Positions 1 to 64,000 are shown, counted from the stretch's first letter. The stretch: 64,000 bases of DNA from an uncultured SAR86 cluster bacterium (GCA_902589965.1 CACIUX010000002.1:94998-158997); one strand, 5' to 3'. Made by a program: numbers and translations. Notes: generated by a model from the letters alone, not told the origin.

Positions 1-903
1 AGAAATTTTGGTACGCCGAAAGCAATGACCGAAGAGGAAATTTTGGATGTAATAAAAAGATTTGCTTTTGTTGCAAAAATTGCCCGCGAAGCAAACTTTT
101 CCGGCATTCAGCTGCATTCAGCTCACGGCTATTTATTGTCAGAGTTTTTATCCCCTGATATCAATCAAAGAACAGATGCTTGGGGGGATTCACTAGAGAA
201 TAGAGCAAGAATTCATTTGGAAATTATCAAAGCCTGTAGACAGGCAGTTGGCGATGACTTTCCAATATCGATGAAAATGAATTCAGCAGATTTCCAAAAG
301 GGAGGTTTTTCTCACGAAGAGTCCATTCAAGTTGCGAAAATGGTCAGCGATGCAGGTTTAGATTTATTGGAAATTTCTGGCGGTACGTATGAAAAACCAA
401 GTCTTCTCGGTTATGACAACGTTGGCATGAATCCAAAAAGGATGGAAAAAAGAAAAGAGAGCACCATCGCTAGAGAGGCTTACTTTTTAGAATACGCAGA
501 TGACATCAAAAAAGCTATTTCCATTCCTTTAATGGTCACAGGTGGATTTAGATCCAGAACAGGGATCAATGCTGCTCTTGCAAATAATGCCTGCGAGGTT
601 ATTGGAATTGGGAGGCCTTTATGCGCAGATCCATATTCGCTTCAAAAAATGATCGATGGTGAAATTGACCAACTGCCTGATTACGAAAAAACTCTTTCTG
701 TTGGCCCTGGTTGGTTGTCCTCAAGAAGCCCATTCCGTTTAATTCAAGCAATAAATGCTCTTAGCTCGCAAGCTTGGTTTTACCTCCAAATTAATAAAAT
801 GGGTAACGGCGAAGATCCTGATCTAACAAAAAGGCCTTTCGCTGCTTTTCGAGAAATTGCAAAAATTGACTCAGCAGCTTTTAAAAAATTCTCTGAGACT
901 TAA
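1..903 (+). CDS. NADH:flavin oxidoreductase, Old Yellow Enzyme family (5' end upstream of window)
   Basis: The frame is open from nt 1 (RNFGTPKAMTEEEI...), so the ATG at 25 is internal. 'LHSAHGYLLSEFLSP' and 'IGIGRPLCADP' are typical OYE TIM-barrel motifs. Confidence 0.8.
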   Translation, partial: RNFGTPKAMTEEEILDVIKRFAFVAKIAREANFSGIQLHSAHGYLLSEFLSPDINQRTDAWGDSLENRARIHLEIIKACRQAVGDDFPISMKMNSADFQKGGFSHEESIQVAKMVSDAGLDLLEISGGTYEKPSLLGYDNVGMNPKRMEKRKESTIAREAYFLEYADDIKKAISIPLMVTGGFRSRTGINAALANNACEVIGIGRPLCADPYSLQKMIDGEIDQLPDYEKTLSVGPGWLSSRSPFRLIQAINALSSQAWFYLQINKMGNGEDPDLTKRPFAAFREIAKIDSAAFKKFSET

Positions 904-2069
904 TGAAGATTCTTGCTTTAGGTGGAAGTGGAGGCATGGGACGGTTTGCTGTTCATTCTCTTATTAAGCATCCTCAAGTAGAAAGTATTTTAGTTGCAGA
1001 TTTAAATGAATCCGCAGCAAAGAAATTTGCCTCCACTCTTTCTGAAAAAACTTCTGGCATCGGCATCGATGTTACTGATAAAGAGGCTTTGGAGAGAGCA
1101 ATGAACGGTGTTGACGTTGTCATAAATACAACTGGACCTTTTTTCAAACTCGCTGTGCCTATATTGGAAGCAGCTATTGAGACCAAAACGCATTACCTAG
1201 ACATATGCGATGACTGGGAACCTACTGAAAAAATGTTTCTCTTAAACGATAAAGCGAAAGCTGCCGGAATAACTGCCATCATTGGTTTAGGTGCAAGCCC
1301 AGGGATTACCAACATGCTTGGATTAATCGCTATGAAAGAACTCGATCAAGTTTCTAAGGTCTATACCGGATGGGATATGTCCTCAGCACAACCCGAAGAG
1401 GAATCTTCTCAAAAAGGAGTTAATGCAGCCATGGTTCATGGCATTGAACAAATAATTGGCAAAGTTAAAGTCTTTAGCTCTGGAGCATACAAAATGGTTC
1501 GTCCGCTTGAAAAGGTCACAGTTGACTATCCACAGCTCGGGACCTACAAAGCAAATATCTTCGGACATCCTGAAGCAATAAGCTTTCCTCATCATTATCC
1601 GGAAATAAAAGAATCCTTAAACCTAATGCACAGCAACGATGATTCCTTAGTCAGTGTGCTGAAAATCATTAGGTTTTTTATAGAAATAAAATTTTTGTCC
1701 AAGAACATGGCAGCAAAAGTTTTAACTTGGTTAGAGGGAACGCAATCTCCCGATCATGAGAAAGCAGGTGTCGAATCGTTACCGTCTGTTTATGGTTATG
1801 CAGAGGGGATCAAGAATGAAAAGAAAATCTCAGTAGCAGCAACTTTTCATACCGAGGCTAGCGTTGATGACTTATCCATGGGAGAAGCAACAGCATATCC
1901 TTTATCTTGTGGAGTGAAAATGATTTTAGACGGATTGGTCCTAGACAAAGGAGTCCATGCTCCAGAGTCAGGTATTATTGATCCAGAACTTTTTTTTAGC
2001 TATCTTTCAAAGGAGATAGATGGTTCAGAATCTATTATCCCTTTGATAACCACAAAAAGTCTTTCTTAA
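903..2069 (+). CDS. saccharopine dehydrogenase-like NAD(P)-binding protein
   Basis: N-terminal Rossmann 'ILALGGSGGMG'. 'INTTGPF' and 'HYLDICDD' resemble the saccharopine/carboxynorspermidine dehydrogenase family. The ATG overlaps the upstream stop (TAATG). Confidence 0.7.
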   Translation: MKILALGGSGGMGRFAVHSLIKHPQVESILVADLNESAAKKFASTLSEKTSGIGIDVTDKEALERAMNGVDVVINTTGPFFKLAVPILEAAIETKTHYLDICDDWEPTEKMFLLNDKAKAAGITAIIGLGASPGITNMLGLIAMKELDQVSKVYTGWDMSSAQPEEESSQKGVNAAMVHGIEQIIGKVKVFSSGAYKMVRPLEKVTVDYPQLGTYKANIFGHPEAISFPHHYPEIKESLNLMHSNDDSLVSVLKIIRFFIEIKFLSKNMAAKVLTWLEGTQSPDHEKAGVESLPSVYGYAEGIKNEKKISVAATFHTEASVDDLSMGEATAYPLSCGVKMILDGLVLDKGVHAPESGIIDPELFFSYLSKEIDGSESIIPLITTKSLS

Positions 2070-2071
2070 AT

Positions 2072-3055
2072 ATGGAGTCAAGAGAATTTAAACCGTTTGG
2101 ATCAGTAAGTGCCTTAACCCTTGGAGGTGGTGGCATTGGCAATGTTTGGGGAGAGACTTCCAAAGAGGAGAGCATCGCATCTGTTCATCTGGCTTTAGAG
2201 TCGGGAATCGATCACCTAGATGTTGCTCCAATGTATGGAAAAGGAGAAGCTGAGAGAGTCGTAGGTGAAGCTATAAAAGAGAGAAGCAGAGATAGTTTTA
2301 GACTAACGACAAAATGCGCGCTCGGCAGTATCCCTGATGAGGAAGTCTATGACCGCTTCAATACATCATTGATACGGAGTTTAGATACCATGGGCACTGA
2401 TTACGTTGACCTCTTTCTTCTTCATTCCCAGCTAATAGAGAATGATCATGAATCTCAAAAACCCGATTCATCTTTTGTTGCCACTGGAAACCTAACAACC
2501 TTAAAAAGCTTTTACGATGCCGTTGTGCCAGCGATGGAGACCTTAAAAAAAGAAGGTAAGATCTTGAATTGGGGTATTGGTCCTGGTCAAGAGGAGGCTG
2601 TGTGCGATGTGATCAATTCTACAACCCCTCCGGATGCAATTCAGTGTGGAGTAAATGTTTTGAATTCATTGGGAGCGATCGGGTACGCCAGCATAAAGCC
2701 AAATCCAAAATTGGTTCTAGACGAAAGCAAAAAAAAAGACATTCCCATTTTGGCTATTCGAGCTGTTCAAGCTGGTGCACTGACCTCAAAAATGGATCGA
2801 GAGCCTCATCCAAGCGGGTTTGATCATCCTGATTTTGCTGATTATGAAAAAGCTCAACCGTTTCGTGAGCTTGCTGAAGATTGGGGAGAATCTCCTGCTT
2901 CTCTTGCTCACAGATATGCTTTAAGTATTGATAAAGTAGGTTCTGTCATTTTAGGCATTAAAAATAGAGAGGAATTGATCGAGTGCTTAGAGGCAGAAAA
3001 AAAAGGTAGACTTGATACAGAGCAAATTTACACTCTAGAAAATTTATTTAATTAG
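2072..3055 (+). CDS. aldo/keto reductase
   Basis: 'LTLGGGGIG', 'GIDHLDVAPMYGKGEAE' and 'DLFLLHS' are AKR signature regions. It starts 2 nt after the previous stop. Confidence 0.8.
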   Translation: MESREFKPFGSVSALTLGGGGIGNVWGETSKEESIASVHLALESGIDHLDVAPMYGKGEAERVVGEAIKERSRDSFRLTTKCALGSIPDEEVYDRFNTSLIRSLDTMGTDYVDLFLLHSQLIENDHESQKPDSSFVATGNLTTLKSFYDAVVPAMETLKKEGKILNWGIGPGQEEAVCDVINSTTPPDAIQCGVNVLNSLGAIGYASIKPNPKLVLDESKKKDIPILAIRAVQAGALTSKMDREPHPSGFDHPDFADYEKAQPFRELAEDWGESPASLAHRYALSIDKVGSVILGIKNREELIECLEAEKKGRLDTEQIYTLENLFN

Positions 3056-3056
3056 A

Positions 3057-4061
3057 ATGAAAAAAGGATATAAAAAACCTAATCTAGAATCTAAATATTA
3101 TCATGAGCTTTTTGAAAGCCTTCCTCCCCTTGTAGGTAAAACCATAGTCATTACAGGAACTACCTCTGGTACCGGATACACCGCAGCTGAAGCATGCGGC
3201 AAACTAGGCGCAAAAGTTGTTCTTTTAAATAGACCTTCAGAAAGGGCTACAAACTCATTTGAAAAATTAAAAGAGACGACTTCCAATGGATCTTTTCATT
3301 CGATAGATTGCGACTTGCAAAGTTTTGCTGCAGTGCGGGAATGTATCCCCAAAATTAATGAGCTTTGTTCAGAGGGCATTGATGTGCTATGCAATAATGC
3401 CGGAGTGATGGCGCTCGAAGACATGCCAACTGGAGATGGGTACGATATTCAAATGCAAACCAATCACCTTTCACACTTTTTATTAACGAAACTTTTATGG
3501 CCGCTGCTTGAAAAAGCTGCAAATGAAAAAGGCGAAGCAAGAGTAGTCAACCACTCTAGCGGAGCAAGACATTCTGTAAAAAAACTTGAACCACAATTTT
3601 TAGAGCAAAAAGGCGGATCTCTCGGAGGAAATGGTAAAAGTATGTTTTTTGGCGGTGGTAGATGGATACGTTACGGGCAAACTAAATTGGCAAACGCAGC
3701 TTATACTGCGGCTATGCACGAAAAGTTACAAAACACTGGTTCAAAGATTAAAGCCATCGTTGCGCACCCTGGTCTTGCGGAAACTGATCTTCAACATACG
3801 ACGGTTAAAGAGGGAGGATTAGGCAGATGGTTCACAGCACAATTTATGAAATTTGGTCAGTCTCAAGAAGATGGAACAATGGGAATTTTAAGAGGCATAG
3901 CAGATCCTTCAATTGAATCAGGAACATTCATTGGTCCAAAAGGCATGAAAGGGCTTGCAACGACATTTAAATTGGAAGCAAAGTACGATAATCCTGAAAC
4001 TAGAGAGATGATTTGGAAAAAAAGCTGCGAAGCTGTTGGAGAGGATTTTACAATCACTTAA
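3057..4061 (+). CDS. short-chain dehydrogenase/reductase (SDR)
   Basis: 'ITGTTSGTGY' (TGxxxGxG), 'NNAG', and the catalytic 'YGQTK' (YxxxK). Confidence 0.8.
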   Translation: MKKGYKKPNLESKYYHELFESLPPLVGKTIVITGTTSGTGYTAAEACGKLGAKVVLLNRPSERATNSFEKLKETTSNGSFHSIDCDLQSFAAVRECIPKINELCSEGIDVLCNNAGVMALEDMPTGDGYDIQMQTNHLSHFLLTKLLWPLLEKAANEKGEARVVNHSSGARHSVKKLEPQFLEQKGGSLGGNGKSMFFGGGRWIRYGQTKLANAAYTAAMHEKLQNTGSKIKAIVAHPGLAETDLQHTTVKEGGLGRWFTAQFMKFGQSQEDGTMGILRGIADPSIESGTFIGPKGMKGLATTFKLEAKYDNPETREMIWKKSCEAVGEDFTIT

Positions 4062-4065
4062 TAAC

Positions 4066-4914
4066 ATGACCTCTATAAAAATTGCTTGTTTGCAATTATC
4101 TCTAGCTGAAGATGGGAATGAAGCCAAGATAACTGAATCAATTCAAAAAATCCTTTCCGCAGATAGATCATCAGACCTAGTAATTTTGAGTGAACTTGCA
4201 GTTTCCGGAGTCAAGCCTGACAAAGAAAAATCATTATCAACTTTTTTACCTCTGTTCTCTGATTTAGCTAAAAAAAACGATACTTGGCTTATTCCAGGTA
4301 CTTTCCATGAATTTGAGGACGATGTTATTTATAACACTTGTCCGGTTATTAATAATAAGGGTGATTTAGTCACCAAAGCCAGAAAGCTCTATCCATGGTT
4401 GCCATACGAAAATCAAATTACTCCAGGCAATGAAATTTGCACTTTTGAGTATCCAGGGGCAGGCATCATTGGCGTTCATATTTGTTACGACTTATGGTTT
4501 CCAGAGACCAGCAGAGCTTTAGCTATGGCAGGTGCAGAATTGATTATCAATCCTACTCTGACGCCGACACAAGACAGAGAAATTGAAACCGTAATGGTCC
4601 GAGCAACTGCTGTCCAACAGCAATGTTATTACGTCGATGTAAATAGCGTCGGCGAACAAGGCTGCGGTCAATCCATTGCTTGCGACCCCGAAGGTAATGT
4701 TTTGCATATCTCCAACGATCTTGAAGATATCTTTACCGTTGAAGTCGATTTTGATTTTGTCCGAAATTCCAGAAAAAATGGCATTATGGGATTAGGCCAA
4801 AATTTAAAAAGTTATCGGGATAATCCCTTTTCATCTATGATTAAAGAGAAGCGAAACAACAATTATCTAGAATCGTTGGGTGAACTTACTCAACTCAAGA
4901 AAGAAGATGACTAA
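4066..4914 (+). CDS. carbon-nitrogen hydrolase (nitrilase/amidase superfamily)
   Basis: An E-K-C triad context is present: 'LSELAVSG', 'KARKLYPW', 'ICYDLWFPE'. I prefer the ATG at 4066 over the TTG at 4036 that heads the track ORF. Confidence 0.75.
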   Translation: MTSIKIACLQLSLAEDGNEAKITESIQKILSADRSSDLVILSELAVSGVKPDKEKSLSTFLPLFSDLAKKNDTWLIPGTFHEFEDDVIYNTCPVINNKGDLVTKARKLYPWLPYENQITPGNEICTFEYPGAGIIGVHICYDLWFPETSRALAMAGAELIINPTLTPTQDREIETVMVRATAVQQQCYYVDVNSVGEQGCGQSIACDPEGNVLHISNDLEDIFTVEVDFDFVRNSRKNGIMGLGQNLKSYRDNPFSSMIKEKRNNNYLESLGELTQLKKEDD

Positions 4915-6280
4915 AAATTTTAATTTAGAATCTCTCGATAAAGATTATCTTTTTCATCCCGTTACCAATTTAAAAAGTCATTTAACCGATGAGATGCTTA
5001 TCTTAGAGAAAGGCGAAGGAATTTATGTCTTTGATAAGGATGGGAAACAATACATTGATGGTTTGGCAGGGCTTTGGTGTACCTCTCTTGGTCATGGGGT
5101 TAGCGAGTTAGCAGAAGTTGCCAAAGAACAAATGACTAAGCTTGGATATTCAACTTTGTTTTCCTCAAAATCTCACGAACCGGCTATTTTATTAGCCGAA
5201 AAGTTAATTGAAATGTCTCCCTTCTCGTCTGGAAAAGTTTTTTTTGGCTTATCCGGTTCCGATGCTAACGACACCCAATACAAATTATTCACCTATGCGA
5301 ATAATAAGCTTGGCAAATCGGAAAAGAAGAAAATTCTTGCTAGAAAAAAGGGTTACCACGGGGTTACGGTGGCAAGCGCTAGTATGACTGGCCTTCCTAA
5401 TCAGCATAAATTATTTGATTTACCTAAGGAACATTTTATTCATACCGAGACTCCTCATTATTTTAAAGAAGGAATGGACGACGAGACCGAAGCTGATTAC
5501 TTGGTCCGACTGACTAAAAGTTTGGAAGAGCTAATTGAAAAGGAAGGGGCAGAAACAATTGCTGCAATGATCGCCGAGCCGCTACTGGGCGCAGGCGGAG
5601 TCATACTGCCACCAGAAGGATATTTCCCTGCAATTCAAGCCATATTAAATAAATACGATATTCCTCTAATAGCAGATGAGGTTATTACAGGGTTTGGTAG
5701 AACAGGAAATGCTTTTGGTTCTGAAACCTACGACATCAAACCAACTTCAATGACCTTAGCGAAAGCTCTGTCTTCAGGATACATTCCAATAAGTGCAGTT
5801 ATCGTTAACGACGACTTATTCGAGCCTATCAAAGAAGCCAGCGGAGATATTGGCGTATTTGGTCACGGTTATACTTATACTGGTCATCCGGTTTCTTGTG
5901 CTGTAGCTCTTAAAACGTTAGAAATTTATGAGCGAGATAAAGTTTTTCAGCACGCTGAAAAAGTTGGCGATTACTTTCAAAATTCTATGAAAGATATCCT
6001 TAAGGAAGACTACGTCGGTGAAGTAAGAGGAATTGGTCTGATTGCTGGTATTGAATTGTACAAAGATCCTTCAAACAAGATTCCTTTTGAAGAAGCAGGC
6101 AAAGTCGGCAAAATTTTAAGCGATACCTGTCAAAAGAATGGTCTTATTGTGAGACCAATATTGGATACCATTGCTCTCTGCCCACCTTTGATTATTTCTG
6201 AAAAGGAAGTTGATGAGCTAACAGATAAACTAAAAAAATCTTTGCAAGAAGCAAAAGATGAGATAATGAAATATCAATAA
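4907..6280 (+). CDS. class III (omega) aminotransferase, PLP-dependent
   Basis: 'SGSDANDT', 'DEVITGFGRTG' and 'TLAKALSSGY' (PLP Lys region). I prefer the ATG at 4907, which overlaps the upstream stop by 8 nt. Confidence 0.85.
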   Translation: MTKNFNLESLDKDYLFHPVTNLKSHLTDEMLILEKGEGIYVFDKDGKQYIDGLAGLWCTSLGHGVSELAEVAKEQMTKLGYSTLFSSKSHEPAILLAEKLIEMSPFSSGKVFFGLSGSDANDTQYKLFTYANNKLGKSEKKKILARKKGYHGVTVASASMTGLPNQHKLFDLPKEHFIHTETPHYFKEGMDDETEADYLVRLTKSLEELIEKEGAETIAAMIAEPLLGAGGVILPPEGYFPAIQAILNKYDIPLIADEVITGFGRTGNAFGSETYDIKPTSMTLAKALSSGYIPISAVIVNDDLFEPIKEASGDIGVFGHGYTYTGHPVSCAVALKTLEIYERDKVFQHAEKVGDYFQNSMKDILKEDYVGEVRGIGLIAGIELYKDPSNKIPFEEAGKVGKILSDTCQKNGLIVRPILDTIALCPPLIISEKEVDELTDKLKKSLQEAKDEIMKYQ

Positions 6281-6300
6281 TATGATGGTAGGAGTCATAA

Positions 6301-6420
6301 ATGGATTGTGGATGCGGAAGAAGTCCAACAGGTAAATGCATAGGTTGGCATAAGCTATCTGAAGAAGAATACCAACAAAAGCTAAAAGAATACGAAGAAG
6401 AGAAAAATAGCTCTTCTTGA
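6301..6420 (+). CDS. small Cys-rich protein (39 aa), unannotated in the ORF track
   Basis: The ATG at 6301 follows AGGAG (6290-6294) with a 6-nt spacer. Translation is MDCGCGRSPTGKCIGWHKLSEEEYQQKLKEYEEEKNSSS, with a CxC-x7-C-x3-H pattern. Confidence 0.45.
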   Translation: MDCGCGRSPTGKCIGWHKLSEEEYQQKLKEYEEEKNSSS

Positions 6421-6450
6421 TAATTCCCACTTAGCCTCAATATATTTATC

Positions 6451-7383
6451 ATGGGTAAATTAATCGATGGCAAGTGGGATAAATGTTCTATCATCACCAG
6501 CGATGAAAAAGGTGCATACGCTCGTTTACCGAGAACGTTCGAAAATAATATTTCAGCCGATGATGCTGTCTACACTCCTGATTCAAACAGATATCATTTA
6601 TACGTAAGCTATGCCTGTCCTTGGGCTACAAGAGCGCTTATTTATCGGAAACTTAAATCTTTGGAAGATCATATATCTGTGGATGTGGTGCATCCCGATC
6701 TTCTAGAAGAGGGTTGGGCTTTTGATAACAGTTATCCTGGAGCTACTAAAGAATCCTTGTATGGATTCAAATTTTTAAGAGAGCTTTATCAAAAATCCGA
6801 ACCTAATGTGACTACGAGCGTGACTGTGCCTGTTTTATGGGACAAAAAAACAGAAACCATAGTTAACAATGAATCTTCTCAGGTTATTCGAATTTTTAAT
6901 TCTGCATTCAATGAATTAACCGGAAACAATGAAAATTATTATCCCGAGCATTTGCAAGAAGAAATAGACAAGCTAAATGATTGGATCTATAACTCGGTGA
7001 ATAATGGTGTCTACAAGAGCGGGTTTGCAAAAACTCAAGAAAGTTATGATGAAGCAGTGACTGATCTTTTTAAAGCATTGGATGAATTGGATCAAAGACT
7101 CGCAAAGTCAAAGTACTTAATTGAAGATACTTTAACTGAAGCAGATCTAAGGCTTATTCCAACATTGCTTAGATTTGATGTAGCTTACGTAACGCACTTT
7201 AAATGCAACATCAAAAGAATCATCGACTACAAGCATCTTTCACGATATGTTAACGACTTAATGACCATTCCAGCGATCAAAGATTCAACCAAGTTTGATC
7301 ACATAAAACGACATTACTATTTCAGCCATAAAGAAATAAATCCTTATCGAATTGTTCCCGCTGGCCCTGAGCTAATTATTTAA
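6451..7383 (+). CDS. yqjG: Xi-class glutathione S-transferase / glutathionyl-hydroquinone reductase (YqjG-like)
   Basis: The 'YACPWATR' Cys-Pro-Trp-Ala active-site motif is characteristic of Xi-class GSTs. The length of about 310 aa is typical. Confidence 0.8.
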   Translation: MGKLIDGKWDKCSIITSDEKGAYARLPRTFENNISADDAVYTPDSNRYHLYVSYACPWATRALIYRKLKSLEDHISVDVVHPDLLEEGWAFDNSYPGATKESLYGFKFLRELYQKSEPNVTTSVTVPVLWDKKTETIVNNESSQVIRIFNSAFNELTGNNENYYPEHLQEEIDKLNDWIYNSVNNGVYKSGFAKTQESYDEAVTDLFKALDELDQRLAKSKYLIEDTLTEADLRLIPTLLRFDVAYVTHFKCNIKRIIDYKHLSRYVNDLMTIPAIKDSTKFDHIKRHYYFSHKEINPYRIVPAGPELII

Positions 7384-7451
7384 TTAGGCTCTTGTTCGAT
7401 ATTCGCACAACCCATTAAAACTTAGATCTGTGCCAGGACTACAAATCGCAT

Positions 7452-8489
7452 TTATGTAGAAAGAATCTGTTTTATAAAATCCACTTCGTTTTGATCGTAG
7501 GGCGAACCGTCTTGGCGAAAAATATCATGAAACCAAACGTCGGGTTCCGGTATGGATTCACTTTCCTCAATAAAATCTCCTTTATCTTTAAGTTCTTTTA
7601 TCTTAAGAATAGTTTCCCAGCCAAAATGAGTCTGACTTTTACCTGCAACAAGGCCCCAGTTATAGGCTCCTATGTTGTTCTCTTTAAAGATAGGCAATGT
7701 AAATTCAAACGTCGTACCAAATTCTCTTGCCATGTATTCGGTACATATAAGAGGCCTACCAATTTCTTTTAGTTCTTCAATTATAGGAATCACCTTTTGG
7801 TATTCATAGACATGGAAAGTAATAACATCCGATTTTTCTTTATTAGTCTGAATATTTTTATCGCCAATTGTGCCATCAAGGCAGGCAGTTAGAGGCTGGG
7901 ATGGACGAACTTCAAAGGCCCAATCCCAAACTTTACTTAAAAGAATATTAGATTCGTCTCCGATACCAAATTGACCCGGTTCGTTGTAGAGATCCCACAT
8001 TAAGATTCTTTCATCTTCACGAAAATCATCGAGAGTTTCTTGAGTAAATAATTTAAGTCTAGCTTCCTCCTCCTTATTACCCTTTGCAATTTCTCTGACA
8101 ATTTCGTGTCCAGGACTTTGTTTCCAACCGGAATTATGAACGCCTCTAACTGGCAGAGGTTGTTTGCCAAGTTTGGGAAAAGGTCTGTGACAATCATCAA
8201 AGAGAACTAAGATAGGCTTTATATTATGATCTGAACAAAGCGAGAGAATCTCGTTTAGCCGTTTTTTAAAATTTTCTTTATCCTGCCAAAGCAAATCATG
8301 TAGATAAATTCGTAAACTGTTGAAGCCAATGCCACTTGCCCAACCGATTTCTCTTTTATTTGTTTTTAAATCAAAGCTTTGGTTTTGAAACATCTCTAAC
8401 TGATTGATGGCCGAACTTGGAAGATAGTTACAACCCACTAACCACTCATGTATTGAGTACCATTCGTTAATGTCTTTTTTATTCCACAC
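7452..8489 (-). CDS. clan GH-A (GH5-like) glycoside hydrolase, cytoplasmic
   Basis: 'GCNYLPSSAINQLEMF', 'NSLRIYL' and 'WDLYNEPG' (NEP acid/base motif). There is no signal peptide. Confidence 0.6.
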   Translation of the reverse strand: MWNKKDINEWYSIHEWLVGCNYLPSSAINQLEMFQNQSFDLKTNKREIGWASGIGFNSLRIYLHDLLWQDKENFKKRLNEILSLCSDHNIKPILVLFDDCHRPFPKLGKQPLPVRGVHNSGWKQSPGHEIVREIAKGNKEEEARLKLFTQETLDDFREDERILMWDLYNEPGQFGIGDESNILLSKVWDWAFEVRPSQPLTACLDGTIGDKNIQTNKEKSDVITFHVYEYQKVIPIIEELKEIGRPLICTEYMAREFGTTFEFTLPIFKENNIGAYNWGLVAGKSQTHFGWETILKIKELKDKGDFIEESESIPEPDVWFHDIFRQDGSPYDQNEVDFIKQILST

Positions 8490-9145
8490 TATGAATTATT
8501 TAAAAATATTTTCTGTATATTTGAGGAATGTTTCTTATAGTCTGAAACGATAGAAGAGAGAAATTCATGTTTTTTCTGATACGACATGGAAAAGATATCG
8601 ACACCTTCAGTGCTTTCTACAAAAGCTTTGTTTGGATCTTTCCCAGCAAGCAATGAGTGCAGGGAACCGAGAAAGTTCCATCGATAAGTTTCTCTAATAT
8701 TCTCAAATCGATCTAAAAGCTCTAAAGGGTCTCCCTCTAGCTCTCCTTCCTTGATGGCTTGTTTGATCATGATATCGGTTACACCTTTTGTATTTTCATT
8801 CCAAAGCTTCATTAAAAACGTAGGATTTTCCGCGACCCATTCAAGAATAGGAGACCCGTAAAAAGCATGGAATTGAAAGTAATTCCTAATAAAAATCTGT
8901 TTTAGAGGACTAGTTTCATGACCTGTTAAATCGATTACAAAATCTTGAATACTGATGATCACTTCCTTCGTTATTTCTTCAAAAAGATCTGTGATATCTG
9001 AAAAATGATTATAAAAAGTACCGTAGCCTAACTCGGCTTCTTTGGTGACTTTAGTAACGTCTATGTTTTTATAACCATCCCTTTCAATGAGGCTTGCTGC
9101 AGCTTTAATTAACTTATTTCGGTTGGTTGCCTTTCTAGTTTGCAT
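8489..9145 (-). CDS. TetR/AcrR family transcriptional regulator
   Basis: N-terminal HTH 'LIKAAASLIERDGYKNIDVTKVTKEAELGYGTFYNHF'. Its stop overlaps the downstream GH gene start by 1 nt. Confidence 0.8.
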   Translation of the reverse strand: MQTRKATNRNKLIKAAASLIERDGYKNIDVTKVTKEAELGYGTFYNHFSDITDLFEEITKEVIISIQDFVIDLTGHETSPLKQIFIRNYFQFHAFYGSPILEWVAENPTFLMKLWNENTKGVTDIMIKQAIKEGELEGDPLELLDRFENIRETYRWNFLGSLHSLLAGKDPNKAFVESTEGVDIFSMSYQKKHEFLSSIVSDYKKHSSNIQKIFLNNS

Positions 9146-9147
9146 GT

Positions 9148-9170
9148 TGTCATCTTACATAAAAATGACA
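9148..9170. promoter_or_regulatory. inverted repeat TGTCAT-N11-ATGACA directly upstream of the tetR start
   Basis: Read directly: tgtcat (9148-9153) and atgaca (9165-9170). 'aaaaatgac' also occurs twice as a direct repeat (9161-9169, 9172-9180). Confidence 0.3.
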
Positions 9171-9181
9171 AAAAAATGACT

Positions 9182-10054
9182 TTATGTCGATTTATTTTTT
9201 TCTGCTAAAGCCTTGATGAATTTAGGACCGATTCCACAACAGCCACCAATTATGGATGCTCCAAGATTTCGCCATTCCTCTGCAAATTCTAAAAATTTTT
9301 CAACTGACAAATCTCTTACTGATACTTGAACATCGTTATCAAGGGTCCAACCATCAGGAACATTAAAGACATTTGGATAGCCGCCTATTGGTTTTTGAGT
9401 TAATTCTTTCAATTCTTTAAACCCCTCAGTAATCGCATTGGGATCCGTGCAGTTGAACAAGTATGCTTCAGGCTCTACTGAAGCAGAAGCTTCGAAAGCT
9501 TCCTTGATGGACTCTCCGCTCCGCAGTTTATTTTTTTGATCTTCTTTAAGAGACCATGCAATCCAAACAGGCTTTTCATTCTTAAGATTGTGTAAAGCTT
9601 GCATGACATGTTGCATCTCTTTGATCGATGACATAGTTTCACAAATAAAAATATCAACATACGGAGTAAGCTCTTTTACGAGAGTTTCATAAATTGGAAC
9701 AGCTTCTTCTTTATCTATGACAAGATCCGGTCGGTAGCTTTCTTCCAATGGAGGCAAGGAACCAGCAACAATAACTTCTTTTTTGGAATCTTGAACAGCT
9801 TCTCTTGCAAGTTCACCGGCAAGACGAATAAGAGCCGGCATTTTATCTACTGCATTTTTTTTAGACAGATAACTTGGAATGGTTGAGTAGGTATTGGTGA
9901 TTATTAGGTCAGCACCTGAATTGATGTATTCCAAATGAACTTCTTTAACCAGCTCTGGCGCATCTATTAGGTACTGAGCAGACCAAAGACCTGAAATCAA
10001 ATCGGATCTTCTGGCTAGCAGCTCGTTTCCCATGCTTCCGTCCATCAAAATCAT
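9182..10054 (-). CDS. homocysteine S-methyltransferase
   Basis: 'ILMDGSMGNEL' at the N-terminus, 'ITNTY', and the C-terminal zinc site 'GGCCGIGP'. Confidence 0.8.
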   Translation of the reverse strand: MILMDGSMGNELLARRSDLISGLWSAQYLIDAPELVKEVHLEYINSGADLIITNTYSTIPSYLSKKNAVDKMPALIRLAGELAREAVQDSKKEVIVAGSLPPLEESYRPDLVIDKEEAVPIYETLVKELTPYVDIFICETMSSIKEMQHVMQALHNLKNEKPVWIAWSLKEDQKNKLRSGESIKEAFEASASVEPEAYLFNCTDPNAITEGFKELKELTQKPIGGYPNVFNVPDGWTLDNDVQVSVRDLSVEKFLEFAEEWRNLGASIIGGCCGIGPKFIKALAEKNKST

Positions 10055-10066
10055 ATTTCCTTAACC

Positions 10067-12124
10067 TTAATTGTTGTCTAAAGCGGTGTCGTCGGTAGAG
10101 AATAAAGCAGCTTGTTCAGGCCTAATGGAACTTATCCAGATGGGTGTGGACCAAGCACGTTCTTGGATGAACATAGGTAAATCTTTTCTGATTGTTGAGC
10201 CTGTTTTTATCGCATCCCAGGTTGACCATCGACAGGTTGGATTCTCCAATACTCTGACGTAATAAAAGTTTTTTTGAGTCGGATCATAATTCTCATCGGT
10301 CCAAATTGTTTTTAATTCAGCGGCACCTTTATCCATAGAAAAGGCGCAAGTTTCTATGTCAACTTTAGCTCCATTATCGGGGCAACGATTAGTCTCAGGA
10401 TCAACTTTCAGGTCATTTGAACAAACCACATCGATGACTTCTTCGTTTGGCATAGCATCGAACTCATCTATGGTTCCTTTGATGATTTGAATTCTTTGAA
10501 GTGGAGCACCATTTTTATCCCTTTGCGCCCAAACAATGAAGGAAGGCTTTTCAACTGAATTATAAGCAAGATCACCGCCCATGCTTACGCCTTTTTCATA
10601 TGCCATAGAAATGATTTCTTCATCACTCAGATCCAGATCATCTAGGCCGAAGCCTCCAAAGAATCTTAATTTAATTCTTGTACCGGAAGTTGCGTAAGTT
10701 TCCTTTCTTCTAAAGCCAGCAAAAATAGACTCTCTGGTATTTTCTTCAGCCCAAACTGCTGCAATTCCAGACGCCCCCCAACGGGAGTAGAAAGTATCTA
10801 AGAAATATTCTTCATCTTGTTCAACGAATCGATAGAGACCTTGGGTGTTAACCGATGAAGTAATCTGATCAATGTCTTCCTTAGCAAGGGTGGTTGATCC
10901 TCTGAGGAAAGTTTCACCGTCAAGCAGACCCACTTTTGACCAATAGTTTGATTCATCGTACGAGGAAGCAGCTGTGTGCGTATCACTAGCTCCCACTAAA
11001 CCAAATTTATAGGGATTACCTTTACCCTCCCATTCTGCAAGCATTCCACGGAGATAAGCATCTCTGACGTAACCCCCGTATGGAATAGAATAAATGTTTT
11101 GTCCAATTCTCGAAGGAAAGATTTCAAAATTAGCCCACTCGTCATTAGGCGAGAGAAGAGGATGAGTTTCTGAAGTTCCTTTAACCTGAGTCACTTCTAC
11201 AAGAGGCTCATTCCGCATCCTAAATTCTGCGTACTCTTTATCAACAACATCTCCGTTCCATTTTTCATCTTCAAACATCTGACCATTCGAGCCGTTACTG
11301 TTATGCGGTATTGCTATGCTATCGATGCCTTTTTCATCTCTCAGCATATCCATCCAAGTCCATAAATCTTCAGGATTTATTGAGTCAATTCGTGAAAATG
11401 GCCTGGTCGGTACTTTCGAACCTTCAAAAATTACGTTCCTGTGAAGATTTTCTGAATTCGCCATTGAAGATGTGAATTCATAAGCAATAAAAGTTGTTAA
11501 TTTTCCTGGTTCATAATTTTCTTCAGCTGAGCGAGCCACATCCGCCCACGCTGCAAGATGCGTTCCATGATCGTACATATCGCTTGCTAGAGATAAATTA
11601 TTCGTTCGCCATGCATTGAAAGCACCAATCAGATCATAATTTGTGAGAGTTCTGACCATATTTCTAAAAGCACCAACCCTTTGCGGAATTGAGTCTAGAT
11701 TTACATTTTCAATAGCATTAAGATCATGAAAGTGATCCGCACCAGGAAGCCTTGAGGCTTTAGATCCAACTTCAGCCCAACCGGGGACCATGCCCATGAA
11801 AAAACCATGATCAGTAACTGCAAAGAAATCTAAAGGTTCTTGTAATTGTTGGTCAAATCCTAATGGATGCTTTATAGACTCACCACGGGCAAATCGATAA
11901 GCATCGTCTGGAGTAGCGGTCGTGCCAAAAATATAGGCATCAAAAGAATGCTTGGTATGAACGTGGAGATCACCAAAAAAAACGTCTCTATCTTCACTGT
12001 AAGCAGGCCTGGCATTCTCTCTTTTACTTAAGTCTGCCTCTTCTGAAAAGTCTTTTGTTTGTTTGAGTGAGTCTGAACAACCAATGAAAATGATTGTTAG
12101 CGATATCAGTAAAACTTTAAACAT
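10067..12124 (-). CDS. DUF3604 domain protein (PHP-like metal-dependent hydrolase fold), secreted/lipoprotein
   Basis: Signal peptide with lipobox 'FIGCS'. 'FFGDLHVHTKHSFDA' is the DUF3604/PHP His cluster. Confidence 0.7.
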   Translation of the reverse strand: MFKVLLISLTIIFIGCSDSLKQTKDFSEEADLSKRENARPAYSEDRDVFFGDLHVHTKHSFDAYIFGTTATPDDAYRFARGESIKHPLGFDQQLQEPLDFFAVTDHGFFMGMVPGWAEVGSKASRLPGADHFHDLNAIENVNLDSIPQRVGAFRNMVRTLTNYDLIGAFNAWRTNNLSLASDMYDHGTHLAAWADVARSAEENYEPGKLTTFIAYEFTSSMANSENLHRNVIFEGSKVPTRPFSRIDSINPEDLWTWMDMLRDEKGIDSIAIPHNSNGSNGQMFEDEKWNGDVVDKEYAEFRMRNEPLVEVTQVKGTSETHPLLSPNDEWANFEIFPSRIGQNIYSIPYGGYVRDAYLRGMLAEWEGKGNPYKFGLVGASDTHTAASSYDESNYWSKVGLLDGETFLRGSTTLAKEDIDQITSSVNTQGLYRFVEQDEEYFLDTFYSRWGASGIAAVWAEENTRESIFAGFRRKETYATSGTRIKLRFFGGFGLDDLDLSDEEIISMAYEKGVSMGGDLAYNSVEKPSFIVWAQRDKNGAPLQRIQIIKGTIDEFDAMPNEEVIDVVCSNDLKVDPETNRCPDNGAKVDIETCAFSMDKGAAELKTIWTDENYDPTQKNFYYVRVLENPTCRWSTWDAIKTGSTIRKDLPMFIQERAWSTPIWISSIRPEQAALFSTDDTALDNN

Positions 12125-12197
12125 TTTTTCCCCTTAAAAATCTTGCAGATAGTCTTTAATTCTCTAATAAATTATCACAAGAATGAGAGGAAAAATA

Positions 12198-12214
12198 TGA
12201 CATATTTAATGTCA
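12198..12214. promoter_or_regulatory. palindrome TGACAT-ATTTA-ATGTCA upstream of the DUF3604 gene
   Basis: Read directly. It lies 74-90 nt upstream of the start of the first gene of the minus-strand DUF3604/HMT/tetR/GH string. Confidence 0.3.
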
Positions 12215-12248
12215 AAAGTGAATATAAGTTATTAGGTTTGAAAATAAT

Positions 12249-13250
12249 TCAAATCTCAATTGAGATTTTGCCAAAATGTTTATTATCCATTTGAAATTGA
12301 AACGCTTCTCCTAACTTCTCTAATTTAAAAGTATCGCTAATTATTGGCCTAATATCAGTCCCATTAAGGAAGTCAACCATATCTCTTTGAGATTTTTGGC
12401 TGCCCATGGAAATTCCTGAAGTTCGAAGTTGCTTAGCGAAAAGTCTTGGCAATAGTATTTCACTGGTATTGCCGTCTAAGATTCCTATGATAGAAATATG
12501 GCCGCCTAATTTGGCGCATCGGATTGATTCATTGAAAGATTCTCCTCCTGCAACTTCAACGACATGATCTACCCCTTCATTCGCCGTTAACTTCAAGACT
12601 TCTTTTCCCCACTGAGGATGTTTTTTGTAATTAACTACTTCATCAGCACCTAGGGATTTCAATTTTTCTGCTTTTTGATCAGAGGAGGTCGTCGCAATCA
12701 CATTTGCTCCATGAGCCTTGGCTAATTGAAGAGCAAAAATGGAAACACCGCCGGATCCTTGGACCAAAATTGTTTCGTTTGGTTGAAGGTTTCCTTCCTC
12801 CATTATTGCTCTCCAAGCAGTGAGTCCTGCGCAAGGTAATGTAGCTGCTTCTTGTAAAGACCAATCATTAGGAATCGGAGTCAATGCATTAGCTTTAATG
12901 GTCATGTACTCGCTTGCATAACCGTCTTCATTATCTCCAATGAAGCTAAAGTATTCATATTTTGGTGGACCATCTATCCATCTCGGGAAACTCACGCTCA
13001 TCACTTGATCTCCGGTTTTCCATTCATTGACCGACTCTCCAAGTGCTTCTACGGTACAGCCAGCATCACCAAGAGGTACTCTCTTGTCTTCAGTAGGAAT
13101 AAAACCAATAGCGACGAGGAGATCGTGATAATTCAGGCTGCTGTGCGAAACTTTCAAAAGAACCTCGTCGTTCAAAGGCTCTGGTTTTTCTGCATCTACA
13201 AATTTAAGGTTATCTAGCCCGCCAGGCTTATCTATTTCTATTCTTTTCAT
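12249..13250 (-). CDS. zinc-type alcohol dehydrogenase / NADPH:quinone oxidoreductase (MDR family)
   Basis: 'VQGSGGVSIFALQLAK' cofactor-binding motif and a GroES-like N-terminus. I prefer the ATG at 13250 over the TTG at 13265. Confidence 0.8.
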   Translation of the reverse strand: MKRIEIDKPGGLDNLKFVDAEKPEPLNDEVLLKVSHSSLNYHDLLVAIGFIPTEDKRVPLGDAGCTVEALGESVNEWKTGDQVMSVSFPRWIDGPPKYEYFSFIGDNEDGYASEYMTIKANALTPIPNDWSLQEAATLPCAGLTAWRAIMEEGNLQPNETILVQGSGGVSIFALQLAKAHGANVIATTSSDQKAEKLKSLGADEVVNYKKHPQWGKEVLKLTANEGVDHVVEVAGGESFNESIRCAKLGGHISIIGILDGNTSEILLPRLFAKQLRTSGISMGSQKSQRDMVDFLNGTDIRPIISDTFKLEKLGEAFQFQMDNKHFGKISIEI

Positions 13251-13437
13251 ATTTAATTTTCCCAAAAAAGCATAAAAAAAAGCTTTTTTAATAACTTTGA
13301 GTTACATCTTTATAAATTCAATCTTATTTTGCCTGCATTTAACAAAAATGCACTCTTTTCGATCATTTTGAGATCATCCATTGCATATAATATTTTTGTT
13401 TAAATACGCATATTAACTAATAAAAGGAGTAAAAAAG

Positions 13438-13542
13438 ATGATTAATTTCCAAGTTTTCACCGGAAGCGTAGGATTAGCTTTCTGCTTGGGATTTTTGATT
13501 TACATAGGCAGCCTAGGACTGGCAAGTTTTAGCCTAGTTTAA
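13438..13542 (+). CDS. small hydrophobic peptide (34 aa)
   Basis: GGAG sits 8 nt upstream of the ATG. Translation MINFQVFTGSVGLAFCLGFLIYIGSLGLASFSLV is a single predicted TM helix. Confidence 0.4.
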   Translation: MINFQVFTGSVGLAFCLGFLIYIGSLGLASFSLV

Positions 13543-13570
13543 TCAACTTACTTATAAGAACATTTCCCCC

Positions 13571-13611
13571 TAGACCCTTCAGTTCTCCCAATTTAAAACC
13601 TGAAGGGTCTA
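13571..13611 (+). terminator. 12-bp perfect stem hairpin (tagacccttcag / ctgaagggtcta)
   Basis: Read directly, 29 nt downstream of the 34-aa ORF. The loop is 17 nt and there is no clear U-tract, so terminator function is uncertain. Confidence 0.35.
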
Positions 13612-13731
13612 ATCTAAAACAGAACATCATGGATTACGAAACTTTTCAAAAACTCAGAACCCTTTTAATCATGTTATTTTTTACGACAGGTTTCTCTATC
13701 GGATACTTTATATCTCAAGTTATCATATAGC

Positions 13732-13866
13732 GTGACCAATCGCTGCTCTAACTGCAAAAAAAAACTTCCTCTACATTTTTTTGAAAAGGATCGCCACGGT
13801 CTTATGGGATTAAAAAATGTTTGCAGGCCTTGTTTCTCTTCTCTATCTGCTAAGACGAGCAACTAA
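13732..13866 (+). CDS. possible zinc-ribbon mini-protein (44 aa, GTG start)
   Basis: VTNRCSNCKKKLPLHFFEKDRHGLMGLKNVCRPCFSSLSAKTSN has CxxC-x22-CxxC. There is no SD, and it overlaps the selO 3' end by 17 nt. Confidence 0.25.
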   Translation: MTNRCSNCKKKLPLHFFEKDRHGLMGLKNVCRPCFSSLSAKTSN

Positions 13867-15277
13867 GTTGCTGATTTTGCTGTTCCTTTGGAGCAGGGAT
13901 ACAATATTTATCCATCGACTTGCCCTGATTATCGTAAGGGTTCTTTAACACTTTAGCCAGCTGTTCTATTTTATCTGATCTTCCTTCCTCTGCATCTTCA
14001 ATAGCTGATTGTGCTAGATAATTTCTAAGAATATATTTTGGATTATTTTTATTCATCAATAATATTGATTGCTCAATGTTATTTTCATCTTTGCTTAATC
14101 TAGTTTTATAGGAAGCGAGCCAAGTGGAAAAGTTATCAGACAATTTAAAATCGTCTGGAGAACAAATGATCATAGATAGATCCCTGAAGGTATTGGTATA
14201 GTCGAGTTTTTCTGTTTCCATAATCTCAAACAGCCCAAGAAGAAGATCATAGTCGCCATCTTGGGTGCTTTTAAAACCGAGTTTCTTTCGATATTTTTCA
14301 ATCAAGGAATCGTAAAAATAATCATTAAATTTATTCAAAATATCTCTTAACTCAGTCTCGCTGAAAAGGTCAATTAAAGCTGAGGCAAGAGCATAGCAAT
14401 TCCATTCCGCAATGCTTGGCTGATTTGAAAAGCTATAGCGTCCTTGTGAGTCGGTATGGTTGCAAATGTAGTTAGGGTTAAAAGTTTCCATGAAAGCGTA
14501 CGGACCGTAATCAAAAGTCTCACCGAGAATAGACATATTATCGGTATTCATAACTCCATGATTGAATCCAACACTTTGCCAAGCTGAAACCATGTGAGCT
14601 GTTTTTTTAACTGTTGCATCGAGGAATAATAAGTATTTATCAGAATCTTGTTTTGTATTTGGGTAGTAGCAGTCAATTACATGATCAAGTAACGTTTTTA
14701 CGCCATCTGCAATTTTATTGTGGTGAAAATATTCAAAGTGTCCAAATCTGATATGAGTCTTAGCAGTTCTAACAATCATTGCTCCACGTTCAGTTTCTTC
14801 ACGCATCACCGGTTCGTTGCTGCCGAAAAGCATTAAAGATCTTGAGCTTGGAATGCCTAACCCAAACATTGCTTCGCCGCATAAATGTTCTCTTACCGAT
14901 GATCGGATAACAGCTCTGCCATCACCAAACCTTGAATAAGGAGTTTTTCCTGCACCCTTAATATGAAGATCAACAAGTCCCTCAGACGAATCAATTTGAC
15001 CAAAGAGGATTCCCCGGCCATCACCTAGCTGGTTCACCCAATTACCAAACTGATGACCACCGTATACCATTGCTAGAGGAGAAGATTTAATGAAATTTTT
15101 GCTTCCATTAAAAACTTGCATTAATTCTTCTGGATCGTCTTGAATGCCTAAACTTTTTGCTAAGTCATGATTAAAGTGAAGCAAAAAAGGTTGATCAAAT
15201 GAAGACCAACTTTGCTTCGTATAAAAACTACTAGGTAACTTGGAAAAAGGATTTGTAAATTTTATGTTTTCAAACAT
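13850..15277 (-). CDS. selO: protein adenylyltransferase SelO (YdiU/UPF0061)
   Basis: 'HQFGNWVNQLGDGRGILFGQ', 'HIKGAGKTPYSR', 'DGRAV' and 'GVMNTDNMSILGETFDYGP' are SelO pseudokinase-fold signatures. Confidence 0.85.
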   Translation of the reverse strand: MFENIKFTNPFSKLPSSFYTKQSWSSFDQPFLLHFNHDLAKSLGIQDDPEELMQVFNGSKNFIKSSPLAMVYGGHQFGNWVNQLGDGRGILFGQIDSSEGLVDLHIKGAGKTPYSRFGDGRAVIRSSVREHLCGEAMFGLGIPSSRSLMLFGSNEPVMREETERGAMIVRTAKTHIRFGHFEYFHHNKIADGVKTLLDHVIDCYYPNTKQDSDKYLLFLDATVKKTAHMVSAWQSVGFNHGVMNTDNMSILGETFDYGPYAFMETFNPNYICNHTDSQGRYSFSNQPSIAEWNCYALASALIDLFSETELRDILNKFNDYFYDSLIEKYRKKLGFKSTQDGDYDLLLGLFEIMETEKLDYTNTFRDLSMIICSPDDFKLSDNFSTWLASYKTRLSKDENNIEQSILLMNKNNPKYILRNYLAQSAIEDAEEGRSDKIEQLAKVLKNPYDNQGKSMDKYCIPAPKEQQNQQLSCSS

Positions 15278-15280
15278 CTT

Positions 15281-16330
15281 TTATTTCAAGAAAGATAAAG
15301 CATTCAAGTGCAAAGCTTGCCAGGCCGATCTTTCTGCCATCACAGCAAACATTTCATCGCCGCGGTCTGTTCTCTCAACAATCATCGCAGATAATACAGC
15401 CATCAAAAAGCCTACAAAAGAAGCACGTCGATAATCATCCCATGCTTGTTCAAAACTATAACTATCACTAACCCCAAGTAAATCGTAATAACCCTTGACT
15501 AAACCCTCCTCCTTCTTAGCTCTTTCGTTAGGTTCTCGAAAACTTGTTGATATGCAATAAGCTACATCATTTAAAGGCAAGCCGACTGCTGCAGTTTGCC
15601 AATCTAGAAGGACTGCTCTGTTATTTTTATCTGTGAAGAGCAGATTATCAAGCCTCAAATCACCCTGAACTAATGTCATAGGTCCTTCTCTAACATCAGC
15701 ATACTTGTCGTAATTGGTTAATAAAGTATCGCCCATCTCAAAAATATCTTTTGAAATTCTTCCACGGTATCTGTTCTTCCATTCAGGATAAACGGCTGGT
15801 AAAAGCTCTGCAGCGAATTTTTTTCTTTCTTCGCTGATGCCATAGGTAAGCCAAGGATAAGTTAAAAGTGTTTCATCGTTCCAATAACTTTTGTGAAGTG
15901 CTGCAGCTTCTTTCAAAACCATCGCAATCTCATCGGCGGTGCAACCTTCCATTTGAGGAATTTGTTTGGCAGGGTACATATCTTCGAGCAGTAAGATGCC
16001 ATCGTTTGTTTCTGAATCGTAATCTGCAAAGTAAGGTTCAGGTACTCGTGCAGAACATTTTGCAGATAAGTATTGATAGAATGATACTTCTATTTCATAT
16101 AAATGAAGATTTCTTGCAGTTTCTCTACTTGAAGAATCCTCTGCAGGACATTTGGCAATTAAAGAAGCAGGAGAATCTTTTGCATTAATCCAGTTTAGGT
16201 TGATTCGATAACAATCTCCTACCTGGCCTGATCCTACTGCTTCAAAGTCAAAACTATCTAGATCTAATTCTTCTTTATTAAACAAATTCGAAATAAATTC
16301 TTTTGTTAGCTGATTTGGATGATCCAACAT
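15281..16330 (-). CDS. kinase-fold phosphotransferase (APH/choline-kinase/EcKL-like)
   Basis: Catalytic loop 'QGDLRLDNLLF' and metal-binding 'LLDWQ'. It lies 3 nt upstream of selO. Confidence 0.7.
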   Translation of the reverse strand: MLDHPNQLTKEFISNLFNKEELDLDSFDFEAVGSGQVGDCYRINLNWINAKDSPASLIAKCPAEDSSSRETARNLHLYEIEVSFYQYLSAKCSARVPEPYFADYDSETNDGILLLEDMYPAKQIPQMEGCTADEIAMVLKEAAALHKSYWNDETLLTYPWLTYGISEERKKFAAELLPAVYPEWKNRYRGRISKDIFEMGDTLLTNYDKYADVREGPMTLVQGDLRLDNLLFTDKNNRAVLLDWQTAAVGLPLNDVAYCISTSFREPNERAKKEEGLVKGYYDLLGVSDSYSFEQAWDDYRRASFVGFLMAVLSAMIVERTDRGDEMFAVMAERSAWQALHLNALSFLK

Positions 16331-16331
16331 T

Positions 16332-17147
16332 TTAAATATCTTGTATTATTGATTTTATGGGTTCGTATGAAAATTCATCAATATTACAATTGAAATAGAG
16401 TGATAAATTTTCAAAAATAAAACTTTCGTTCAACCTTTTTTTAGTCTCATCCCGTTCCTTTTTATTCAACCAAAAGTTACTCCAAATGAAATCAAATCTT
16501 TCATTTCCTAAAAATATTAATCTATTGCCATCAGTAATTTCTACGTTATAGCGATGTGAATTCGAAAAGATTGCAGGATTTGCATTATCTACAGTTGAGA
16601 GAATCGCTAAAGCTAAATTAAGATCGTTCTCGTCTTTGAAATTGCAAGACACGAACATTGAATAATGAGGCGGAAGACCCAACCACTCTACATCTGGCTC
16701 TTTCGATGAAACTATTTCAGTTACTTCTTCAATTTCCTCATCACAAGCTAAAACTTTATTAAATCTAGAGTTCCATCTTTCCTCATAAAGCTCTTGCCAG
16801 ATCAACTTAAATTCATCTCTTGTTTCAGAGTCACTCCATGTCTCGCTCCAAATAAGAGTTTCCGTTCTATTCTTCTGAAACAAAGATGACCTAACCGATG
16901 GATTTTTTAACTCTTCCATCACCTCATTCCATCCTCTCAACAATACTTCGAGATTTTTTTTAGAAAAATCTTCTCCTTTAGTGCAGGTTTTATAGACATT
17001 TATCCCGCTTTTTTGAAGAAATACGTCTTCCATCGTATCGATATCTATAACTACTCTATCTTCATTTTCAGTTAGTTCATTCTGACAGCTAAGTAAAACA
17101 AGAATTATCAAAATTGCTGAAAAAATTAACGATTTGTTAGTTTTCAT
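16332..17147 (-). CDS. lipoprotein of unknown function
   Basis: Signal peptide plus lipobox 'VLLSCQ'. I recognise no family. Confidence 0.5.
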   Translation of the reverse strand: MKTNKSLIFSAILIILVLLSCQNELTENEDRVVIDIDTMEDVFLQKSGINVYKTCTKGEDFSKKNLEVLLRGWNEVMEELKNPSVRSSLFQKNRTETLIWSETWSDSETRDEFKLIWQELYEERWNSRFNKVLACDEEIEEVTEIVSSKEPDVEWLGLPPHYSMFVSCNFKDENDLNLALAILSTVDNANPAIFSNSHRYNVEITDGNRLIFLGNERFDFIWSNFWLNKKERDETKKRLNESFIFENLSLYFNCNIDEFSYEPIKSIIQDI

Positions 17148-17227
17148 ATTAGTTTCATTTTAGCATTCCATAACAATAGATTTTTTACTATAGTTAAAGG
17201 CCGTAAAAAATTTTTTAGGAGAGATAT

Positions 17228-17935
17228 ATGAAATTTTTACAACTAATGGCATTGCTGGTTTTATCCAGTTTTATTTTTACTCAGAATGCCCCAGGAGATG
17301 GAGCCTTCTCAACTTTTCACGTTAAAGCTGAAAATCCAACTGAGTACGCAAATTATCTAAAAGAGAATTCACAACTTTTAGGAAATCAAAACCCAGTTGC
17401 TGCAGGTACATGCATTACAAGAGCAGGAAGTAGATACACTGGAGAAATGTTTGTATGGCAAGCTTTTAATAGCATGGAGGAAGCAATGGATAATACAACT
17501 GCTTACGATCCCTACTCTGCTCCTTTCGCCTTGAAACAAATGAGGACACCTCTTTATTCATCTTTTTGGAAACCACTTAAGTCTTTCAACATAAGACCGA
17601 AGAGTTTTGAAAGAGTCAACAGAGTTATCGTGCAACCTGAGAACTTATTAGAATACATTCAAGTAGCAACGATGTTTGAACAAGAACTTCAGAAATCAAA
17701 TCCTGGCTTTGTTTTGGGAATCTTTCAACCATTAGGTGGCGGCGCAGAAGAAGCAGTTGCAAATCAGTACATGGTTAGGGGGTTAACAGATACTCCAGGA
17801 GAACACGGGAAATTCGCAGATGATTTTTTTGCGGGCAACGTAACCTGGGCTGCCATGTATCAAAAACTACTTAGTTTAGGAACTATAATTGATGATAGTT
17901 ATGATGAGTGTGAAATTCTTTACACGGCTGAATAA
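17228..17935 (+). CDS. secreted protein of unknown function, paralogue A
   Basis: It has a signal peptide. It is roughly 40% identical by eye to the next gene ('FSTFHV.AENP.EY', 'GEMF.W.A', 'FERV.RV.V.PEN', 'PLGGG', C-terminal 'CEILYTAE'). Confidence 0.6.
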   Translation: MKFLQLMALLVLSSFIFTQNAPGDGAFSTFHVKAENPTEYANYLKENSQLLGNQNPVAAGTCITRAGSRYTGEMFVWQAFNSMEEAMDNTTAYDPYSAPFALKQMRTPLYSSFWKPLKSFNIRPKSFERVNRVIVQPENLLEYIQVATMFEQELQKSNPGFVLGIFQPLGGGAEEAVANQYMVRGLTDTPGEHGKFADDFFAGNVTWAAMYQKLLSLGTIIDDSYDECEILYTAE

Positions 17936-17951
17936 TTTATTAGGAGATATT

Positions 17952-18683
17952 ATGAAAATATTTAATTTAATTTTAATCATGGTCTTAGCAAATTTCACAA
18001 TTGCTGATGATCATGTTTCCGCAAGCTCTGCTGCAGGAGCAGGCTTGCCTGAAGGTGGATTTTCTACATTTCATGTAGTTGCTGAAAATCCTTACGAATA
18101 CATTGAAGCTCTTAAAGCAGCTCCAGAGGCATTAGCAGCCGGTGGAGGAGATGTTGTTGGCTATTGTATGACTATGACTGGTCATGATTATCCAGGTGAA
18201 ATGTTTATTTGGAATGCTTATTCCAGTCTAAAAGATGCACTATCTTCCTCTGCAGGCCTTTCTTATAATCCTTACGATGCACCAAAGCAGCTTCAAAATA
18301 TGAGAAAAATTTTGTATACAAGTGCATGGAAGCCTTTGACACCATTCGAACTCAAACCTGGATTTGAAAGAGTCACTAGAGTGATGGTTAAGCCTGAGAA
18401 TACCCAAAAGTTTCTTCAAGCTACAGAAATGGTTCAGGCCGCTATAAATGCTTCGGGTTCTGAATTTGAAATGGGTGTTTTTCTACCTTTAGGAGGAGGA
18501 TCCAAGGAAACTACTATGATGTTAAGAGGTATTGCTCCTGACGGAGAATCTTTTGGTTCTCTTTATGAAGAAGGTTATGGCGGAGCAGCATGGGGACAAG
18601 CATTCTTAGGAATGATGGCTTTAGTAGACGAAATAGTTAGAGACTCTCATGAACAGTGTGAGATTCTATACACAGCTGAGTAA
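17952..18683 (+). CDS. secreted protein of unknown function, paralogue B
   Basis: The ATG at 17952 follows AGGAGA. It has a signal peptide and shares motifs and the C-terminal 'CEILYTAE' with paralogue A. Confidence 0.6.
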   Translation: MKIFNLILIMVLANFTIADDHVSASSAAGAGLPEGGFSTFHVVAENPYEYIEALKAAPEALAAGGGDVVGYCMTMTGHDYPGEMFIWNAYSSLKDALSSSAGLSYNPYDAPKQLQNMRKILYTSAWKPLTPFELKPGFERVTRVMVKPENTQKFLQATEMVQAAINASGSEFEMGVFLPLGGGSKETTMMLRGIAPDGESFGSLYEEGYGGAAWGQAFLGMMALVDEIVRDSHEQCEILYTAE

Positions 18684-18687
18684 GATT

Positions 18688-19389
18688 ATGAAAAAGTTTT
18701 TACTATTATTCATGATTGCTGCCACAGGGAATCTTTTCGCTGACGGCCATGCTTCTCCACCCATGACTGCCCATTATGGGATTTCAACTTCGAATCCTGC
18801 TGCAGTGGTGGAATCTTTGCAAACGTTCATGGCGTCTGACTGCGCCAAAGAAATGCCAGCTCGAGTAACTCTGTTTGAGCCGCACTTCAATGGAGATAAT
18901 GCAGCCACTCACATTCTTACCTTTAATTATCAAAATGGGAAAGGGATGGATGCAGTGCGTCAAACTTTTCAAACTTGTGCAGCTGCCCAACAATTTCTAG
19001 CTGACGGCGTAGGCGTCGTGACTCAGGAATATCAGATTCTTTCCACACCTATTTATGCCGGTGGAAGCGCTCCAGAAGCTAACGTTTACATGCTTTGGCA
19101 AATGAAAGTCTCGGATGAGGCCAAATACGCTGCTGCTTATAAAAAGATGATGGAAGCGCAAACAGAAGATGGCTTAGCCTCAGGAAGTTATGGCGTGAAC
19201 AGAATCATGTCAGGAGGAGTTGATGGAATGACTCACTTTGCCTATATTTTTGGTTCGTCCATGGCTGAAATGACTGAAGCTCTGAGTGTCAGTCAAGCAA
19301 GTGAAAACTTTAAAACATTCGCTCAAGAAGTAGAATCAATCAGAGAAATCGTAACTGTTGACGCTGGATACACGTTAATCCAATATTAA
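18688..19389 (+). CDS. secreted protein of unknown function (same size class, distant or unrelated to A/B)
   Basis: ATG at 18688, with signal peptide 'MKKFLLLFMIAATGNLFA'. It appears to contain two roughly 100-aa halves. Confidence 0.55.
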   Translation: MKKFLLLFMIAATGNLFADGHASPPMTAHYGISTSNPAAVVESLQTFMASDCAKEMPARVTLFEPHFNGDNAATHILTFNYQNGKGMDAVRQTFQTCAAAQQFLADGVGVVTQEYQILSTPIYAGGSAPEANVYMLWQMKVSDEAKYAAAYKKMMEAQTEDGLASGSYGVNRIMSGGVDGMTHFAYIFGSSMAEMTEALSVSQASENFKTFAQEVESIREIVTVDAGYTLIQY

Positions 19390-19397
19390 TTTTGGTA

Positions 19398-19431
19398 AAA
19401 AAAAAGGAAGGCTTTAGCCTTCCTTTTTTTA
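19398..19431. terminator. bidirectional rho-independent terminator
   Basis: aaaaaggaaggc-ttta-gccttccttttt is a perfect stem flanked by an A-run and a T-run, between convergent genes. Confidence 0.75.
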
Positions 19432-19441
19432 TTGATGTGAA

Positions 19442-20182
19442 TTAGCGAACTATTCTTCCAGAAAATAAAGTTGAACCGTTGCAATCGTAAGCATCTCTTA
19501 CCGCATTGCTTTCGGCTGATCCTCTTACGTCATCGTACCAACCGTCAACAGCTTCACCCCAATTGGTAAAAGAAGGATTTGTGAACAACCTCACAAAATC
19601 AAAAGGAAATTCAGCAGCATTTGTTCCTGAAGACGGTCTAATCAGCGCAGAGCTCGATTTAGAACCTTTTGAATGTCCTAGCTTAAGTTCTGCATTGGAA
19701 GCCAAGTAAGCATCGCTCAGGCTTTTCCCATCATTTAAGTTACATGTGTAATAAGAAGCACTGAAATTTTGACCCTCAAGATCATCTCGGTCGGTAACCG
19801 CATCCATCCACCATTGATAAGTTAGAATTTGAGTATCGCAAAACATTGGCCAAGCATCTCTAGATTTTTCTCCTGCATCAGAAAGCCACCAATCCATTGC
19901 TTTGCCTGCTTGAGCATTGTCTTGCCAAGTATTGACCCATAAAACATCGTATTCAGAAATATCAGTCTTAAAAAATGGCATCAACATTGTTGAACCCATT
20001 TCAATACCCGCTTTGTCCAACTCCTCATTAAAAAGTTCAACATATTCCTCAAGCGACTCCATACCTTTTCCAGGCAGAAATTTACATTGGCTGTATCCAG
20101 CAGTGAGAGGATCGGGCACTTCTTGTGAAGCAAGACTAATTGGTAGGCCAATTAATGCCGTAAGTAATATTATTTTTTTCAT
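19442..20182 (-). CDS. secreted protein of unknown function with internal duplication
   Basis: It has a signal peptide. The two halves begin 'YSQCKFLPGKGMESLEEY' and 'YYTCNLNDGKSLSDAY'. Confidence 0.55.
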   Translation of the reverse strand: MKKIILLTALIGLPISLASQEVPDPLTAGYSQCKFLPGKGMESLEEYVELFNEELDKAGIEMGSTMLMPFFKTDISEYDVLWVNTWQDNAQAGKAMDWWLSDAGEKSRDAWPMFCDTQILTYQWWMDAVTDRDDLEGQNFSASYYTCNLNDGKSLSDAYLASNAELKLGHSKGSKSSSALIRPSSGTNAAEFPFDFVRLFTNPSFTNWGEAVDGWYDDVRGSAESNAVRDAYDCNGSTLFSGRIVR

Positions 20183-20249
20183 TTTAAATCTCCTATAACC
20201 AACATAAGACTAGCATGAGAGAAAGAGTTTTTGAGTAAGAATTGTGATT

Positions 20250-21203
20250 TTAAAGTAAACCCTTTCCGACAAGGGCTCTGTTAACCAAGATGGGGAAAGG
20301 AACTTCCTCGATGATTTCCTTTGCGGGATTCATTTCGAGAATCTCCTGCGCTGATTTACCTTGGTCAACTAAAGCGTCTATTCTGTTGTTCACTGCTACA
20401 AGCTTCATTAAGAAACTTTTAATTGTGTCTTTATCAGCGATTGGTCCATGACCTGGAACAACTATAGTATCGTCATCGATCAGCTCAAGTACTCTGTACA
20501 AGGAAGAAATCATCCCTTCAAGGGTGCCGCCGTTATCTGCATCGATAAATGGTAGTCCATCTAAGTTCGTTAAATCTCCAGTGTGGATAATATTGGCTTC
20601 TTTAAAATAAATAACTGTATCCCCAGTGGTGTGCGCAGGGCCAAAATTCATTAACTTAATGGTTTGACCATTTAAATTTAGATCAAGAGTATCTTTATAA
20701 GTGACGGTCGCTAACGCTTCCTTTTCATAAGGTTGCTGTGGATAAACGGCACCGACTAAGTTAATAGAAGCTCCAGATTTCATATAATTAAGAGAGTTTA
20801 TGTGCGCATAAATTTCTGCACCTAAAGGACCAAAAGCTCTATTTCCATCAGCATGATCAAAATGCCAATGTGTATTGATAATATGATTTATACCCGAACC
20901 TCCAAGAGACTTTATTTTTGCCAGCAAAGCTTCATAGATTTGTGGGAACTGTGAATCAATTGCAAGAATGCCATCTTCTCCAATTGAGATTAAGATATTT
21001 CCTCCGAAACCAAAAATTACATGAAAATCTTTTTTAATCGTTTCATGTCTTATCAAGGAAGGATCGAAGGTAAATCCAAAAGCATCTAGAACCTCCTTTT
21101 GGCCTTCAGCATAAACATTAAAATCTGGCAGTTTAACTTCACTGCAAGACAGCAATATGATTACAAGCGAACAAGGTATAATTTTTTTTAAATTCATTTT
21201 CAT
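20250..21203 (-). CDS. MBL-fold metallo-hydrolase, lipoprotein
   Basis: 'NTHWHFDHADGN' (HxHxDH) and lipobox 'LLSCS'. Confidence 0.8.
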   Translation of the reverse strand: MKMNLKKIIPCSLVIILLSCSEVKLPDFNVYAEGQKEVLDAFGFTFDPSLIRHETIKKDFHVIFGFGGNILISIGEDGILAIDSQFPQIYEALLAKIKSLGGSGINHIINTHWHFDHADGNRAFGPLGAEIYAHINSLNYMKSGASINLVGAVYPQQPYEKEALATVTYKDTLDLNLNGQTIKLMNFGPAHTTGDTVIYFKEANIIHTGDLTNLDGLPFIDADNGGTLEGMISSLYRVLELIDDDTIVVPGHGPIADKDTIKSFLMKLVAVNNRIDALVDQGKSAQEILEMNPAKEIIEEVPFPILVNRALVGKGLL

Positions 21204-21227
21204 TTTTATACTAGCAAAATATTTAAA

Positions 21228-21656
21228 ATGCTGAAAACAAAAATCATTTTGGGATATCTAGGATTTATACCTTTCGCCTTATTCACCATTTTACCTTGGA
21301 TCCTAGGAGAAAATTGGCTAAGGCCTTCTTTAATAAGTTTGGTAATTTACGGAGCAATGATCCTCTCCTTTTTAGGCGGGATTATTTGGCAATCTTCTAA
21401 GAAACAGTCCGACTTAGTATCCGGTATATTGTTCTCATTATTAGGATTTGTAGGCGTATTTTTGTTCACTGTTAACATTATGATTCCATTGGTGATGTTA
21501 ACGATTTGTTTCCCGCTCTGCTATTTGCAAGAAAAAAGAATCAGTGACAGTTTTGCTGATGAAGACTACGCCAACTTAAGATTGAACTTAACTACGGGTG
21601 TTACAGCGTGTTTTGTCTTAAGTATCTTTTCAACGATAGGTTTGTTTACTCAATAA
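21228..21656 (+). CDS. DUF3429-like integral membrane protein
   Basis: Four predicted TM helices. The N-terminus 'LGYLGFIPF' is typical of DUF3429. Confidence 0.55.
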   Translation: MLKTKIILGYLGFIPFALFTILPWILGENWLRPSLISLVIYGAMILSFLGGIIWQSSKKQSDLVSGILFSLLGFVGVFLFTVNIMIPLVMLTICFPLCYLQEKRISDSFADEDYANLRLNLTTGVTACFVLSIFSTIGLFTQ

Positions 21657-21843
21657 TATACTGAGCAATCATTGATGCACTTATTGCCATCGCAGCAATG
21701 ACCACAAAAGATAACATTCCAAGTGCGATGCGGACATTATCATCTGTCACATTTGTCAGATGACGATCGCGGAGACGATGCGATAATCTGACGCCGTAAA
21801 ACATGACAATAAAAAAAACTAAGCCGCTTATGAAAAGCTTCAC
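21646..21843 (-). CDS. small membrane protein (65 aa, GTG start)
   Basis: Two hydrophobic helices. The start overlaps the stop of an upstream 34-aa ORF (GTGA). Confidence 0.35.
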   Translation of the reverse strand: MKLFISGLVFFIVMFYGVRLSHRLRDRHLTNVTDDNVRIALGMLSFVVIAAMAISASMIAQYIIE

Positions 21844-21951
21844 AAAAATCTATCGATCATTAGCCATACAAATACAGTGATTAAAATTGGCGTAACAATG
21901 AATTTATAATATTGGATTACAAAATTATCTTCGGGTTTCTTCATTAGAAAA

Positions 21952-22512
21952 TTATAAAGGTTGGATTAATTCAGGTGAATTATTTTTTGGACTATTAACT
22001 TTTGTGCTAACGGGATAGCACTCAACCAAATCATCGAGTTCACTATGTAATTGGTCTTCATTGTTTAACCAATGATCGCCCTCGTTTTGCGTCAGTAAAA
22101 CCGGTTGCCGATGGTGAATCTGCTTAATATCTTTATGAGCTTCTTTGGTCACGATAAGACAGCCTTGATTGTTAGCCAGTCCTGCAAAATAAAATAAACC
22201 GTGATTAATATGATGATAGTAGGGCTGCTTTTGAGTGCCGTTGTCTTGCCATTCGTACCAACCGGTAGTGGGAATTAGACATCGCATGGCACCTTTAAAC
22301 GAAGGCTTTTGATGCATGGTTTCAGAACGACAATTAATGAGATGGAAGGGTTTTTTTGCCCACAAAGGACTGTAAGACCAAATCTTCAAGGAGGGCTCGG
22401 GATCGAGGATGATTATTTCATTTGATGGCGCTACATTAAAAGATGCTTCTCTTTTATCTCTCGGAATACTTTCAAAGTAATGAGTTTTGATTAAAGTGAA
22501 GCGGCCGCACAT
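21952..22512 (-). CDS. SOS-response-associated peptidase (SRAP/YedK, abasic-site processing protein)
   Basis: It starts 'MCGRF' (catalytic Cys2) and has 'FNVAPS' and 'GWYEWQ' motifs. Confidence 0.85.
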   Translation of the reverse strand: MCGRFTLIKTHYFESIPRDKREASFNVAPSNEIIILDPEPSLKIWSYSPLWAKKPFHLINCRSETMHQKPSFKGAMRCLIPTTGWYEWQDNGTQKQPYYHHINHGLFYFAGLANNQGCLIVTKEAHKDIKQIHHRQPVLLTQNEGDHWLNNEDQLHSELDDLVECYPVSTKVNSPKNNSPELIQPL

Positions 22513-22514
22513 GA

Positions 22515-23525
22515 TTACTGTTTCCTTCCGAGATGATCAAAATTATTAAAAAATGCCCAAATAATCTCTGCAGAATTTATATCATACTGACCAGTACCCC
22601 CATTTCCATCGACTTCATAATTTTCAGGCCAGTCGTGGCCAACTCCTTCTAACAGATACAACTGAACTTCAACATCGTTAGCACATTCAGAATAAATTCT
22701 ATGCGTTCCGCTTACACCATTTCCAGAAAAGTCTGATATCGTTGCGATAGAAGGTTCAAGATTACAAGCGTTGTTATTCGACCAAAACTCCATAACCTCC
22801 TCGATGCCCTTGAATCCTACTCCAGAAGCGGTAACCGAACCGTCATAAGGAACAATTGTGTCCACAGTCCCATGGATTTGCATTACGGAAGTTGGTTGAG
22901 CGTTGCAGTTATCGTAACTAAAAACACTCATTGATCCGGTAACAGAGGCAATGGCTGCAATTTTCGAATTGATATTACAAGCGAGGTGATAGCTCATAAA
23001 ACCGCCATTTGACATTCCGGCGGAGTAAAATTGATTTAAATTAATATTGTAATTCTGACCGACCCAATCCAAAACGGATTCTAAAAATTCAATACTATTG
23101 ACTGAGTTTCCCAGACCGATTTCATCAGTGTTCCAATGTGTGCCTCCCTTTGTTTCATGAACCAAACCTTGGGGATAAATAACCACAAAGTCATTGATAT
23201 CGGCTTGTTTCATAAATCCTGTATAACTCATATTGGTCAGGGCGGTGCTGGTATAACCGTGCAAACTAAACATTGCAGGATAGGGCGTTCCAACCTCAGA
23301 ATAGTTCTCAGGAAGGTATATGTAAAATTGCCTATCGGTCGCAATACATCTTCTGAGAGTACCTTGGTATGGAGACGGATAAATAGTGATGGTTGCGCTG
23401 TAAGTTGAGCAATTTGGATTAAACCCAGTTTCTAAGGGAATAGAACTGCTGTTATCTGAATTAGACGATTCACCACATCCTAAAACTAACGAAAGAAATA
23501 TAAAGAGAAGAAGCGATTTATTCAT
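22515..23525 (-). CDS. secreted alpha/beta esterase, PHB-depolymerase/feruloyl-esterase (LpqC-like) family
   Basis: 'LHGYTS' and the nucleophile elbow 'GMSNGGFMS', with signal peptide plus lipobox 'LGCG'. The ATG at 23525 overlaps the upstream stop (ATGAATAA). Confidence 0.7.
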   Translation of the reverse strand: MNKSLLLFIFLSLVLGCGESSNSDNSSSIPLETGFNPNCSTYSATITIYPSPYQGTLRRCIATDRQFYIYLPENYSEVGTPYPAMFSLHGYTSTALTNMSYTGFMKQADINDFVVIYPQGLVHETKGGTHWNTDEIGLGNSVNSIEFLESVLDWVGQNYNINLNQFYSAGMSNGGFMSYHLACNINSKIAAIASVTGSMSVFSYDNCNAQPTSVMQIHGTVDTIVPYDGSVTASGVGFKGIEEVMEFWSNNNACNLEPSIATISDFSGNGVSGTHRIYSECANDVEVQLYLLEGVGHDWPENYEVDGNGGTGQYDINSAEIIWAFFNNFDHLGRKQ

Positions 23526-23808
23526 AACCCTCGACAATTGCATAAGCTCTCTCAGCTCCGCCATCTAGCACTGCAAGCGCTTGCTGATAGTCATCGCTTT
23601 CGTAGGCTTGCAAAGCAATTTCAAAGGAAGGGAATTCGACAACAACATTGCGCATGAATTCTGCGCCTTCTTTCGTAGCTTGCTCACCACCTCTGACTAA
23701 AAATTTGCCGTTAAATTTTGCTATGACTTCTTCAGCTAATTTTCCGTAGGCTCCTTGCTTATCGCCATCAATTACGTTTGCTTTTGCAACCCAATATCCT
23801 TTTTTCAT
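23518..23808 (-). CDS. DUF1330 domain protein
   Basis: 96 aa. 'KGYWVA...YGKLA...F.GKFLVRGG' and 'FPSFE.A..WY-like' regions resemble DUF1330. Confidence 0.65.
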   Translation of the reverse strand: MKKGYWVAKANVIDGDKQGAYGKLAEEVIAKFNGKFLVRGGEQATKEGAEFMRNVVVEFPSFEIALQAYESDDYQQALAVLDGGAERAYAIVEGYE

Positions 23809-23811
23809 CTG

Positions 23812-24186
23812 TCACTCCTTAAGGTCCAAAACCTTTTTAATGTTAGGTTTGAAATAGCTATCCGGCTTCATAATTTTGCCGTGTTCGTTTTTGATGGCTT
23901 TCCCATAAGGAAACTTACTCATATTTGATGCTTTTACTTCTTGCCAAACTGAATCAAAATCAATCCCACAGCTGTTACACATCCCCATAATGACCCAAAC
24001 CATATCGGCAAGGCCATCTGCTACTTCAATCATATCGTTGGTCTTGAATGCTGATAAAGTTTCTTGATATTCCTCGGAGATAAGATTCATGTATAAAGTT
24101 GCTTGGTCTCCTTCCAAAGATAACTTTGAGCGAACAGGTTGTTCGCCAGCTTTCATAAAATCAGCAACATCGTTTTGGTAAGACAT
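23812..24186 (-). CDS. MazG-like nucleotide pyrophosphohydrolase domain protein
   Basis: 'EEYQETL.AF' and 'EVADGLADMVWVIMG' form the all-alpha NTP-PPase EExxE/D pattern. Confidence 0.6.
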   Translation of the reverse strand: MSYQNDVADFMKAGEQPVRSKLSLEGDQATLYMNLISEEYQETLSAFKTNDMIEVADGLADMVWVIMGMCNSCGIDFDSVWQEVKASNMSKFPYGKAIKNEHGKIMKPDSYFKPNIKKVLDLKE

Positions 24187-24197
24187 TTAGAACTCCA

Positions 24198-25349
24198 TTA
24201 AATTTTTGAAGATACAGATTGAATGCCTGCCAGAGTATTGGCAAACATCATGAGATCCAAAGGTTCTGGTTGAGATGAAAACCTAACAATGACTGAGTTT
24301 GTAGCTTTGTTGATACATATGAACTGACCATGAATTCCAATGCATAAAATAATATTTTCATCGACGACCCACATTTTATTTTTGTAATGACCGTTTGGCA
24401 TCATGGGACCATGCTCGGATGCTGCGAAACGCTGTTTGTATCCAGAGTCTCCAGCAATGGTATCTGATATCCAAGAAGCAGGAACGATTTGCTCTCCAGC
24501 ATGGACTCCATCGTTTAAAAGCATTAAACCAAACCTGCCTAAATCTCTAGCGCTAGCATTCATGCCCGCACCAAAGTAGGGAAAATCACTAGAATCCAAA
24601 ACAACGTGAGCATCGTTTTCGGGTTTAAGTTTTTGCCAAATATGTTCGTCCATTAATTCAAAAACACCATTGTTAGCTGCTTGCTCCAAAGCCATGGCGG
24701 CAACATCGGTTAAGATGGTTCTGTAATGATATTTTTCTCCATCATTCTGTTCTGTGTCTTTTAAGGATTGAGCAAACTCCTTTAAGTTATTTGCTTTAAT
24801 ATTTGCTTTAAGGTCAGGACGCCAGCCAAATATCGCAGTTTCATGCCAAAAGTCTGCATCGGGCTGAGCATAATCTTCACCAAATTTGACTGCTCCCGCC
24901 ATATCCAGAGCATTTTGCAAAGTTGTTTCAACGAAGGCACTGTCTTTGAACTCAGGTATTAAGTTTGAGATTTTATCTTCCGGATCAACGATTCCTTTTC
25001 CAACTAAAACTCCAGCTAACATTCCCAAAAAGGACTTTGAAATTGAATTCATCAGATGAGGACTCTCAGTAGACATCTCATTAAAGTATTTTTCGTAGAT
25101 GATTTCCTCATTTTTAATAACTAAAAAAGCATCTGCATGCGTTTCGCTAAATGAATCTTTTATTGATATTGATTTACCTTCCAACGTATCGAATTCAAAA
25201 CTTTCGATGTCTTGATTTACTTTCACATCAAACGACGATGGATCGTTTGATTTTGAAAGTGTTTGTGTTGAGAACAATTCTTTCATGTTCTGAAAGCTCC
25301 AAACTTGATTTGGATGTTGATTCCAATTATTTTGATTTATTTCACTCAT
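24198..25349 (-). CDS. serine hydrolase (beta-lactamase/transpeptidase-like)
   Basis: 'SISKSF' SxxK motif. Size and overall pattern fit the class C/esterase family. Confidence 0.75.
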   Translation of the reverse strand: MSEINQNNWNQHPNQVWSFQNMKELFSTQTLSKSNDPSSFDVKVNQDIESFEFDTLEGKSISIKDSFSETHADAFLVIKNEEIIYEKYFNEMSTESPHLMNSISKSFLGMLAGVLVGKGIVDPEDKISNLIPEFKDSAFVETTLQNALDMAGAVKFGEDYAQPDADFWHETAIFGWRPDLKANIKANNLKEFAQSLKDTEQNDGEKYHYRTILTDVAAMALEQAANNGVFELMDEHIWQKLKPENDAHVVLDSSDFPYFGAGMNASARDLGRFGLMLLNDGVHAGEQIVPASWISDTIAGDSGYKQRFAASEHGPMMPNGHYKNKMWVVDENIILCIGIHGQFICINKATNSVIVRFSSQPEPLDLMMFANTLAGIQSVSSKI

Positions 25350-25410
25350 CAGACTTATAAACTTAGAGTTAAAACATTAACATAACTAATAAATTAATAA
25401 GGAGATTACC

Positions 25411-25710
25411 ATGAGTAAATTTGCAAATTGCGTTCGCTTTGTTGTTAAAGAAGACTGCATTGATGATTTTATCGCAGGCTTTACTGATTCTAACCTTCAA
25501 CCCTCTGGAATGTTAGTGAGCGAAATGTTCCAAAGCGGCGAAAGAGAGTTTGTTTCATTTGGAGTGTTTGAGAGCGAGGATGCCCTTATAGCGGCTAGAC
25601 CTGAAATGATAGCTTTTTTGGACACCATCCGAGACTTTCTTGAAGAAATTTCTCCTGAGTTGGGGGTAACCGATCCTCGATCAGGCAATGTTCTTTGGAG
25701 TATGAAGTAA
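25411..25710 (+). CDS. small ferredoxin-like (ABM/Dabb-like) protein
   Basis: 99 aa, preceded by AGGAGA. The call is by size and pattern only. Confidence 0.4.
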   Translation: MSKFANCVRFVVKEDCIDDFIAGFTDSNLQPSGMLVSEMFQSGEREFVSFGVFESEDALIAARPEMIAFLDTIRDFLEEISPELGVTDPRSGNVLWSMK

Positions 25711-25712
25711 AA

Positions 25713-25973
25713 CTATCTTTTAATTACTTTTAAGACTTCTTCAACTTTATCGTCAAAATTCTTTTTATCTTTCAGTGCATCCTTAACGCATTCTTTTAGA
25801 TGGGTTTTGACGATTTTGCCCTCTACAGTAGTAAGAGAGTTTCGTACTGCTTTAATTTGATTAAGAATATCAATGCAGTATTTTTCATCTTCAATCATCT
25901 TCGCAATGCCGCGGATCTGACCTTCTATTCTTTTAATACTACTTAAATGCTCTTTATGACTTGGATGACTCAT
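25713..25973 (-). CDS. csoR: CsoR/RcnR/FrmR-family metal-sensing repressor
   Basis: 86 aa. 'RIEGQIRGI..MIE....C.DIL.Q..AV' plus the C-H-C ligand pattern (YCID ... KTHLKEC). Confidence 0.8.
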   Translation of the reverse strand: MSHPSHKEHLSSIKRIEGQIRGIAKMIEDEKYCIDILNQIKAVRNSLTTVEGKIVKTHLKECVKDALKDKKNFDDKVEEVLKVIKR

Positions 25974-25975
25974 GA

Positions 25976-26341
25976 TTATAAATACCTCGGAATAATGTAA
26001 GTAAATGAAGTTGCAAAAATAAAAATCGCAACGGAAAAATAATAAATGTATCTAGACCTTCTTCGTGTTTGTAAACAAGCTCTCCCTAATTCTGGATCAG
26101 CAGGACACGGTAAATAGTAAGTTCGATAATTTACATAGCCTGCAAAAAGAATCATGAAGAGGGCGAATAGTGTAATTTGTAGTTTGTACTGCGATAAAAC
26201 AATAAGAAAAGGAAAGATGGTAATTAAACTAGCAAAAGTGGCGCCAGCGCCTAGGGCGACAAATAAGGCTGGAAGCGCACAACAAACTAGCGTTGATGAA
26301 GAGGCAAACAAAGAAAAGAAATTAGCCGATTTATCGTACAT
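25976..26341 (-). CDS. MerT-like three-TM membrane protein with CC and C-x9-C motifs
   Basis: 'LVCCALPALFVALGAG' is a Cys pair in TM1, and 'CPADPELGRAC' sits in a loop. At 121 aa, the size and topology resemble MerT. Confidence 0.5.
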   Translation of the reverse strand: MYDKSANFFSLFASSSTLVCCALPALFVALGAGATFASLITIFPFLIVLSQYKLQITLFALFMILFAGYVNYRTYYLPCPADPELGRACLQTRRRSRYIYYFSVAIFIFATSFTYIIPRYL

Positions 26342-26343
26342 GA

Positions 26344-26742
26344 TCAGAGTTTCAGTACTTGAAGTTTAGTTGCATTTTGTCCATTCGAAACAATCATTTT
26401 TTTGATTTTTTCAAAATCAATTTTTGTGTTCATTTGATACGCAATAAAAACCTTACCTTTATTCAAATCAACATCAATCTTGGCCACGGTTTTATCTTTT
26501 TTAAAAGTTTTTTCGATTCCTTGCGCGCAAAAGTCACAAACCATCCCTTTGACGCTGACCACTGCAATTTGTTTATCCTTCAAACCTTCAACAAATTTAT
26601 CAAAACGCTCAACATCAACCTCTAACTTTTCGCCGTCAACCATTTGCTCGTGCAGATGACCTTCATGAGAATGATGATCATGAGTATCTTGTGCGTTACC
26701 AAGCGCAGGTAGAAGAAATACGAAAGCAAGCAATATTTTCAT
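26344..26742 (-). CDS. periplasmic heavy-metal-associated (HMA) domain protein, MerP/CopZ-like, His-rich N-terminus
   Basis: Signal peptide, 'DTHDHHSHEGHLHE', and HMA motif 'GMVCDFC'. Confidence 0.8.
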   Translation of the reverse strand: MKILLAFVFLLPALGNAQDTHDHHSHEGHLHEQMVDGEKLEVDVERFDKFVEGLKDKQIAVVSVKGMVCDFCAQGIEKTFKKDKTVAKIDVDLNKGKVFIAYQMNTKIDFEKIKKMIVSNGQNATKLQVLKL

Positions 26743-26751
26743 AAATGCCTC

Positions 26752-27354
26752 CTAAAACCTATACATAACAAGGGCATCCCATTCTGTTTGATCGTTGTAA
26801 CCAAACTCGATGAGAAAGTTACCTTTAAAAAATTTTAAAACTGGAAAAGTTGACCAATCACCAAGCAGAGTATTTTTCTTTGTTTTTATCATAATCCAAG
26901 TATGAAAATCTCCGTAAGCACCCAAATAGGGAGCAACCCCAACTTGCAAAAATTGATCGGTGTAATTTTTAAGAGAATTTTTCACATCCCGATAATTGAA
27001 GCCAATAAACCATCTTCGTGTCTCCCAATCTCCGTGCAATCCATAAAAATGCCCATCCAAGCCATCCGAGCTAAGACCAGACTGGAAATAGAGGTTTCCT
27101 TGAGAATTTTCAGTATTACGTCTATTAAGTAAATAGGTGAATCTAAAGTAACTGTATTGTTGATTAAAAAACTTATCTTCAACGCTTTCAATGCCAACCG
27201 AATATCGATAAGTAGGCGAGAAATGATAATAGAGAGAGTTATACATGTTTCCGGAAAAAGCCATCAGGGTGGAACCTCCTGAATACGAAATAGGCCTCGC
27301 CTCACTGATCAAAGTGAAAAAAAACATTGTAAATACAAGTAGCTTAATACCCAT
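26752..27354 (-). CDS. probable small outer-membrane beta-barrel protein
   Basis: Signal peptide, alternating aromatic/hydrophilic pattern, and C-terminal '...LVMYRF' (terminal Phe). Confidence 0.45.
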   Translation of the reverse strand: MGIKLLVFTMFFFTLISEARPISYSGGSTLMAFSGNMYNSLYYHFSPTYRYSVGIESVEDKFFNQQYSYFRFTYLLNRRNTENSQGNLYFQSGLSSDGLDGHFYGLHGDWETRRWFIGFNYRDVKNSLKNYTDQFLQVGVAPYLGAYGDFHTWIMIKTKKNTLLGDWSTFPVLKFFKGNFLIEFGYNDQTEWDALVMYRF

Positions 27355-27363
27355 GGTGGGTAT
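27347..27363. promoter_or_regulatory. candidate CsoR operator ATACCCA-TGG-TGGGTAT
   Basis: A perfect 7+7 inverted repeat, read directly. It overlaps the start codon (27352-27354) of the first gene of the four-gene string that ends in csoR. Confidence 0.55.
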
Positions 27364-27392
27364 GGTATATGATCCAAAGCTAAAAAAAAAGG

Positions 27393-27734
27393 TTAATTAA
27401 TCTTTGCTTTGAGAGTTTCTTTGAGTTGAGACAAATTATCGATGTGTTCAAAATCTCTTCTTGAGATCAGCTCTTTAAAGGAATTTTCTTTTTCCAATAA
27501 TATTGTAGGATAAGTCAGGTTCAGCTTTTTTATCGACTCGGGTAATTCGTTTATATGCAAAACTTGATAAGGACGATCTAATTCTCCAAGGAAACCATCC
27601 CAAGACTTTTTTTGAAAGATTAAAGTATGACTAAGATCGCACAGTTTACACTTGTCACGGCCGGATATTTTTTTAAGAAAGTAACTGATCTCCCCAAAAA
27701 AAGATCCATCGGCATTGTAGATAAAATAGATCAA
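27393..27734 (-). CDS. hypothetical protein with CxxC motif
   Basis: 113 aa with 'DKCKLCDLSH'. I recognise no family. Confidence 0.4.
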   Translation of the reverse strand: MIYFIYNADGSFFGEISYFLKKISGRDKCKLCDLSHTLIFQKKSWDGFLGELDRPYQVLHINELPESIKKLNLTYPTILLEKENSFKELISRRDFEHIDNLSQLKETLKAKIN

Positions 27735-28216
27735 TCGATGGGCTTTAGTTCATTTTTAAACAATCGAGTCGCTACCAATAAATCGCTATTGTACTCACGA
27801 ACAGAATGGATCAAGCCATCCTTCATTTTGAATATCCAAACGTATTTATTATCGTATTCTCCGTTGATACCTTCTGCATCACCGACTTGAATTAAAGCTA
27901 CCCCATCATTATCTGAAATAGCATCAATTGTGGTCAGAACGATTCCGTTCGGTAAAAGCTCTCCAACGACCGGCCAATAATTATCAAAAAAACTTTCTTT
28001 TCCATGAATTTCACTACCTGGGTAAACGATTCCCATCCACATGAAGGTAAAATCCTCATGCATTAGTTCTGATGCTGCATCAAGATCGCCAGAAATCAAC
28101 AAATGATCCATCCAGGACTGAGCTAACTCTTCATTTTTCTCACCGTTAATTTGAACATCAACTTCCATATTGCATGCCACAAGCAAAAACATTGATAAAA
28201 CTAAAATTATTCTCAT
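27731..28216 (-). CDS. SnoaL/NTF2-like lipoprotein
   Basis: I prefer the ATG at 28216 because it gives a signal peptide and lipobox 'LLVACN'. The NTF2-like pattern is 'W.DHL..GDLDAA.ELM.EDF'. Confidence 0.5.
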   Translation of the reverse strand: MRIILVLSMFLLVACNMEVDVQINGEKNEELAQSWMDHLLISGDLDAASELMHEDFTFMWMGIVYPGSEIHGKESFFDNYWPVVGELLPNGIVLTTIDAISDNDGVALIQVGDAEGINGEYDNKYVWIFKMKDGLIHSVREYNSDLLVATRLFKNELKPID

Positions 28217-28283
28217 AAATTCTCCATAATTGCTTTTAATATTGTAGATAAAAAAATCCACTTTAAAATCATATCATTGGTCT

Positions 28284-29057
28284 ATGAGAAGAATAATTTT
28301 AAGTAGAAAAGGCTTTGATTCGTCTTCTGGTGGGGTGGCTTCTCCCATTTTTGCAGATGGAAGCTTATGTTCACTGCCGATTCCTTTCTCAGGACCGGCA
28401 CCGGATAAGTTTAAAGACGTCAGTGTGAACGGTATTCGATGTATCGATGCCCTCAAAGAATCCAAGGCAAAAAGTAAACCAAGCGACAATTGCCATTACG
28501 ATCCAAATCTCGAAACAGGACTTTTTGGACAGGCTAGCAGTTCACAATCCGAGTTACGTAACAATCAAGTTGGACCGGGCGATCTTTTTTTATTTTTTGG
28601 ATGGTTTAAAAATTATTCGGAAGGTGGAAGAGACTTGCATCACATTTTTGGCTGGCTTCAAATAGATAAAATAATCGATGGTAATGAAGCGATTCAACAG
28701 TACTTTAAAAATAAAAAAAAGATGCATCCGCATGCTTTTTATAGATTTAGCAATAATTGCCTTTACGTTGGATCAAAAAAATTAATTTTAGGAAATAAAA
28801 AAACTCCTCATAAAGGTTTTGGGCATTTCAAAAAAACACATAATGATTTAGTGCTAACAAAAGATCAGGCAACCCGTTCTGTTTGGCAATTACCAAAAAA
28901 ATACTTTGCAAATTCAGATCCTTTTTTAAACAGACTCAAGTGGATAGATAAGAATGAATGCATTACGCATTGCAAAGGTCGTGGCCAAGAATACATCATG
29001 GATGTGACGAACCACCCAAAATTAATCAGGTGGTTGCATCACATTTTCCAGGGTTAG
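28284..29057 (+). CDS. conserved hypothetical protein (possible Nmad3-like nucleotide-modification-associated domain)
   Basis: The N-terminal 'ILSRKGFDSSSGGVASPIF.DGSL.SLPIP' and 'GDLFLFFGWF' recall, from memory only, the Nmad3 family. It is the only plus-strand gene among minus-strand neighbours. Confidence 0.45.
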   Translation: MRRIILSRKGFDSSSGGVASPIFADGSLCSLPIPFSGPAPDKFKDVSVNGIRCIDALKESKAKSKPSDNCHYDPNLETGLFGQASSSQSELRNNQVGPGDLFLFFGWFKNYSEGGRDLHHIFGWLQIDKIIDGNEAIQQYFKNKKKMHPHAFYRFSNNCLYVGSKKLILGNKKTPHKGFGHFKKTHNDLVLTKDQATRSVWQLPKKYFANSDPFLNRLKWIDKNECITHCKGRGQEYIMDVTNHPKLIRWLHHIFQG

Positions 29058-29087
29058 TGATTGAAATCTTATGATTTGATATTTTTG

Positions 29088-29726
29088 TCAAACATACATT
29101 TTGAACTGATCTTCATCAAAAATCGGATCTAGAGACAACATTAATCTGTTTTCATATATGTTTGGAGATCGGTGAACAACTCCATTGAACTGACTCTGCC
29201 AAGTTCCACCTTTCAATAACGACCATTCGCCAGCTTTAAATTGATTCACTTTCTTTTTTTCTTTTAACGGAGCATCAAGATTTGTTCTGTCGTCAAAAAG
29301 TTTCCAATCAACATCGTTGTTTGCAATCCATTCGGTCCCACCACCAGAAAGTGTAATTAGCAATCTGCATGGAATTTGATCAACATGAAACCTAGGACAC
29401 ATTGGTTTATCAAGGGTTAAGAGTCTCACCCCTACATACTTACAATCTAAAGTTTGATTAAGCATGCCACAGCTTCCTTTTATTTGGTCAGCAAGCATTT
29501 TGCTTGCCTCAGGATCAATTGATCCCGGAAGAAATTCATCAACTATTCTCAAATCATCCAAAGACTGAATCCATTGAAGTTCGAGATCCTGTCTCGCATT
29601 TAGAATTTCTCTCCCTAAAGAATCTATATAACTTGATTGAGGATGAGCGACGCATACTAGTTCAACATCTTTTGAGTAGATATCTCCAAAACTTTCTAAC
29701 TTCTCACTGAAAACTGATTTCATCAT
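29088..29726 (-). CDS. DUF1826 domain protein
   Basis: 'CPRFHVDQIPCRLLITLSGGGTEW' resembles the DUF1826 core. It lies immediately downstream of the COG0523 GTPase. Confidence 0.6.
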   Translation of the reverse strand: MMKSVFSEKLESFGDIYSKDVELVCVAHPQSSYIDSLGREILNARQDLELQWIQSLDDLRIVDEFLPGSIDPEASKMLADQIKGSCGMLNQTLDCKYVGVRLLTLDKPMCPRFHVDQIPCRLLITLSGGGTEWIANNDVDWKLFDDRTNLDAPLKEKKKVNQFKAGEWSLLKGGTWQSQFNGVVHRSPNIYENRLMLSLDPIFDEDQFKMYV

Positions 29727-29741
29727 TTTTTTATCCCCAAG

Positions 29742-30947
29742 TTACTTCCATGCTGGAAATGGATCGTTGAAAGTAGACCAGTACTCTCTTCCTTTAAGAA
29801 CATCTTCCTCGCTCAAAAGACAAGCATCTAGAGCAGCAATCATTTCTTCTTTTTGAAGTTTTTGACCGATAAAGACTAACTCTTGACGCATATCACCAAA
29901 CGGCTCTACCCATTGTTTCTTAATGGATTCAAGATATTCTTCATCTTGCGGCCAATCTTTTTCTGGGACAGCCTTCCAAAACATCCCTGCAAAACCGTAA
30001 CGAGCAATTCCTCCAGCTTGACTCCATTGTCCGGCAAATTCCGGACGAGTAGCCAACCAAAAATATCCCTTTGAGCGTATTAATTTGCCAAATTTTTCTG
30101 TTCCGTGCAGAAAATTATGAAATTTTTCAGGATTAAAAGGTCTGCGTGCTTCATAAGAGAAACTAGAAATACCGTATTCCTCAGTTTCGGGTACATGTTC
30201 TCCCCTCATCTCCTTAAGCCAGCCTGGTGATTGCTGAGCTTTAGAAAAATCGAAAGAGTTTGTATTCAGCACCTCGTCGACAGCGATGTTGCCGTTTTCA
30301 ATTGGAATGATTTTTGCATCGGTATTAAGTGTTTTGAGAATTGCAGTTAAACGTTCTACTTCTCTGGAACTAACAAGATCAGTTTTACTGATTAGAATAA
30401 TATCTGCGAACTCCACTTGATCAACCAGCAAATCAGCCACGCTTCGCTCATCATCTTCACCCATTGATTCACCTGCATCTTGTAGGCTTTTTGCCTGATC
30501 GTAATCTTTAACAAAATTTACAGCATCTACAACGGTTACCATCGTATCTAATTTGGCTACATCGGATAGAGAAATCCCATCTTCATCAGCAAAAGTAAAA
30601 GTTTCAGCTACAGGTAAAGGCTCTGAAATACCAGTTGATTCAATAACTAAATAGTCGAATCTCTTTTCCTGGGCTAGTTTTGTTACTTCTTCTAATAAAT
30701 CTTCTCGGAGAGTGCAACAAATGCATCCATTACTCATTTCAACGAGTTTCTCCTCGCTGCGATTTAGAGAAACTTCGTTTTGAACGATTGCAGAATCAAT
30801 ATTTATTTCGCTCATATCGTTAACGATAACGGCAACCTTTTTATTTTCTCTGTTATTTAAAATATTACTCAGTACGGTGGTTTTTCCTGCACCAAGGAAC
30901 CCTGATAAAACCGTTACAGGGAGTTTTGAATTCATTACATTTTCCAT
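29742..30947 (-). CDS. COG0523-family metallochaperone GTPase (CobW/ZigA/YeiR-like)
   Basis: P-loop 'GFLGAGKTT', metal motif 'GCICCTL', 'ESTGISEP', and a CobW C-terminal domain. Confidence 0.85.
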
Positions 30948-30989
30948 CTTTCACACCTACCAAAGCGTTAAAAATTAATTTTAATGACG

Positions 30990-31015
30990 TATCGCCCAAA
31001 ATTAATTGGGCGATA
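30990..31015 (-). terminator. 10-bp perfect hairpin (tatcgcccaa / ttgggcgata) just downstream of the receptor gene
   Basis: Read directly. No clean U-tract follows on the minus strand, so it may be an attenuator or a binding site instead. Confidence 0.4.
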
Positions 31016-31025
31016 GCATCACATT

Positions 31026-33347
31026 TTAGAATCGTAAGCTAAAGCGAAGACCTACGTTTCTGCCAGGTAAGGGGACCTGGTCTTTTACAAACGAATTATG
31101 ATTTCGTGCGGCTTCATCAAGAAGGTTTGAAGCAAAGAACGATAGCTTCAAATCAACATTAGGATCTAATGGAACCGTACCTGAAAGGGTGAAGTCCACC
31201 ATTTGGTAGGCACCAGTAGCAGTTTCATTTACCGCTAGCTTTGATTGCTCTTCAACGTCTTTAAGAGACAAAGTCGTTTTTAAAACGTCGTTGCTGTAGG
31301 ACACATCAAAGAAGTTCCTTGTTGGAGTCATTCTTGGGATGTAACCACCGGCAGCGAACTTACCTTCAACTGAATCTCTACCAAAGGAAACCTCAACCTC
31401 TCCGTTATCGACATCAATAATGGTTCCAAACTCTAGTTCATAACCAGTAAACTCAGCATCTTTTTGGAGATAGTCAGCTTTTATTAATCCACCGTGATCA
31501 TCGTGACCTTCTTCTTCATGATCTTCTTCGGTTTCATCTTGTAAGTAGATGTAATCGGTAATGTTATTTGCGAATACAGAGACGTTTCCAAACCAGCTGT
31601 CGATATCAAACTCAAGCGTAAGATCAACGTTATTGGATCGCTCAGCATTTAAATTAACGTTACCTGTTTCGAGCCTTCCGGTCGCTAAGTGAGGACCGTT
31701 CATGAAAAGCTCTAAAGCTGAGGGTGCTCTTTCCACAGAGGCTGCTCCAATTAGAAATTTTACATTCTCATCGATATCGTAAGTATAAGTTAGTGCAAGA
31801 CTCGCACTGGACATGTCAACATTATAAAAAGTCTGTTCACCATGCTCTTCTTCATGCTCGTCATGCTCTTCTTCTCCTTCATGCTCCTCTTCACCTTCGT
31901 GCTCATCATGCTCCTCTGTTTCAGTAAGAGATCCGTTTCTGCTGACTGAATCGTATCGAACCCCAAAATCAAGGTGATGATCAGAAAAATCCTTAGACAT
32001 GAAGTAACCAACCGTATATTCATCGGATTTTGTAGGATTCATAAAAGCTTCATGACCAACGATAGATTGATCTTCTTTGGCTAAATTAATAGAAATTTTT
32101 TGACCTAAGTTTGAAGTTGAAAGATCAAGAATAGTTCCGATCTCATAAGAATCATTTGAGAAAGTTGTTGGTCCTTCTTCACCGTGTCCATGCTCATCCT
32201 CATGCTCATCGTGATCTTCTTCCCCTTCGTGCTCATCATGATCTTCTTCGCCTTCGTGCTCATCATGGCCTTCTTCTTCTGCATGCCCTTCAGTAAGAGA
32301 GTAATCAGTTCCTCTTATAAAGTAATTAATTGACTTAACTGCTCCTGTATCAAAGTTATAAGCCCCCTGAACGTTTACTTCGTTGGAATCAGTCACAGAA
32401 AATATTCTTTCACCTTCGTGCTCATCATGGCCTTCCCCTTCGTGCTCATCATGATCCTCTTCACCTTCGTGCTCATCATGGCCTTCTTCCTCGCCATGAC
32501 CACCGTGACCTTCACCATGGTAAGGAATACCGTAATGAGTCTCTAAAATATTTGCAGATGCACCGATGTATCCCCAATCCTCGACTACCGAAAAACCAAA
32601 TTTATGAGACTCACGCTCGTAATCTGAATTCTCAAGGTACCCAAGTTCTTCGTCATGATGTTCTTCTTCTTCGTGCTCATCATGTTCTTCTTCGCCTTCG
32701 TGCTCGTCATGCTCTTCTTCAGAATGCATAACTGCTCCGTCGGGCACATCGTAATTTTCAAAATCGGTGTTTTCATAGGAGTAGCTAAAATTGATTCCAT
32801 TAACAATGTTAGTAATTCCAAAAGCTTCAGCTGTTCCCCTATTTACGGATTGTTTTTCAAAATCAACGTTGGCGTTTAACCCATCAAAATCTTGTCTCGC
32901 TATGGTGTTATCAACAATATTAATGATTCCACCTACACCACCGTTGGCGTATAAAAGTGATGATGGACCACGAACAACCTCAATTTGTTGCACGTTGTTC
33001 ATATCGATCTCAACAGGGTGATCAACCCCGATACCAGCAACATCTCGATTGACCATACCGTTTTTGAGAATTTTAATTCTGGGACCCGACAATCCTCTGA
33101 TAACCGGTTGACCTGTGGCAAAGCCATAGTCTGAATTGGCTACTCCAAGCAGGTCATCGATAGATTCACCTAGACTTGCTCTTCCTTGATCGTCTAAATC
33201 AACCCCAGATAAAACCTGAACCGGATCACCAATCTCACTTAAATTCTGATCGATTAAAGAAGCGGTAACTGTAACCTCTTCAACGTCATCAGCGATTAAA
33301 AATTGGGCACTAAGTAGCACCAATAAAAAATAAATATAATGTTTCAC
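31026..33347 (-). CDS. TonB-dependent outer-membrane receptor with five His/Glu-rich inserts (ZnuD-like)
   Basis: Signal peptide, plug domain ('QPVIRGLSGPRIKILKNGM', 'IEVVRGPSSLLY'), and C-terminal 'GRNVGLRFSLRF'. Repeated HDEHEGEE tracts are present. Confidence 0.85.
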   Translation of the reverse strand: MKHYIYFLLVLLSAQFLIADDVEEVTVTASLIDQNLSEIGDPVQVLSGVDLDDQGRASLGESIDDLLGVANSDYGFATGQPVIRGLSGPRIKILKNGMVNRDVAGIGVDHPVEIDMNNVQQIEVVRGPSSLLYANGGVGGIINIVDNTIARQDFDGLNANVDFEKQSVNRGTAEAFGITNIVNGINFSYSYENTDFENYDVPDGAVMHSEEEHDEHEGEEEHDEHEEEEHHDEELGYLENSDYERESHKFGFSVVEDWGYIGASANILETHYGIPYHGEGHGGHGEEEGHDEHEGEEDHDEHEGEGHDEHEGERIFSVTDSNEVNVQGAYNFDTGAVKSINYFIRGTDYSLTEGHAEEEGHDEHEGEEDHDEHEGEEDHDEHEDEHGHGEEGPTTFSNDSYEIGTILDLSTSNLGQKISINLAKEDQSIVGHEAFMNPTKSDEYTVGYFMSKDFSDHHLDFGVRYDSVSRNGSLTETEEHDEHEGEEEHEGEEEHDEHEEEHGEQTFYNVDMSSASLALTYTYDIDENVKFLIGAASVERAPSALELFMNGPHLATGRLETGNVNLNAERSNNVDLTLEFDIDSWFGNVSVFANNITDYIYLQDETEEDHEEEGHDDHGGLIKADYLQKDAEFTGYELEFGTIIDVDNGEVEVSFGRDSVEGKFAAGGYIPRMTPTRNFFDVSYSNDVLKTTLSLKDVEEQSKLAVNETATGAYQMVDFTLSGTVPLDPNVDLKLSFFASNLLDEAARNHNSFVKDQVPLPGRNVGLRFSLRF
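31490..32728 (-). repeat. dispersed intragenic coding repeats encoding HDEHEGE
   Basis: The 17-mer CCTTCGTGCTCATCATG (antisense of codons for H-D-E-H-E-G) occurs 6 times exactly, plus variants. The five clusters are at about 31490-31545, 31838-31922, 32172-32288, 32408-32520 and 32646-32726. Confidence 0.85.
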
Positions 33348-33383
33348 AATACCTCCAAAAAAAATTAAAAATTAAAATAAAAT

Positions 33384-33674
33384 TTAACTTTTTGGTGGTG
33401 CGCGAATAGAAAGTCGATTAGAAAAAAGGGTGATTTGCCTTGTCTGTTTTACATCAAGGAAATCGGAAAATATTGCTGTTAGTTGATGAGTGCTTTCGTC
33501 TTGAACGAATTCACTGTGTTCAGCTAAACAAGTTGAACAATCTTCACTAAGCTCATTTGAGTGCTCTTCATGAACATGATCACCGTGATCCATTTCAAAA
33601 TGCGACGTCTCATGCGAGATAATTCCCGCAGAAAAGACAATCGCAAAGAGAAAAGCAAACAGTTTAAATTTCAT
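33384..33674 (-). CDS. small secreted His-rich protein
   Basis: Signal peptide followed by 'SHETSHFEMDHGDHVHEEHSNELSEDCSTCLAEHSE'. It lies 36 nt upstream of the receptor gene on the same strand. Confidence 0.55.
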   Translation of the reverse strand: MKFKLFAFLFAIVFSAGIISHETSHFEMDHGDHVHEEHSNELSEDCSTCLAEHSEFVQDESTHQLTAIFSDFLDVKQTRQITLFSNRLSIRAPPKS

Positions 33675-33714
33675 GGGGAATATTAAACCTTTAAAAAATA
33701 AAAAAAGAAAGAGG

Positions 33715-34134
33715 TTAAAAAATTAAATATAAACCCAAGTCAACCAACAGGTAAAACATTGCTAAAAAGCCAATACTAAAAAAGATACTGCGCACACTCG
33801 GATTCTTATCAGTAGCTACCATGTAGTACAAAATCATATGAAAGACTCTCGCGATCGCATACGTCCAAAGGACAATAGAAAGCTTGGTTGCACTATAGCC
33901 AGATACTAAAGCGATCAGTGCCATTCCAAGGACAGGAACTATGTTTTCCATTGAGTTCCAAAACGTTCGATACGCTCTAAAGAACAAAGACTCTTGTCCT
34001 AACGATGGATCTATTACACCAACTTTATAATTAGGTTGTTTGCGATGCAGATGAATTAAAACCATTGCTTGAACTACGATCGTAGCCAAGATGAACCATA
34101 AACCGATTAAAGATGATTGATATATTCCCAACAT
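33715..34134 (-). CDS. MAPEG-family membrane protein
   Basis: Four TM helices. 'R..R...N..EN..P' (RAYRTFWNSMENIVP) is a MAPEG-like motif. The start at 34134 is preferred but uncertain. Confidence 0.6.
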   Translation of the reverse strand: MLGIYQSSLIGLWFILATIVVQAMVLIHLHRKQPNYKVGVIDPSLGQESLFFRAYRTFWNSMENIVPVLGMALIALVSGYSATKLSIVLWTYAIARVFHMILYYMVATDKNPSVRSIFFSIGFLAMFYLLVDLGLYLIF

Positions 34135-34190
34135 GAGTAGTATTCTAAACCCAACACACAATTAAATTAAAAAATTTCAAGAGGTTAATC

Positions 34191-35054
34191 ATGAATGTAT
34201 TTATAACCGGATGTAGCACAGGCATTGGATTAGCGGCAGCGGAGCATTTTACTGCCAAAGATTATCAAGTCATCGCAACAGCAAGAAACCCAAAGTCATC
34301 TGAAGGCCTTCAATCTCTTGATCAAAGCAATGATTCCGCAATGATTCTGCCTCTCGATGTAACCGATCAAGCTTCAGTTGATACTACAATCAAAAAAGTA
34401 ACAGATGAGGTAGGAGCTATCGATGTGCTGATAAATAACGCTGGTATCGGTCACGGAATGTCAGTCGAGAATACTTCTATAGACAAAGCCAGAGAGATCA
34501 TGGAAACCAATTACTTCGGTGCTTATCGAATGATGAAAGCAGTGATTCCAACTATGCGAGTAAAAGGCTCTGGCACTATTATCAACATTTCCTCGCAAGC
34601 AGGCAGGCGTCCATTTTTTCTTCAAGGTCCTTATTGCGCCAGTAAATATGCCCTTAACGGACTCTCAGAAACCTTGGCTCACGAAGTAGCTAAGTTTGGT
34701 ATTCGAGTAGTCTTAGTAGAGCCCGGAGTCGTAAGAACCCCTATCTTTGGTAAAAACGCTCTACCTGATGAGGATAAGGAACATTATGAAATGCTGCAAT
34801 CAAGAACAGTGCGCATGATAACTAAAGGCTTAATGGAAACAGGCTGTGATCCAATCGATATAGCTAAGTGCATGGAGGATATAGTCGTTTCAGAGAACCC
34901 CAAGATGCATTATTTACTCGAACAAGATGCCAGAGATAACATCAGAGTTTACGATGAGGAAGGCCCAGAAGCTTGGATTGAAGACGGCAAGATCGAAGAC
35001 GACGATGAATACTTTAAAGTTCAAAAAGAAAGATATGGCTATGAGCTTGGCTGA
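34191..35054 (+). CDS. SDR-family oxidoreductase
   Basis: 'ITGCSTGIG', 'NNAG', and 'YCASK' (YxxxK). Confidence 0.85.
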   Translation: MNVFITGCSTGIGLAAAEHFTAKDYQVIATARNPKSSEGLQSLDQSNDSAMILPLDVTDQASVDTTIKKVTDEVGAIDVLINNAGIGHGMSVENTSIDKAREIMETNYFGAYRMMKAVIPTMRVKGSGTIINISSQAGRRPFFLQGPYCASKYALNGLSETLAHEVAKFGIRVVLVEPGVVRTPIFGKNALPDEDKEHYEMLQSRTVRMITKGLMETGCDPIDIAKCMEDIVVSENPKMHYLLEQDARDNIRVYDEEGPEAWIEDGKIEDDDEYFKVQKERYGYELG

Positions 35055-35098
35055 AAATAATGTCTGATGAAGAACAGACTCTTTAACAAGGATAATTA

Positions 35099-35566
35099 TC
35101 AATAACAATAAAAAGAGGGAAAAACTAGTCTTGATAATCTTGCAGGTAAAACTTTGAGGCACAAAAAGGAAATACATTTATCTCGCAAAGCCCAAAAAAT
35201 GTTCTTTAATTTATAAATTAAAGATCTTTGATTCATTTCTATAACCTTCCAACTTTCGTTTAACAAAACCTCATTTGATGACAATAACGTTTCATTTAAT
35301 GATTCATTCAGGGATTCTAATTCCTTCACAATTAGAGAATAACTAATATTCGATTGATTAAGATTTTTTCTCTCGGCCAGCTTAAGTTGCAGAAGAACAT
35401 ATGAATTATCAATGATCAAATTTTTGATTTCTTTCTCCAGGATAACTTTTTGCTTATTTAAACGATAGTAATCTCCTTTAAAGCGCCATCCCGCAAATTC
35501 TCTAATTTTGGATTCATCTCTGTAATTTTTATTTAAGTGAGTAAAGTGATTTGAAAGAATTTGCAT
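35099..35566 (-). CDS. hypothetical coiled-coil protein (possibly degraded at the C-terminus)
   Basis: The ORF has heptad-like 'LNESLNETLLSSNEVLLNES'. The C-terminal 40 aa look like low-quality sequence. No family recognised. Confidence 0.3.
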   Translation of the reverse strand: MQILSNHFTHLNKNYRDESKIREFAGWRFKGDYYRLNKQKVILEKEIKNLIIDNSYVLLQLKLAERKNLNQSNISYSLIVKELESLNESLNETLLSSNEVLLNESWKVIEMNQRSLIYKLKNIFWALRDKCISFLCLKVLPARLSRLVFPSFYCY

Positions 35567-35596
35567 TTTTTAAATTATAATCCTCAAAAAAATAAA

Positions 35597-36043
35597 ATGA
35601 ATGATCAAAAGAAAAATATTGTGATTTGCGATATTGATGGAACGATAGCCAATAATGATCATCGCCAACATTTTTTAGAAGGCAAAAAAGATTGGGATGG
35701 GTTTTTCTCAGATTTAATAAACGATAAACCAATTCATCAGATCATAAAGAAAGTTATAGATCTTGAAAGCCAAGGAAATAAGATTGTTTTTTTGACTGGT
35801 AGGCCTGAAAGATATAGAGCTGAAACTAAGCGATGGCTTGATCTTTACTTTAGCTTTGAATACTTCCTTCTAATGCGAAAAGATAACGATCGAAGAGATA
35901 AGCAAAAAATAAAGCTTGAGATATTTGAAAATAATTTTACGACTGATCAAATCACTATTTGTTTTGAAAATGATTTAGGATTAATCGAGCTGTGGAAGAA
36001 AATTAAATTGAATGTTGTTGATATCAATAAATTGATCAACTAA
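35597..36043 (+). CDS. HAD-superfamily phosphatase resembling the T4 polynucleotide kinase 3'-phosphatase domain
   Basis: 'ICDIDGTIA' (DxDGT nucleophile motif), 'FLTGRPE', 'T..WL'. I prefer the ATG at 35597 over the TTG at 35561. Confidence 0.6.
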   Translation: MNDQKKNIVICDIDGTIANNDHRQHFLEGKKDWDGFFSDLINDKPIHQIIKKVIDLESQGNKIVFLTGRPERYRAETKRWLDLYFSFEYFLLMRKDNDRRDKQKIKLEIFENNFTTDQITICFENDLGLIELWKKIKLNVVDINKLIN

Positions 36044-38618
36044 CTTGAGATGATTCTATAGCTTCTACCACATCATTCATATTATCTAATAATTTTTTAA
36101 AATTTGGCTTGAATTCATTAAATTCATTTAATTCTAAATCGCTAATAATGGTAGTTGGCCTTTTATGAGCATCTGGATTTCCTATCATTTCGATAAAATC
36201 AATCCAAGCAAGCCCTTGTTGAGGTGATTGAGGTAAATTTGTTACTTTGGGCATCTGAATAAAAAAAGTATTTTTTATTTCTTCAGAAATATCAATATTT
36301 ACATCAACGGGTTCTACATATGCCTGGATAATACCTTGGTCGTCCTTGAAAAAAATTTCTAGAATTTCTTTTATTTGTGGCCAATCGAGCCAATATATAT
36401 TTTCGTCGTAAGAACCTTTTTCAAGTTGAGCAGCTAATTCACTTCCTTTGACGTTAAGTTTTTTTGCAAGCTTTCTTATACTGTTCTCTTTTGCAGATTT
36501 AATTTCTTCTCCTTTAAACCATTGCTTTTTACATTGTTCTCTTATTAATTTGTCCCAATAATTGCTGCCAAAAATCGCTTTCAAATAATCATGAAAGGTT
36601 TTCATAAATTGAACTTCATATTCACCGGTAATTTTTTGAGGACTTTCAGTGTCTAAAATATGCTCAAATCTATTCAAAAAGATATCATCTTCATCTGAGG
36701 GAAGATTAGGATCATCCTCATAAACAAGCTTTTCTTTAAAACTAGGTAGTAGTTTTTCTATGATCAATCTTCTTGCTAAAGGATAAGAACCAGTTCCTCT
36801 CTTTAAAGGAGCCCCTTTATATACCCACCCCATTATGAGATTTTTATCTTCAGATGAAATCTTTTCTAAAGATAAGCAAAGTTCTGATATGTAAGGGTTT
36901 AATACTTGGATCAATTTTTTTGGAGAAATTCTATTAACTTCACTTCTTTTTTTATACGTCTCAAAACTTATTATTCGTTCTAAGGTATAAATTAATCCAA
37001 CAATAAAGTGTGTCTGCAGTGCTCCCAGGGTATCAACACTTTTCCTTTTCCAGGCATCTTCTATGCTTTTCCTAATTTTACTAAAATACAAAATGAGTAT
37101 TTCGGAAGCAAAATTACTTGTTTTTTTGAAATCTTCCTCATAATTCAGAAATCCTTTCTTAAAATTATTTTCTGCAGATAATAACTCACCGTTTAATAAA
37201 CCAACTTGAAGTTGTTTTGTAGGCAAGATACCTGATGATTCAGGTTGAGGAATAGCTACTGGATTCTTACTAAATGGAGATTTATCATCTTCTCTGAGCG
37301 CAAGGATTATAGAAGTTGCTAAATTCTCAACTTGTTTAAGACCAGTTGATTTCTCTCCAATAAGAAGCGCAACTTCAATTTTTAAGCTTACATCTACCTT
37401 TTTTTGATTTTCATTAACGTCAATAAATAATTCTGCTTCTTCTACCTGCGATAAATCAGGGTACATAGTCACAATAATTGGATGATCTAGTACTTGTTCT
37501 TCTTTAGTTCCAGAATAACCAAACAATCTATGTTGCCCATCGATCACATGAAACATGCCAGGTCTTCCTTGAAGAATAAGCTCCCCAGTCCTCCCAGAAC
37601 CTAATCTTTGTCTTTTAGTCCACTTCCAATGTTTTCTATTGCCCCTAAAACTAACCAAGACATTATTTGGAAATGGTTTGCGTGCAGCCTCTAAGTATCT
37701 AGAAATTTCGCTAATTCTTCTTTTTGTTAAGACTCTTTGATAATTTTTTGATCTACTTTCTCTAACAGAAGTTTCTTCGTCATCTAAATTATTAAGATTT
37801 TTTGATCGATTAATACTTTCAAGAAAATCATCTGTCTCACTCTCAACTACAAAAGCTTCTTTAGCTTTTCTATGTTCTACAACACACAATGGCATGATTT
37901 CTTTTGCTTTCGCCGTGAAAGTATATGCAAATCTATCTCTGGAACTATTATCTAGTGAAGTCTGCATTGCTCCAACTTTAAGCTCCTCATAAATAGGTTT
38001 TGTATTACTTCTGTACATTCCTAAAAACTGATTAAAAGAAAAATAGCTATTTTTTGAAATCTTGTAGCAATCTTCAAAATAATCCAACTCAGGATCTGAT
38101 AAATGCACAACGCCTCTTTTAGAGAATTTCTTTTGGTTTTCAATAGACACATTTTTATGTCCTCTAGTTGCAATGATCCAGATTGGAATGATCTCATCAC
38201 CTTTCGAAAAGATTGTTCTTATTCTCTGCTTAACATAACTTTTTTCTTTTATGACCTTATCAAAAGCTCCACCGATTGCTGCATTGGTATGTCCTCCTTT
38301 GCAACTATGTTTACATTCGATCATGATCAAAAACTTTCTCTCATTATGTTCAATATATCCCACCGCATCTTGTTGGGTTGTTTTCAGAGAGGGATGATCA
38401 TATGCTGTTAAATCATATTTAAACTCTCCAACATTAATAAACTTAGCGCCTAAATTTATTAGTAAAATTCTTGCATCTCTTTCAAAAAGGCTCCAACTTT
38501 CTCCCTTTTGAACATTTGTCCATCTTGGAATTTTTGGCCCAGTTCTATTGAAAATTACTTTATGGAAAGCCTTTGCTTCAATGGAGTCATTATATTTATC
38601 ATTAAACAAATCTGACAT
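36036..38618 (-). CDS. 860-aa fusion protein: N-terminal PD-(D/E)xK nuclease-like domain + DGQHR (DndB/ParB-like) domain + ~400-aa uncharacterised C-terminal region
   Basis: The D84...E101-C-K103 context ('QQDAVGYIEHNERKFLIMIECKH') fits PD-(D/E)xK. 'FHVIDGQHRLFGY' (aa 357-369, nt ~37527-37541) is the DGQHR signature. Confidence 0.75.
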   Translation of the reverse strand: MSDLFNDKYNDSIEAKAFHKVIFNRTGPKIPRWTNVQKGESWSLFERDARILLINLGAKFINVGEFKYDLTAYDHPSLKTTQQDAVGYIEHNERKFLIMIECKHSCKGGHTNAAIGGAFDKVIKEKSYVKQRIRTIFSKGDEIIPIWIIATRGHKNVSIENQKKFSKRGVVHLSDPELDYFEDCYKISKNSYFSFNQFLGMYRSNTKPIYEELKVGAMQTSLDNSSRDRFAYTFTAKAKEIMPLCVVEHRKAKEAFVVESETDDFLESINRSKNLNNLDDEETSVRESRSKNYQRVLTKRRISEISRYLEAARKPFPNNVLVSFRGNRKHWKWTKRQRLGSGRTGELILQGRPGMFHVIDGQHRLFGYSGTKEEQVLDHPIIVTMYPDLSQVEEAELFIDVNENQKKVDVSLKIEVALLIGEKSTGLKQVENLATSIILALREDDKSPFSKNPVAIPQPESSGILPTKQLQVGLLNGELLSAENNFKKGFLNYEEDFKKTSNFASEILILYFSKIRKSIEDAWKRKSVDTLGALQTHFIVGLIYTLERIISFETYKKRSEVNRISPKKLIQVLNPYISELCLSLEKISSEDKNLIMGWVYKGAPLKRGTGSYPLARRLIIEKLLPSFKEKLVYEDDPNLPSDEDDIFLNRFEHILDTESPQKITGEYEVQFMKTFHDYLKAIFGSNYWDKLIREQCKKQWFKGEEIKSAKENSIRKLAKKLNVKGSELAAQLEKGSYDENIYWLDWPQIKEILEIFFKDDQGIIQAYVEPVDVNIDISEEIKNTFFIQMPKVTNLPQSPQQGLAWIDFIEMIGNPDAHKRPTTIISDLELNEFNEFKPNFKKLLDNMNDVVEAIESSQVS

Positions 38619-38627
38619 AATTCAAAA

Positions 38628-39425
38628 ATGATAGTTAAGTGGGCTGGCGGTAAAAATTGGCTTTACAAAAAACATAAAAGTATCTTTCCTGATTCTTATA
38701 ATAACTATATTGAGCCATTTTTTGGAGGGGGTTCAATTTTTTTTAACATGTTTCCTAAAAAAGCTTATTTATCGGATGTAAATGAGAAGCTTATAAATCT
38801 CTATATCGATCTAAAGAACGATCCAGAAAGTTTGTTCCAAGGCGTAAACCGTCTTATAGAATCTCACTCAGACGAACAATATTATGCTGTCAGGGATAAA
38901 TTCAACAATTCAAAAAGTACATCGAGCGTTTATTTTCTCTACCTGAATAGAACATGCTTTAACGGGATCTACAGAGAAAATAGAAAAGGGGAATTCAATG
39001 TTCCTGTGGGCAGAAGAAAATCTTCCTACTTTCCTTTCACAATGAAAGATTTCCTTCAATTATCTTTTCAACTTAAAAACACTAATTTGCAGAACTGTGA
39101 CTTTAGAGAAGCTCTGAAAACAGCAAAAAAAGGAGATTTTATTTACCTGGATCCTCCTTACATTGAATTTGAGAAAGAATACGATTCTTTCAGAAGATAT
39201 AACGGAGTAGTTTTTTCAAAAAGTGATTTGGAAGAACTGGCTTTAGAAGCCAATAGATTAAAAGGGAAATGTAAAATTTTAATATCAAATTTTGATCAAA
39301 GAGGAGTCAAAGATTATTTTACTGAGAAAGAATGGAAATTTAAGTCCATCAAACAAATGACATATTTGTCAGGTAAAAAGGAAGGACGCAAATATATGAA
39401 TGAGGCCTTAATTTACAATTATTAA
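38628..39425 (+). CDS. Dam-family (D12 class) N6-adenine DNA methyltransferase
   Basis: 'KWAGGKNWL', SAM motif 'EPFFGGGSIFF', and catalytic 'YLDPPY'. Confidence 0.85.
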   Translation: MIVKWAGGKNWLYKKHKSIFPDSYNNYIEPFFGGGSIFFNMFPKKAYLSDVNEKLINLYIDLKNDPESLFQGVNRLIESHSDEQYYAVRDKFNNSKSTSSVYFLYLNRTCFNGIYRENRKGEFNVPVGRRKSSYFPFTMKDFLQLSFQLKNTNLQNCDFREALKTAKKGDFIYLDPPYIEFEKEYDSFRRYNGVVFSKSDLEELALEANRLKGKCKILISNFDQRGVKDYFTEKEWKFKSIKQMTYLSGKKEGRKYMNEALIYNY

Positions 39426-40313
39426 TTAATCCTCTTTCAGGTCTTCCGCTCCTTTATTTAATTCTCTTCCAAGGACATTAATTCTAGTTTGCAATGAAGA
39501 AACTTCTTTTATTGAAGCCTCTAATTTTTTGGTCACCGCTTCGGTGCTTTTATCAAAACTATCAAACTGAGTTTTAATTCGTCTTACCACTTCTGCAACC
39601 TTGCCCGCCGTTTCATTGAGTCGGAGATAATGATGACCGATTCTTATGGTATCGAGAAAAGCAGCCAGAGTATTGGGACCTTGAATTAGAACTTTTTTCT
39701 CTGCCAGGCAATCCTGTCTTAGGTTTTCAATATCATCGACTAGATCGATTAATTTTTCGGATGCTATGTAAAGCACTGCGTAATTGGAAGTTGAGTTTTG
39801 GCGAATGTATTTACTCGCTATATCGTCGGCATCGCGCAAGATAGCTGTGCGTAAATCTCTCAGCACAGTGCCTCGCTCATTGTCTCGACTCGCTTCTTGG
39901 TATTGTTTGTATTGACCGGCATAAAACTTTGAATCAATAGGGATAATGAGACCGTCGGCGGTGTTGACCGCGCAATCAACTCGGTCTTGAGTTTCAGGAT
40001 TAATTTGTGCTTGGAAGTTATAACTGCCGTCGGGCAAGATCTCTTTAACGATGGATTCTAGGTTCCATTCACCCAACCTTCCGGTAGTGACATTTCCGCC
40101 AAGAAAGCGGTTGAGTTCATTGATTGGCGTTGTTACTGATGCCAATTGATTTTCGATATCGTTGATATCTTTTGAAACCGAATCTAATTTAGTTTGTAAA
40201 TGATCGGTATTACCTTTCTCCAACGTGTTTTGATCTCTGAGTTTTAACAACAAGTAAGTCACGAGACCCAGAGTGACAGCCGAAAGGATGATAGCGATAA
40301 CGTTTAAGCTCAT
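39426..40313 (-). CDS. rmuC: RmuC-family DNA recombination protein (short form)
   Basis: N-terminal TM helix plus coiled coil. 'IIPIDSKF' and 'GPNTLAAFL' are RmuC-like motifs. Confidence 0.7.
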   Translation of the reverse strand: MSLNVIAIILSAVTLGLVTYLLLKLRDQNTLEKGNTDHLQTKLDSVSKDINDIENQLASVTTPINELNRFLGGNVTTGRLGEWNLESIVKEILPDGSYNFQAQINPETQDRVDCAVNTADGLIIPIDSKFYAGQYKQYQEASRDNERGTVLRDLRTAILRDADDIASKYIRQNSTSNYAVLYIASEKLIDLVDDIENLRQDCLAEKKVLIQGPNTLAAFLDTIRIGHHYLRLNETAGKVAEVVRRIKTQFDSFDKSTEAVTKKLEASIKEVSSLQTRINVLGRELNKGAEDLKED

Positions 40314-40357
40314 TTCAGCTTATTGTCTCATCTTAGAGGAGCCTTAAAAAGTTACTT

Positions 40358-40843
40358 TTAATTACTCTGTGGAAGAGCAGTTTTGGGGTTCAGTTGCGAT
40401 ACCGATAAGCAAATATTGATGATGCACCAAATAAGCACCCAACCTGGAATGGATACGCCGAATAAACTCCAGACAACTTCGGCGCAATTACCGTCACCGA
40501 TAAAAAGCATACGCAAAGCATCGGAAAAATAAGCGTTATCAAGTAGGTAGCCTAAATCGGGTCCGCAAAAGGGTACTTGGTCTTCCGGTAAAGACTGCAA
40601 GTACAAATGACGAATCGCGGATGCTGCTCCGGCAATACTAAATACAGTGGTTAAAGAAAAATAAAATTTAAACCAGCGATCGTGAAAGTAACCAATGAGG
40701 GCCGCTAAACCGGTCAATGCAATGGCGATTCTTTGAATGATGCACATAGGACAAGGCTCCAATCCCATTTGGTACTCCATGAAGTAAGCCACTGCGATGA
40801 GCACCACACAAAAACCAAAAATCAGTAATAGAACTTTTTTCAT
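40358..40843 (-). CDS. dsbB: disulfide bond formation protein B
   Basis: 'LEPCPMCIIQR' (CxxC in the first periplasmic loop), a second Cys pair, and four TM helices. Confidence 0.8.
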   Translation of the reverse strand: MKKVLLLIFGFCVVLIAVAYFMEYQMGLEPCPMCIIQRIAIALTGLAALIGYFHDRWFKFYFSLTTVFSIAGAASAIRHLYLQSLPEDQVPFCGPDLGYLLDNAYFSDALRMLFIGDGNCAEVVWSLFGVSIPGWVLIWCIINICLSVSQLNPKTALPQSN

Positions 40844-40897
40844 TGCTACTCTAAACTTGAGTATCGAAGTATAAACCATCAAAACAATATTGAATGC

Positions 40898-43570
40898 ATG
40901 GCCAAACCTGAAAATTTAGACGATAACAATTCTGTCATATTGGTCGACGGATCGTCTTATGTTTACCGTGCTTACCATGCCTTACCGCCGTTAACGACAT
41001 CCACAGGCCAGCCAACGGGTGCTGTGCGCGGCGTGGTCACGATGGTAATGCGGATACTGCAAGATCATCCTAACGCTCCGGTTGGCATGGTCTTCGATGC
41101 CAAAGGCGATACGTTTCGCCATGAAATGTATGAAGATTACAAAGCCAATAGAGCGGCGATGCCCGATGATTTGATCCCGCAAATTGAACCGATTCATGAA
41201 GTGATCAAAGCCTTAGGCATTAAAATCTTTGTGGTCGAAGGCGTTGAAGCGGATGATGTGATCGGCACGCTAGCTGCTGAAGCAGAACAAAAAGGTATCT
41301 CGACGATCATCTCTACCGGCGATAAGGATTTAGCTCAATTGGTCACCAAAAACATTAAGTTGGTGAATACGATGAAAAACGAGGTCCTCGATATCAAAGG
41401 AGTGGAGAAAAAATTCGGCGTGAAGCCGGAACAAATCGTTGATTACTTGGCTTTAGTTGGCGACACCTCGGATAACATTCCCGGCGTAGAAAAAGTGGGT
41501 CCGAAGACTGCGGTCAATTGGTTAACCGAACATAACGACATCGATACCATCATTGAAAAAGCAGAAGAATTCAAAGGCAAGGTTGGAGAATATTTACGTG
41601 CCGGCATTGAGCAATTAAAACTTTCTCGCCAACTCACCGAAATTAAGAAAGATGTGAAATTGGATTTTGGGATCGAAGATTTAGCAGTTGGCGAGCGCGA
41701 TGAAAAAAGGTTGCACGAGCTTTTCACGGAACTTGAATTCAAAACTCTATTAAAAGAGGCCCCTAAAGCCTCTAAGCCGAAAAGCACCAGCAAGTACACT
41801 TGTATCTTGGATGACAAAACCTTTAATGCTTGGTTAAAAAAACTAGCCAAAGCAAAGCAAATCGTCTTGGATTGCGAAACCGATCGATTGGATTTCACCA
41901 CAGCAGATCTGGTGGGCCTTTCTTTTGCTGTTGACGCTGGCGAAGCAGCTTACCTGCCTTTTACTCACAATTACGATAACGCTCCGTCGCAATTAGATCG
42001 CGATGCTTGTTTAAAAAAACTCAAACCCATTTTGGAAGAGAAGCCGATTATCGGACAACACATAAAATTTGATCGAAACGTTTTGGTCAATTACGACATT
42101 CATATAAATAGTATCGAAAACGACACCATGATGATGTCCTATGTTCTGGATTCAACTGCCACTCGTCATAACCTTGACGATATGGCCAATCATTATCTCA
42201 ATTTAAAAACTACAACTTTTGAAGAAGTCGCAGGAAAAGGGGTTAAGCAGCTTACCTTTAATAAAGTAAACCTCAATGTCGCAAGCGATTACGCTGCCGA
42301 GGATGCGGATATCACGTTGCAAATGTACGACACGATTGGTGAGCACTTAAAGAAACAAAAGACGTTACAAAAAGTCCTAAAAGATATTGAACTGCCGCTT
42401 ATTCCAGTCTTATCGGACATGGAACAAAAAGGTACAGTTATCGATTCCGATATTTTAAATCTTCAGTCTAAAAATTTAGGTCAACGCATCAACGGCCTTG
42501 AAGAACAAGCCTTCTCGATGGCCGGCAAAGAATTTAATTTATCCTCACCCAAGCAGCTTCAAGAGATTCTGTTTGACGAGATGAACATTCCGGTGATCGA
42601 AAAAACTCCAGGCGGTCAGCCTTCGACTGCAGAATCCGTTTTGCAAGAACTGGCTAAACAATACGAACTTCCTCAGGTAATTCTTGAACACAGAACGCTT
42701 TCCAAACTTAAATCAACTTACACCGATAGGTTGCCTGAACAGATTTCAGAGAAAACTGGCAGGGTGCATTCAACTTTTCATCAAGCGGTGACTACTACAG
42801 GAAGACTATCCTCATCAGATCCTAATTTACAAAATATTCCTATTAAAACTGAGGAAGGCAGGATGATTCGAGAGGCTTTTGTGGCTCCAAAAGGATTTGA
42901 TTTAATCTCAATTGATTACTCACAAATAGAGCTTCGCATTATGGCGCACCTTTCCAAAGACGAGGGTCTTATCACGGCTTTCGAAAACGGCGAAGACATT
43001 CATTCGGCTACTGCTAAGGAAGTGTTTGGTTCAGCCGATGATCAAGCTAGGCGCAGCGCAAAAGCCATAAATTTTGGACTCATTTATGGAATGTCAGCAT
43101 TCGGGCTAGGCAAGGCTTTGGGTGTGACTCGCCCCGAGGCAGCTGATTATATTGCTTCTTATTTTGGTAAGTACCCTGGTGTAAAAATATACATGGATGA
43201 GATGAAAGCCAAGGCTAAAGATCAGGGTTATGTGGAGACAGCTTTTGGCAGAAGGCTTTATTTACCTGGTATTCATTCTGGCAGAACGCGCATGGCAGCA
43301 GAGCGAGCAGCTATCAATGCTCCGATGCAGGGGACTGCTGCAGACATTATGAAATTAGCTATGATCAACATGCATGACTATATAAAAGGTACAGGTAAAG
43401 ATATTCATCTCATTTTACAGGTACATGATGAAGTTATCGTTGAATGCCCAGAAAAAGATACTAAGACAACGTTAAATGCTTTAGAGCAAATCATGACCGA
43501 CGTCACCAAATTATCCGTTCCCTTAGTGGTTGAAAGCGGCGTTGCAAACAACTGGGGCAAAGCCCACTAA
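40898..43570 (+). CDS. polA: DNA polymerase I
   Basis: 5'-nuclease N-terminus, 3'-5' exonuclease domain, and polymerase motifs 'DYSQIELR', 'RRSAKAINFGLIYG', 'QVHDE'. Confidence 0.95.
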   Translation: MAKPENLDDNNSVILVDGSSYVYRAYHALPPLTTSTGQPTGAVRGVVTMVMRILQDHPNAPVGMVFDAKGDTFRHEMYEDYKANRAAMPDDLIPQIEPIHEVIKALGIKIFVVEGVEADDVIGTLAAEAEQKGISTIISTGDKDLAQLVTKNIKLVNTMKNEVLDIKGVEKKFGVKPEQIVDYLALVGDTSDNIPGVEKVGPKTAVNWLTEHNDIDTIIEKAEEFKGKVGEYLRAGIEQLKLSRQLTEIKKDVKLDFGIEDLAVGERDEKRLHELFTELEFKTLLKEAPKASKPKSTSKYTCILDDKTFNAWLKKLAKAKQIVLDCETDRLDFTTADLVGLSFAVDAGEAAYLPFTHNYDNAPSQLDRDACLKKLKPILEEKPIIGQHIKFDRNVLVNYDIHINSIENDTMMMSYVLDSTATRHNLDDMANHYLNLKTTTFEEVAGKGVKQLTFNKVNLNVASDYAAEDADITLQMYDTIGEHLKKQKTLQKVLKDIELPLIPVLSDMEQKGTVIDSDILNLQSKNLGQRINGLEEQAFSMAGKEFNLSSPKQLQEILFDEMNIPVIEKTPGGQPSTAESVLQELAKQYELPQVILEHRTLSKLKSTYTDRLPEQISEKTGRVHSTFHQAVTTTGRLSSSDPNLQNIPIKTEEGRMIREAFVAPKGFDLISIDYSQIELRIMAHLSKDEGLITAFENGEDIHSATAKEVFGSADDQARRSAKAINFGLIYGMSAFGLGKALGVTRPEAADYIASYFGKYPGVKIYMDEMKAKAKDQGYVETAFGRRLYLPGIHSGRTRMAAERAAINAPMQGTAADIMKLAMINMHDYIKGTGKDIHLILQVHDEVIVECPEKDTKTTLNALEQIMTDVTKLSVPLVVESGVANNWGKAH

Positions 43571-43686
43571 TTTTTTTTCAGTTTAATTGAACTTTTATAC
43601 CTTTGTTTAGTCATAGGTATAGGTAGATTTTTTCATGTTTACTCTCCTATTAACCCCGGGCCACCCCAATGTCCGGGGTTTTTTTA
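43571..43686 (+). ncRNA. candidate small RNA in the polA-engB spacer (5' end undefined)
   Basis: This is the only sizeable spacer in this block. It contains an internal hairpin (atacct/aggtat) and ends in a plus-strand intrinsic terminator. The position matches Spot 42 (E. coli) and ErsA (Pseudomonas). Confidence 0.3.
43652..43686 (+). terminator. rho-independent terminator
   Basis: aaCCCCGG-13 nt loop-CCGGGGtt followed by a T7 run (43679-43685). Confidence 0.7.
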
Positions 43687-44277
43687 TGAAATGATAAAAG
43701 AGCCGAGCGCTTCCAGCCCATTACCCTTTTCGGCAGAGCAAATTTGCAGGTGCTCTATCTCTGGGTATTCTTGCGCTGCGCGTTGCGCTACTGCCAAAGA
43801 CTGGCCAGCTTGATTATTGGATAATTTATCGGCTTTGTTGAGACAGATAAAAATATTTATGGGCAGTCCTTTACACCAATCTAGAAAAACAAGATCGGCT
43901 TCTTTAAACGGATGTCTGATATCCATGATGACCACAACCTTCTTGAGACACTGTCTTCCAAGTAAATAGCTCTCCACCAGTTGCGCCCAGTTATTTTGAT
44001 CTCGTTTAGACGCTTTGGCGTAACCGTAACCGGGCAAATCTACCAATTTAGTTTGTTGATCATCGTTAATGGTGAAGAAATTTACCGTTTGGGTTCGACC
44101 GGGTGTTTTCGAGGTTTTAGCAAGCTTTTTGTTATTACCCAAAGCATTGATGATGCTTGATTTTCCCGAGTTAGAACGACCGCAAACGGCTATCTCAATT
44201 CCTTCATCAAAAGGGAGCTGCGCAAGGTTGCCGACAACGCGTTCAAACGCTAGGTTAATAGGTAATATTGATTTCAT
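43684..44277 (-). CDS. engB: ribosome-biogenesis GTPase EngB/YihA
   Basis: 'GRSNSGKSS', 'DLPGYGYA', 'LNKADK'. Confidence 0.9.
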   Translation of the reverse strand: MKSILPINLAFERVVGNLAQLPFDEGIEIAVCGRSNSGKSSIINALGNNKKLAKTSKTPGRTQTVNFFTINDDQQTKLVDLPGYGYAKASKRDQNNWAQLVESYLLGRQCLKKVVVIMDIRHPFKEADLVFLDWCKGLPINIFICLNKADKLSNNQAGQSLAVAQRAAQEYPEIEHLQICSAEKGNGLEALGSFIIS

Positions 44278-44355
44278 TGTTTTTCATACTAAACAAAGAT
44301 TATTAAAGGAGTATGGTATATAATTTTCGCTCGCTCGACCCTGAAATATTTCTTA

Positions 44356-44997
44356 ATGATTAAAAAAGTTATATTCATCTCAATTCTCTGTTTATCTGGA
44401 GCTATTTTCGCCGCATCTGAAAAAGCTGGTGAAGTGAAGCCTTTACCGAAAGGCGATCCAGTAAGAGGAGAAAAACTAGTCGGTTCTTGTGCTGCTTGTC
44501 ATGGTGCTGATGGAAACAGCTTAGTGGGCATGTGGCCAACTTTAGCCGGCCAAAGAGAGCTTTATCTTTTCGATCAACTTCATCATATCCAAGAAGGCGA
44601 AAGGGTCATTGAATCCATGATGGGACTGCTAGATGGCTATAACGACAATGACTTAAGAGATATGGCTGCATACTATGCTTCTCAAAAAATTAAAGTAGGC
44701 CAAGCAAGTGATGAAAACGTACTGCTTGGACAAACAATTTATCGAGCTGGAAATACTGCATCTGGACTGCCAGCATGCACAGGGTGTCACGGCCCCCAAG
44801 GAAAAGGAGTGAATTCAGCTGGCTATCCTGCTCTTGGTGGTCAAAAAGCAGAATACGTTGTTACCAGTTTAGTGGCTTACAAAAATAAAACTCGTGGAAA
44901 TGGTGAAGAGGAAGGTTTGGTTATGCAGAATGTTGCTAGCATGCTGACCATAGAAGAAATTCAAGCAGTGGCTAATTATGTATCAGGTCTCTATTAA
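44356..44997 (+). CDS. dihaem cytochrome c4
   Basis: Signal peptide and two CxxCH sites ('CAACHG', 'CTGCHG'). Confidence 0.85.
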   Translation: MIKKVIFISILCLSGAIFAASEKAGEVKPLPKGDPVRGEKLVGSCAACHGADGNSLVGMWPTLAGQRELYLFDQLHHIQEGERVIESMMGLLDGYNDNDLRDMAAYYASQKIKVGQASDENVLLGQTIYRAGNTASGLPACTGCHGPQGKGVNSAGYPALGGQKAEYVVTSLVAYKNKTRGNGEEEGLVMQNVASMLTIEEIQAVANYVSGLY

Positions 44998-45604
44998 ATC
45001 TTTTTTAATTATTTTCTTAAGTCTTTTTTCTTTTACATTAAATGCTAAAGATTACCGACCTGGCATTGATTATCAATTTCTTGATGAAGAGGTTCAAACT
45101 CGTAATCCAGAAAAAATAGAAGTCATTGAATTCTTTTGGTTAGGCTGTGGACATTGTTTCACTCTAGAGGGGCTAATAAGAGATTGGAAGAAAAACCTCA
45201 ATAAGGACATCGACTTTTGGAGAGTTCCAGTGACTTGGAATCCGCCTGCTAAAGAACATGCAAAATTATTTTACGCTGCTGAAGCATTAGGCATGGAAGA
45301 GATAATCGGTTCAGCGTTCACATCCATTCATTTAGATAGGAAATTTCTCACCAGCGAAAGAGAAATAACGGAACTTTTCAGTGCTTTTGGAGTTGAACCT
45401 GACAAGTATCAAGCTATCAGTAATTCATTTCGAATAAAGTCGAACATCAATGCTGCTGATGTGTACGGAAGAAAATATGAAATCATGGGCGTGCCTGCAT
45501 TTATTGTTAATGGAAAGTACAAAGTAAAAGCATCAAGAGATATCCCTACCGAGGAACTCTTGGATGTTGTTGATCATCTAGTAGACATCGAAAGGAGTCA
45601 GTAA
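44978..45604 (+). CDS. dsbA: thiol:disulfide interchange protein DsbA
   Basis: 'FFWLGCGHCF' (CxxC) and 'GVPAFIVNGKY'. Confidence 0.8.
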   Translation: MYQVSIKSFLIIFLSLFSFTLNAKDYRPGIDYQFLDEEVQTRNPEKIEVIEFFWLGCGHCFTLEGLIRDWKKNLNKDIDFWRVPVTWNPPAKEHAKLFYAAEALGMEEIIGSAFTSIHLDRKFLTSEREITELFSAFGVEPDKYQAISNSFRIKSNINAADVYGRKYEIMGVPAFIVNGKYKVKASRDIPTEELLDVVDHLVDIERSQ

Positions 45605-46434
45605 TGTTATATAGATTTAAGTCCAACCTGTTTGTGCCAGGTCATAAAATGCACAACCTAGAAGATATTCAAAAGACCGACGTAAATGCACTGATTATTG
45701 ACTTGGAAGACGGTTGTCCGGATGACCTGAAAAAAGAAGCTCGCGAAGATTTAATCAACAACTTCAAAGACGGAAATAAATTTTCTAAACCGGTTTTTGT
45801 CAGAGTGAACGATCCGATTACAGATTTAGGAAGAGAAGACATAGACTTGATCTCAGATTATCAAGAACAAATAGAAGCCATCATATTGCCCAAGATTCAA
45901 AGTTTTGATTCGTTGGCAACGCTTGCTACCAAGATTGCATTTGAAGACGATCTAATTCCGTTGATTGAAACTCCTCGAGCGGTAGCTACTGTGGATGAGA
46001 TAGCATCTTTTAAAGGAGTTAGAGGATTATTTTTTGGTGCAGCAGATTTTTCAGCAGGTCTTAAAGCTAAATTAGCTTGGGAGCCACTTCTTTATGCAAG
46101 ATCTAAAGTCGCTATTGCAGCAGCAATGTACGATTTATTTACGATTGATGCTCCGTTCTTCTTTCTTGATGATCCTGAGGGATGCGAACAAGAAGCCATT
46201 GCGGTAAAAAATATGGGTTTTACTGGGAAAGCCTGTATTCATCCTTCTCAAGTAGATATCATTAACAAAGCCTTTGAACCAACCAAAGAAGAAAAAGAGG
46301 AAGCAATGAAGGTCTTAAAAGAATACGAAAAGATTGGCGGATCAGGCGTTATCAAGGTCGATGGTAGAATGGTTGATGAACCAATTGCTGAAGCAATGAG
46401 ATTGAGATTAGAGCTGGGAGAAGATGACGATTAA
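45604..46434 (+). CDS. HpcH/HpaI-CitE family acyl-CoA lyase (citramalyl/malyl-CoA lyase-like)
   Basis: 'SNLFVPG', 'IIDLEDG', 'IETPRAV', 'GAADFSA', 'CIHPSQV'. Confidence 0.8.
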   Translation: MLYRFKSNLFVPGHKMHNLEDIQKTDVNALIIDLEDGCPDDLKKEAREDLINNFKDGNKFSKPVFVRVNDPITDLGREDIDLISDYQEQIEAIILPKIQSFDSLATLATKIAFEDDLIPLIETPRAVATVDEIASFKGVRGLFFGAADFSAGLKAKLAWEPLLYARSKVAIAAAMYDLFTIDAPFFFLDDPEGCEQEAIAVKNMGFTGKACIHPSQVDIINKAFEPTKEEKEEAMKVLKEYEKIGGSGVIKVDGRMVDEPIAEAMRLRLELGEDDD

Positions 46435-46952
46435 TGGTTAAAGGCACTAAAGATCTTGGCAATAACAGATATCGAGAAACTTTCGGAAGGTATTTTGAAG
46501 ATTTTGAAATTGGTCATATTTACGAGCATCGACCAGGTCGCACAATAACTCAATCGGATAACACTTGGTTTACCTTACTGACGATGAACACTCATCCGCT
46601 TCATTTCGATGAAGAATACGGCAAGGCAACAGAATTTGGTAAGACACTAGTTAATAGCACCTTTACTGTGGCTGTTATGGTTGGAATGAGCGTTAGCGAC
46701 GTCAGTCAAAAAGCTATTGCAAATCTAGGCTGGACTGACATTGTTTTACCTCATCCTCTTTTTGTGGGCGATACTTTGTATGCTGAATCAGAGGTTCTAG
46801 AGAAAAGGTTGTCAGAATCCAGAGAAAACTGCGGCATAGTCACTGTTAAAACGACTGGCACCAATCAAGACGGCGTGGTTGTAGCTTCATACAAACGCTC
46901 AGCATTGATCCCAACTACAGGTCATGCTGTCGACGACAAAACAAATTACTAA
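46434..46952 (+). CDS. MaoC-like (R)-specific enoyl-CoA hydratase
   Basis: Hot-dog fold pattern: 'GRTITQSDNTWFTLLTMNTHPLHFDEEY'. Confidence 0.8.
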   Translation: MVKGTKDLGNNRYRETFGRYFEDFEIGHIYEHRPGRTITQSDNTWFTLLTMNTHPLHFDEEYGKATEFGKTLVNSTFTVAVMVGMSVSDVSQKAIANLGWTDIVLPHPLFVGDTLYAESEVLEKRLSESRENCGIVTVKTTGTNQDGVVVASYKRSALIPTTGHAVDDKTNY

Positions 46953-48120
46953 ATTGAAGCAATCTCTAAAAGGCATAAAGGTCTTAGATTTAACCCACAT
47001 GCTTGCGGGACCTTACGCGACTATGGTGTTGGCTGATTTGGGAGCTGAGGTTGTCAAAATTGAACAGCCCAAAACAGGAGACATCACCAGAAACCTTCTC
47101 AAAGATGATCCAAAGTACTCGCACGACGGTATCGGTGCCTATCATCTGACTCTTGCTAGAAACAAGAAAAGCGTTGAGTTAGATCTAAAAAGCGATGAAG
47201 GAAAAAAACTTTTTTTGAAATTGGTAGAGGTAGCCGATGTGGTTGTAGATAATTTCAGTCAAGGAGTAACCAAAAGATTAGGCATTGATCACGATAGCTT
47301 AGTGAAAGTAAATTCCAAAATAATTACATGTTCTATAAGTGGTTTTGGCGATACTGAGATCAATCGTCCAGCTTACGATAACATTGTGCAAGGTTATTCG
47401 GGTGCCATGTCCATTACTGGCACTGATAAAAATAATCCAGTTAAATCGGGAATCCCTATAGCAGATCTTGGCGCAGGTCTTTACGCTATTATCGGGATCC
47501 TAAGCGCTATTCGCTCCAGAGAAATCTACGATTACGGGGAGCATGTCGATATCTCCATGTTAGATACTCAAGTAAGCTTGCTGACTTATATGGCAACCAT
47601 GCACTTTTTGTCGGGAGAAGATCCTGATCCTATTGGAAATCAACATATGAATCATGCACCGTTCAATCTATATAAAACTCAGGATAATTTTATCCAAGTT
47701 GCAGTGGTGGCAGAAAACTTTTGGCCCAACTTGATTGAGGCATTGGAATTAAAGCATCTAGATACTCAACAGAACAAAAACAGAAAGGGTAGGTTAGAAA
47801 ACAGAGAAACAATCGATGCAGCCTTACAAGAAAAATTTACCACCAACACAACAAAGCATTGGATAGATTTATTACAGAAACATAGGGTGCCGTGTGGACC
47901 AGTCAATAATTTTTCGGAAACTTTTCAAGATGAAGATCTCTTAAAAAGAAATATGATCATAGATCTCTTGCAAGACAGCGGAGGAACGGTGAAAGTTCCA
48001 GGCAATCCGGTAAAGATTTCTAATCACGATGAAAGCTTTGTTCGTGCACCAAAATTAGGTGAGCATACCGACGAAATAATTAAAAAATGGCTTAATAGAT
48101 TAGAGTCTGATCAAGAATAA
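46924..48120 (+). CDS. family III CoA-transferase (CaiB/BaiF)
   Basis: 'IKVLDLTHMLAGPYATMVLADLGAEVVKIE' and 'DVVVDNF'. Confidence 0.85.
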   Translation: MLSTTKQITKLKQSLKGIKVLDLTHMLAGPYATMVLADLGAEVVKIEQPKTGDITRNLLKDDPKYSHDGIGAYHLTLARNKKSVELDLKSDEGKKLFLKLVEVADVVVDNFSQGVTKRLGIDHDSLVKVNSKIITCSISGFGDTEINRPAYDNIVQGYSGAMSITGTDKNNPVKSGIPIADLGAGLYAIIGILSAIRSREIYDYGEHVDISMLDTQVSLLTYMATMHFLSGEDPDPIGNQHMNHAPFNLYKTQDNFIQVAVVAENFWPNLIEALELKHLDTQQNKNRKGRLENRETIDAALQEKFTTNTTKHWIDLLQKHRVPCGPVNNFSETFQDEDLLKRNMIIDLLQDSGGTVKVPGNPVKISNHDESFVRAPKLGEHTDEIIKKWLNRLESDQE

Positions 48121-49149
48121 ATGAGAATTATGGAAAAAGTATTATTGACAGGTGTAACGGGATTCATTGGATTGCATTGTTGCAAACAACTTCTTGATCA
48201 AGGTTATGCTGTCAGAGGCACTCTTCGAGATAAGATCAGAAAAGAAGAAGTCATTACTGCCATGAAAGAATTAAATACTTCAGTAGAAAATTTAGAAATT
48301 ATTGAGTTAGATTTATTGAACGATGAAGGCTGGGAAGAAGCAGGGAGAGATTGTGATTATGTTATGCACGTTGCTTCTCCAATATCAGCTAGCGTTTCTG
48401 TGGACGAAGAAGTTCTTATCAGGCCTGCCGTTGACGGTACTCTTCGTGCTCTCAATGCAGCAAAAGCAAATAAAGCAAAGAAAGTGATTTTAACCTCATC
48501 AGTGGCTTCAATTTTTTATGATGATTCCGATAAAAAAAATTACGATGAAAATGATTGGTCAGATATTGATTCAAATAAGATTACTCCGTATGCAAAGAGT
48601 AAAACTATGGCGGAGAAGTTTGCTTGGGAATTCATTGATAACTTAGTCGAAGACGAAAAATTTCCATTAACTGTCTTTTGTCCTTACATGGTTTTGGGGC
48701 CTGCACTTTCGCCTGACTTAGGTGGGACAAACGTTTTAGTCCAGATGTTAACGTCTGGAAAATTACCAGCAACTCCAAATATTCATCTTGGTATTGTTGA
48801 TGTAAGAGACGTCGCACAAGCTCATGTAGACGCTATCTCAAATCAAGGTTCTAATAATGAGCGTTTTATTCTTTGTACCTCAAGTTTCTGGTTGCACGAA
48901 ATTTCTCAAATATTGATTGAGGCAGGTTTTACAAAAGCTCCTAAATTAAGATTACCCAATTTTGTCTTAAGATTTGCTGCTCTTTTTAGCGCGAGAGCTA
49001 AAGAGAGTGTCAGGATGCTTGGTGATCCCCAGTTTCTCTCAAATGAAAAAGTAAAAACTATATTGAATTGGCAGCCTAGACCTGTTGAAGAAACTTTAGT
49101 GGATACCGCAAAAAGCCTGGAAGGCCAGGATCAGATTTCAATCCCTTAG
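48121..49149 (+). CDS. NAD-dependent epimerase/dehydratase-family reductase (dihydroflavonol/aldehyde reductase-like)
   Basis: 'LTGVTGFIGLH' and 'YAKSK' (YxxxK). Confidence 0.75.
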   Translation: MRIMEKVLLTGVTGFIGLHCCKQLLDQGYAVRGTLRDKIRKEEVITAMKELNTSVENLEIIELDLLNDEGWEEAGRDCDYVMHVASPISASVSVDEEVLIRPAVDGTLRALNAAKANKAKKVILTSSVASIFYDDSDKKNYDENDWSDIDSNKITPYAKSKTMAEKFAWEFIDNLVEDEKFPLTVFCPYMVLGPALSPDLGGTNVLVQMLTSGKLPATPNIHLGIVDVRDVAQAHVDAISNQGSNNERFILCTSSFWLHEISQILIEAGFTKAPKLRLPNFVLRFAALFSARAKESVRMLGDPQFLSNEKVKTILNWQPRPVEETLVDTAKSLEGQDQISIP

Positions 49150-49394
49150 GGATTGGGATTGGACGCGCTGCCTGCGCTGGATCTTCTTCTTAAAGCTTCT
49201 TGAGCAACTTCCCTTTGTCTCTCAATTTGTTGCTTTGTATAACAAACCTTCTTCTTTATATTACTCCCCGTAATTTCCTCAACCTTACATATTAAATTAC
49301 TGTTCGAATCATTTGATGCGGATTCATCTGAAACTTCATCTACAGCGCAACTCAGTAAGAAACTAGATAGGAAAAATAATAAAAAAGTTTTCAT
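49146..49394 (-). CDS. small lipoprotein, paralogue 2
   Basis: The ATG at 49394 gives 'MKTFLLFFLSSFLLSCA'. It shares 'C..EE.TGS.IKK.VCY.KQQ' with the upstream gene. Confidence 0.5.
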   Translation of the reverse strand: MKTFLLFFLSSFLLSCAVDEVSDESASNDSNSNLICKVEEITGSNIKKKVCYTKQQIERQREVAQEALRRRSSAGSASNPNP

Positions 49395-49657
49395 TGATAA
49401 AATGGCTCGAGATGCATAGGGAAAATATCCATTTGCCTTATCGCAGACCTTGTTTCCATCTCTCTGGTTATTTGAAGTTGTTTGTTGTAACAGACTCTTT
49501 TTTTGATGTAACTTCCAGTCATACTTTCGTAAAAGCATTTTAATTCTTCTTTATTTTTTGAATGTTTTACATCCCTATCCACATTAGCCAAGGTGGCCAT
49601 GTTATTAGCACAAGAAAAAAAGGCAAAACTAATTAAAATAATGTAAAGCAACTTCAT
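49391..49657 (-). CDS. small lipoprotein, paralogue 1
   Basis: 'MKLLYIILISFAFFSCA' lipobox and 'CFYESMTGSYIKKRVCYNKQ'. It has an ATGA overlap with paralogue 2. Confidence 0.5.
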   Translation of the reverse strand: MKLLYIILISFAFFSCANNMATLANVDRDVKHSKNKEELKCFYESMTGSYIKKRVCYNKQLQITREMETRSAIRQMDIFPMHLEPFYQ

Positions 49658-49747
49658 TCAAACTCCTTTTTTTAGGTTCTGTTAATTTTTAATGAATATA
49701 ATAGTGTTTTATTTTAAAGCACAAAAGACTGATAAAATTATTTTTTT

Positions 49748-51055
49748 ATGGAAAATAGATTTCATTCTAATGTCATAATCGTTCAATCGGATTTAAAAAA
49801 AGTTACCGACTTATCAAATCCTATTGATCCCTTTAACGAATTCAAAGAGCTTGTAGGATCAACAGGAGCTAATATTCTTAAAAAGTATCATGGTCAGCAA
49901 AACAATCTTTCTGCAAAGTACTTTTTGGGTAAAGGAAAAGTTGATGAAATTAGTGAAGCTACAAAAAATTACAAAGCTGATCTTGTCATTTTTAATCATG
50001 ATTTATCGCCCTCTCAAGAAAGGAATTTAGAAAAAGAACTTCGAACAAGGGTCTTAGATAGAACAGGATTGATTTTAGATATTTTTGCCTCAAGAGCGAC
50101 CAGTCACATCGGTAAGATGCAAGTTGAGCTAGCCCAGCTGAATCACTTATCAACAAGGCTTGTGAGAGGATGGAGTCACTTAGAAAGGCAAAAAGGAGGA
50201 ATTGGTTTGAGAGGTCCCGGTGAAACCCAATTGGAAACCGATAGAAGGCTTATAGCAAACCGAATTAAATCCATTAAAAAAAGACTAGAGAAGAGTCACC
50301 GCCAAAAAAAATTAAATCGATACGCAAGGAAAAAAGGCAACAATCACGTCTTGGCTTTGGTTGGATACACCAATGCAGGAAAAACAACTTTATTTAATAA
50401 ATTAACTGGATCTGATCAATACGAAGCAGATCAATTGTTTGCTACCTTGGATACTGTTACAAGAAAAAATTTAAGCCCTGGTACAGGGTCGATTCTCTTT
50501 ATCGATACTGTCGGTTTTATTTCCAACTTACCTACTGCTTTGATTGAATCATTCAAGGCAACACTAGAGGATCTTCGAGAAGCAGATCTTTTACTTCATG
50601 TATCTGATGTGAGCGACATTGATTGTGATTTCAAATTCAGAGAAGTAAATAAAATCTTGCGAGAAATAAACGCTGATAACATTCCTCAAATCATAGTAAA
50701 CAATAAAATTGACCAGGCAGATGAAGCCGATGCGATTGGAATTTCAGAAGATGTAAATCAAGTTTCGATATCCGCTTCAGAAGGAATAGGCTTGAGTCGT
50801 TTAAAAGACAAGATCACCAATCACTTAAGTAAGGGAATCTACACGGGCAGGCTGTCTGTTAAACAGAAGCTTGGTGGTATTCGAGCATCTTTATATCAAC
50901 AAGGTTACATAAAACATGAGTCAGTTATTGATGATAGCTGGTTATTTGATGTGGTTATCGGTAATTTTGAACTGAATCAATTGCTAGAGCAGGATGGTGT
51001 GGATTTAGTTTCTCAACAGAACCAAGAAGAGCTATCAAACAATTTAGTGGGCTAG
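49748..51055 (+). CDS. hflX: GTPase HflX
   Basis: 'GPGETQLE.DRR' and 'GYTNAGKTTLFN'. Confidence 0.9.
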   Translation: MENRFHSNVIIVQSDLKKVTDLSNPIDPFNEFKELVGSTGANILKKYHGQQNNLSAKYFLGKGKVDEISEATKNYKADLVIFNHDLSPSQERNLEKELRTRVLDRTGLILDIFASRATSHIGKMQVELAQLNHLSTRLVRGWSHLERQKGGIGLRGPGETQLETDRRLIANRIKSIKKRLEKSHRQKKLNRYARKKGNNHVLALVGYTNAGKTTLFNKLTGSDQYEADQLFATLDTVTRKNLSPGTGSILFIDTVGFISNLPTALIESFKATLEDLREADLLLHVSDVSDIDCDFKFREVNKILREINADNIPQIIVNNKIDQADEADAIGISEDVNQVSISASEGIGLSRLKDKITNHLSKGIYTGRLSVKQKLGGIRASLYQQGYIKHESVIDDSWLFDVVIGNFELNQLLEQDGVDLVSQQNQEELSNNLVG

Positions 51056-51120
51056 GCAGGATTCAAACCTGCGACCTTCTGCTCCGGAGGCAGACGTTCT
51101 ATCCACTGAACTACTAGCCC
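51048..51120 (-). tRNA. tRNA-Arg (anticodon CCG)
   Basis: The reverse complement folds as a cloverleaf: GGGCTAG-TA-GTTC/AGTGGATA/GAAC-G-TCTGC/CTCCGGA/GCAGA-AGGTC-GCAGG/TTTGAAT/CCTGC-CTAGCCC-A. No CCA is encoded. Confidence 0.85.
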
Positions 51121-51203
51121 TTTTTTTCATAACATCAGGTTCTAGATATAAAATTTTTTCAACCCCCGAAGATATTAGAGATTCAATGATCTATAATCGC
51201 CCC

Positions 51204-51815
51204 ATGAAAAATTTTATATTATTAGTTTTTGTTCTTTCTCATGCAACTTTTGCTCAAGATATGAGACCAGAATCCATAGAAAAAAGAATTATGCCTTTAG
51301 GTCAGGTATGTATGGAAGGTGACGGTTGCGGAATAAGAACAGCGGGCCCAGGTTACAAAGTAGCAATCAATTCTGGATCTATGTCTTCTGCATCAAATGA
51401 AGACCAAGCTAATAAGGTTCAACTTTCCGAAGGTAATGTGCACACCATTGAAATGAAAAATGAAGGGGCAGATGGCACCATGGTGTTTGAACCAGGAGTA
51501 ATAAAGGTCTCAGTTGGTGACACCATCAATTTTGTATTAACGGATCAACTTCATAACTCAGCTAGTCTCCCAGGGATGATTCCTGCCGGAGCCGAAGCAT
51601 GGACTGGGGAAATCAATCAAGAGATAAGCATTACGTTAGATAAAGAAGGTGTTTATGTCTACAACTGCACTCCGCATGCAATGATGGCTATGGTCGGGGT
51701 AATTCAAGTTGGAGAAGCTTCTAATATTAATGAAATCAAGTCGGCTGCAAATGACTTGAAATCAACCTTTATCATGAACAACGATCGATTAGATGGTTAT
51801 CTTTCAAGACTATAA
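51204..51815 (+). CDS. pseudoazurin-type cupredoxin with ~80-aa N-terminal extension
   Basis: Signal peptide and copper ligands in 'LHN' and 'YNCTPHAMMAMVG' (C-x-P-H-x-x-M). Confidence 0.75.
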   Translation: MKNFILLVFVLSHATFAQDMRPESIEKRIMPLGQVCMEGDGCGIRTAGPGYKVAINSGSMSSASNEDQANKVQLSEGNVHTIEMKNEGADGTMVFEPGVIKVSVGDTINFVLTDQLHNSASLPGMIPAGAEAWTGEINQEISITLDKEGVYVYNCTPHAMMAMVGVIQVGEASNINEIKSAANDLKSTFIMNNDRLDGYLSRL

Positions 51816-52146
51816 GCTTTTTAAATTTTTAGGATTAATAACGTTCTTACTTTTTGTTTCTTGTTCAGAAGAAAATAAATCTCCTGTTTCAACAATAAGT
51901 GAATCAAGAACAACTGAGGAGATTTATACTCAAGCGTGCGCGTTCTGTCACGATAGAGGAATGGCTGGTGCCCCAATTTTTGCAAACACATACTCATGGG
52001 GTCAAAGAGTTGATAAAGGAATTGATACATTAACTTACAACGTTAAGTACGGTTTGAACGCAATGCCAGCAATGGGACTGTGCGCAGATTGCACCGATGA
52101 AGAGTTAAAAGCAGTTGTCCAATATATGCTTGATTCCTTGGACTAG
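51793..52146 (+). CDS. cytochrome c5-type monohaem cytochrome, lipoprotein
   Basis: Lipobox 'FVSCS', haem site 'CAFCHD', and c5-type 'MPAMGLCADCTDEELKAVV'. Confidence 0.7.
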   Translation: MVIFQDYKLFKFLGLITFLLFVSCSEENKSPVSTISESRTTEEIYTQACAFCHDRGMAGAPIFANTYSWGQRVDKGIDTLTYNVKYGLNAMPAMGLCADCTDEELKAVVQYMLDSLD

Positions 52147-52841
52147 CACTTAGATATGGCTTCTTCCATATCGTACCAACTTTTAATTTCCTGAACGGGA
52201 CAACCATCAGAATCCGGCCACTCGTTATTAAGTTCGTTATACCAAATTGCCCTGCATCCGGCATTCAAGGCACCTTTAACATCGCATTCTGTATGATCGC
52301 CAATATGACAAATTGAGGCAGCTTTTTCTGAAGTGAATTCCATAGCTTTCTCAAAGTGGGTTGCTGAGGGTTTACTATCGTTTAATTCTTCCGCACTGAA
52401 GCTAAAATTAAAATAGTGATCTATGCCGAGCCTCTTGATGTCTGCATTGCCGTTTGTAAGAACACCCAAAGTATATTTTTCTTTTAGTCGGGCTAGAACT
52501 TCTTCGACACCATCAAACAAAGTAAGTTGATGTCTACCATTCATGAATATTTGTAATGCTTCAGATGAGAGTTTCTCCGCCTGTTGCTCGGTTTGGCCTA
52601 AGCTTTGCAGAATGTTTTTAAAGACATTGAAACGAAGTTCACTCAGTCTGTGACGCATTGTTGGATCTTTCTCAATAAGTTGTCCCCATACTTCTCTTTC
52701 CTTATTGGTACCCAATATTTCCTTAACGCTAGGAACTTGACTGGCTAGAAAATCATTAGCACTTTTGTGAGCAGCCAATATCGTTTCTCTCAAAGGCCAG
52801 AGAGTATCATCCAAATCAAATGTTACTACTTTAATGGTCAT
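52143..52841 (-). CDS. HAD-superfamily hydrolase (YigB-like)
   Basis: 'VTFDLDDTLW'. It sits downstream of xerC, as in the E. coli dapF-yigA-xerC-yigB operon. Confidence 0.75.
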   Translation of the reverse strand: MTIKVVTFDLDDTLWPLRETILAAHKSANDFLASQVPSVKEILGTNKEREVWGQLIEKDPTMRHRLSELRFNVFKNILQSLGQTEQQAEKLSSEALQIFMNGRHQLTLFDGVEEVLARLKEKYTLGVLTNGNADIKRLGIDHYFNFSFSAEELNDSKPSATHFEKAMEFTSEKAASICHIGDHTECDVKGALNAGCRAIWYNELNNEWPDSDGCPVQEIKSWYDMEEAISKC

Positions 52842-53725
52842 GTTCGTTTTTTCGCATGCGGATGAGCTTTATCATAAACCTTGGCAAGATGTTGGAAATC
52901 TAATTTTGTATATATTTGCGTGGTCGATAAATTAGCATGACCAAGCAACTCCTGAACTGCCCTCAAATCGCCACTAGATTCCAATACATGAGAAGCAAAA
53001 GAATGTCTTAACATATGTGGATGCAAGTAAGGAACGCCTTGTTTAACGCTCAATCTTTTTAATCTTTCTTGCACCGTTCTCGCTCCTAATCTGTTTCCCA
53101 TTTTATTGATGAATAAAGCATCCGGTTCGTTTATCTCTACTTCAGTTCTCTTCAACATCCAAGACTCTAATGCTTTCAATGCCATGCCTCCAATGGGCAG
53201 GTCTCTCATTTTGTTTCCTTTGCCAACAACTCTGCAAATTTGATCTTTTAAAGACAAATCAGAGATATTCAAGCTGCATAATTCAGAAAGTCTTAATCCG
53301 GAAGAATAGATTAATTCCGCCATAGCTTTATCTCGGTAATCGATCCATTCTTTCGGATGAAAATCCAGCAGTTGATTTATCAAATCAGCATCGATGGCTT
53401 TGGGTAATAGGTTGGCAGACTTTGGCGCGCTTATCCCCAAAATGGGATTTTTTATTACTATTCTTTCAAAGTTGAGGTAGCGGTAAAAACTTTTCAAACA
53501 AGAAATTAACCTAGCAATGCTTCTCGGACTAAGCCCGCGCCTTCTCTCAATACCAACGAAATCTCTTATGTCAGATTGGCTCACAGCAGCCAGATCTGTG
53601 AATTTTTTTGCTTCGTAGAAAGCGCTGAACTTCTCAAGATCTTTCTTGTAATTTTTCACCGTATGGACAGAAAAATTTCTGACCGTTGATAGGTAATCAA
53701 GAAATTTATTTATTTCCTTTTGCAT
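52838..53725 (-). CDS. xerC: tyrosine recombinase XerC
   Basis: 'HMLRHSFASH' and 'LLGHANLSTTQIYT', with conserved synteny. Confidence 0.9.
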   Translation of the reverse strand: MQKEINKFLDYLSTVRNFSVHTVKNYKKDLEKFSAFYEAKKFTDLAAVSQSDIRDFVGIERRRGLSPRSIARLISCLKSFYRYLNFERIVIKNPILGISAPKSANLLPKAIDADLINQLLDFHPKEWIDYRDKAMAELIYSSGLRLSELCSLNISDLSLKDQICRVVGKGNKMRDLPIGGMALKALESWMLKRTEVEINEPDALFINKMGNRLGARTVQERLKRLSVKQGVPYLHPHMLRHSFASHVLESSGDLRAVQELLGHANLSTTQIYTKLDFQHLAKVYDKAHPHAKKRT

Positions 53726-54401
53726 ATGACTTGCTGAGAATAATTCTATCGATAAATTTACTCAAAGCTGAAACGATGAAAAGGAGAAATAAATTATCCT
53801 TTTCGCTTGAGTATCTTCCTAAAGATTTACTGCCGATCGCAAATATCCCTGTTACCGCAGAGCATTCCAATTTGCATATCGCAGCTTCATGTATTTTAGC
53901 TTTAGCGCCAAAAACAAAATTGCTTATCTCAGGACTTATTCCGCCTTGAATAATATCTTTATCTTTAAATTGATCGCGAAAGAGGTCAGTTGCAAGATCA
54001 GGGCTAGTAACTCTTTCCTTGCCGAATCTTTTTTCATCTTCGCTAAAAAATATTACCCTACAGGCATCGGTGTTAAATGAGTTTATAAAATACGATTCGA
54101 GTTCGTTTACCGTATCGTCTATTGTTGAGCTAGCCAATAAACCAAGAATTATTTCTCTCGAGAGCAGAAATAATTTTTCGTTCCTTTTTGCATTTTCGAG
54201 AATCTGGATTAAATGTTTATTTGCTTGGTCTGAGGATTTTCTTAATTCAATAATCTGTTTTTCTATTAGAGAAATCGCATCACCGGATTCATGTTTAAGA
54301 TTTATCTGGTTCAAAGACTCAGGATTTAAATTAAAGAAATCAGGATTTTCTCTTAGATATTCGACAACTTCTTCAGAAGAAATCTTTGACGAGTTTGACA
54401 T
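53706..54401 (-). CDS. DUF484 (YigA-like) protein
   Basis: 'VVEYLRENPDFF' at the N-terminus, and located between dapF and xerC. Confidence 0.75.
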   Translation of the reverse strand: MSNSSKISSEEVVEYLRENPDFFNLNPESLNQINLKHESGDAISLIEKQIIELRKSSDQANKHLIQILENAKRNEKLFLLSREIILGLLASSTIDDTVNELESYFINSFNTDACRVIFFSEDEKRFGKERVTSPDLATDLFRDQFKDKDIIQGGISPEISNFVFGAKAKIHEAAICKLECSAVTGIFAIGSKSLGRYSSEKDNLFLLFIVSALSKFIDRIILSKSYAKGNK

Positions 54402-54406
54402 GTAAA

Positions 54407-55216
54407 TTAGTTTAGATAGCTGGTAGTTCCTCTTAGATATATTTTATTACTATCTAGGTCTATTTTCAGATTAAATGTGCCTTTTTCAAATATTATTTCA
54501 ATGTCATGCTGCATTTCTTTGAAAAGTGTTGCAGCAAGGGCTGTTGCACAAGCGCCGCTTCCACAAGCCTCAGTTTCCCCAACCCCTCTCTCATGAACTC
54601 TAAGTTTTATGGAATTATTTGACGATATTTCCGCAAGATTGAGGTTGAAACCATTTATAAAACAGTTTTCTTCTCTCAAGGACTGAGCCAAAGCATCTAA
54701 TTTTATTGAAGAAATCTCTTCAGCAAAGATAATTGCATGCGGGTTTCCAACGGATACAGAATAAAAGTTAATTTGTTCTTGATCATGCATGAAGGAGTAT
54801 GAATCACTTTTGATTTTCTTAAGACCAATATCCTCTGGATCTAAACTGAACCGCTCTAAAATTACTTCATAGATTTCTTCATCTATCTTTTTGACTTTTG
54901 TAATTTGATTAACTAATTGCACACAAATCTCTTCATTAAATGCAAGATTGTGATCGTGCATGTATCTACCTATGCATCTAAGTCCATTAACACAATTCTC
55001 TGATAGTGATCCATCCGCGTTATATATTTCAAGATAAACATCACAGTTAATATCTCTAGGGGGCAAGAGACAAAGAATTTGATCAAAAGGCATGTTCTGT
55101 TTCAGGATCTCTAACTCATTTTTTATCATTTTTGATAAATCGCACTGGTTAGAAATGGCATCTATCACAATGAAGTCATTACCTAGAGCAGACATGTGAG
55201 TTAAGTTTTCAGACAT
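54407..55216 (-). CDS. dapF: diaminopimelate epimerase
   Basis: 'GNDFIVID', 'SVGNPHAI' and 'ACGSGACA' (catalytic Cys). Confidence 0.85.
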   Translation of the reverse strand: MSENLTHMSALGNDFIVIDAISNQCDLSKMIKNELEILKQNMPFDQILCLLPPRDINCDVYLEIYNADGSLSENCVNGLRCIGRYMHDHNLAFNEEICVQLVNQITKVKKIDEEIYEVILERFSLDPEDIGLKKIKSDSYSFMHDQEQINFYSVSVGNPHAIIFAEEISSIKLDALAQSLREENCFINGFNLNLAEISSNNSIKLRVHERGVGETEACGSGACATALAATLFKEMQHDIEIIFEKGTFNLKIDLDSNKIYLRGTTSYLN

Positions 55217-56442
55217 TAATATTGCTCAAGTTTAATTAAATCCTCATAGGATTCAGCTTTTCGTATTTCAGTTATCTTGCTGCCATCTACTAAATATTCT
55301 GCTGCTCGAAGACGAGAATTATAGTTTGAAGCCATTGAATAACCGTAGGCCCCTACAGAATAAATAATCAGGTGATCATGTTCTTGAGAAGAAATTGAAA
55401 ATTCACCAAAGCTATCTGCTGTTTCGCAGACCGGACCGACAACATAATGCTTTTCTGGAGATTTACTGGAAGCTGAAATAGGCTCTATTTTATGATTTGC
55501 TTGATACAAGGCTGGTCTAATTAAATCATTCATGCCTGCATCAATAATTAAAAATCTATTTTTACCGTTAATTTTTATGCCTAAAACTTCTGTGACCAAT
55601 GAACCAGCTTGTCCGATCAGAGATCTTCCAGGCTCAAAAAAAATAGGGATATCTCCAGCCATATCAATGACTTTTTTTGTCATTAATTCAGGAGAAAAAC
55701 TTTCTTTGAAATCATAGTCAATCGCAAGACCCCCACCAACATCAATATGATTTATTGGATGTCTTTTAGATATAAAAAATTCAGAAAGAGCTTTTAAATC
55801 ATTAAATAAAGTTCCAAAGAGTTCATCGTCTGTTATTTGTGATCCTATGTGAGCAGAGATGCCGGATATTGAAACACCATCATGACTTACATCTGCAATC
55901 CTCTTAGCATCATCTATAGACAATCCAAACTTGCAGTCGGCTTTGCCAGTTTCAATATAGGGATGAGATTTAGCATCAATATCTGGATTGACTCTGATAC
56001 CTGCGTTGATAACTTTATTTTTTTCTTTACCAATTTGATTTAACAACTCTAATTCAAAAAGAGATTCAATATTTATACTTTTTATATTGTTATCAACGGC
56101 ATACTCTAATTCAGGTTTTGTTTTACCAACCCCAGAATAAATAATTTTTTGTGGATCAGCTCCAATCTTCAAAACTTTAAATAGTTCTCCACCGGAAACA
56201 ACATCGAATCCCATTCCCTTTTCTGCCATTATTTTCAATATAGCCAGGTTTGAATTTGCTTTTACTGAATAACAGACTAGATCTCTTTCTCGAATATTTG
56301 TTAGATAGGAATCGATAGCAGCAAGAATCATTTCTTTTGAGTAAATATAAAAAGGAGTTGGATATTTTTTAGCAATATCCATTAAGGAAACATCCTCCAA
56401 AAAAAGGGTATTATCTAAACTTTTGATGCTATCTGGTCTCAT
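55216..56442 (-). CDS. lysA: diaminopimelate decarboxylase
   Basis: 'TPFYIY', 'YSVKAN' (PLP Lys), 'HIGSQ', 'GGGL', 'EPGRS', 'CE..D'. I prefer the ATG at 56442 over the GTG at 56508. Confidence 0.9.
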   Translation of the reverse strand: MRPDSIKSLDNTLFLEDVSLMDIAKKYPTPFYIYSKEMILAAIDSYLTNIRERDLVCYSVKANSNLAILKIMAEKGMGFDVVSGGELFKVLKIGADPQKIIYSGVGKTKPELEYAVDNNIKSINIESLFELELLNQIGKEKNKVINAGIRVNPDIDAKSHPYIETGKADCKFGLSIDDAKRIADVSHDGVSISGISAHIGSQITDDELFGTLFNDLKALSEFFISKRHPINHIDVGGGLAIDYDFKESFSPELMTKKVIDMAGDIPIFFEPGRSLIGQAGSLVTEVLGIKINGKNRFLIIDAGMNDLIRPALYQANHKIEPISASSKSPEKHYVVGPVCETADSFGEFSISSQEHDHLIIYSVGAYGYSMASNYNSRLRAAEYLVDGSKITEIRKAESYEDLIKLEQY

Positions 56443-56560
56443 AAGTCTTGTCTGTCTCTTGCGCCGAAGGTTCTTCGGTGGGCAAGTATAACGGACCTTT
56501 GATTCCACAGGAACCTAAGATAAGACTAAAAATGAGTAATATTTTGCTGAATATTTTCAT
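56429..56560 (-). CDS. lptM: small lipoprotein LptM (YifL/LppL-like), 43 aa, not in the ORF track
   Basis: MKIFSKILLIFSLILGSCGIKGPLYLPTEEP... carries the lipobox plus the hallmark 'CG.KGPLYLP'. Its position upstream of lysA matches other gammaproteobacteria. Confidence 0.7.
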   Translation of the reverse strand: MKIFSKILLIFSLILGSCGIKGPLYLPTEEPSAQETDKTYETR

Positions 56561-57942
56561 TAAGAAACAGTCTTTTTGGCTTCGATGATAGCTGCTTTGA
56601 CTTTTTTGGGCGACGTCCCGCCAAGGCTGTTCTTGGCGTGTATAGCTCTTTTGGGATCAATAAATTTATATATATCTTTCTCTATCTTTGGATGTATCTT
56701 TTTTAAATCACTCAAACTAAATTCCCTGATAAATATATTTTTTCTTTCAGCTTCCTTGACTGTTTTGCCAGTTATTTCATGAGCTTCTCTGAAAGGGACG
56801 CCTTTTAAAACCAAATACTCGGCAAAATCTGTTGCTCCTACCTCAGATAGATCTAGATCTTGTAGCATTTTTTTAATGTTAAAACTCATACCTTTAATCA
56901 TTTCAGACATAATCTCTAAGGCATCCTTGATGAAATTAATTGATTTAAAAAGAGGTTCCTTGTCTTCTTGATTATCTCTATTGTATGAAAGGCTTTGGTT
57001 TTTCATTAAAGATAAAGTAGTGACAAGGTTGCCTAAAGTTTGTGAACTGCCTCCTCGAATAAGTTCTGCCATGTCAGGATTTTTCTTTTGAGGCATGATT
57101 GATGAGCCGGTGCATAACTCTTCAGGTAGTTGAATATAATCAAATTGCGAGGATGACCATAAAATTATTTCTTCTGACATTCTCGATAGATGAACGGCAA
57201 GCATTGAACAACTGTAGGAAACATCGGTAACAAAGTCTCTGTCGCTTACTGTATCTATTGAATTCTTCGTAATCTCAGTGAAACCAAGTTTCTTTGCAAG
57301 CTTTGTTCTATTTATGCCAAATCTATTACCTGCTAGTGCACCAACTCCTAAAGGCATTTGATTTAGAGATTTTTCGTTGTTTTCAAATCTAATAGAGTCT
57401 CTTTGTAGCATTTCAAAGTAAGCAAGCAAATGATGGCCAATGGTTACCGGCTGAGCTATTTGTAGATGAGTAAAGCCTGGCATGAGATCTGCATGATGTT
57501 TTTGAGCTTTATTTAAGATATTTTTTTGTAGGTCTTTAATTTTTTTCTTAATAGCTTTGGTTTCATCTTTGAGAAAAAGCTTTAGATCTGTAACGACCTG
57601 GTCATTTCTTGATCTACCGGTATGTAATTTTTTTGCAGAATCTCCAATTTTCTTTTCTAGGGCTGACTCGATATTCATATGAACATCTTCAAGCGAAGGA
57701 TTCCATTTAAATTTTCCAGTTTCTATTTCCTTTTTTATTTGATTTAGACCGCGTTTAATCTTGATGAGCTCTGATTTATTAATAACTCCTGCTTCCTGTA
57801 AAGATTCTGCATATGCTACAGATCCAATGATATCTTTTTCTGCAAGAACAGAATCAACACCAATAGAGTTGGAAAATTTACTAGCTATTGCTGATACCGA
57901 TTGAGTAAATCTTCCTCCCCAACTGGTATTCTTTTTAGTCAT
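56560..57942 (-). CDS. argH: argininosuccinate lyase
   Basis: 'WGGRF', 'HTGRSRNDQV', 'GSSIMPQKKNPD'. Confidence 0.9.
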   Translation of the reverse strand: MTKKNTSWGGRFTQSVSAIASKFSNSIGVDSVLAEKDIIGSVAYAESLQEAGVINKSELIKIKRGLNQIKKEIETGKFKWNPSLEDVHMNIESALEKKIGDSAKKLHTGRSRNDQVVTDLKLFLKDETKAIKKKIKDLQKNILNKAQKHHADLMPGFTHLQIAQPVTIGHHLLAYFEMLQRDSIRFENNEKSLNQMPLGVGALAGNRFGINRTKLAKKLGFTEITKNSIDTVSDRDFVTDVSYSCSMLAVHLSRMSEEIILWSSSQFDYIQLPEELCTGSSIMPQKKNPDMAELIRGGSSQTLGNLVTTLSLMKNQSLSYNRDNQEDKEPLFKSINFIKDALEIMSEMIKGMSFNIKKMLQDLDLSEVGATDFAEYLVLKGVPFREAHEITGKTVKEAERKNIFIREFSLSDLKKIHPKIEKDIYKFIDPKRAIHAKNSLGGTSPKKVKAAIIEAKKTVS

Positions 57943-59318
57943 TAGTATTTGTAGTATTCAGGTTTGTAAGGTCCTGCTTCATCGACGTTGATATATTCAG
58001 CTTGATCTTTAGTTAGCTTTGTCATCACGCCACCAAAACCTTCAACCATGTAACTCGCTACTTCTTCATCTAATTCTTTTGGAAGAACTTGCACAGTGAT
58101 CATATCTTCTTTTACGCTTTCGTCGTTTATGGATGCAAATGCTTGCTCATACAAAAACTTTTGAGCCAGCACCTGATTAGCAAAAGAACCATCCATAATT
58201 CTTGAGGGATGACCGGTTGCATTTCCAAGATTAACCAATCTCCCCTCTGATAGAAGGATCAAATAATTAGAAGAATCTTTAGAGTCTCGATAAATTTTAT
58301 GAACCTGAGGTTTTATCTCCTCCCAAGTCCATTTATCTCTCATGTAGGCAGTATCAATCTCGTTATCAAAGTGTCCGATGTTGCAAACTATGCTTCCGCT
58401 TTTGAGATTGTTAAGAATGTGTTTGTCACAAACGTTTACATTACCTGTAGTTGTCACAATCAAGTCCGTATCTTGCAGTAAAGATTTATTGATTGATTCG
58501 TCGTCATTGTTATTTTGACCATTTACATATGGCGATACTACTTCGTAACCATCCATACATGCTTGCATCGCGCAAATTGGATCAATTTCAGTTACTCGAG
58601 TAACCATACCTTCTTGCCTCAAGCTCATCGCAGATCCTTTACCTACATCACCATAACCTATCACCAAAGCTTTTCTTCCTGAAAGGAGCATGTCAGTTCC
58701 TCTTTTAATTGCATCATTAAGACTGTGTCTACAGCCATATTTATTATCATTTTTTGATTTAGTAACTGAATCATTTACGTTGATGGCTGGAACTTTGAGT
58801 TCTCCTTTCTCGACCATTTCGTTTAATCGATGAACGCCTGTGGTGGTTTCTTCAGAGATTCCGTGGATACTTTCAAGCATTTCTGGAAATTTATCATGAA
58901 CCATTGCAGTCAGATCTCCGCCGTCATCAAGAATCATATTTGCATCCCATGGCTTCTCATCTTCCAAAATCGTTTGTTCTATGCACCAGTCAAATTCTTC
59001 GTCGTTCATTCCTTTCCAGGCAAATACGGGTATGCCAGCCGCTGCAATAGCAGCTGCAGCATGATCCTGAGTAGAAAAAACATTACAAGATGACCATCTG
59101 ACTTCAGCTCCAAGCTCAACAAGAGTCTCAATTAAAACAGCTGTTTGAATTGTCATATGGATGCAACCCATTATTTTTGCTCCCTTAAGAGGTTTTTCTT
59201 CGCCATATCTTTCTCTTAATTTCATAAGGGCTGGCATCTCAGCTTGAGCGAGAATTATTTCTTTTCTTCCCCAATCAGCTAAATTTATGTCGGCCACTTT
59301 ATAATCTTTGAATTCCAT
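57942..59318 (-). CDS. ahcY: adenosylhomocysteinase
   Basis: '[16 protein letters not shown]', '[12 protein letters not shown]', 'GYGDVGKG'. Confidence 0.95.
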
Positions 59319-59331
59319 TTATTGCTCCGTT

Positions 59332-60483
59332 TTAGGATTTTAACTCTTCAATTTTATCAATTTTTTCCCAGGGGAATTGTTCTCTCCCAAAATGTCCGTA
59401 AGCTGCTGTTTCTTGATAAATAGGTTTTAATAAATCAAGCATAGCTATTAGCCCTTTAGGTCTTAAATCAAACTTTTCTCTAATTAAGCGTAATATTTGC
59501 TCTTCAGAAATTTTCCCTGTTCCAAATGTGTTGACACTGATCGAGGTTGGTTCAGCAATTCCAATAGCATAGGATACTTGCACTTCACATTTATCTGCCA
59601 ATCCAGCGGCTACAATATTCTTTGCAACATATCTTCCTGCATATGCAGCTGAACGATCAACTTTTGAAGGATCTTTTCCAGAGAAAGCTCCTCCACCATG
59701 CCTAGCCATACCGCCATAAGTATCAACAATGATTTTCCTACCTGTTAAGCCACAATCTCCGACAGGCCCTCCAACAACAAATCTTCCGGTAGGATTTATA
59801 AAAAATTTTGTTTCTTTATTGACTAGGTTGCTTGGTAAAACTGGCTTTAGAATCTCTTCCATCACACCTTCTCTTAAATCGTCTTGCGAGACTTCATCAT
59901 CATGTTGAGTTGATAAAACAACTGCAGTAATTGCAGAAGGATTCCCATTGCTATCATAATCAAAAGATAATTGACTTTTTGCATCGGGTCTAAGCCAATT
60001 TAAATTTCCATTTTTTCTCACTTCCGATTGTTTTTTAACTAACAAATGTGAGTAATGAATAGGTGCTGGCATCAGTTGTTCAGTTTCATTAGTTGCGTAA
60101 CCAAACATTAAACCTTGATCGCCCGCTCCCTGATCAAGATCTTCGCCTGTCCCTTCATCAACGCCTTGAGCAATATCAAGAGATTGCTTTCCAATGGCAT
60201 TTAAAAATTCTACTTTGTCTCCGTTGAAACCAACAGCATCGTTATCATAACCAACCTCATTGATGACATCTCTGACTACTTTTTCTAAATCAGGGTTTGC
60301 ACTCGAGGTTATTTCACCGGCTACGACTACAAGATCAGTTTTGACTAGAGTTTCACAAGCAACTCTGGCTATAGGATCCTCTGCAAGAAAAGCATCTAAA
60401 ATTGCATCAGATATTTGATCAGACAATTTATCAGGATGACCTTCTGATACAGATTCGGAAGTAAAAGTACTGTATTCGCTCAT
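59332..60483 (-). CDS. metK: S-adenosylmethionine synthetase
   Basis: '[13 protein letters not shown]', '[12 protein letters not shown]', '[16 protein letters not shown]'. The ATG at 60483 follows GGAG. Confidence 0.95.
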
Positions 60484-60555
60484 ATATAACTCCTTGAGGC
60501 CGGACATTCTACTATGAAGCTCGATTAAAATAGTAGAAAATATACGTTTTGAAAA

Positions 60556-62541
60556 TTGTCTAAACAATCTACCGATTCAGATCTTGCTAACTCCATCAGA
60601 GCCTTGTCTATGGATGCAGTACAAGCAGCCGGGTGTGGTCACCCAGGAATGCCAATGGGCATGGCAGAAATTGCTCAAGCGCTCTGGATAAACCATCTTT
60701 CTCATAATCCCAATAATCCCAATTGGTTAAATAGAGATAGGTTTGTTCTTTCAAATGGCCATGGTTCAATGTTGCTTTATTCTCTCCTGCATCTAACTGG
60801 TTATGATCTTTCAATAGATGACCTTAAAAACTTTAGGCAATTGCATTCTAAGACGCCTGGTCATCCTGAAATAGGTTATGCACCTGGCGTTGAGACAACT
60901 ACAGGACCATTAGGTCAAGGCATTGCTAATGCTGTCGGAATGGCCCTGGCAGAGAAAATATTGGCTACAAAATACAATAAAGATAATTTCAAAATATTTA
61001 ATCACAAAACTTATGCCTTTGTTGGAGATGGAGATTTAATGGAAGGTATTTCTCATGAAGCCTGTTCCTTAGCTGGAACACTAGAATTAGGTAATTTAAT
61101 AGTATTCTATGATGATAATGAAATCAGCATTGATGGAAGGGTTGATAATTGGTTCACAGACGATACAAAGAAAAGATTTGAGTCTTATGGCTGGGAAGTA
61201 TTTAATAAAGTCGATGGTCATGATGTCAGCAAAATAAATTCTTGCATAGAAAAGGCAAAAAAATCTACAAAGCCTACTTTGATTTGTTGCAAAACCGTCA
61301 TAGGCAAGGGCTCTCCAAATAAATCTGGCACTTCTGAGGTGCATGGGGCAGCTTTGGGCGATGAAGAAATAGAATTAACTAGAGAAGAGATTGGATGGAA
61401 GTATCCTCCATTTGAAGTTCCCGATCATGTTTATGAAGCTTGGAATAATGAAAAAGATGGTCAAGCCATAGAAGATGATTGGAATGAAATGTTTGACGAT
61501 TACTCAAAAAATTATTCAAAAGAGCACTCGGAAATTAAAAGAATATTTGAAAACTCTTTGCCTGAGGAGTTAGATAAAATTTTTGAAGACTTAATAGAAA
61601 ATTTTTCAAACGATGAGACTCATCATGCTTCAAGAAAGGCATCTGGTATGTGTCTTGATTCATTAGGTCCTAGAATTCCAGAATTGTTTGGAGGTTCTGC
61701 CGATTTATCTCCATCTAACAATACTCAATGGAACGGTTCTGAATTATTAAAAAACGGAAAAGGGAATTATTTAAGTTACGGTGTAAGAGAATTTGGCATG
61801 TCTGCCATAATGAATGGGCTTTATTTGCATGGTGGTTTTAGACCTTATGGAGGGACTTTTTTAACCTTTTTAGATTATGCAAGAAATGCAGTTCGAATGA
61901 GTGCATTGATGAAGCTGCCAATAATATACGTCTATACACACGATTCTATCGGTGTAGGAGAGGACGGGCCTACCCATCAGCCCGTTGAGCATCTAACGAT
62001 ATTAAGATCTACACCGAACTTAAATACTTGGCGACCTTGCGATGGAGTTGAGACTGCTTACTCTTGGAGGGCGTCATTAACTTCACAAGATAAACCGACT
62101 GCCTTAATCTTGTCTAGACAGAACTTAGAACCTCAGGAAAGAGACGATCATTCACAAATTGCTAATGGAGGTTACTTACTTAGCAAGGAAAAACAGAGCG
62201 ATCTAACCATTATAGCTACTGGATCAGAGGTTCAGTTAGCTATGCATGCGAAAGCATATTTAGAGGAAAATGGCTATAAAGCAAACGTTGTATCTATGCC
62301 TTGCACAGAAATTTTTGATCAACAAGACGATGAATATAAAAATAAAATTCTCGGAGATAGACCCCGAGTAGCAATTGAATGCGGTTACCCAGACTTCTGG
62401 CATAAGTATCTCAATCAAGGAGACTTAGTCATTGGAATGGAATCTTTTGGTGAATCAGCTCCAGGATCAGTTTTAATGGATCACTTCGGATTTACCGTAG
62501 ATAAGGTTTCAAAAAAAATAATCAGTTTTCTTAAAAAATGA
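60556..62541 (+). CDS. tkt: transketolase (TTG start)
   Basis: 'SGHPG..MG', 'LSNGH', 'GDGDLMEG', 'EDGPTHQP'. The conserved '[13 protein letters not shown]' lies upstream of the first ATG, so the TTG at 60556 is needed. Confidence 0.95.
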
Positions 62542-63695
62542 TCAATGGAATCCCAACGCTTGATGATCTTGATCTTCAAGGTAAAAGAGTATTGGTCAGA
62601 TTTGATTACAACGTAAAGATTTTAAATGGAAAAGTAAGTGATGACGAAAGAATTTTAAGAACACTTCCAACTTTAACCCATATTCTATCTAAAGCTAGTT
62701 CGGTAACAATTATCAGTCATCTTGGCAGACCAGAAAAAGTAGGAGAGATTAATAAAAACTTTTCTTTGAAAAAAGTTGCAGAACGCTTGAGCACTTTGCT
62801 ATCCGAAGAAATTTATTTTCATGATGATTTAAACCTTGATCATTTCTCAAACAATAAAAAAAAGATTTCTATGTTGGAAAATGTAAGATTTTTTGAAGGT
62901 GAAACTGACAACAATGAGTTATTTTCAAAAAAGCTTGCACAATTAGCTGATGTTTTTGTCATGGATGCTTTTGGATCTGCTCATAGGAGCCATTGTTCAA
63001 CAGTAGGAGTTAGTCATTTTATAGATTCATGTGTAGGAAGGTTAGTTGAGGAAGAGTTAAATTCTTTAGAAGTAATTTTAAATAATCCTGAAAATCCAAT
63101 GCTAGGAATCATAGGCGGCTCAAAAATCTCGACAAAATTCAATATTCTGGAATCTCTTCTTGAAAAAGTTGATTGGCTTTTCGTTGGAGGAGGAATAGCA
63201 AATACATTGCATAAATCTAAAGGATATGAAATCGGTCAATCGATTGTAGAAAATGATTTTTTGGAAGAAGCAAAAGACCTTAGTAAAAATAATAAAATTA
63301 TATTGCCCGATACCTTTCTAGTGGAACAAAAAGATAAGTCTATTGTTGAGAAAAATTTAGAAGAAATATTACCAAACGACATTATTTATGACATCAGCAT
63401 TAACTCAGTTAAAAACTTAAATAAAATCATCTCAAGTTGCAAGACAATATTATGGAATGGTCCTTTAGGTTTTTTTGAGAGAGAAGAATTTTCAAAAGGG
63501 ACGTTGCATCTTGCAAAAGTTATTTCTGAATCAGATGCATATTCTGTCATTGGCGGAGGAGAGACCTTAGCTGCCTTTAATCAGTCAAACTTATTAGATA
63601 AAGTAGGGTATGCCTCAACTGCTGGAGGCGCCTTTTTGGAATATATCGAGAAAGGATCATTACCCTCTCTAGATGCATTGAAGGAGAAAATATGA
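62538..63695 (+). CDS. pgk: phosphoglycerate kinase
   Basis: '[10 protein letters not shown]', 'SHLGRP', 'ENVRF', 'GGGIANT', 'STAGGAFLE'. Confidence 0.9.
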
Positions 63696-64000
63696 ATTTT
63701 GAAAGTTTAGAAGATATTGTTAGTCATATAGTTTCAGATGGCAAAGGAATTTTAGCTGCTGATGAAAGCACTCCCACAATTACAAAAAGATTTGACACGA
63801 TCAATGCAGATTCAACTGAGAAAAGTAGAAGAGATTATCGAGAATTATTATTTAGAGCAGAAGGCATGGAAAATAATATTGGAGGCGTGATACTTTTTGA
63901 TGAAACCATAAGACAAGAAGCGAAAGACGGAACCATGCTTACCAAGGTTATATTAGCTCAAGGATCTCTTCCAGGAATAAAAGTAGATAAAGGAATTAAG
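63692..64000 (+). CDS. fba: class I fructose-bisphosphate aldolase (3' end beyond window)
   Basis: The ATG at 63692 follows AAGGAG and overlaps the pgk stop (ATGA). 'GKGILAADES..T..KRF' is the class I FBA N-terminal signature. The frame is open to nt 64000. Confidence 0.85.
   Translation, partial: MNFESLEDIVSHIVSDGKGILAADESTPTITKRFDTINADSTEKSRRDYRELLFRAEGMENNIGGVILFDETIRQEAKDGTMLTKVILAQGSLPGIKVDKGIK

Follow-up and report, generated by a model that had tools for sequence, protein, structure and literature searches.

Tandem ABM-type proteins, which are cytoplasmic, fold two repeats of one chain (~210-240 residues) into a pseudo-dimeric alpha+beta barrel, as in the putative monooxygenases 3F44 and 3MCS, the anthrone-oxidase-like protein 5F9P, and PenE (9KDP). 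The chlorite dismutase (Cld)/HemQ/DyP (CDE) haem proteins pack two ferredoxin-like domains into ~240 residues, and some of them (Cld, EfeB) are periplasmic. A further two-repeat protein, 2PGC, is the JCSG structure of the Global Ocean Sampling (GOS) protein jcvi_pep_1096685590403, one of five solved for novel families seen only in GOS (PMC2557142). This marine orphan folds its one chain of ~205 residues into two ferredoxin-like repeats.

The ATCUN motif, classical in serum albumin (DAHK), hepcidin (DTHF), and histatin-5 (DSHA), binds Cu(II) or Ni(II) tightly and requires a free N-terminus, His at position 3, and a residue other than Pro at position 2. PCuAC (DUF461; Cu(I) motif H(M)X10MX21HXM) and Sco1/SenC are periplasmic copper chaperones that serve cytochrome oxidase; PCuAC has a cupredoxin-like beta-sandwich fold. 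PCuAC genes often occupy the position next to SCO1 (Sco1/SenC) in proteobacteria other than SAR86, a group that is among the most abundant surface-ocean heterotrophs. A bacterial ATCUN example is the disordered N-terminus of PcoB (PMC12509749).

The block of genes described here lies in the window, the whole 64,000-nucleotide stretch of DNA from an uncultured SAR86 gammaproteobacterium that was analysed; at the DNA level, the window is ~94% identical to a SAR86 single-cell genome. ORF calling recovers all five ORFs of the original prediction (A to E; Table 1), and their order is kept in >20 SAR86 contigs, indicating that they are real genes. Export had been proposed for all five and agrees with what can be read from each sequence, namely a basic n-region, a hydrophobic core, and a small-residue cleavage region. 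The signal peptide of A ends in the lipobox LLSC (Cys21), which matches the lipoprotein lipobox pattern [LVI][ASTVI][GAS]C.

The block is not a single operon but is divided among three transcription units. A heads a compact operon that also contains the kinase and SelO, B-C-D is an operon of which D is the last gene, starting 4 bp past the end of C, and E follows the metallo-beta-lactamase gene. The terminator hairpin between D and E has an RNA fold of -21.4 kcal/mol (z = -5.0), and none of 200 shuffles is equally stable. The A-B intergenic region should contain promoters for both genes; a consensus scan of this region performed no better than on shuffled sequence and located none.

Table 1. 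Genes and intergenic features of the block and its immediate surroundings
Feature	Position in window	Strand or direction	Description
Gene A	16332-17147	-	271 aa ORF, predicted lipoprotein
Gene B	17228-17935	+	235 aa ORF, exported tandem ferredoxin-like (pseudo-dimeric alpha+beta barrel)
Gene C	17952-18683	+	243 aa ORF, paralogue of B, array type 2
Gene D	18688-19389	+	233 aa ORF, exported tandem ferredoxin-like, distant B/C homologue
Gene E	19442-20182	-	246 aa ORF, exported, A/E/X family
A-B intergenic region	17148-17227		80 bp, AT-rich, divergent; RBS AGGAGA upstream of B
Bidirectional intrinsic terminator hairpin	19399-19430		A-run, GGAAGGC stem, T-run; between convergent D and E
EcKL/APH-like kinase	15281-16330	same operon as A	Pfam assignment
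SelO	13850-15277	same operon as A	Pfam assignment
Lipoprotein metallo-beta-lactamase-fold gene	20250-21203	same direction as E	Pfam assignment; E is downstream of this gene

B, C, and D form one superfamily, in which a single chain takes the shape of a dimeric alpha+beta barrel (ferredoxin-like, ABM/Dabb-type). B and C are paralogues, as first proposed, with 38% identity over their full length (E 1.6e-56), and every motif originally listed for the pair occurs in both, including the C-terminus CEILYTAE. D had been likened to them for its size and export signal; it shares both, and profile comparison moreover reveals it to be a distant homologue (hhalign of the B/C profile against the D profile, 97.1%, E 6e-11, 219 columns). 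AlphaFold models of B (pLDDT 82.4, pTM 0.78) and D (pLDDT 83.1, pTM 0.77) both consist of two tandem beta-alpha-beta-beta-alpha-beta units in identical order (DSSP), and C probably shares this fold given its identity to B. The internal duplication proposed for D is confirmed by its model and by profile comparison of its halves (79%, E 2e-5). B/C, for which no duplication had been claimed, are duplicated as well (AlphaFold model; profile comparison of halves, 94.7%, E 6e-8). Half-domain profiles match within and across proteins (B1 to B2, 94.7%; B1 to D2, 95.7%; D1 to D2, 79%).

Every full-length relative has a signal peptide. In 40 diverse sequences of the B/C superfamily, C62 and C228 (residues of B) are the sole invariant columns, located on strand beta2 of repeat 1 and on the last strand of repeat 2, while Tyr40 and four Gly are near-invariant. 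The D family has invariants of its own: the FMASDCGK motif (C52), H75, C97, and H183, as well as Met48 and Asp51. His75 and His183 stand at the start of strand beta3 in repeats 1 and 2, respectively, and are not conserved in B/C. With respect to IsdG/ActVA-Orf6-type catalytic residues, the B/C-superfamily alignment contains no invariant polar residue besides Cys; in D, His75 and His183 are invariant.

The initial guess of a ferredoxin-like, dimeric alpha/beta barrel proves right for D and extends to B/C, as judged from the AlphaFold models and Foldseek searches. The top Foldseek match in the PDB is 2PGC (TM 0.62/0.69 for B and 0.72/0.82 for D), onto which D superposes with an rmsd of 3.0 A over 213 columns. 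Tandem-ABM monooxygenase-like proteins come next, followed by Cld/HemQ; Foldseek probability is 1.00 and TM 0.5-0.82 to 2PGC, 3F44, 3MCS, 5F9P, PenE, Cld/HemQ, and SOR, and identity to all structural matches is 8-14%. The resemblance of B and D to 2PGC is structural only, at 11-12% identity, and searches with B, the B/C profile, the D profiles, A/X, and E detect no homology to the 2PGC chain sequence at E <= 10. The window proteins differ from the tandem ABM-type proteins in being exported and in having conserved Cys pairs, and they have no Pfam ABM match and no conserved catalytic residues. The likeness to Cld/HemQ/DyP (Foldseek E 1e-8 to 1e-5) is limited by a TM of ~0.5, the lack of a Pfam match, and the fact that no proximal-His helix motif was identified in the window proteins.

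A, the lipoprotein, and E belong to a second family, whose two repeats contain one Cys...Cys pair each. The two are joined through a bridging SAR86 lipoprotein, X, whose lipobox is VAGC (Pfam LPAM_1 sub-threshold, at 17.3 bits where the cutoff is 20; E 0.006). Searching from X takes in both A and E at the first iteration, A and X are homologous at 1e-7 to 7e-9, and an alignment for A contains invariant Cys and Trp. The four conserved Cys of A are C55, C134/135, C168, and C254, and its internal repeat has z = 3.9; the four Cys of E are C33, C115, C146, and C233. The internal duplication originally suggested for E is moderately supported by Smith-Waterman comparison of its halves (z = 5.1; 1/300 shuffles as good) and by the repeated Cys...Cys, but the halves do not match significantly by hhalign. 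A crude Chou-Fasman estimate, which reaches Q3 0.65-0.68 for B and D as controls, would allow 2 x beta-alpha-beta-beta-alpha-beta in A and E. Among 5.8 billion proteins, the homologues of E are near-identical ones only.

Two new families of exported two-repeat proteins, neither of them catalogued, make up the block, and the fold of B/C/D is a known one. The original prediction could place none of the five proteins in a family, and none has a Pfam, NCBIfam, or PDB sequence match. Because no profile search assigns any of the five, the concern that they might fall into well-known, unrelated families did not materialize. At the gathering threshold, curated Dabb-clan families (Pfam ABM PF03992, DUF1330, EthD, NIPSNAP, and others) match neither the five proteins nor the A, E, and X half-domains or 40 B/C-superfamily members; related matches are sub-threshold only (DUF1330, E 0.09-0.15; DUF6614, E 0.013). 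Pfam Chlor_dismutase and Dyp_perox are likewise without a match among the five, and there is no Pfam match to PCuAC (PF04314). HMM-HMM comparison had been proposed to test common ancestry of the five; it bears this out for B/C with D but not for B/C/D with A/E. The sequences fall into these two groups, between which sequence and profile comparison detects no link.

The predicted mature N-termini of C and D suggest copper or nickel binding in the periplasm. If cleaved after a conserved Ala, C would begin with Asp-Asp-His (FTIA↓DDHVSAS) and D with Asp-Gly-His (NLFA↓DGHASPP), and both would comply with the ATCUN sequence requirement; this cut is predicted from the -3/-1 rule only (Ala at -1, with Leu, Ile, Ala, Val, or Thr at -3). 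Members of the D family, just 27% identical overall, all have A18 and D19, and conservation of H21 reaches at least 90%. The A↓D-x-H terminus also occurs elsewhere in the B/C superfamily (7/43 full-length 50%-identity clusters), in one protein of the A/E type (SVFA↓DDHASAG), and in an unrelated neighbouring protein of 143 aa at another locus (L068); among the real proteins of the window, it is confined to C and D. The predicted termini are DGH for D, DDH for C as well as D-like proteins, and DHH for relatives; they would fit NH2-X-X-His, with Asp first and a residue other than Pro second, but would sit on a folded tandem ferredoxin-like domain instead of a peptide or disordered tail. Against an ATCUN reading, a crude signal-peptide predictor does not reliably pick the predicted C/D cleavage site, and the motif is absent from B, A, E, most B/C-superfamily members, and some D-like proteins (P0044; L052, L053).

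In favour of copper is the genomic context of some lineages. In nine SAR86 loci, a D-like gene lies 64-66 bp after SCO1/SenC, as the last gene of a Cox11-COX3-CtaA-CtaB-SCO1 cluster. These D-like genes share the SCO1-adjacent position with PCuAC, and D is exported and has invariant Met, His, and Cys; with an unrelated fold and no Pfam match, it may work like PCuAC without being a member of that family. Against a copper reading, SCO1 adjacency is restricted to one SAR86 sub-lineage (two related groups) and does not extend to the window lineage, where D stands among unrelated genes. Given the predicted Asp-X-His termini of C and D and the D-like gene directly after SCO1 in other lineages, periplasmic metal handling is the best guess at function, held with modest confidence.

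The best explanation overall, a tentative one, is that C and D capture periplasmic Cu(II) or Ni(II) for buffering or hand-on. Signal peptidase would cut after the conserved Ala to expose a free NH2-Asp-X-His on both proteins, which could then capture Cu(II) (or Ni(II)) at the N-terminus, to be buffered or handed over. Within D, the metal may be received by a second site formed by the invariant Met48, Asp51, Cys52, His75, Cys97, and His183, and the metal might be destined for cuproprotein assembly, notably of cytochrome c oxidase. B, A, and E are without the motif and would belong to this envelope set as partners or as members with alternative ligands. The Cys pairs probably form disulfides, as expected of periplasmic proteins. 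Since no set of catalytic residues is conserved across the B/C superfamily, binders are more likely than enzymes. In a bolder and distinctly improbable version, C, D, and their relatives would form a class of periplasmic metallochaperone not recognised before: a tandem ferredoxin-like barrel, stapled by disulfides and equipped with an N-terminal ATCUN hook, that captures scarce Cu(II) from seawater and supplies Sco1 and cytochrome c oxidase, with A/E as lipid-anchored partners. If true, this metallochaperone would take the role of PCuAC in SAR86.

ABM-type enzymes require just O2 and a substrate and so could work in the periplasm, where the window proteins might be cofactor-independent oxygenases or isomerases (like ActVA-Orf6, anthrone oxidases, and PenE) acting on imported quinone-, polyketide-, or lipid-derived molecules. 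The structural matches ranked after 2PGC, including 5F9P, 3MCS, 3F44, and PenE, favour this proposal, as do SnoaL-like genes nearby (window 27731-28261) and in L068; it is nevertheless unlikely, as 40 diverse B/C-superfamily members share only two Cys and no invariant polar catalytic residue, no member reaches the threshold of Pfam ABM or a related family, and identity to every structural match is low. A haem-binding or haem-handling role for D, and perhaps its relatives, like that of Cld, HemQ, DyP, or EfeB and with His75/His183 as ligands, appears very doubtful. Foldseek matches the D model to many structures of Cld, HemQ, and DyP (E 1e-8 to 1e-6), both repeats have the invariant His at the start of beta3, and the D-like gene of other SAR86 lineages comes after the genes for haem A and haem O synthase. 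TM to Cld/HemQ is only ~0.5 against 0.72-0.82 to 2PGC, however, the relevant Pfam families are unmatched, and the His residues lack conservation in B/C. Moreover, the haem A pathway is membrane-embedded and faces the cytoplasm whereas D is exported, and the immediate neighbour is SCO1, a copper chaperone.

The cleft of the alpha+beta barrel is a common small-molecule pocket, which raises the prospect of periplasmic carriers that move hydrophobic organics between the many TonB-dependent receptors of SAR86 and inner-membrane transporters, with the Asp-X-His sequence being meaningless. The absence of conserved catalytic residues fits such carriers, and the B/C array shifts in copy number (one to three) and type between close genomes, as is often the case for ligand-specificity paralogues. 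This explanation is quite unlikely: no transporter or receptor gene is consistently adjacent, and it does not account for the conservation of A-D-x-H in a variable region or for its recurrence in unrelated neighbouring proteins. It is comparably unlikely that the families are independent and merely adjacent in a syntenic SAR86 region rich in exported proteins, with no common function. The three separate transcription units would agree with independence, as would synteny that reaches well past the block in all close relatives, the lipoprotein signals of the neighbouring DUF3604, MBL, and PHB-type esterase genes, and the solitary D-like genes of Binatia and Acidimicrobiia MAGs. Yet three separate lineages (that of the window, L023-25/L060-61, and L052) have D-type genes next to A/E-type genes, and two (that of the window and L068) have them next to B/C-type genes, which exceeds the expectation from local synteny. 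Because these gene types co-occur again in other lineages, the envelope function that the five proteins may have in common, to which metal handling would belong, gains some support.

A further point against metal handling is that B/C-type relatives in other phyla have no neighbours in common. Within SAR86, B of the window is a recombinant that combines the promoter and signal peptide of array type 3 with the body of array type 4. In favour of metal handling, the window encodes a CsoR-like repressor and an exported His-rich HMA protein 5.5 kb from the block; against it, seven unrelated genes lie between.

The five neighbouring genes A to E encode exported two-repeat proteins of two families, both new and uncatalogued: B, C and D form the first, A and E the second. 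An ORF listing returns all five at exactly the coordinates of the original prediction, and the starts chosen there for C and D are those kept in orthologues; longer upstream ORF starts are not conserved. A typical export signal, read from the sequence, opens every one of the five proteins, and A carries a lipoprotein lipobox (LLSC). Pfam and NCBIfam give nothing above threshold for A-E, their distant relatives or their half-domains. PDB sequence and profile searches (B, D, E and A; profiles A2-A5) return chance matches only, and literature searches on SAR86 signal-peptide proteins, on SAR86 copper and on the ATCUN motif with periplasm or PCuAC yield nothing on these families. The observation behind the original prediction is confirmed, and its interpretation is supported in part. 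Few uncultured heterotrophs of the surface ocean are as abundant as SAR86, and much of its envelope proteome lacks annotation.

Close homologues of the block proteins occur in SAR86 genomes and marine metagenomes only, and the window DNA matches the SAR86 single-cell genome AG-908-F10 at about 94% identity. The order A, B/C array, D, E is found again in more than 20 contigs, with DUF3604, Zn-ADH, SelO and EcKL-type kinase genes kept on one side and MBL-fold hydrolase, DUF3429, SRAP and PHB-type esterase genes on the other; this recurring order between the same flanks marks A-E as real, conserved genes. The block is not an island. G+C is higher at 18-20 kb of the window, probably because the C and D proteins encoded there are rich in Ala and Gly. 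Rfam finds tRNAs only, both in the window and in the related locus L024. Three neighbouring enzymes also bear lipoprotein signals, namely the DUF3604 protein (FIGC), the MBL-fold hydrolase (LLSC) and the PHB-depolymerase-type esterase (VLGC), and the region around the block is unusually rich in envelope proteins.

The block comprises three transcription units rather than a single one. The stop codon of A lies one base from the start of a kinase gene, which ends three bases before SelO, and A, the EcKL/APH-like kinase and SelO form a tight minus-strand operon. Genes B, C and D are separated by gaps of 16 bp (B-C) and 4 bp (C-D), and their unit ends at a strong bidirectional terminator. This terminator, found by direct RNA folding (z = -5), also closes the minus-strand unit in which E follows an MBL lipoprotein gene; a consensus scan for promoters and terminators performed no better than on shuffles. 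The A operon is an odd pairing, an exported lipoprotein packed with two presumably cytoplasmic nucleotide-transfer enzymes (the kinase and the protein adenylyltransferase SelO). This packing is not conserved for X, a distant lipoprotein homologue of A in other SAR86 lineages, which lies upstream of a gene for a secreted CIA30-domain protein.

Coordinates of the block, its neighbours and related loci (window positions unless a locus is named; a slash within a sequence marks the predicted cleavage site)
Feature	Position	Strand	Remarks
DUF3604 enzyme	10067-12124		lipoprotein signal
SelO	13850-15277	-	
EcKL/APH-like kinase	15281-16330	-	
A-kinase-SelO operon	13850-17147	-	
Gene A	16332-17147	-	271 aa
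Gene B	17228-17935	+	235 aa
Gene C	17952-18683	+	243 aa
Gene D	18688-19389	+	233 aa
Bidirectional intrinsic terminator	19399-19430		common to convergent D and E; A-run, GC-rich hairpin, T-run, near-perfect
Gene E	19442-20182	-	246 aa
MBL-fold hydrolase	20250-21203		lipoprotein signal
PHB-depolymerase-type esterase	22515-23564		lipoprotein signal
Small cytoplasmic protein	23518-23808	-	
Small cytoplasmic protein	25411-25710	+	
Possible copper or mercury handling cluster	25713-27354	-	
CsoR-like metal-sensing repressor	25713-25973	-	
MerT-like membrane protein	25976-26341	-	sub-threshold
Exported HMA-domain protein	26344-26742	-	His-rich N-terminus QDTHDHHSHEGHLHE
200-aa protein	26752-27354	-	ends ...VMYRF; resembles outer-membrane barrel
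DUF1826, COG0523/CobW-type GTPase, TonB-dependent receptor	29088-33347	-	in a row
SCO1-adjacent D-like loci	L021:3078-8702; L054:21-6714; L022; L026; L055-57; L063; L065		D-like 27-30% identity; N-terminus A/DDHKV
Small Cys-rich ORF	L024:7507-7716	+	69 aa, TTG start
Two D-like genes and one A/E-type gene	L052:1003-6781		A/E-type at 5999-6781, GTG start
Two D-like genes	L053:5941-7435		in tandem
B/C-type, SnoaL-like, DUF3303 and D-type genes	L068:2657-8344		co-directional

B and C are paralogues, as originally proposed, with 38% identity from end to end (E 1.6e-56), and every motif listed for the pair is present in both, including the C-terminus CEILYTAE. Run exhaustively with HMMER against 1.84 billion representative proteins, the B/C profile recovers only 151 matches at E <= 1e-3. 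The full-length matches all measure 227-259 aa and have a hydrophobic, signal-peptide-like N-terminus; those with a named source belong to Myxococcota, Hyphomonadaceae/Henriciella and other Pseudomonadota MAGs, and every one is annotated 'hypothetical'. A 40-sequence alignment of the superfamily contains no member with a Pfam domain (0/40), and its only invariant columns are Cys62 and Cys228 (B numbering). Shallow family profiles reveal no cross-family homology, and the B/C-D link emerged only once distant members were added. With such diverse alignments both the internal duplication and the B/C-D link become significant: B half 1 matches B half 2 (94.7%, E 6e-8) and D half 2 (95.7%, E 1e-8), the two halves of D match each other (79%), and the full B/C and D profiles align over 219 columns (97.1%, E 6e-11). 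The B/C and D family HMMs also cross-match individual sequences.

The B/C part of the block is a dynamic array. Across loci L001-L004, L009-L018 and L034-L044, one, two or three B/C-type genes lie between A and D, depending on the SAR86 genome, and five sequence types keep a fixed order (type 3, then 4 or 5, then 2 or 1). A, D and E are mostly near 90% identical across the same genomes, with D at about 55% in one lineage. The window array is type 4 followed by type 2. Window positions 17100-17368 align with the start of the type-3 gene in the three-gene array of L012 (L012:5700-7300) and positions 17287-17960 with the body of the type-4 gene. Window B is therefore a recombinant, with promoter region and signal peptide of type 3 and body of type 4, and unequal crossing-over within about 17287-17368 removed one array unit.

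AlphaFold2 models of B (17-sequence alignment; pLDDT 82.4, pTM 0.78) and D (10-sequence alignment; pLDDT 83.1, pTM 0.77, the best of five runs spanning 83 down to 48) both show the element order beta-alpha-beta-beta-alpha-beta, twice each. As modelled, each protein mimics the dimeric alpha+beta (ferredoxin-like) barrel within one chain, and this twice-repeated order bears out the original guess at the fold. In the B model, strand beta2 of repeat 1 carries Cys62 and the final strand of repeat 2 carries Cys228; a disulfide across the pseudo-dimer seam is predicted. The closest solved structure to either model is 2PGC (TM 0.62/0.69 for B; TM 0.72/0.82, rmsd 3.0 A for D), which has no assigned function and belongs to a set of five that JCSG solved for novel families known solely from Global Ocean Sampling data (PMC2557142). 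The B/C/D family is shown to be a new branch of a well-known fold, the ferredoxin-like barrel. Near the block lie genes for two small cytoplasmic proteins (about 96-99 aa). Syntenic loci assign one of them to Pfam DUF1330; the other, unmatched in Pfam, has a sequence that resembles one ferredoxin-like ABM-type domain. The region may thus also contain single-domain relatives from this fold class.

Profile comparisons, those with merged repeats included, do not connect A and E with B, C or D. Their kinship to each other rests on X (263 aa), which aligns with A over its full length and whose repeat 2 aligns with repeat 1 of E at 30% identity; with X as the query, both proteins are already recovered at the first iteration. 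The direct A-E hhalign match (96.6%) is circular, the same bridging X sequences being in both alignments, and falls to about 2% without them. Internal repeats are detected in A (z = 3.9) and E (z = 5.1), and a Cys stands close to either end of every repeat (A C55/C134/C168/C254; E C33/C115/C146/C233). A crude secondary-structure estimate, for which the B and D models served as controls (Q3 0.65-0.68), would allow two beta-alpha-beta-beta-alpha-beta units in A and E, which is weak evidence for a fold. A 249-aa protein of L068, a locus from an unrelated lineage, looks A/E-like by eye and by Cys pattern; the similarity is not significant (z about 2) and it is not counted. The 670-bp gap between divergent X and D-like genes in L024 holds a small ORF (CPYC...CQVCC) that resembles a CPXCG zinc-ribbon protein.

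A functional lead comes from the N-termini. In the D family, conservation is stronger around the predicted signal-peptidase site than elsewhere in the protein: with overall identity at 27%, Ala18 and Asp19 never vary and His21 is kept in at least 90%. Cleavage after that Ala fits the -3/-1 rule in every case and is the site adopted here; a simple signal-peptidase predictor cut inside the hydrophobic core, and its output was discarded. Mature D of the window would then begin NH2-Asp-Gly-His, and window C and the distant D-like proteins NH2-Asp-Asp-His. Asp-X-His is the archetypal form of the ATCUN motif (N-terminal NH2-X-X-His, binding Cu(II)/Ni(II)), as in albumin (DAHK), hepcidin (DTHF) and histatin-5 (DSHA). 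Under the ATCUN reading, the semi-tryptic N-terminal peptide of the mature protein is predicted to start DGHASPPMTAHYGISTSNPAAVVESLQTFMASDCAK. Further invariants of D are the FMASDCGK motif, Cys97 and the His that opens strand beta3 in each repeat (His75 and His183). Within the window, C and D are the only real proteins with Asp-X-His; B, A, E and most relatives are without it. The terminus recurs in 7 of 43 full-length B/C-superfamily clusters, in the A/E-type protein of locus L052 (SVFA/DDHASAG), and in an unrelated 143-aa exported protein of L068 that adjoins B/C- and D-type genes.

Genomic context also bears on a role in metal handling. Nine SAR86 loci, falling into two related groups, place a D-like gene 64-66 bp after SCO1/SenC, where it closes a cluster for cytochrome oxidase assembly (Cox11-COX3-CtaA-CtaB-SCO1); the window's own lineage does not show this adjacency. 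The position after SCO1 is often held in other bacteria by the periplasmic copper chaperone PCuAC, whose place the D-like gene matches in some SAR86 lineages. D-type genes also adjoin A/E-type genes in three lineages and B/C-type genes in two.

Other readings stand beside this one. After 2PGC, Foldseek ranks for both models the tandem-ABM proteins 3F44, 3MCS, 5F9P and PenE, followed by Cld/HemQ/DyP and sulfur oxygenase reductase, all structural matches lying at 8-14% identity; the proteins could be ABM-type oxygenases, could bind haem or could carry organic ligands. The five genes might also have no common function. B/C-type relatives in Hyphomonadaceae and other lineages and phyla have no shared neighbours. 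Given a putative motif at an inferred cleavage site, absent from most relatives, and a SCO1 adjacency that the window's own lineage lacks, periplasmic copper or nickel handling is a tentative prediction, well short of probable. For the B/C/D family, the analysis yields a hallmark pair of cysteines, an assigned fold and the hypothesis that the Asp-X-His terminus binds Cu(II) or Ni(II), with a link to cytochrome oxidase assembly. If the metal idea is true, the family would be a new periplasmic metal-handling module and would lend a function to 2PGC-like orphan ocean proteins, structurally known and functionally blank since 2007; if it fails, the annotation as exported tandem ferredoxin-like barrel families would still be useful, if unsurprising.

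Several loci hold further arrangements. The co-directional genes of L068 (47% G+C) encode a B/C-type protein (N-terminus YA/DHHT), an exported SnoaL-like protein, a DUF3303 protein and a D-type protein; another DUF3303 gene precedes them on that strand, as do the genes for the 143-aa exported protein (S/DHHELN) and the 249-aa protein. The L052 genes sit beside a phage-type integrase gene, and the D-like copies of L052 and L053 are without the Asp-X-His terminus. In the window, a possible copper or mercury handling cluster spans 25713-27354, and seven unrelated genes separate the block from its CsoR-like, MerT-like and HMA-domain genes (25.7-26.7 kb). At 29088-33347 the minus strand carries a row of DUF1826, COG0523/CobW-type GTPase and TonB-dependent receptor genes, an arrangement typical of zinc-starvation (Zur-regulated) clusters.

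Follow-up and report, generated by a model that had tools for sequence, protein, structure and literature searches.

The gene analyzed in this study encodes a TonB-dependent receptor whose nearest relative, by both sequence and fold, is the zinc transporter ZnuD, and which carries five arrays rich in histidine and acidic residues that structural modeling places in extracellular loops. It lies in a 64,000-nt stretch of DNA from an uncultured SAR86 cluster bacterium (hereafter, the window) and is preceded by a small open reading frame (ORF) that carries the motif signature of CruR/DUF2946 arrest peptides and is probably the regulatory device of the receptor. The reading that we favor, with moderate confidence, is a ZnuD-like zinc receptor of SAR86 controlled by translation arrest at the upstream ORF. 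The substrate is most likely zinc, taken up from very dilute seawater. In the surface ocean, SAR86 and related bacteria rank among the most abundant heterotrophs, and little is known about how heterotrophic bacterioplankton acquire zinc there. The features of the locus are listed in Table 1.

Table 1. Features of the receptor locus, with positions counted from the first nucleotide of the window; loop assignments follow the structural model.
Feature	Position	Strand	Remarks
DUF1826 protein	29088..29726	(-)	Co-directional; Pfam PF08856, E = 4e-35
zigA, COG0523 zinc metallochaperone GTPase	29742..30947	(-)	Directly downstream of receptor, co-directional
Perfect 9-bp inverted repeat	30991..31014	(-)	ATCGCCCAA-TTAATT-TTGGGCGAT; read directly; 12 nt past receptor stop
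TonB-dependent receptor	31026..33347	(-)	773 aa; signal peptide aa 1-19; TonB-box-like EEVTVTA; plug ~aa 37-141; 22-strand barrel aa 158-772
Tract 5	31488..31529	(-)	aa 607-620; loop L8
Tract 4	31836..31916	(-)	aa 478-504; loop L6; one exact 17-mer copy
Tract 3	32172..32288	(-)	aa 354-392; loop L4; two exact 17-mer copies
Tract 2	32409..32519	(-)	aa 277-313; loop L3; three exact 17-mer copies
Tract 1	32646..32726	(-)	aa 208-234; loop L2, joining strands 3 and 4; two one-mismatch 17-mer copies
Receptor start codon	33345..33347	(-)	GTG
Receptor Shine-Dalgarno (SD) sequence	33352..33356	(-)	GGAGG
Predicted RNA hairpin	33343..33406	(-)	Arg-Ala-Pro-Pro-Lys codons and stop region of upstream ORF pair with receptor SD and start
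Upstream ORF	33384..33674	(-)	96 aa; putative CruR/DUF2946-like leader peptide
RAPP motif of upstream ORF	33393..33404	(-)	R91-P94
CxxC motif of upstream ORF	33528..33539	(-)	C46-x-x-C49
His25 of upstream ORF	33600..33602	(-)	Invariant

The receptor passes the Pfam gathering thresholds for both the plug (PF07715; 59.1 bits, threshold 23.9) and the barrel (PF00593; 72.8 bits, threshold 27) and ends with an aromatic residue (...LRF), in agreement with the preliminary description of this ORF as a 773-aa TonB-dependent receptor with plug and barrel. Its top NCBIfam match is ZnuD (NF038289) with 217.7 bits, which is below the curated cutoff of 950; it is best regarded as ZnuD-like and not as ZnuD in the strict sense. 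Next come two haem/haemoglobin receptor families with 107 and 91 bits (cutoffs 317 and 324), and the TonB-copper model TIGR01778 scores 47 bits (cutoff 472). ZnuD of N. meningitidis (4RDR, 4RDT, 4RVW), which shares the plug and 22-strand barrel, is also the top sequence match in the PDB (4rdr; E = 7e-34 for the sequence alone and 6e-57 for the family profile), and its three structures are the top Foldseek matches of the receptor model, followed by PhuR and then OprC, which makes up most of the remaining top matches. ZnuD, with which the receptor had already been compared in the preliminary description, is the nearest characterized relative, at ~18-20% identity in the structural alignment. OprC of P. 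aeruginosa (PDB 6Z8Q and others) is likewise a TonB-dependent metal-ion transporter, and OprC-type genes often follow DUF2946 genes, but OprC has a Cys/Met copper site, whereas no such Cys or Met-rich site was found in the receptor. In public sources, homologues are labeled ‘iron complex outermembrane receptor protein,’ a generic KEGG-style name rather than a tested function.

The buried zinc site of ZnuD consists of Asp99, His100, Glu340, and His499 (Calmettes et al., 2015; PMC4557270). Its plug-apex Asp-His pair and loop His are conserved in the receptor as D109/H110 (plug apex) and H553 (loop 7, NGPHLATG), which are invariant in 53 homologues and also retained in 16 distant relatives. Neither the single-sequence nor the profile alignment covers ZnuD residues 262-473, so that no equivalent of Glu340 was found; E353 and E357, both invariant, are candidates.

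The five tracts are His/Glu/Asp/Gly arrays of 14-39 residues each (144 residues in all) that hold 34 of the 43 receptor histidines, and all five sequences quoted in the preliminary description are found verbatim in the translation. The AlphaFold2 model has 22 strands with periplasmic turns of 2-7 residues and positions every tract between an odd-to-even strand pair, with low confidence for the plug and the loops (mean pLDDT 58.5, loops < 50). ZnuD has a His/acid cluster that begins at the same place in its solved loop 3 (241-HSHEYDDCHAD) as tract 2. Anchored on this loop, the 22-strand model assigns all five tracts to extracellular loops, as the folding check proposed earlier had anticipated. 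E353, H355, and E357 at the base of tract 3 are invariant, while H489, E493, and H495 in tract 4 are at least 90% conserved. The clusters of ZnuD are confined to one loop, whereas the receptor has arrays in five.

At the DNA level, an exact match search confirmed the six copies of the 17-mer CCTTCGTGCTCATCATG noted previously (at 31894, 32224, 32251, 32413, 32437, and 32464) and a relaxed search added two one-mismatch copies (at 32668 and 32695), all of them together being spread over four tracts; not a single copy occurred in any of 100 dinucleotide-preserving shuffles. The units identified by Tandem Repeats Finder are 27 nt (9 codons) long in tracts 1-3 and 18 nt long in tract 4, and a 70-nt block of tract 3 is 91% identical to tract 2. 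One improbable codon string is common to seven of the ten HDEHE copies of the window gene, whereas the nine HDEHE copies of a 96%-identical orthologue are encoded by eight different codon strings. The recurrence of the 17-mer reflects a lineage-specific homogenization of codons, which fits the intragenic duplication or gene conversion put forward in the preliminary description. The length variation it considered possible is also seen, since loop lengths differ among SAR86 orthologues and near-identical strains (27-45 aa for tract 2). Purifying selection on the tracts is strong (dN/dS 0.01-0.05, versus 0.02-0.07 in the rest of the receptor gene), and they do not represent drifting low-complexity sequence; the amino acid composition itself is therefore strongly selected. 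The arrays are made of a 9-codon, HDEHEGEED-like unit that expands, contracts, and moves between loops via recombination or gene conversion, while selection holds the composition. A set of short, near-identical proteins (P0002-P0015; 589-704 aa) was considered as functional deletions and rejected as uncertain. In these proteins, the tracts of different loops are fused, which would cost 2-6 strands, and each protein stems from a single short metagenome contig. A collapsed assembly is no less likely an origin of these variants than functional deletion. In a SAR86 single-cell assembly, contigs end inside the receptor gene (at residues 296 and 365), and caution is needed with short-read assemblies, in which repeats break or collapse the gene.

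Of the 120 nearest homologues, which come from SAR86, SAR92, and other groups and reach down to 46% identity, nearly all keep the five tracts, and H/E/D/G tracts are also found in lineages as distant as Rhodothermales and Hyphomonadaceae. Among 132 representative relatives, tract number forms a continuum from zero to five. The five loops, initially described as exceptional, are thus at the top of this range but not peculiar to this gene. No multi-loop His-rich TonB receptor was found in a literature search whose coverage left out many subscription-journal papers. If the zinc reading is right, the range of zero to five His-rich loops across relatives provides a natural series for testing the ‘fishing-net’ model of ZnuD, in which flexible loops are proposed to ‘fish’ for zinc (PMC4557270).

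The upstream ORF, overlooked in the preliminary description, ends 36 nt before the receptor start and is separated from it by an A/U-rich spacer. It has a hydrophobic N-terminus (MKFKLFAFLFAIVFSAGII) that looks signal-like as judged by eye, the invariant His25, and the CxxC motif, followed by 41 residues, RAPP, Lys-Ser, and the stop. We found the same layout in 54 ORFs of 53 related loci, although six of these ORFs lack CxxC; the CxxC-to-RAPP spacing is 40-45 residues in 48 ORFs, and QAPP replaces RAPP in one subclade. Conservation in this family is limited to M1, the His, the two Cys, and (R)APP (mean column identity 24%), with the RAPP located 1-10 residues, mostly 1-4, before the stop in every member. 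Compared with L001, the upstream ORF is 77% identical and the receptor 96%. The ORFs of the SAR86 subclade have an unusually His-rich mature N-terminus (8 His), and the ORF is annotated as a gene in many assemblies. The upstream ORF and the receptor are the only pair conserved across clades. Membership of the window ORF in Pfam DUF2946 (PF11162) was rejected, as the profile does not detect this copy at E <= 1. Weak matches were obtained for only three of 25 family members (best E = 0.0034), and no precomputed Pfam domain is present on the 120 listed of 265 database homologues.

The organization of the window is similar to that of CruR (Bp2923) and BfrG in Bordetella pertussis (Roy et al., 2022; PMC9426467), where the first gene is small, encodes an export signal, a CxxC motif, a spacer of ~45 residues, and RAPP a few residues before the stop, and is located directly upstream of a TonB-dependent transporter gene. 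Metal relieves the RAPP arrest of CruR, shutting off the transporter (PMC9426467), and the same logic would be expected for the uptake gene of the window. Arrest by CruR has been demonstrated in vitro, and upstream ORFs that combine a signal peptide with RAPP are reported to be widespread ahead of TonB receptors (PMC12992588). The two systems also differ. The Pfam model for DUF2946 misses the window ORF, and the family of this ORF combines CxxC with an invariant His. The CruR-BfrG intergenic region is GC-rich, 162 bp long and contains a Rho site, in contrast to the short A/U-rich spacer of the window. A PepSY gene lies downstream of the B. pertussis pair but not downstream of the window pair. 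Finally, the context of CruR-BfrG is copper, while that of the window points to zinc. Zinc has only a moderate effect on the CruR-type system in B. pertussis, and the literature search, with the coverage given above, found no zinc-responsive arrest peptide. A second comparison is with CutF-CutO of Rhodobacter capsulatus (bioRxiv 10.1101/2025.02.05.636593; PMC9973294), in which a leader of the DUF2946 family stalls at a C-terminal proline motif. Stalling of CutF melts a stem-loop shielding the ribosome-binding site (bioRxiv 10.1101/2025.02.05.636593), which is the mechanism predicted for the Pro-Pro:SD hairpin of the window. The target of CutF is a copper-detoxifying oxidase, and stalling of CutF is induced by copper, whereas the target in the window is an uptake receptor, and the opposite sign would therefore be expected.

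Both the SD and the GTG of the receptor lie within the predicted hairpin (MFE -18.7 kcal/mol, z = -1.9), which also contains an inner A/U hairpin and then a U-run; a ribosome footprint at the stall site would cost this structure 12.7 kcal/mol. Comparable pairing is predicted in most short-spacer loci, the probability that the SD pairs with the APP codons being above 0.5 in 31 of 37 loci. Mean SD:APP pairing is 0.74 as compared to 0.57 after spacer shuffling, a difference that is individually significant in only nine of the 37 loci, and the SD:Pro-Pro pairing is largely intrinsic, arising from CCNCC/GGAGG complementarity. RNAalifold found no consensus pair in 22 spacers aligned with MAFFT, because the A/U-rich spacers are not alignable by sequence, and an anchored, ungapped pairing count revealed a modest excess (run length 4.8 versus 3.3 in cross-locus controls). 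Given this null consensus, the modest excess, and the mostly intrinsic pairing, we do not claim support from covariation. In its 3' half, the upstream ORF is skewed toward C over G, so that a Rho-dependent mechanism is also possible. No known Rfam element was found at E <= 1 in 30800..34300.

The gene directly downstream of the receptor encodes ZigA, which matches the NCBIfam equivalog NF038288 over its full length with 699.9 bits (cutoff 600). Together with the DUF1826 gene, zigA forms a variable two-gene cassette, both genes being present or absent together. In nine close SAR86 loci, zigA is found downstream of the receptor in five and missing in four, and the cassette is missing from the loci of all more distant family members. 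A search for conserved downstream partners (PepSY, znuABC, and similar) found none; depending on the clade, the downstream genes encode a second TonB receptor, an RNase, LpxC, or phosphatases. Siderophore, haem, or ABC-transport genes are not conserved beside the ORF-receptor unit either.

We found no Zur box in the window at up to three mismatches to the 15-mer core; its best 23-mer match has six mismatches and is located elsewhere than in the receptor promoter. The SAR86, SAR92, and OM60 loci, like the window, contain no Zur box or other recognizable metal operator, and scans for Fur boxes before the small ORFs were uninformative. Zur boxes with 0-1 core mismatches were found 6-49 nt upstream of homologous ORF-receptor units in Colwellia, Thalassotalea, and Alteromonadaceae loci, and the only two perfect Zur matches in all 79 loci both lie just upstream of such units (Alteromonadales). 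Zur boxes are also present in Cellvibrionaceae relatives, and Zur-like boxes precede the receptor in relatives without the upstream ORF. From the three metals named in the preliminary description (Zn, Ni, or Co), the choice is thus narrowed toward zinc by the ZnuD ligands, ZigA, and the Zur boxes of relatives, with copper added as a candidate, since the CruR-like ORF type is so far known only as a copper sensor.

ZnuD itself is repressed by Zur and host-associated, whereas the receptor belongs to a free-living marine bacterium, has no Zur box in the window, and is preceded by an arrest-type ORF. Closer in lifestyle are ZnuK/ZnuL of Caulobacter (PMC4176598) and PA0781 of P. aeruginosa (PMC8456098), which are TonB-dependent outer-membrane proteins that scavenge zinc for free-living or versatile bacteria. 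They are Zur-regulated, and the Alteromonadales relatives of the receptor have Zur boxes as well. However, Zur is their sole control, while the window receptor has its upstream ORF, and neither multi-loop His arrays nor an upstream ORF are described for them in the literature that could be searched.

We infer the following mechanism. The five loop arrays would form a flexible, strongly acidic ‘fishing net’ that concentrates divalent cations at the mouth of the barrel and passes them to a buried site of the ZnuD type (Asp109, His110, His553, and a fourth ligand), from which a TonB-driven movement of the plug would free the ion into the periplasm. When the metal is scarce, the ribosome would stall at the C-terminal RAPP of the upstream ORF and cover the 5' arm of the hairpin, in which the Pro-Pro codons would otherwise be paired with the SD and start codon of the receptor; alternatively, the stalled ribosome may block Rho or a weak terminator, and the receptor would be made either way. 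When the metal is sufficient, it would bind the nascent His and CxxC at the mouth of the exit tunnel, relieving the stalling and turning the receptor off.

The main rival to zinc is copper. The unit would then be of the CruR-BfrG type, with a CxxC that senses Cu(I), an arrest relieved by copper, and His loops capturing Cu(II), a metal that is bound well by poly-His tracts. All characterized members (CruR, CutF) respond to copper, and the upstream ORF has both defining motifs, the export signal, and the first position before a TonB-dependent transporter, with a CxxC-RAPP spacing of 41 residues as compared to 45 in Bp2923. We nevertheless consider copper rather unlikely as the substrate, given the lack of an OprC-type site, the low TIGR01778 score, and the rank of OprC below ZnuD in the fold search, to which the conservation of the ZnuD zinc ligands throughout the receptor family and the adjoining ZigA can be added. 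Moreover, the Alteromonadales units are preceded by Zur boxes and not by copper-regulator sites, and an invariant His besides CxxC suits the coordination of zinc. A broader specificity, with the loops serving as a general cation concentrator or docking surface for several divalent cations (Co, Ni, Cd, Mn), a metal-chelate, or a haem-type ligand, is unlikely as well. Arrays of His, Glu, and Asp do not discriminate between borderline metals, a plug-His plus loop-His clamp is common to the haem receptors HasR and ShuA, and ZnuD itself was initially mis-annotated as a haem receptor. The haem/haemoglobin families that rank second and third score far under their cutoffs, however, the ‘iron complex’ annotation of homologues is generic, no siderophore, haem, or ABC-transport genes accompany the unit, and the Asp-His pair and the Zur-box control of relatives indicate zinc.

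Two further alternatives concern the tracts and the ORF rather than the metal. TonB-dependent receptors are common phage receptors, and the tracts could mainly be a variable surface that evades phages or grazers by length variation, with an incidental composition. The loop-length differences between near-identical strains, the recombination of repeats between loops, and the variable tract number among relatives would fit. We regard this as very improbable, as the low dN/dS of the tracts shows that their composition is strongly selected; the five loops all keep this composition in homologues down to 46% identity, and it recurs in distant lineages, a pattern that diversifying selection would not preserve. 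It is quite improbable, too, that the product of the upstream ORF is an exported metal-binding protein with a function of its own, such as a periplasmic chaperone or receptor partner, instead of a leader. Its signal peptide, the eight His in the mature N-terminus of the SAR86 subclade, and its annotation as a gene are in line with export, whereas the conservation restricted to His, CxxC, and RAPP, the faster divergence than that of the receptor, and the constant proximity of RAPP to the stop follow the pattern of an arrest peptide. In B. pertussis, complementation in trans failed.

The preferred reading of a zinc receptor under translation arrest can be extended to a wider and more tentative proposal, which we see as possible though doubtful. 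The upstream ORF would be a zinc-sensing arrest peptide and the first non-copper member of the CruR/DUF2946 type, providing post-transcriptional control of a multi-loop poly-His zinc receptor in the streamlined SAR86, SAR92, and OM60 bacteria and layered on Zur in Alteromonadales, with the five loops acting as a high-capacity cation antenna for the picomolar free zinc of the ocean. If true, a widespread and mis-annotated class of zinc receptors would be identified, and nascent-peptide arrest sensors known for copper would also serve zinc, possibly where the locus shows no Zur box. The cultured carrier genera Colwellia and Thalassotalea make the hypothesis directly testable.

We should also note the perfect inverted repeat between the receptor and zigA. 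It was not called by the consensus terminator scan because it has no T-run, and it likely represents a terminator or attenuator ahead of zigA.

The TonB-dependent receptor encoded in the window contains five tracts rich in His, Glu, Asp and Gly, all of which had been listed in the preliminary description and are found verbatim in the translation. They comprise 144 residues in total and hold 34 of the 43 histidines of the receptor. The 17-mer CCTTCGTGCTCATCATG, which had been reported to recur six times, has exactly six exact copies and two more with one mismatch. The copies are spread over four different tracts, and none occurs in 100 dinucleotide-preserving shuffles. According to Tandem Repeats Finder, tracts 1–3 contain 27-nt (9-codon) units and tract 4 contains a unit of 18 nt, and a 70-nt block in tract 3 shares 91% identity with tract 2. 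The receptor and its tracts were thus described correctly and interpreted largely rightly, but incompletely, since the small open reading frame (ORF) upstream of the receptor gene was missed. The features are listed below.

Table. Location of the receptor gene, its leader and neighboring features in the window.
Feature	Coordinates	Strand	Description
Nmad3 gene	28284..29057	+	nucleotide modification associated domain 3; convergent with zigA-DUF1826
zigA-DUF1826 pair	29088..30947	-	DUF1826 gene 29088..29726, zigA 29742..30947
Inverted repeat	30991..31014		perfect, 9 bp, 6-nt loop; between receptor stop and zigA; no following T-run
TonB-dependent receptor ORF	31026..33347	-	GTG start, 773 aa
Upstream ORF	33384..33674	-	96 aa, MKFKLFAFLFAIVFSAGIIS-HETSH...-C46STC49-(41 aa)-R91APP94-KS-stop
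His-rich segment of upstream ORF	33528..33620	-	residues 19-49, signal peptide to CxxC, SHETSHFEMDHGDHVHEEH
DndB-like/Dam-type pair	36036..39425		860-aa protein with DndB-like (DNA-sulfur-modification-associated) domain, adjoining a divergent Dam-type N6-adenine methyltransferase

The plug and barrel domains of the receptor both score above the Pfam thresholds. The earlier reference to receptors of the ZnuD type is borne out by three comparisons. ZnuD is the top NCBIfam family (217.7 bits, far short of the 950 bits at which this narrow model has its curated cutoff), and the nearest solved structure by sequence is ZnuD of Neisseria meningitidis (E = 7e-34 with the single sequence as query, E = 6e-57 when a profile of 53 family sequences is used). 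AlphaFold2, run on the 53-sequence family alignment, gives a model (mean pLDDT 58.5, pTM 0.62) that has 22 barrel strands, modeled with a confidence of 70–88, and a poorly modeled plug and loops; Foldseek ranks ZnuD entries best for this model, followed by the haem receptor PhuR and the copper transporter OprC. In the model, tracts 1–5 are located between strands 3/4, 5/6, 7/8, 11/12, and 15/16, corresponding to loops L2, L3, L4, L6, and L8, and all periplasmic turns are only 2–7 residues long. Because the loops are modeled with low confidence, an independent parity anchor was used. ZnuD has two His/Asp/Glu clusters, both on extracellular loop 3 (PMC4557270). The start of tract 2 aligns with the solved loop-3 cluster HSHEYDDCHAD, and tracts 1, 3, 4, and 5 are each an even number of strands away from tract 2, which argues against a position in periplasmic turns or the plug. 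All five inserts are thus predicted to lie in extracellular loops, as had been supposed, and none in a periplasmic turn or the plug. The receptor is ZnuD-like, with the single His-rich ‘fishing’ loop of ZnuD multiplied to five loops.

The window comes from a gammaproteobacterium of the SAR86 cluster. The receptor is 96% identical to its counterpart in the SAR86 single-cell genome AG-337-I17, and the gene order is conserved between the window and other SAR86 single-cell genomes. A search of a large protein database gave 6084 relatives at E ≤ 1e-10. The best 120, with identities between 88% and 46%, were compared for tracts, and nearly all of them share the five tracts and their positions; their source labels are Porticoccaceae and Gammaproteobacteria. 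Further carriers, known from genome loci, are SAR92/HTCC2207, Halieaceae, OM182, and some alphaproteobacterial bins. We also searched 50%-identity cluster representatives exhaustively and scored the 132 nearest full-length ones: 24 have no tract, 29 have one, 40 have two, 18 have three, 16 have four, and five have five. Five loops thus form the top of a graded series and are not confined to this gene. Two to five such loops are found in distant relatives, both in cultured genera (Colwellia, Thalassotalea, Pseudoalteromonas, Psychrosphaera, Arsukibacterium) and in metagenome bins (Glaciecola, Rhodothermales, Hyphomonadaceae). No description of multi-loop His arrays in TonB-dependent receptors was found in the literature, which was only partly searchable.

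Length variation had been anticipated and is indeed present among nine SAR86 orthologues, in which tracts 2, 3, and 4 range from 27 to 45, 32 to 47, and 32 to 36 residues, respectively. The peptide HDEHE occurs ten times in the receptor, and seven of these copies are encoded by the identical string CATGATGAGCACGAA, which alternates both His codons and both Glu codons and has an estimated chance of a few per cent per copy given local codon usage. In two sister genomes six out of 11 copies are identical, whereas the 96%-identical orthologue L001 uses eight different strings over nine HDEHE copies, none of which contains the 17-mer. Judged from the codons, this pattern is the signature of lineage-specific homogenization through duplication or inter-loop gene conversion, in agreement with the intragenic duplication or gene conversion suggested before. 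The dN/dS ratio is as low in the tracts (0.01–0.05) as in the remaining gene (0.02–0.07), with ambiguous repeat alignments and saturated dS for distant pairs, and tract composition is therefore strongly selected. Selection thus maintains the five-loop design in abundant marine Gammaproteobacteria, and recombination between repeats drives its turnover. The repeats evidently either confound short-read assembly or mediate real deletions. Metagenome homologues of 589–704 aa (P0002–P0015, 86–95% identical), in which tracts of different loops are fused, would be devoid of 2–6 barrel strands. These short forms are probably assembly artefacts; real repeat-mediated deletions are possible. Contigs of the SAR86 single-cell genome AG-461-A21 end inside the receptor gene at His-tract repeats (L007 at residue 365, L017 at residue 296).

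Between the upstream ORF and the receptor's GGAGG and GTG lies an A/U-rich spacer of 36 nt. This arrangement recurs in 53 related loci (54 ORFs), including every locus of at least 38% identity with an assessable upstream flank. Conservation across 25 aligned sequences is restricted to the start Met, one His, two Cys, and (R)APP; CxxC and RAPP are 40–45 residues apart, and RAPP is followed by the stop after 1–10 residues (mostly 1–4). On sequence grounds, this layout corresponds to the features by which the DUF2946/CruR family is defined. The Pfam DUF2946 model gives no match to the ORF of the window and weak matches in three out of 25 relatives, and its database homologues are unannotated. We thus consider the ORF a CruR-like leader by motif, not a member by Pfam definition. 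CruR of Bordetella pertussis has a CXXC, a 45-residue spacing (41 residues here), and RAPP three residues from its end; it stalls the ribosome at low copper, upon which the downstream TonB-dependent transporter BfrG is expressed, whereas in the presence of copper the arrest is lifted and transcription is terminated by Rho (PMC9426467). Later work demonstrated the arrest in vitro and reports that upstream ORFs combining a signal peptide with RAPP are widespread before TonB receptors (PMC12992588).

Several variants of the leader were observed. In a SAR86E-like clade (L012, L014, L030, L034, L041) QAPP takes the place of RAPP, which may be either a weakened or a differently tuned arrest motif, since CruR of B. 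pertussis loses its function when Arg-Ala of RAPP is changed. The segment between signal peptide and CxxC is unusually His-rich in the SAR86 subclade of the window and contains only one to four His in other clades. A Porticoccaceae contig (L015) encodes two separate pairs of a CxxC-RAPP ORF (3164..3505, 6901..7185) and a TonB receptor within 7 kb.

By analogy with CruR and by the logic of an uptake gene, ribosome stalling on the upstream ORF would turn the receptor on and metal would relieve the stalling. In the case of Rhodobacter capsulatus CutF, the ribosome-binding site downstream is shielded by a stem-loop, which melts upon stalling (bioRxiv 10.1101/2025.02.05.636593). In the minimum free energy fold of the window sequence, the Arg-Ala-Pro-Pro-Lys codons and stop region are base-paired to the receptor's U-run, GGAGG, and GTG (-18.7 kcal/mol, z = -1.9), and 12.7 kcal/mol of structure is lost when a ribosome footprint is imposed at the predicted stall site. 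Similar pairing is found in most short-spacer loci. In 31 out of 37 loci the Shine-Dalgarno sequence has a probability above 0.5 of pairing with the Ala-Pro-Pro codons; the mean is 0.74 against 0.57 when the spacer alone is shuffled, and just nine out of 37 loci are individually significant. RNAalifold found no consensus structure in the alignment of spacers. As CCNCC is inherently complementary to GGAGG, the pairing may be exploited or incidental. Rho-dependent or intrinsic attenuation at the upstream ORF is possible as well, given the excess of C over G in its 3′ half (22–27% versus 10–13%) and the A/U hairpin and U-run after its stop.

The preliminary description had named Zn, Ni, or Co; the context of the leader-receptor unit points to zinc, for which we count the conserved ZnuD-type ligands, the ZigA and DUF1826 genes, and Zur boxes in relatives. 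The buried zinc site of ZnuD consists of Asp99, His100, Glu340, and His499 (PMC4557270). HMMER alignments place Asp99/His100 at D109/H110 and His499 at H553 (motif NGPHLATG) of the receptor. None of these three residues varies among the 53 aligned sequences, and 16 relatives of only 25–30% identity keep them as well. No position equivalent to Glu340 was mapped through these alignments; the invariant E353, H355, and E357 atop strand 7 are candidates. The ZigA equivalog downstream on the same strand scores 699.9 bits (cutoff 600). Zur boxes with 0–2 core mismatches are located 6–49 nt upstream of the homologous ORF in Colwellia, Thalassotalea, and Alteromonadaceae. Two of them are perfect, the only perfect matches in all 79 loci, and in Colwellia sp. 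RSH04 the box GATGTTATAATATAACAAAC lies 6 nt before the ATG of the ORF. In relatives without the ORF, Zur-like boxes immediately precede the receptor. Neither the window nor the SAR86, SAR92, and OM60 loci contain a Zur box. Copper is the main rival, as all characterized DUF2946 leaders sense copper and the effect of zinc on B. pertussis BfrG is only moderate. An OprC-type copper site is nevertheless disfavored by a receptor that contains no Cys and scores 47 bits against TIGR01778 (cutoff 472). Precedents are known for each element of the predicted zinc unit; within the literature searched, their combination and the link to zinc are new, and the function is predicted.

Among close SAR86 genomes, the zigA-DUF1826 pair behaves as a cassette that is either present or absent. 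It follows the receptor in five loci (L002, L003, L004, L007, L042) and is missing in four (L001, L005, L006, L020), where an Nmad3-like gene abuts the receptor. The position of the Nmad3 gene is kept in all close SAR86 loci. The inverted repeat could be a terminator, an attenuator, or a protein-binding palindrome, and the DndB-like/Dam-type pair may be a DNA-modification or defence module. In one SAR86 clade (L028 10273..14962, L032) the genes downstream of the His-loop receptor and co-directional with it encode a second TonB-dependent receptor, a class-B acid phosphatase, and an alkaline phosphatase of the zinc-dependent PhoA type.
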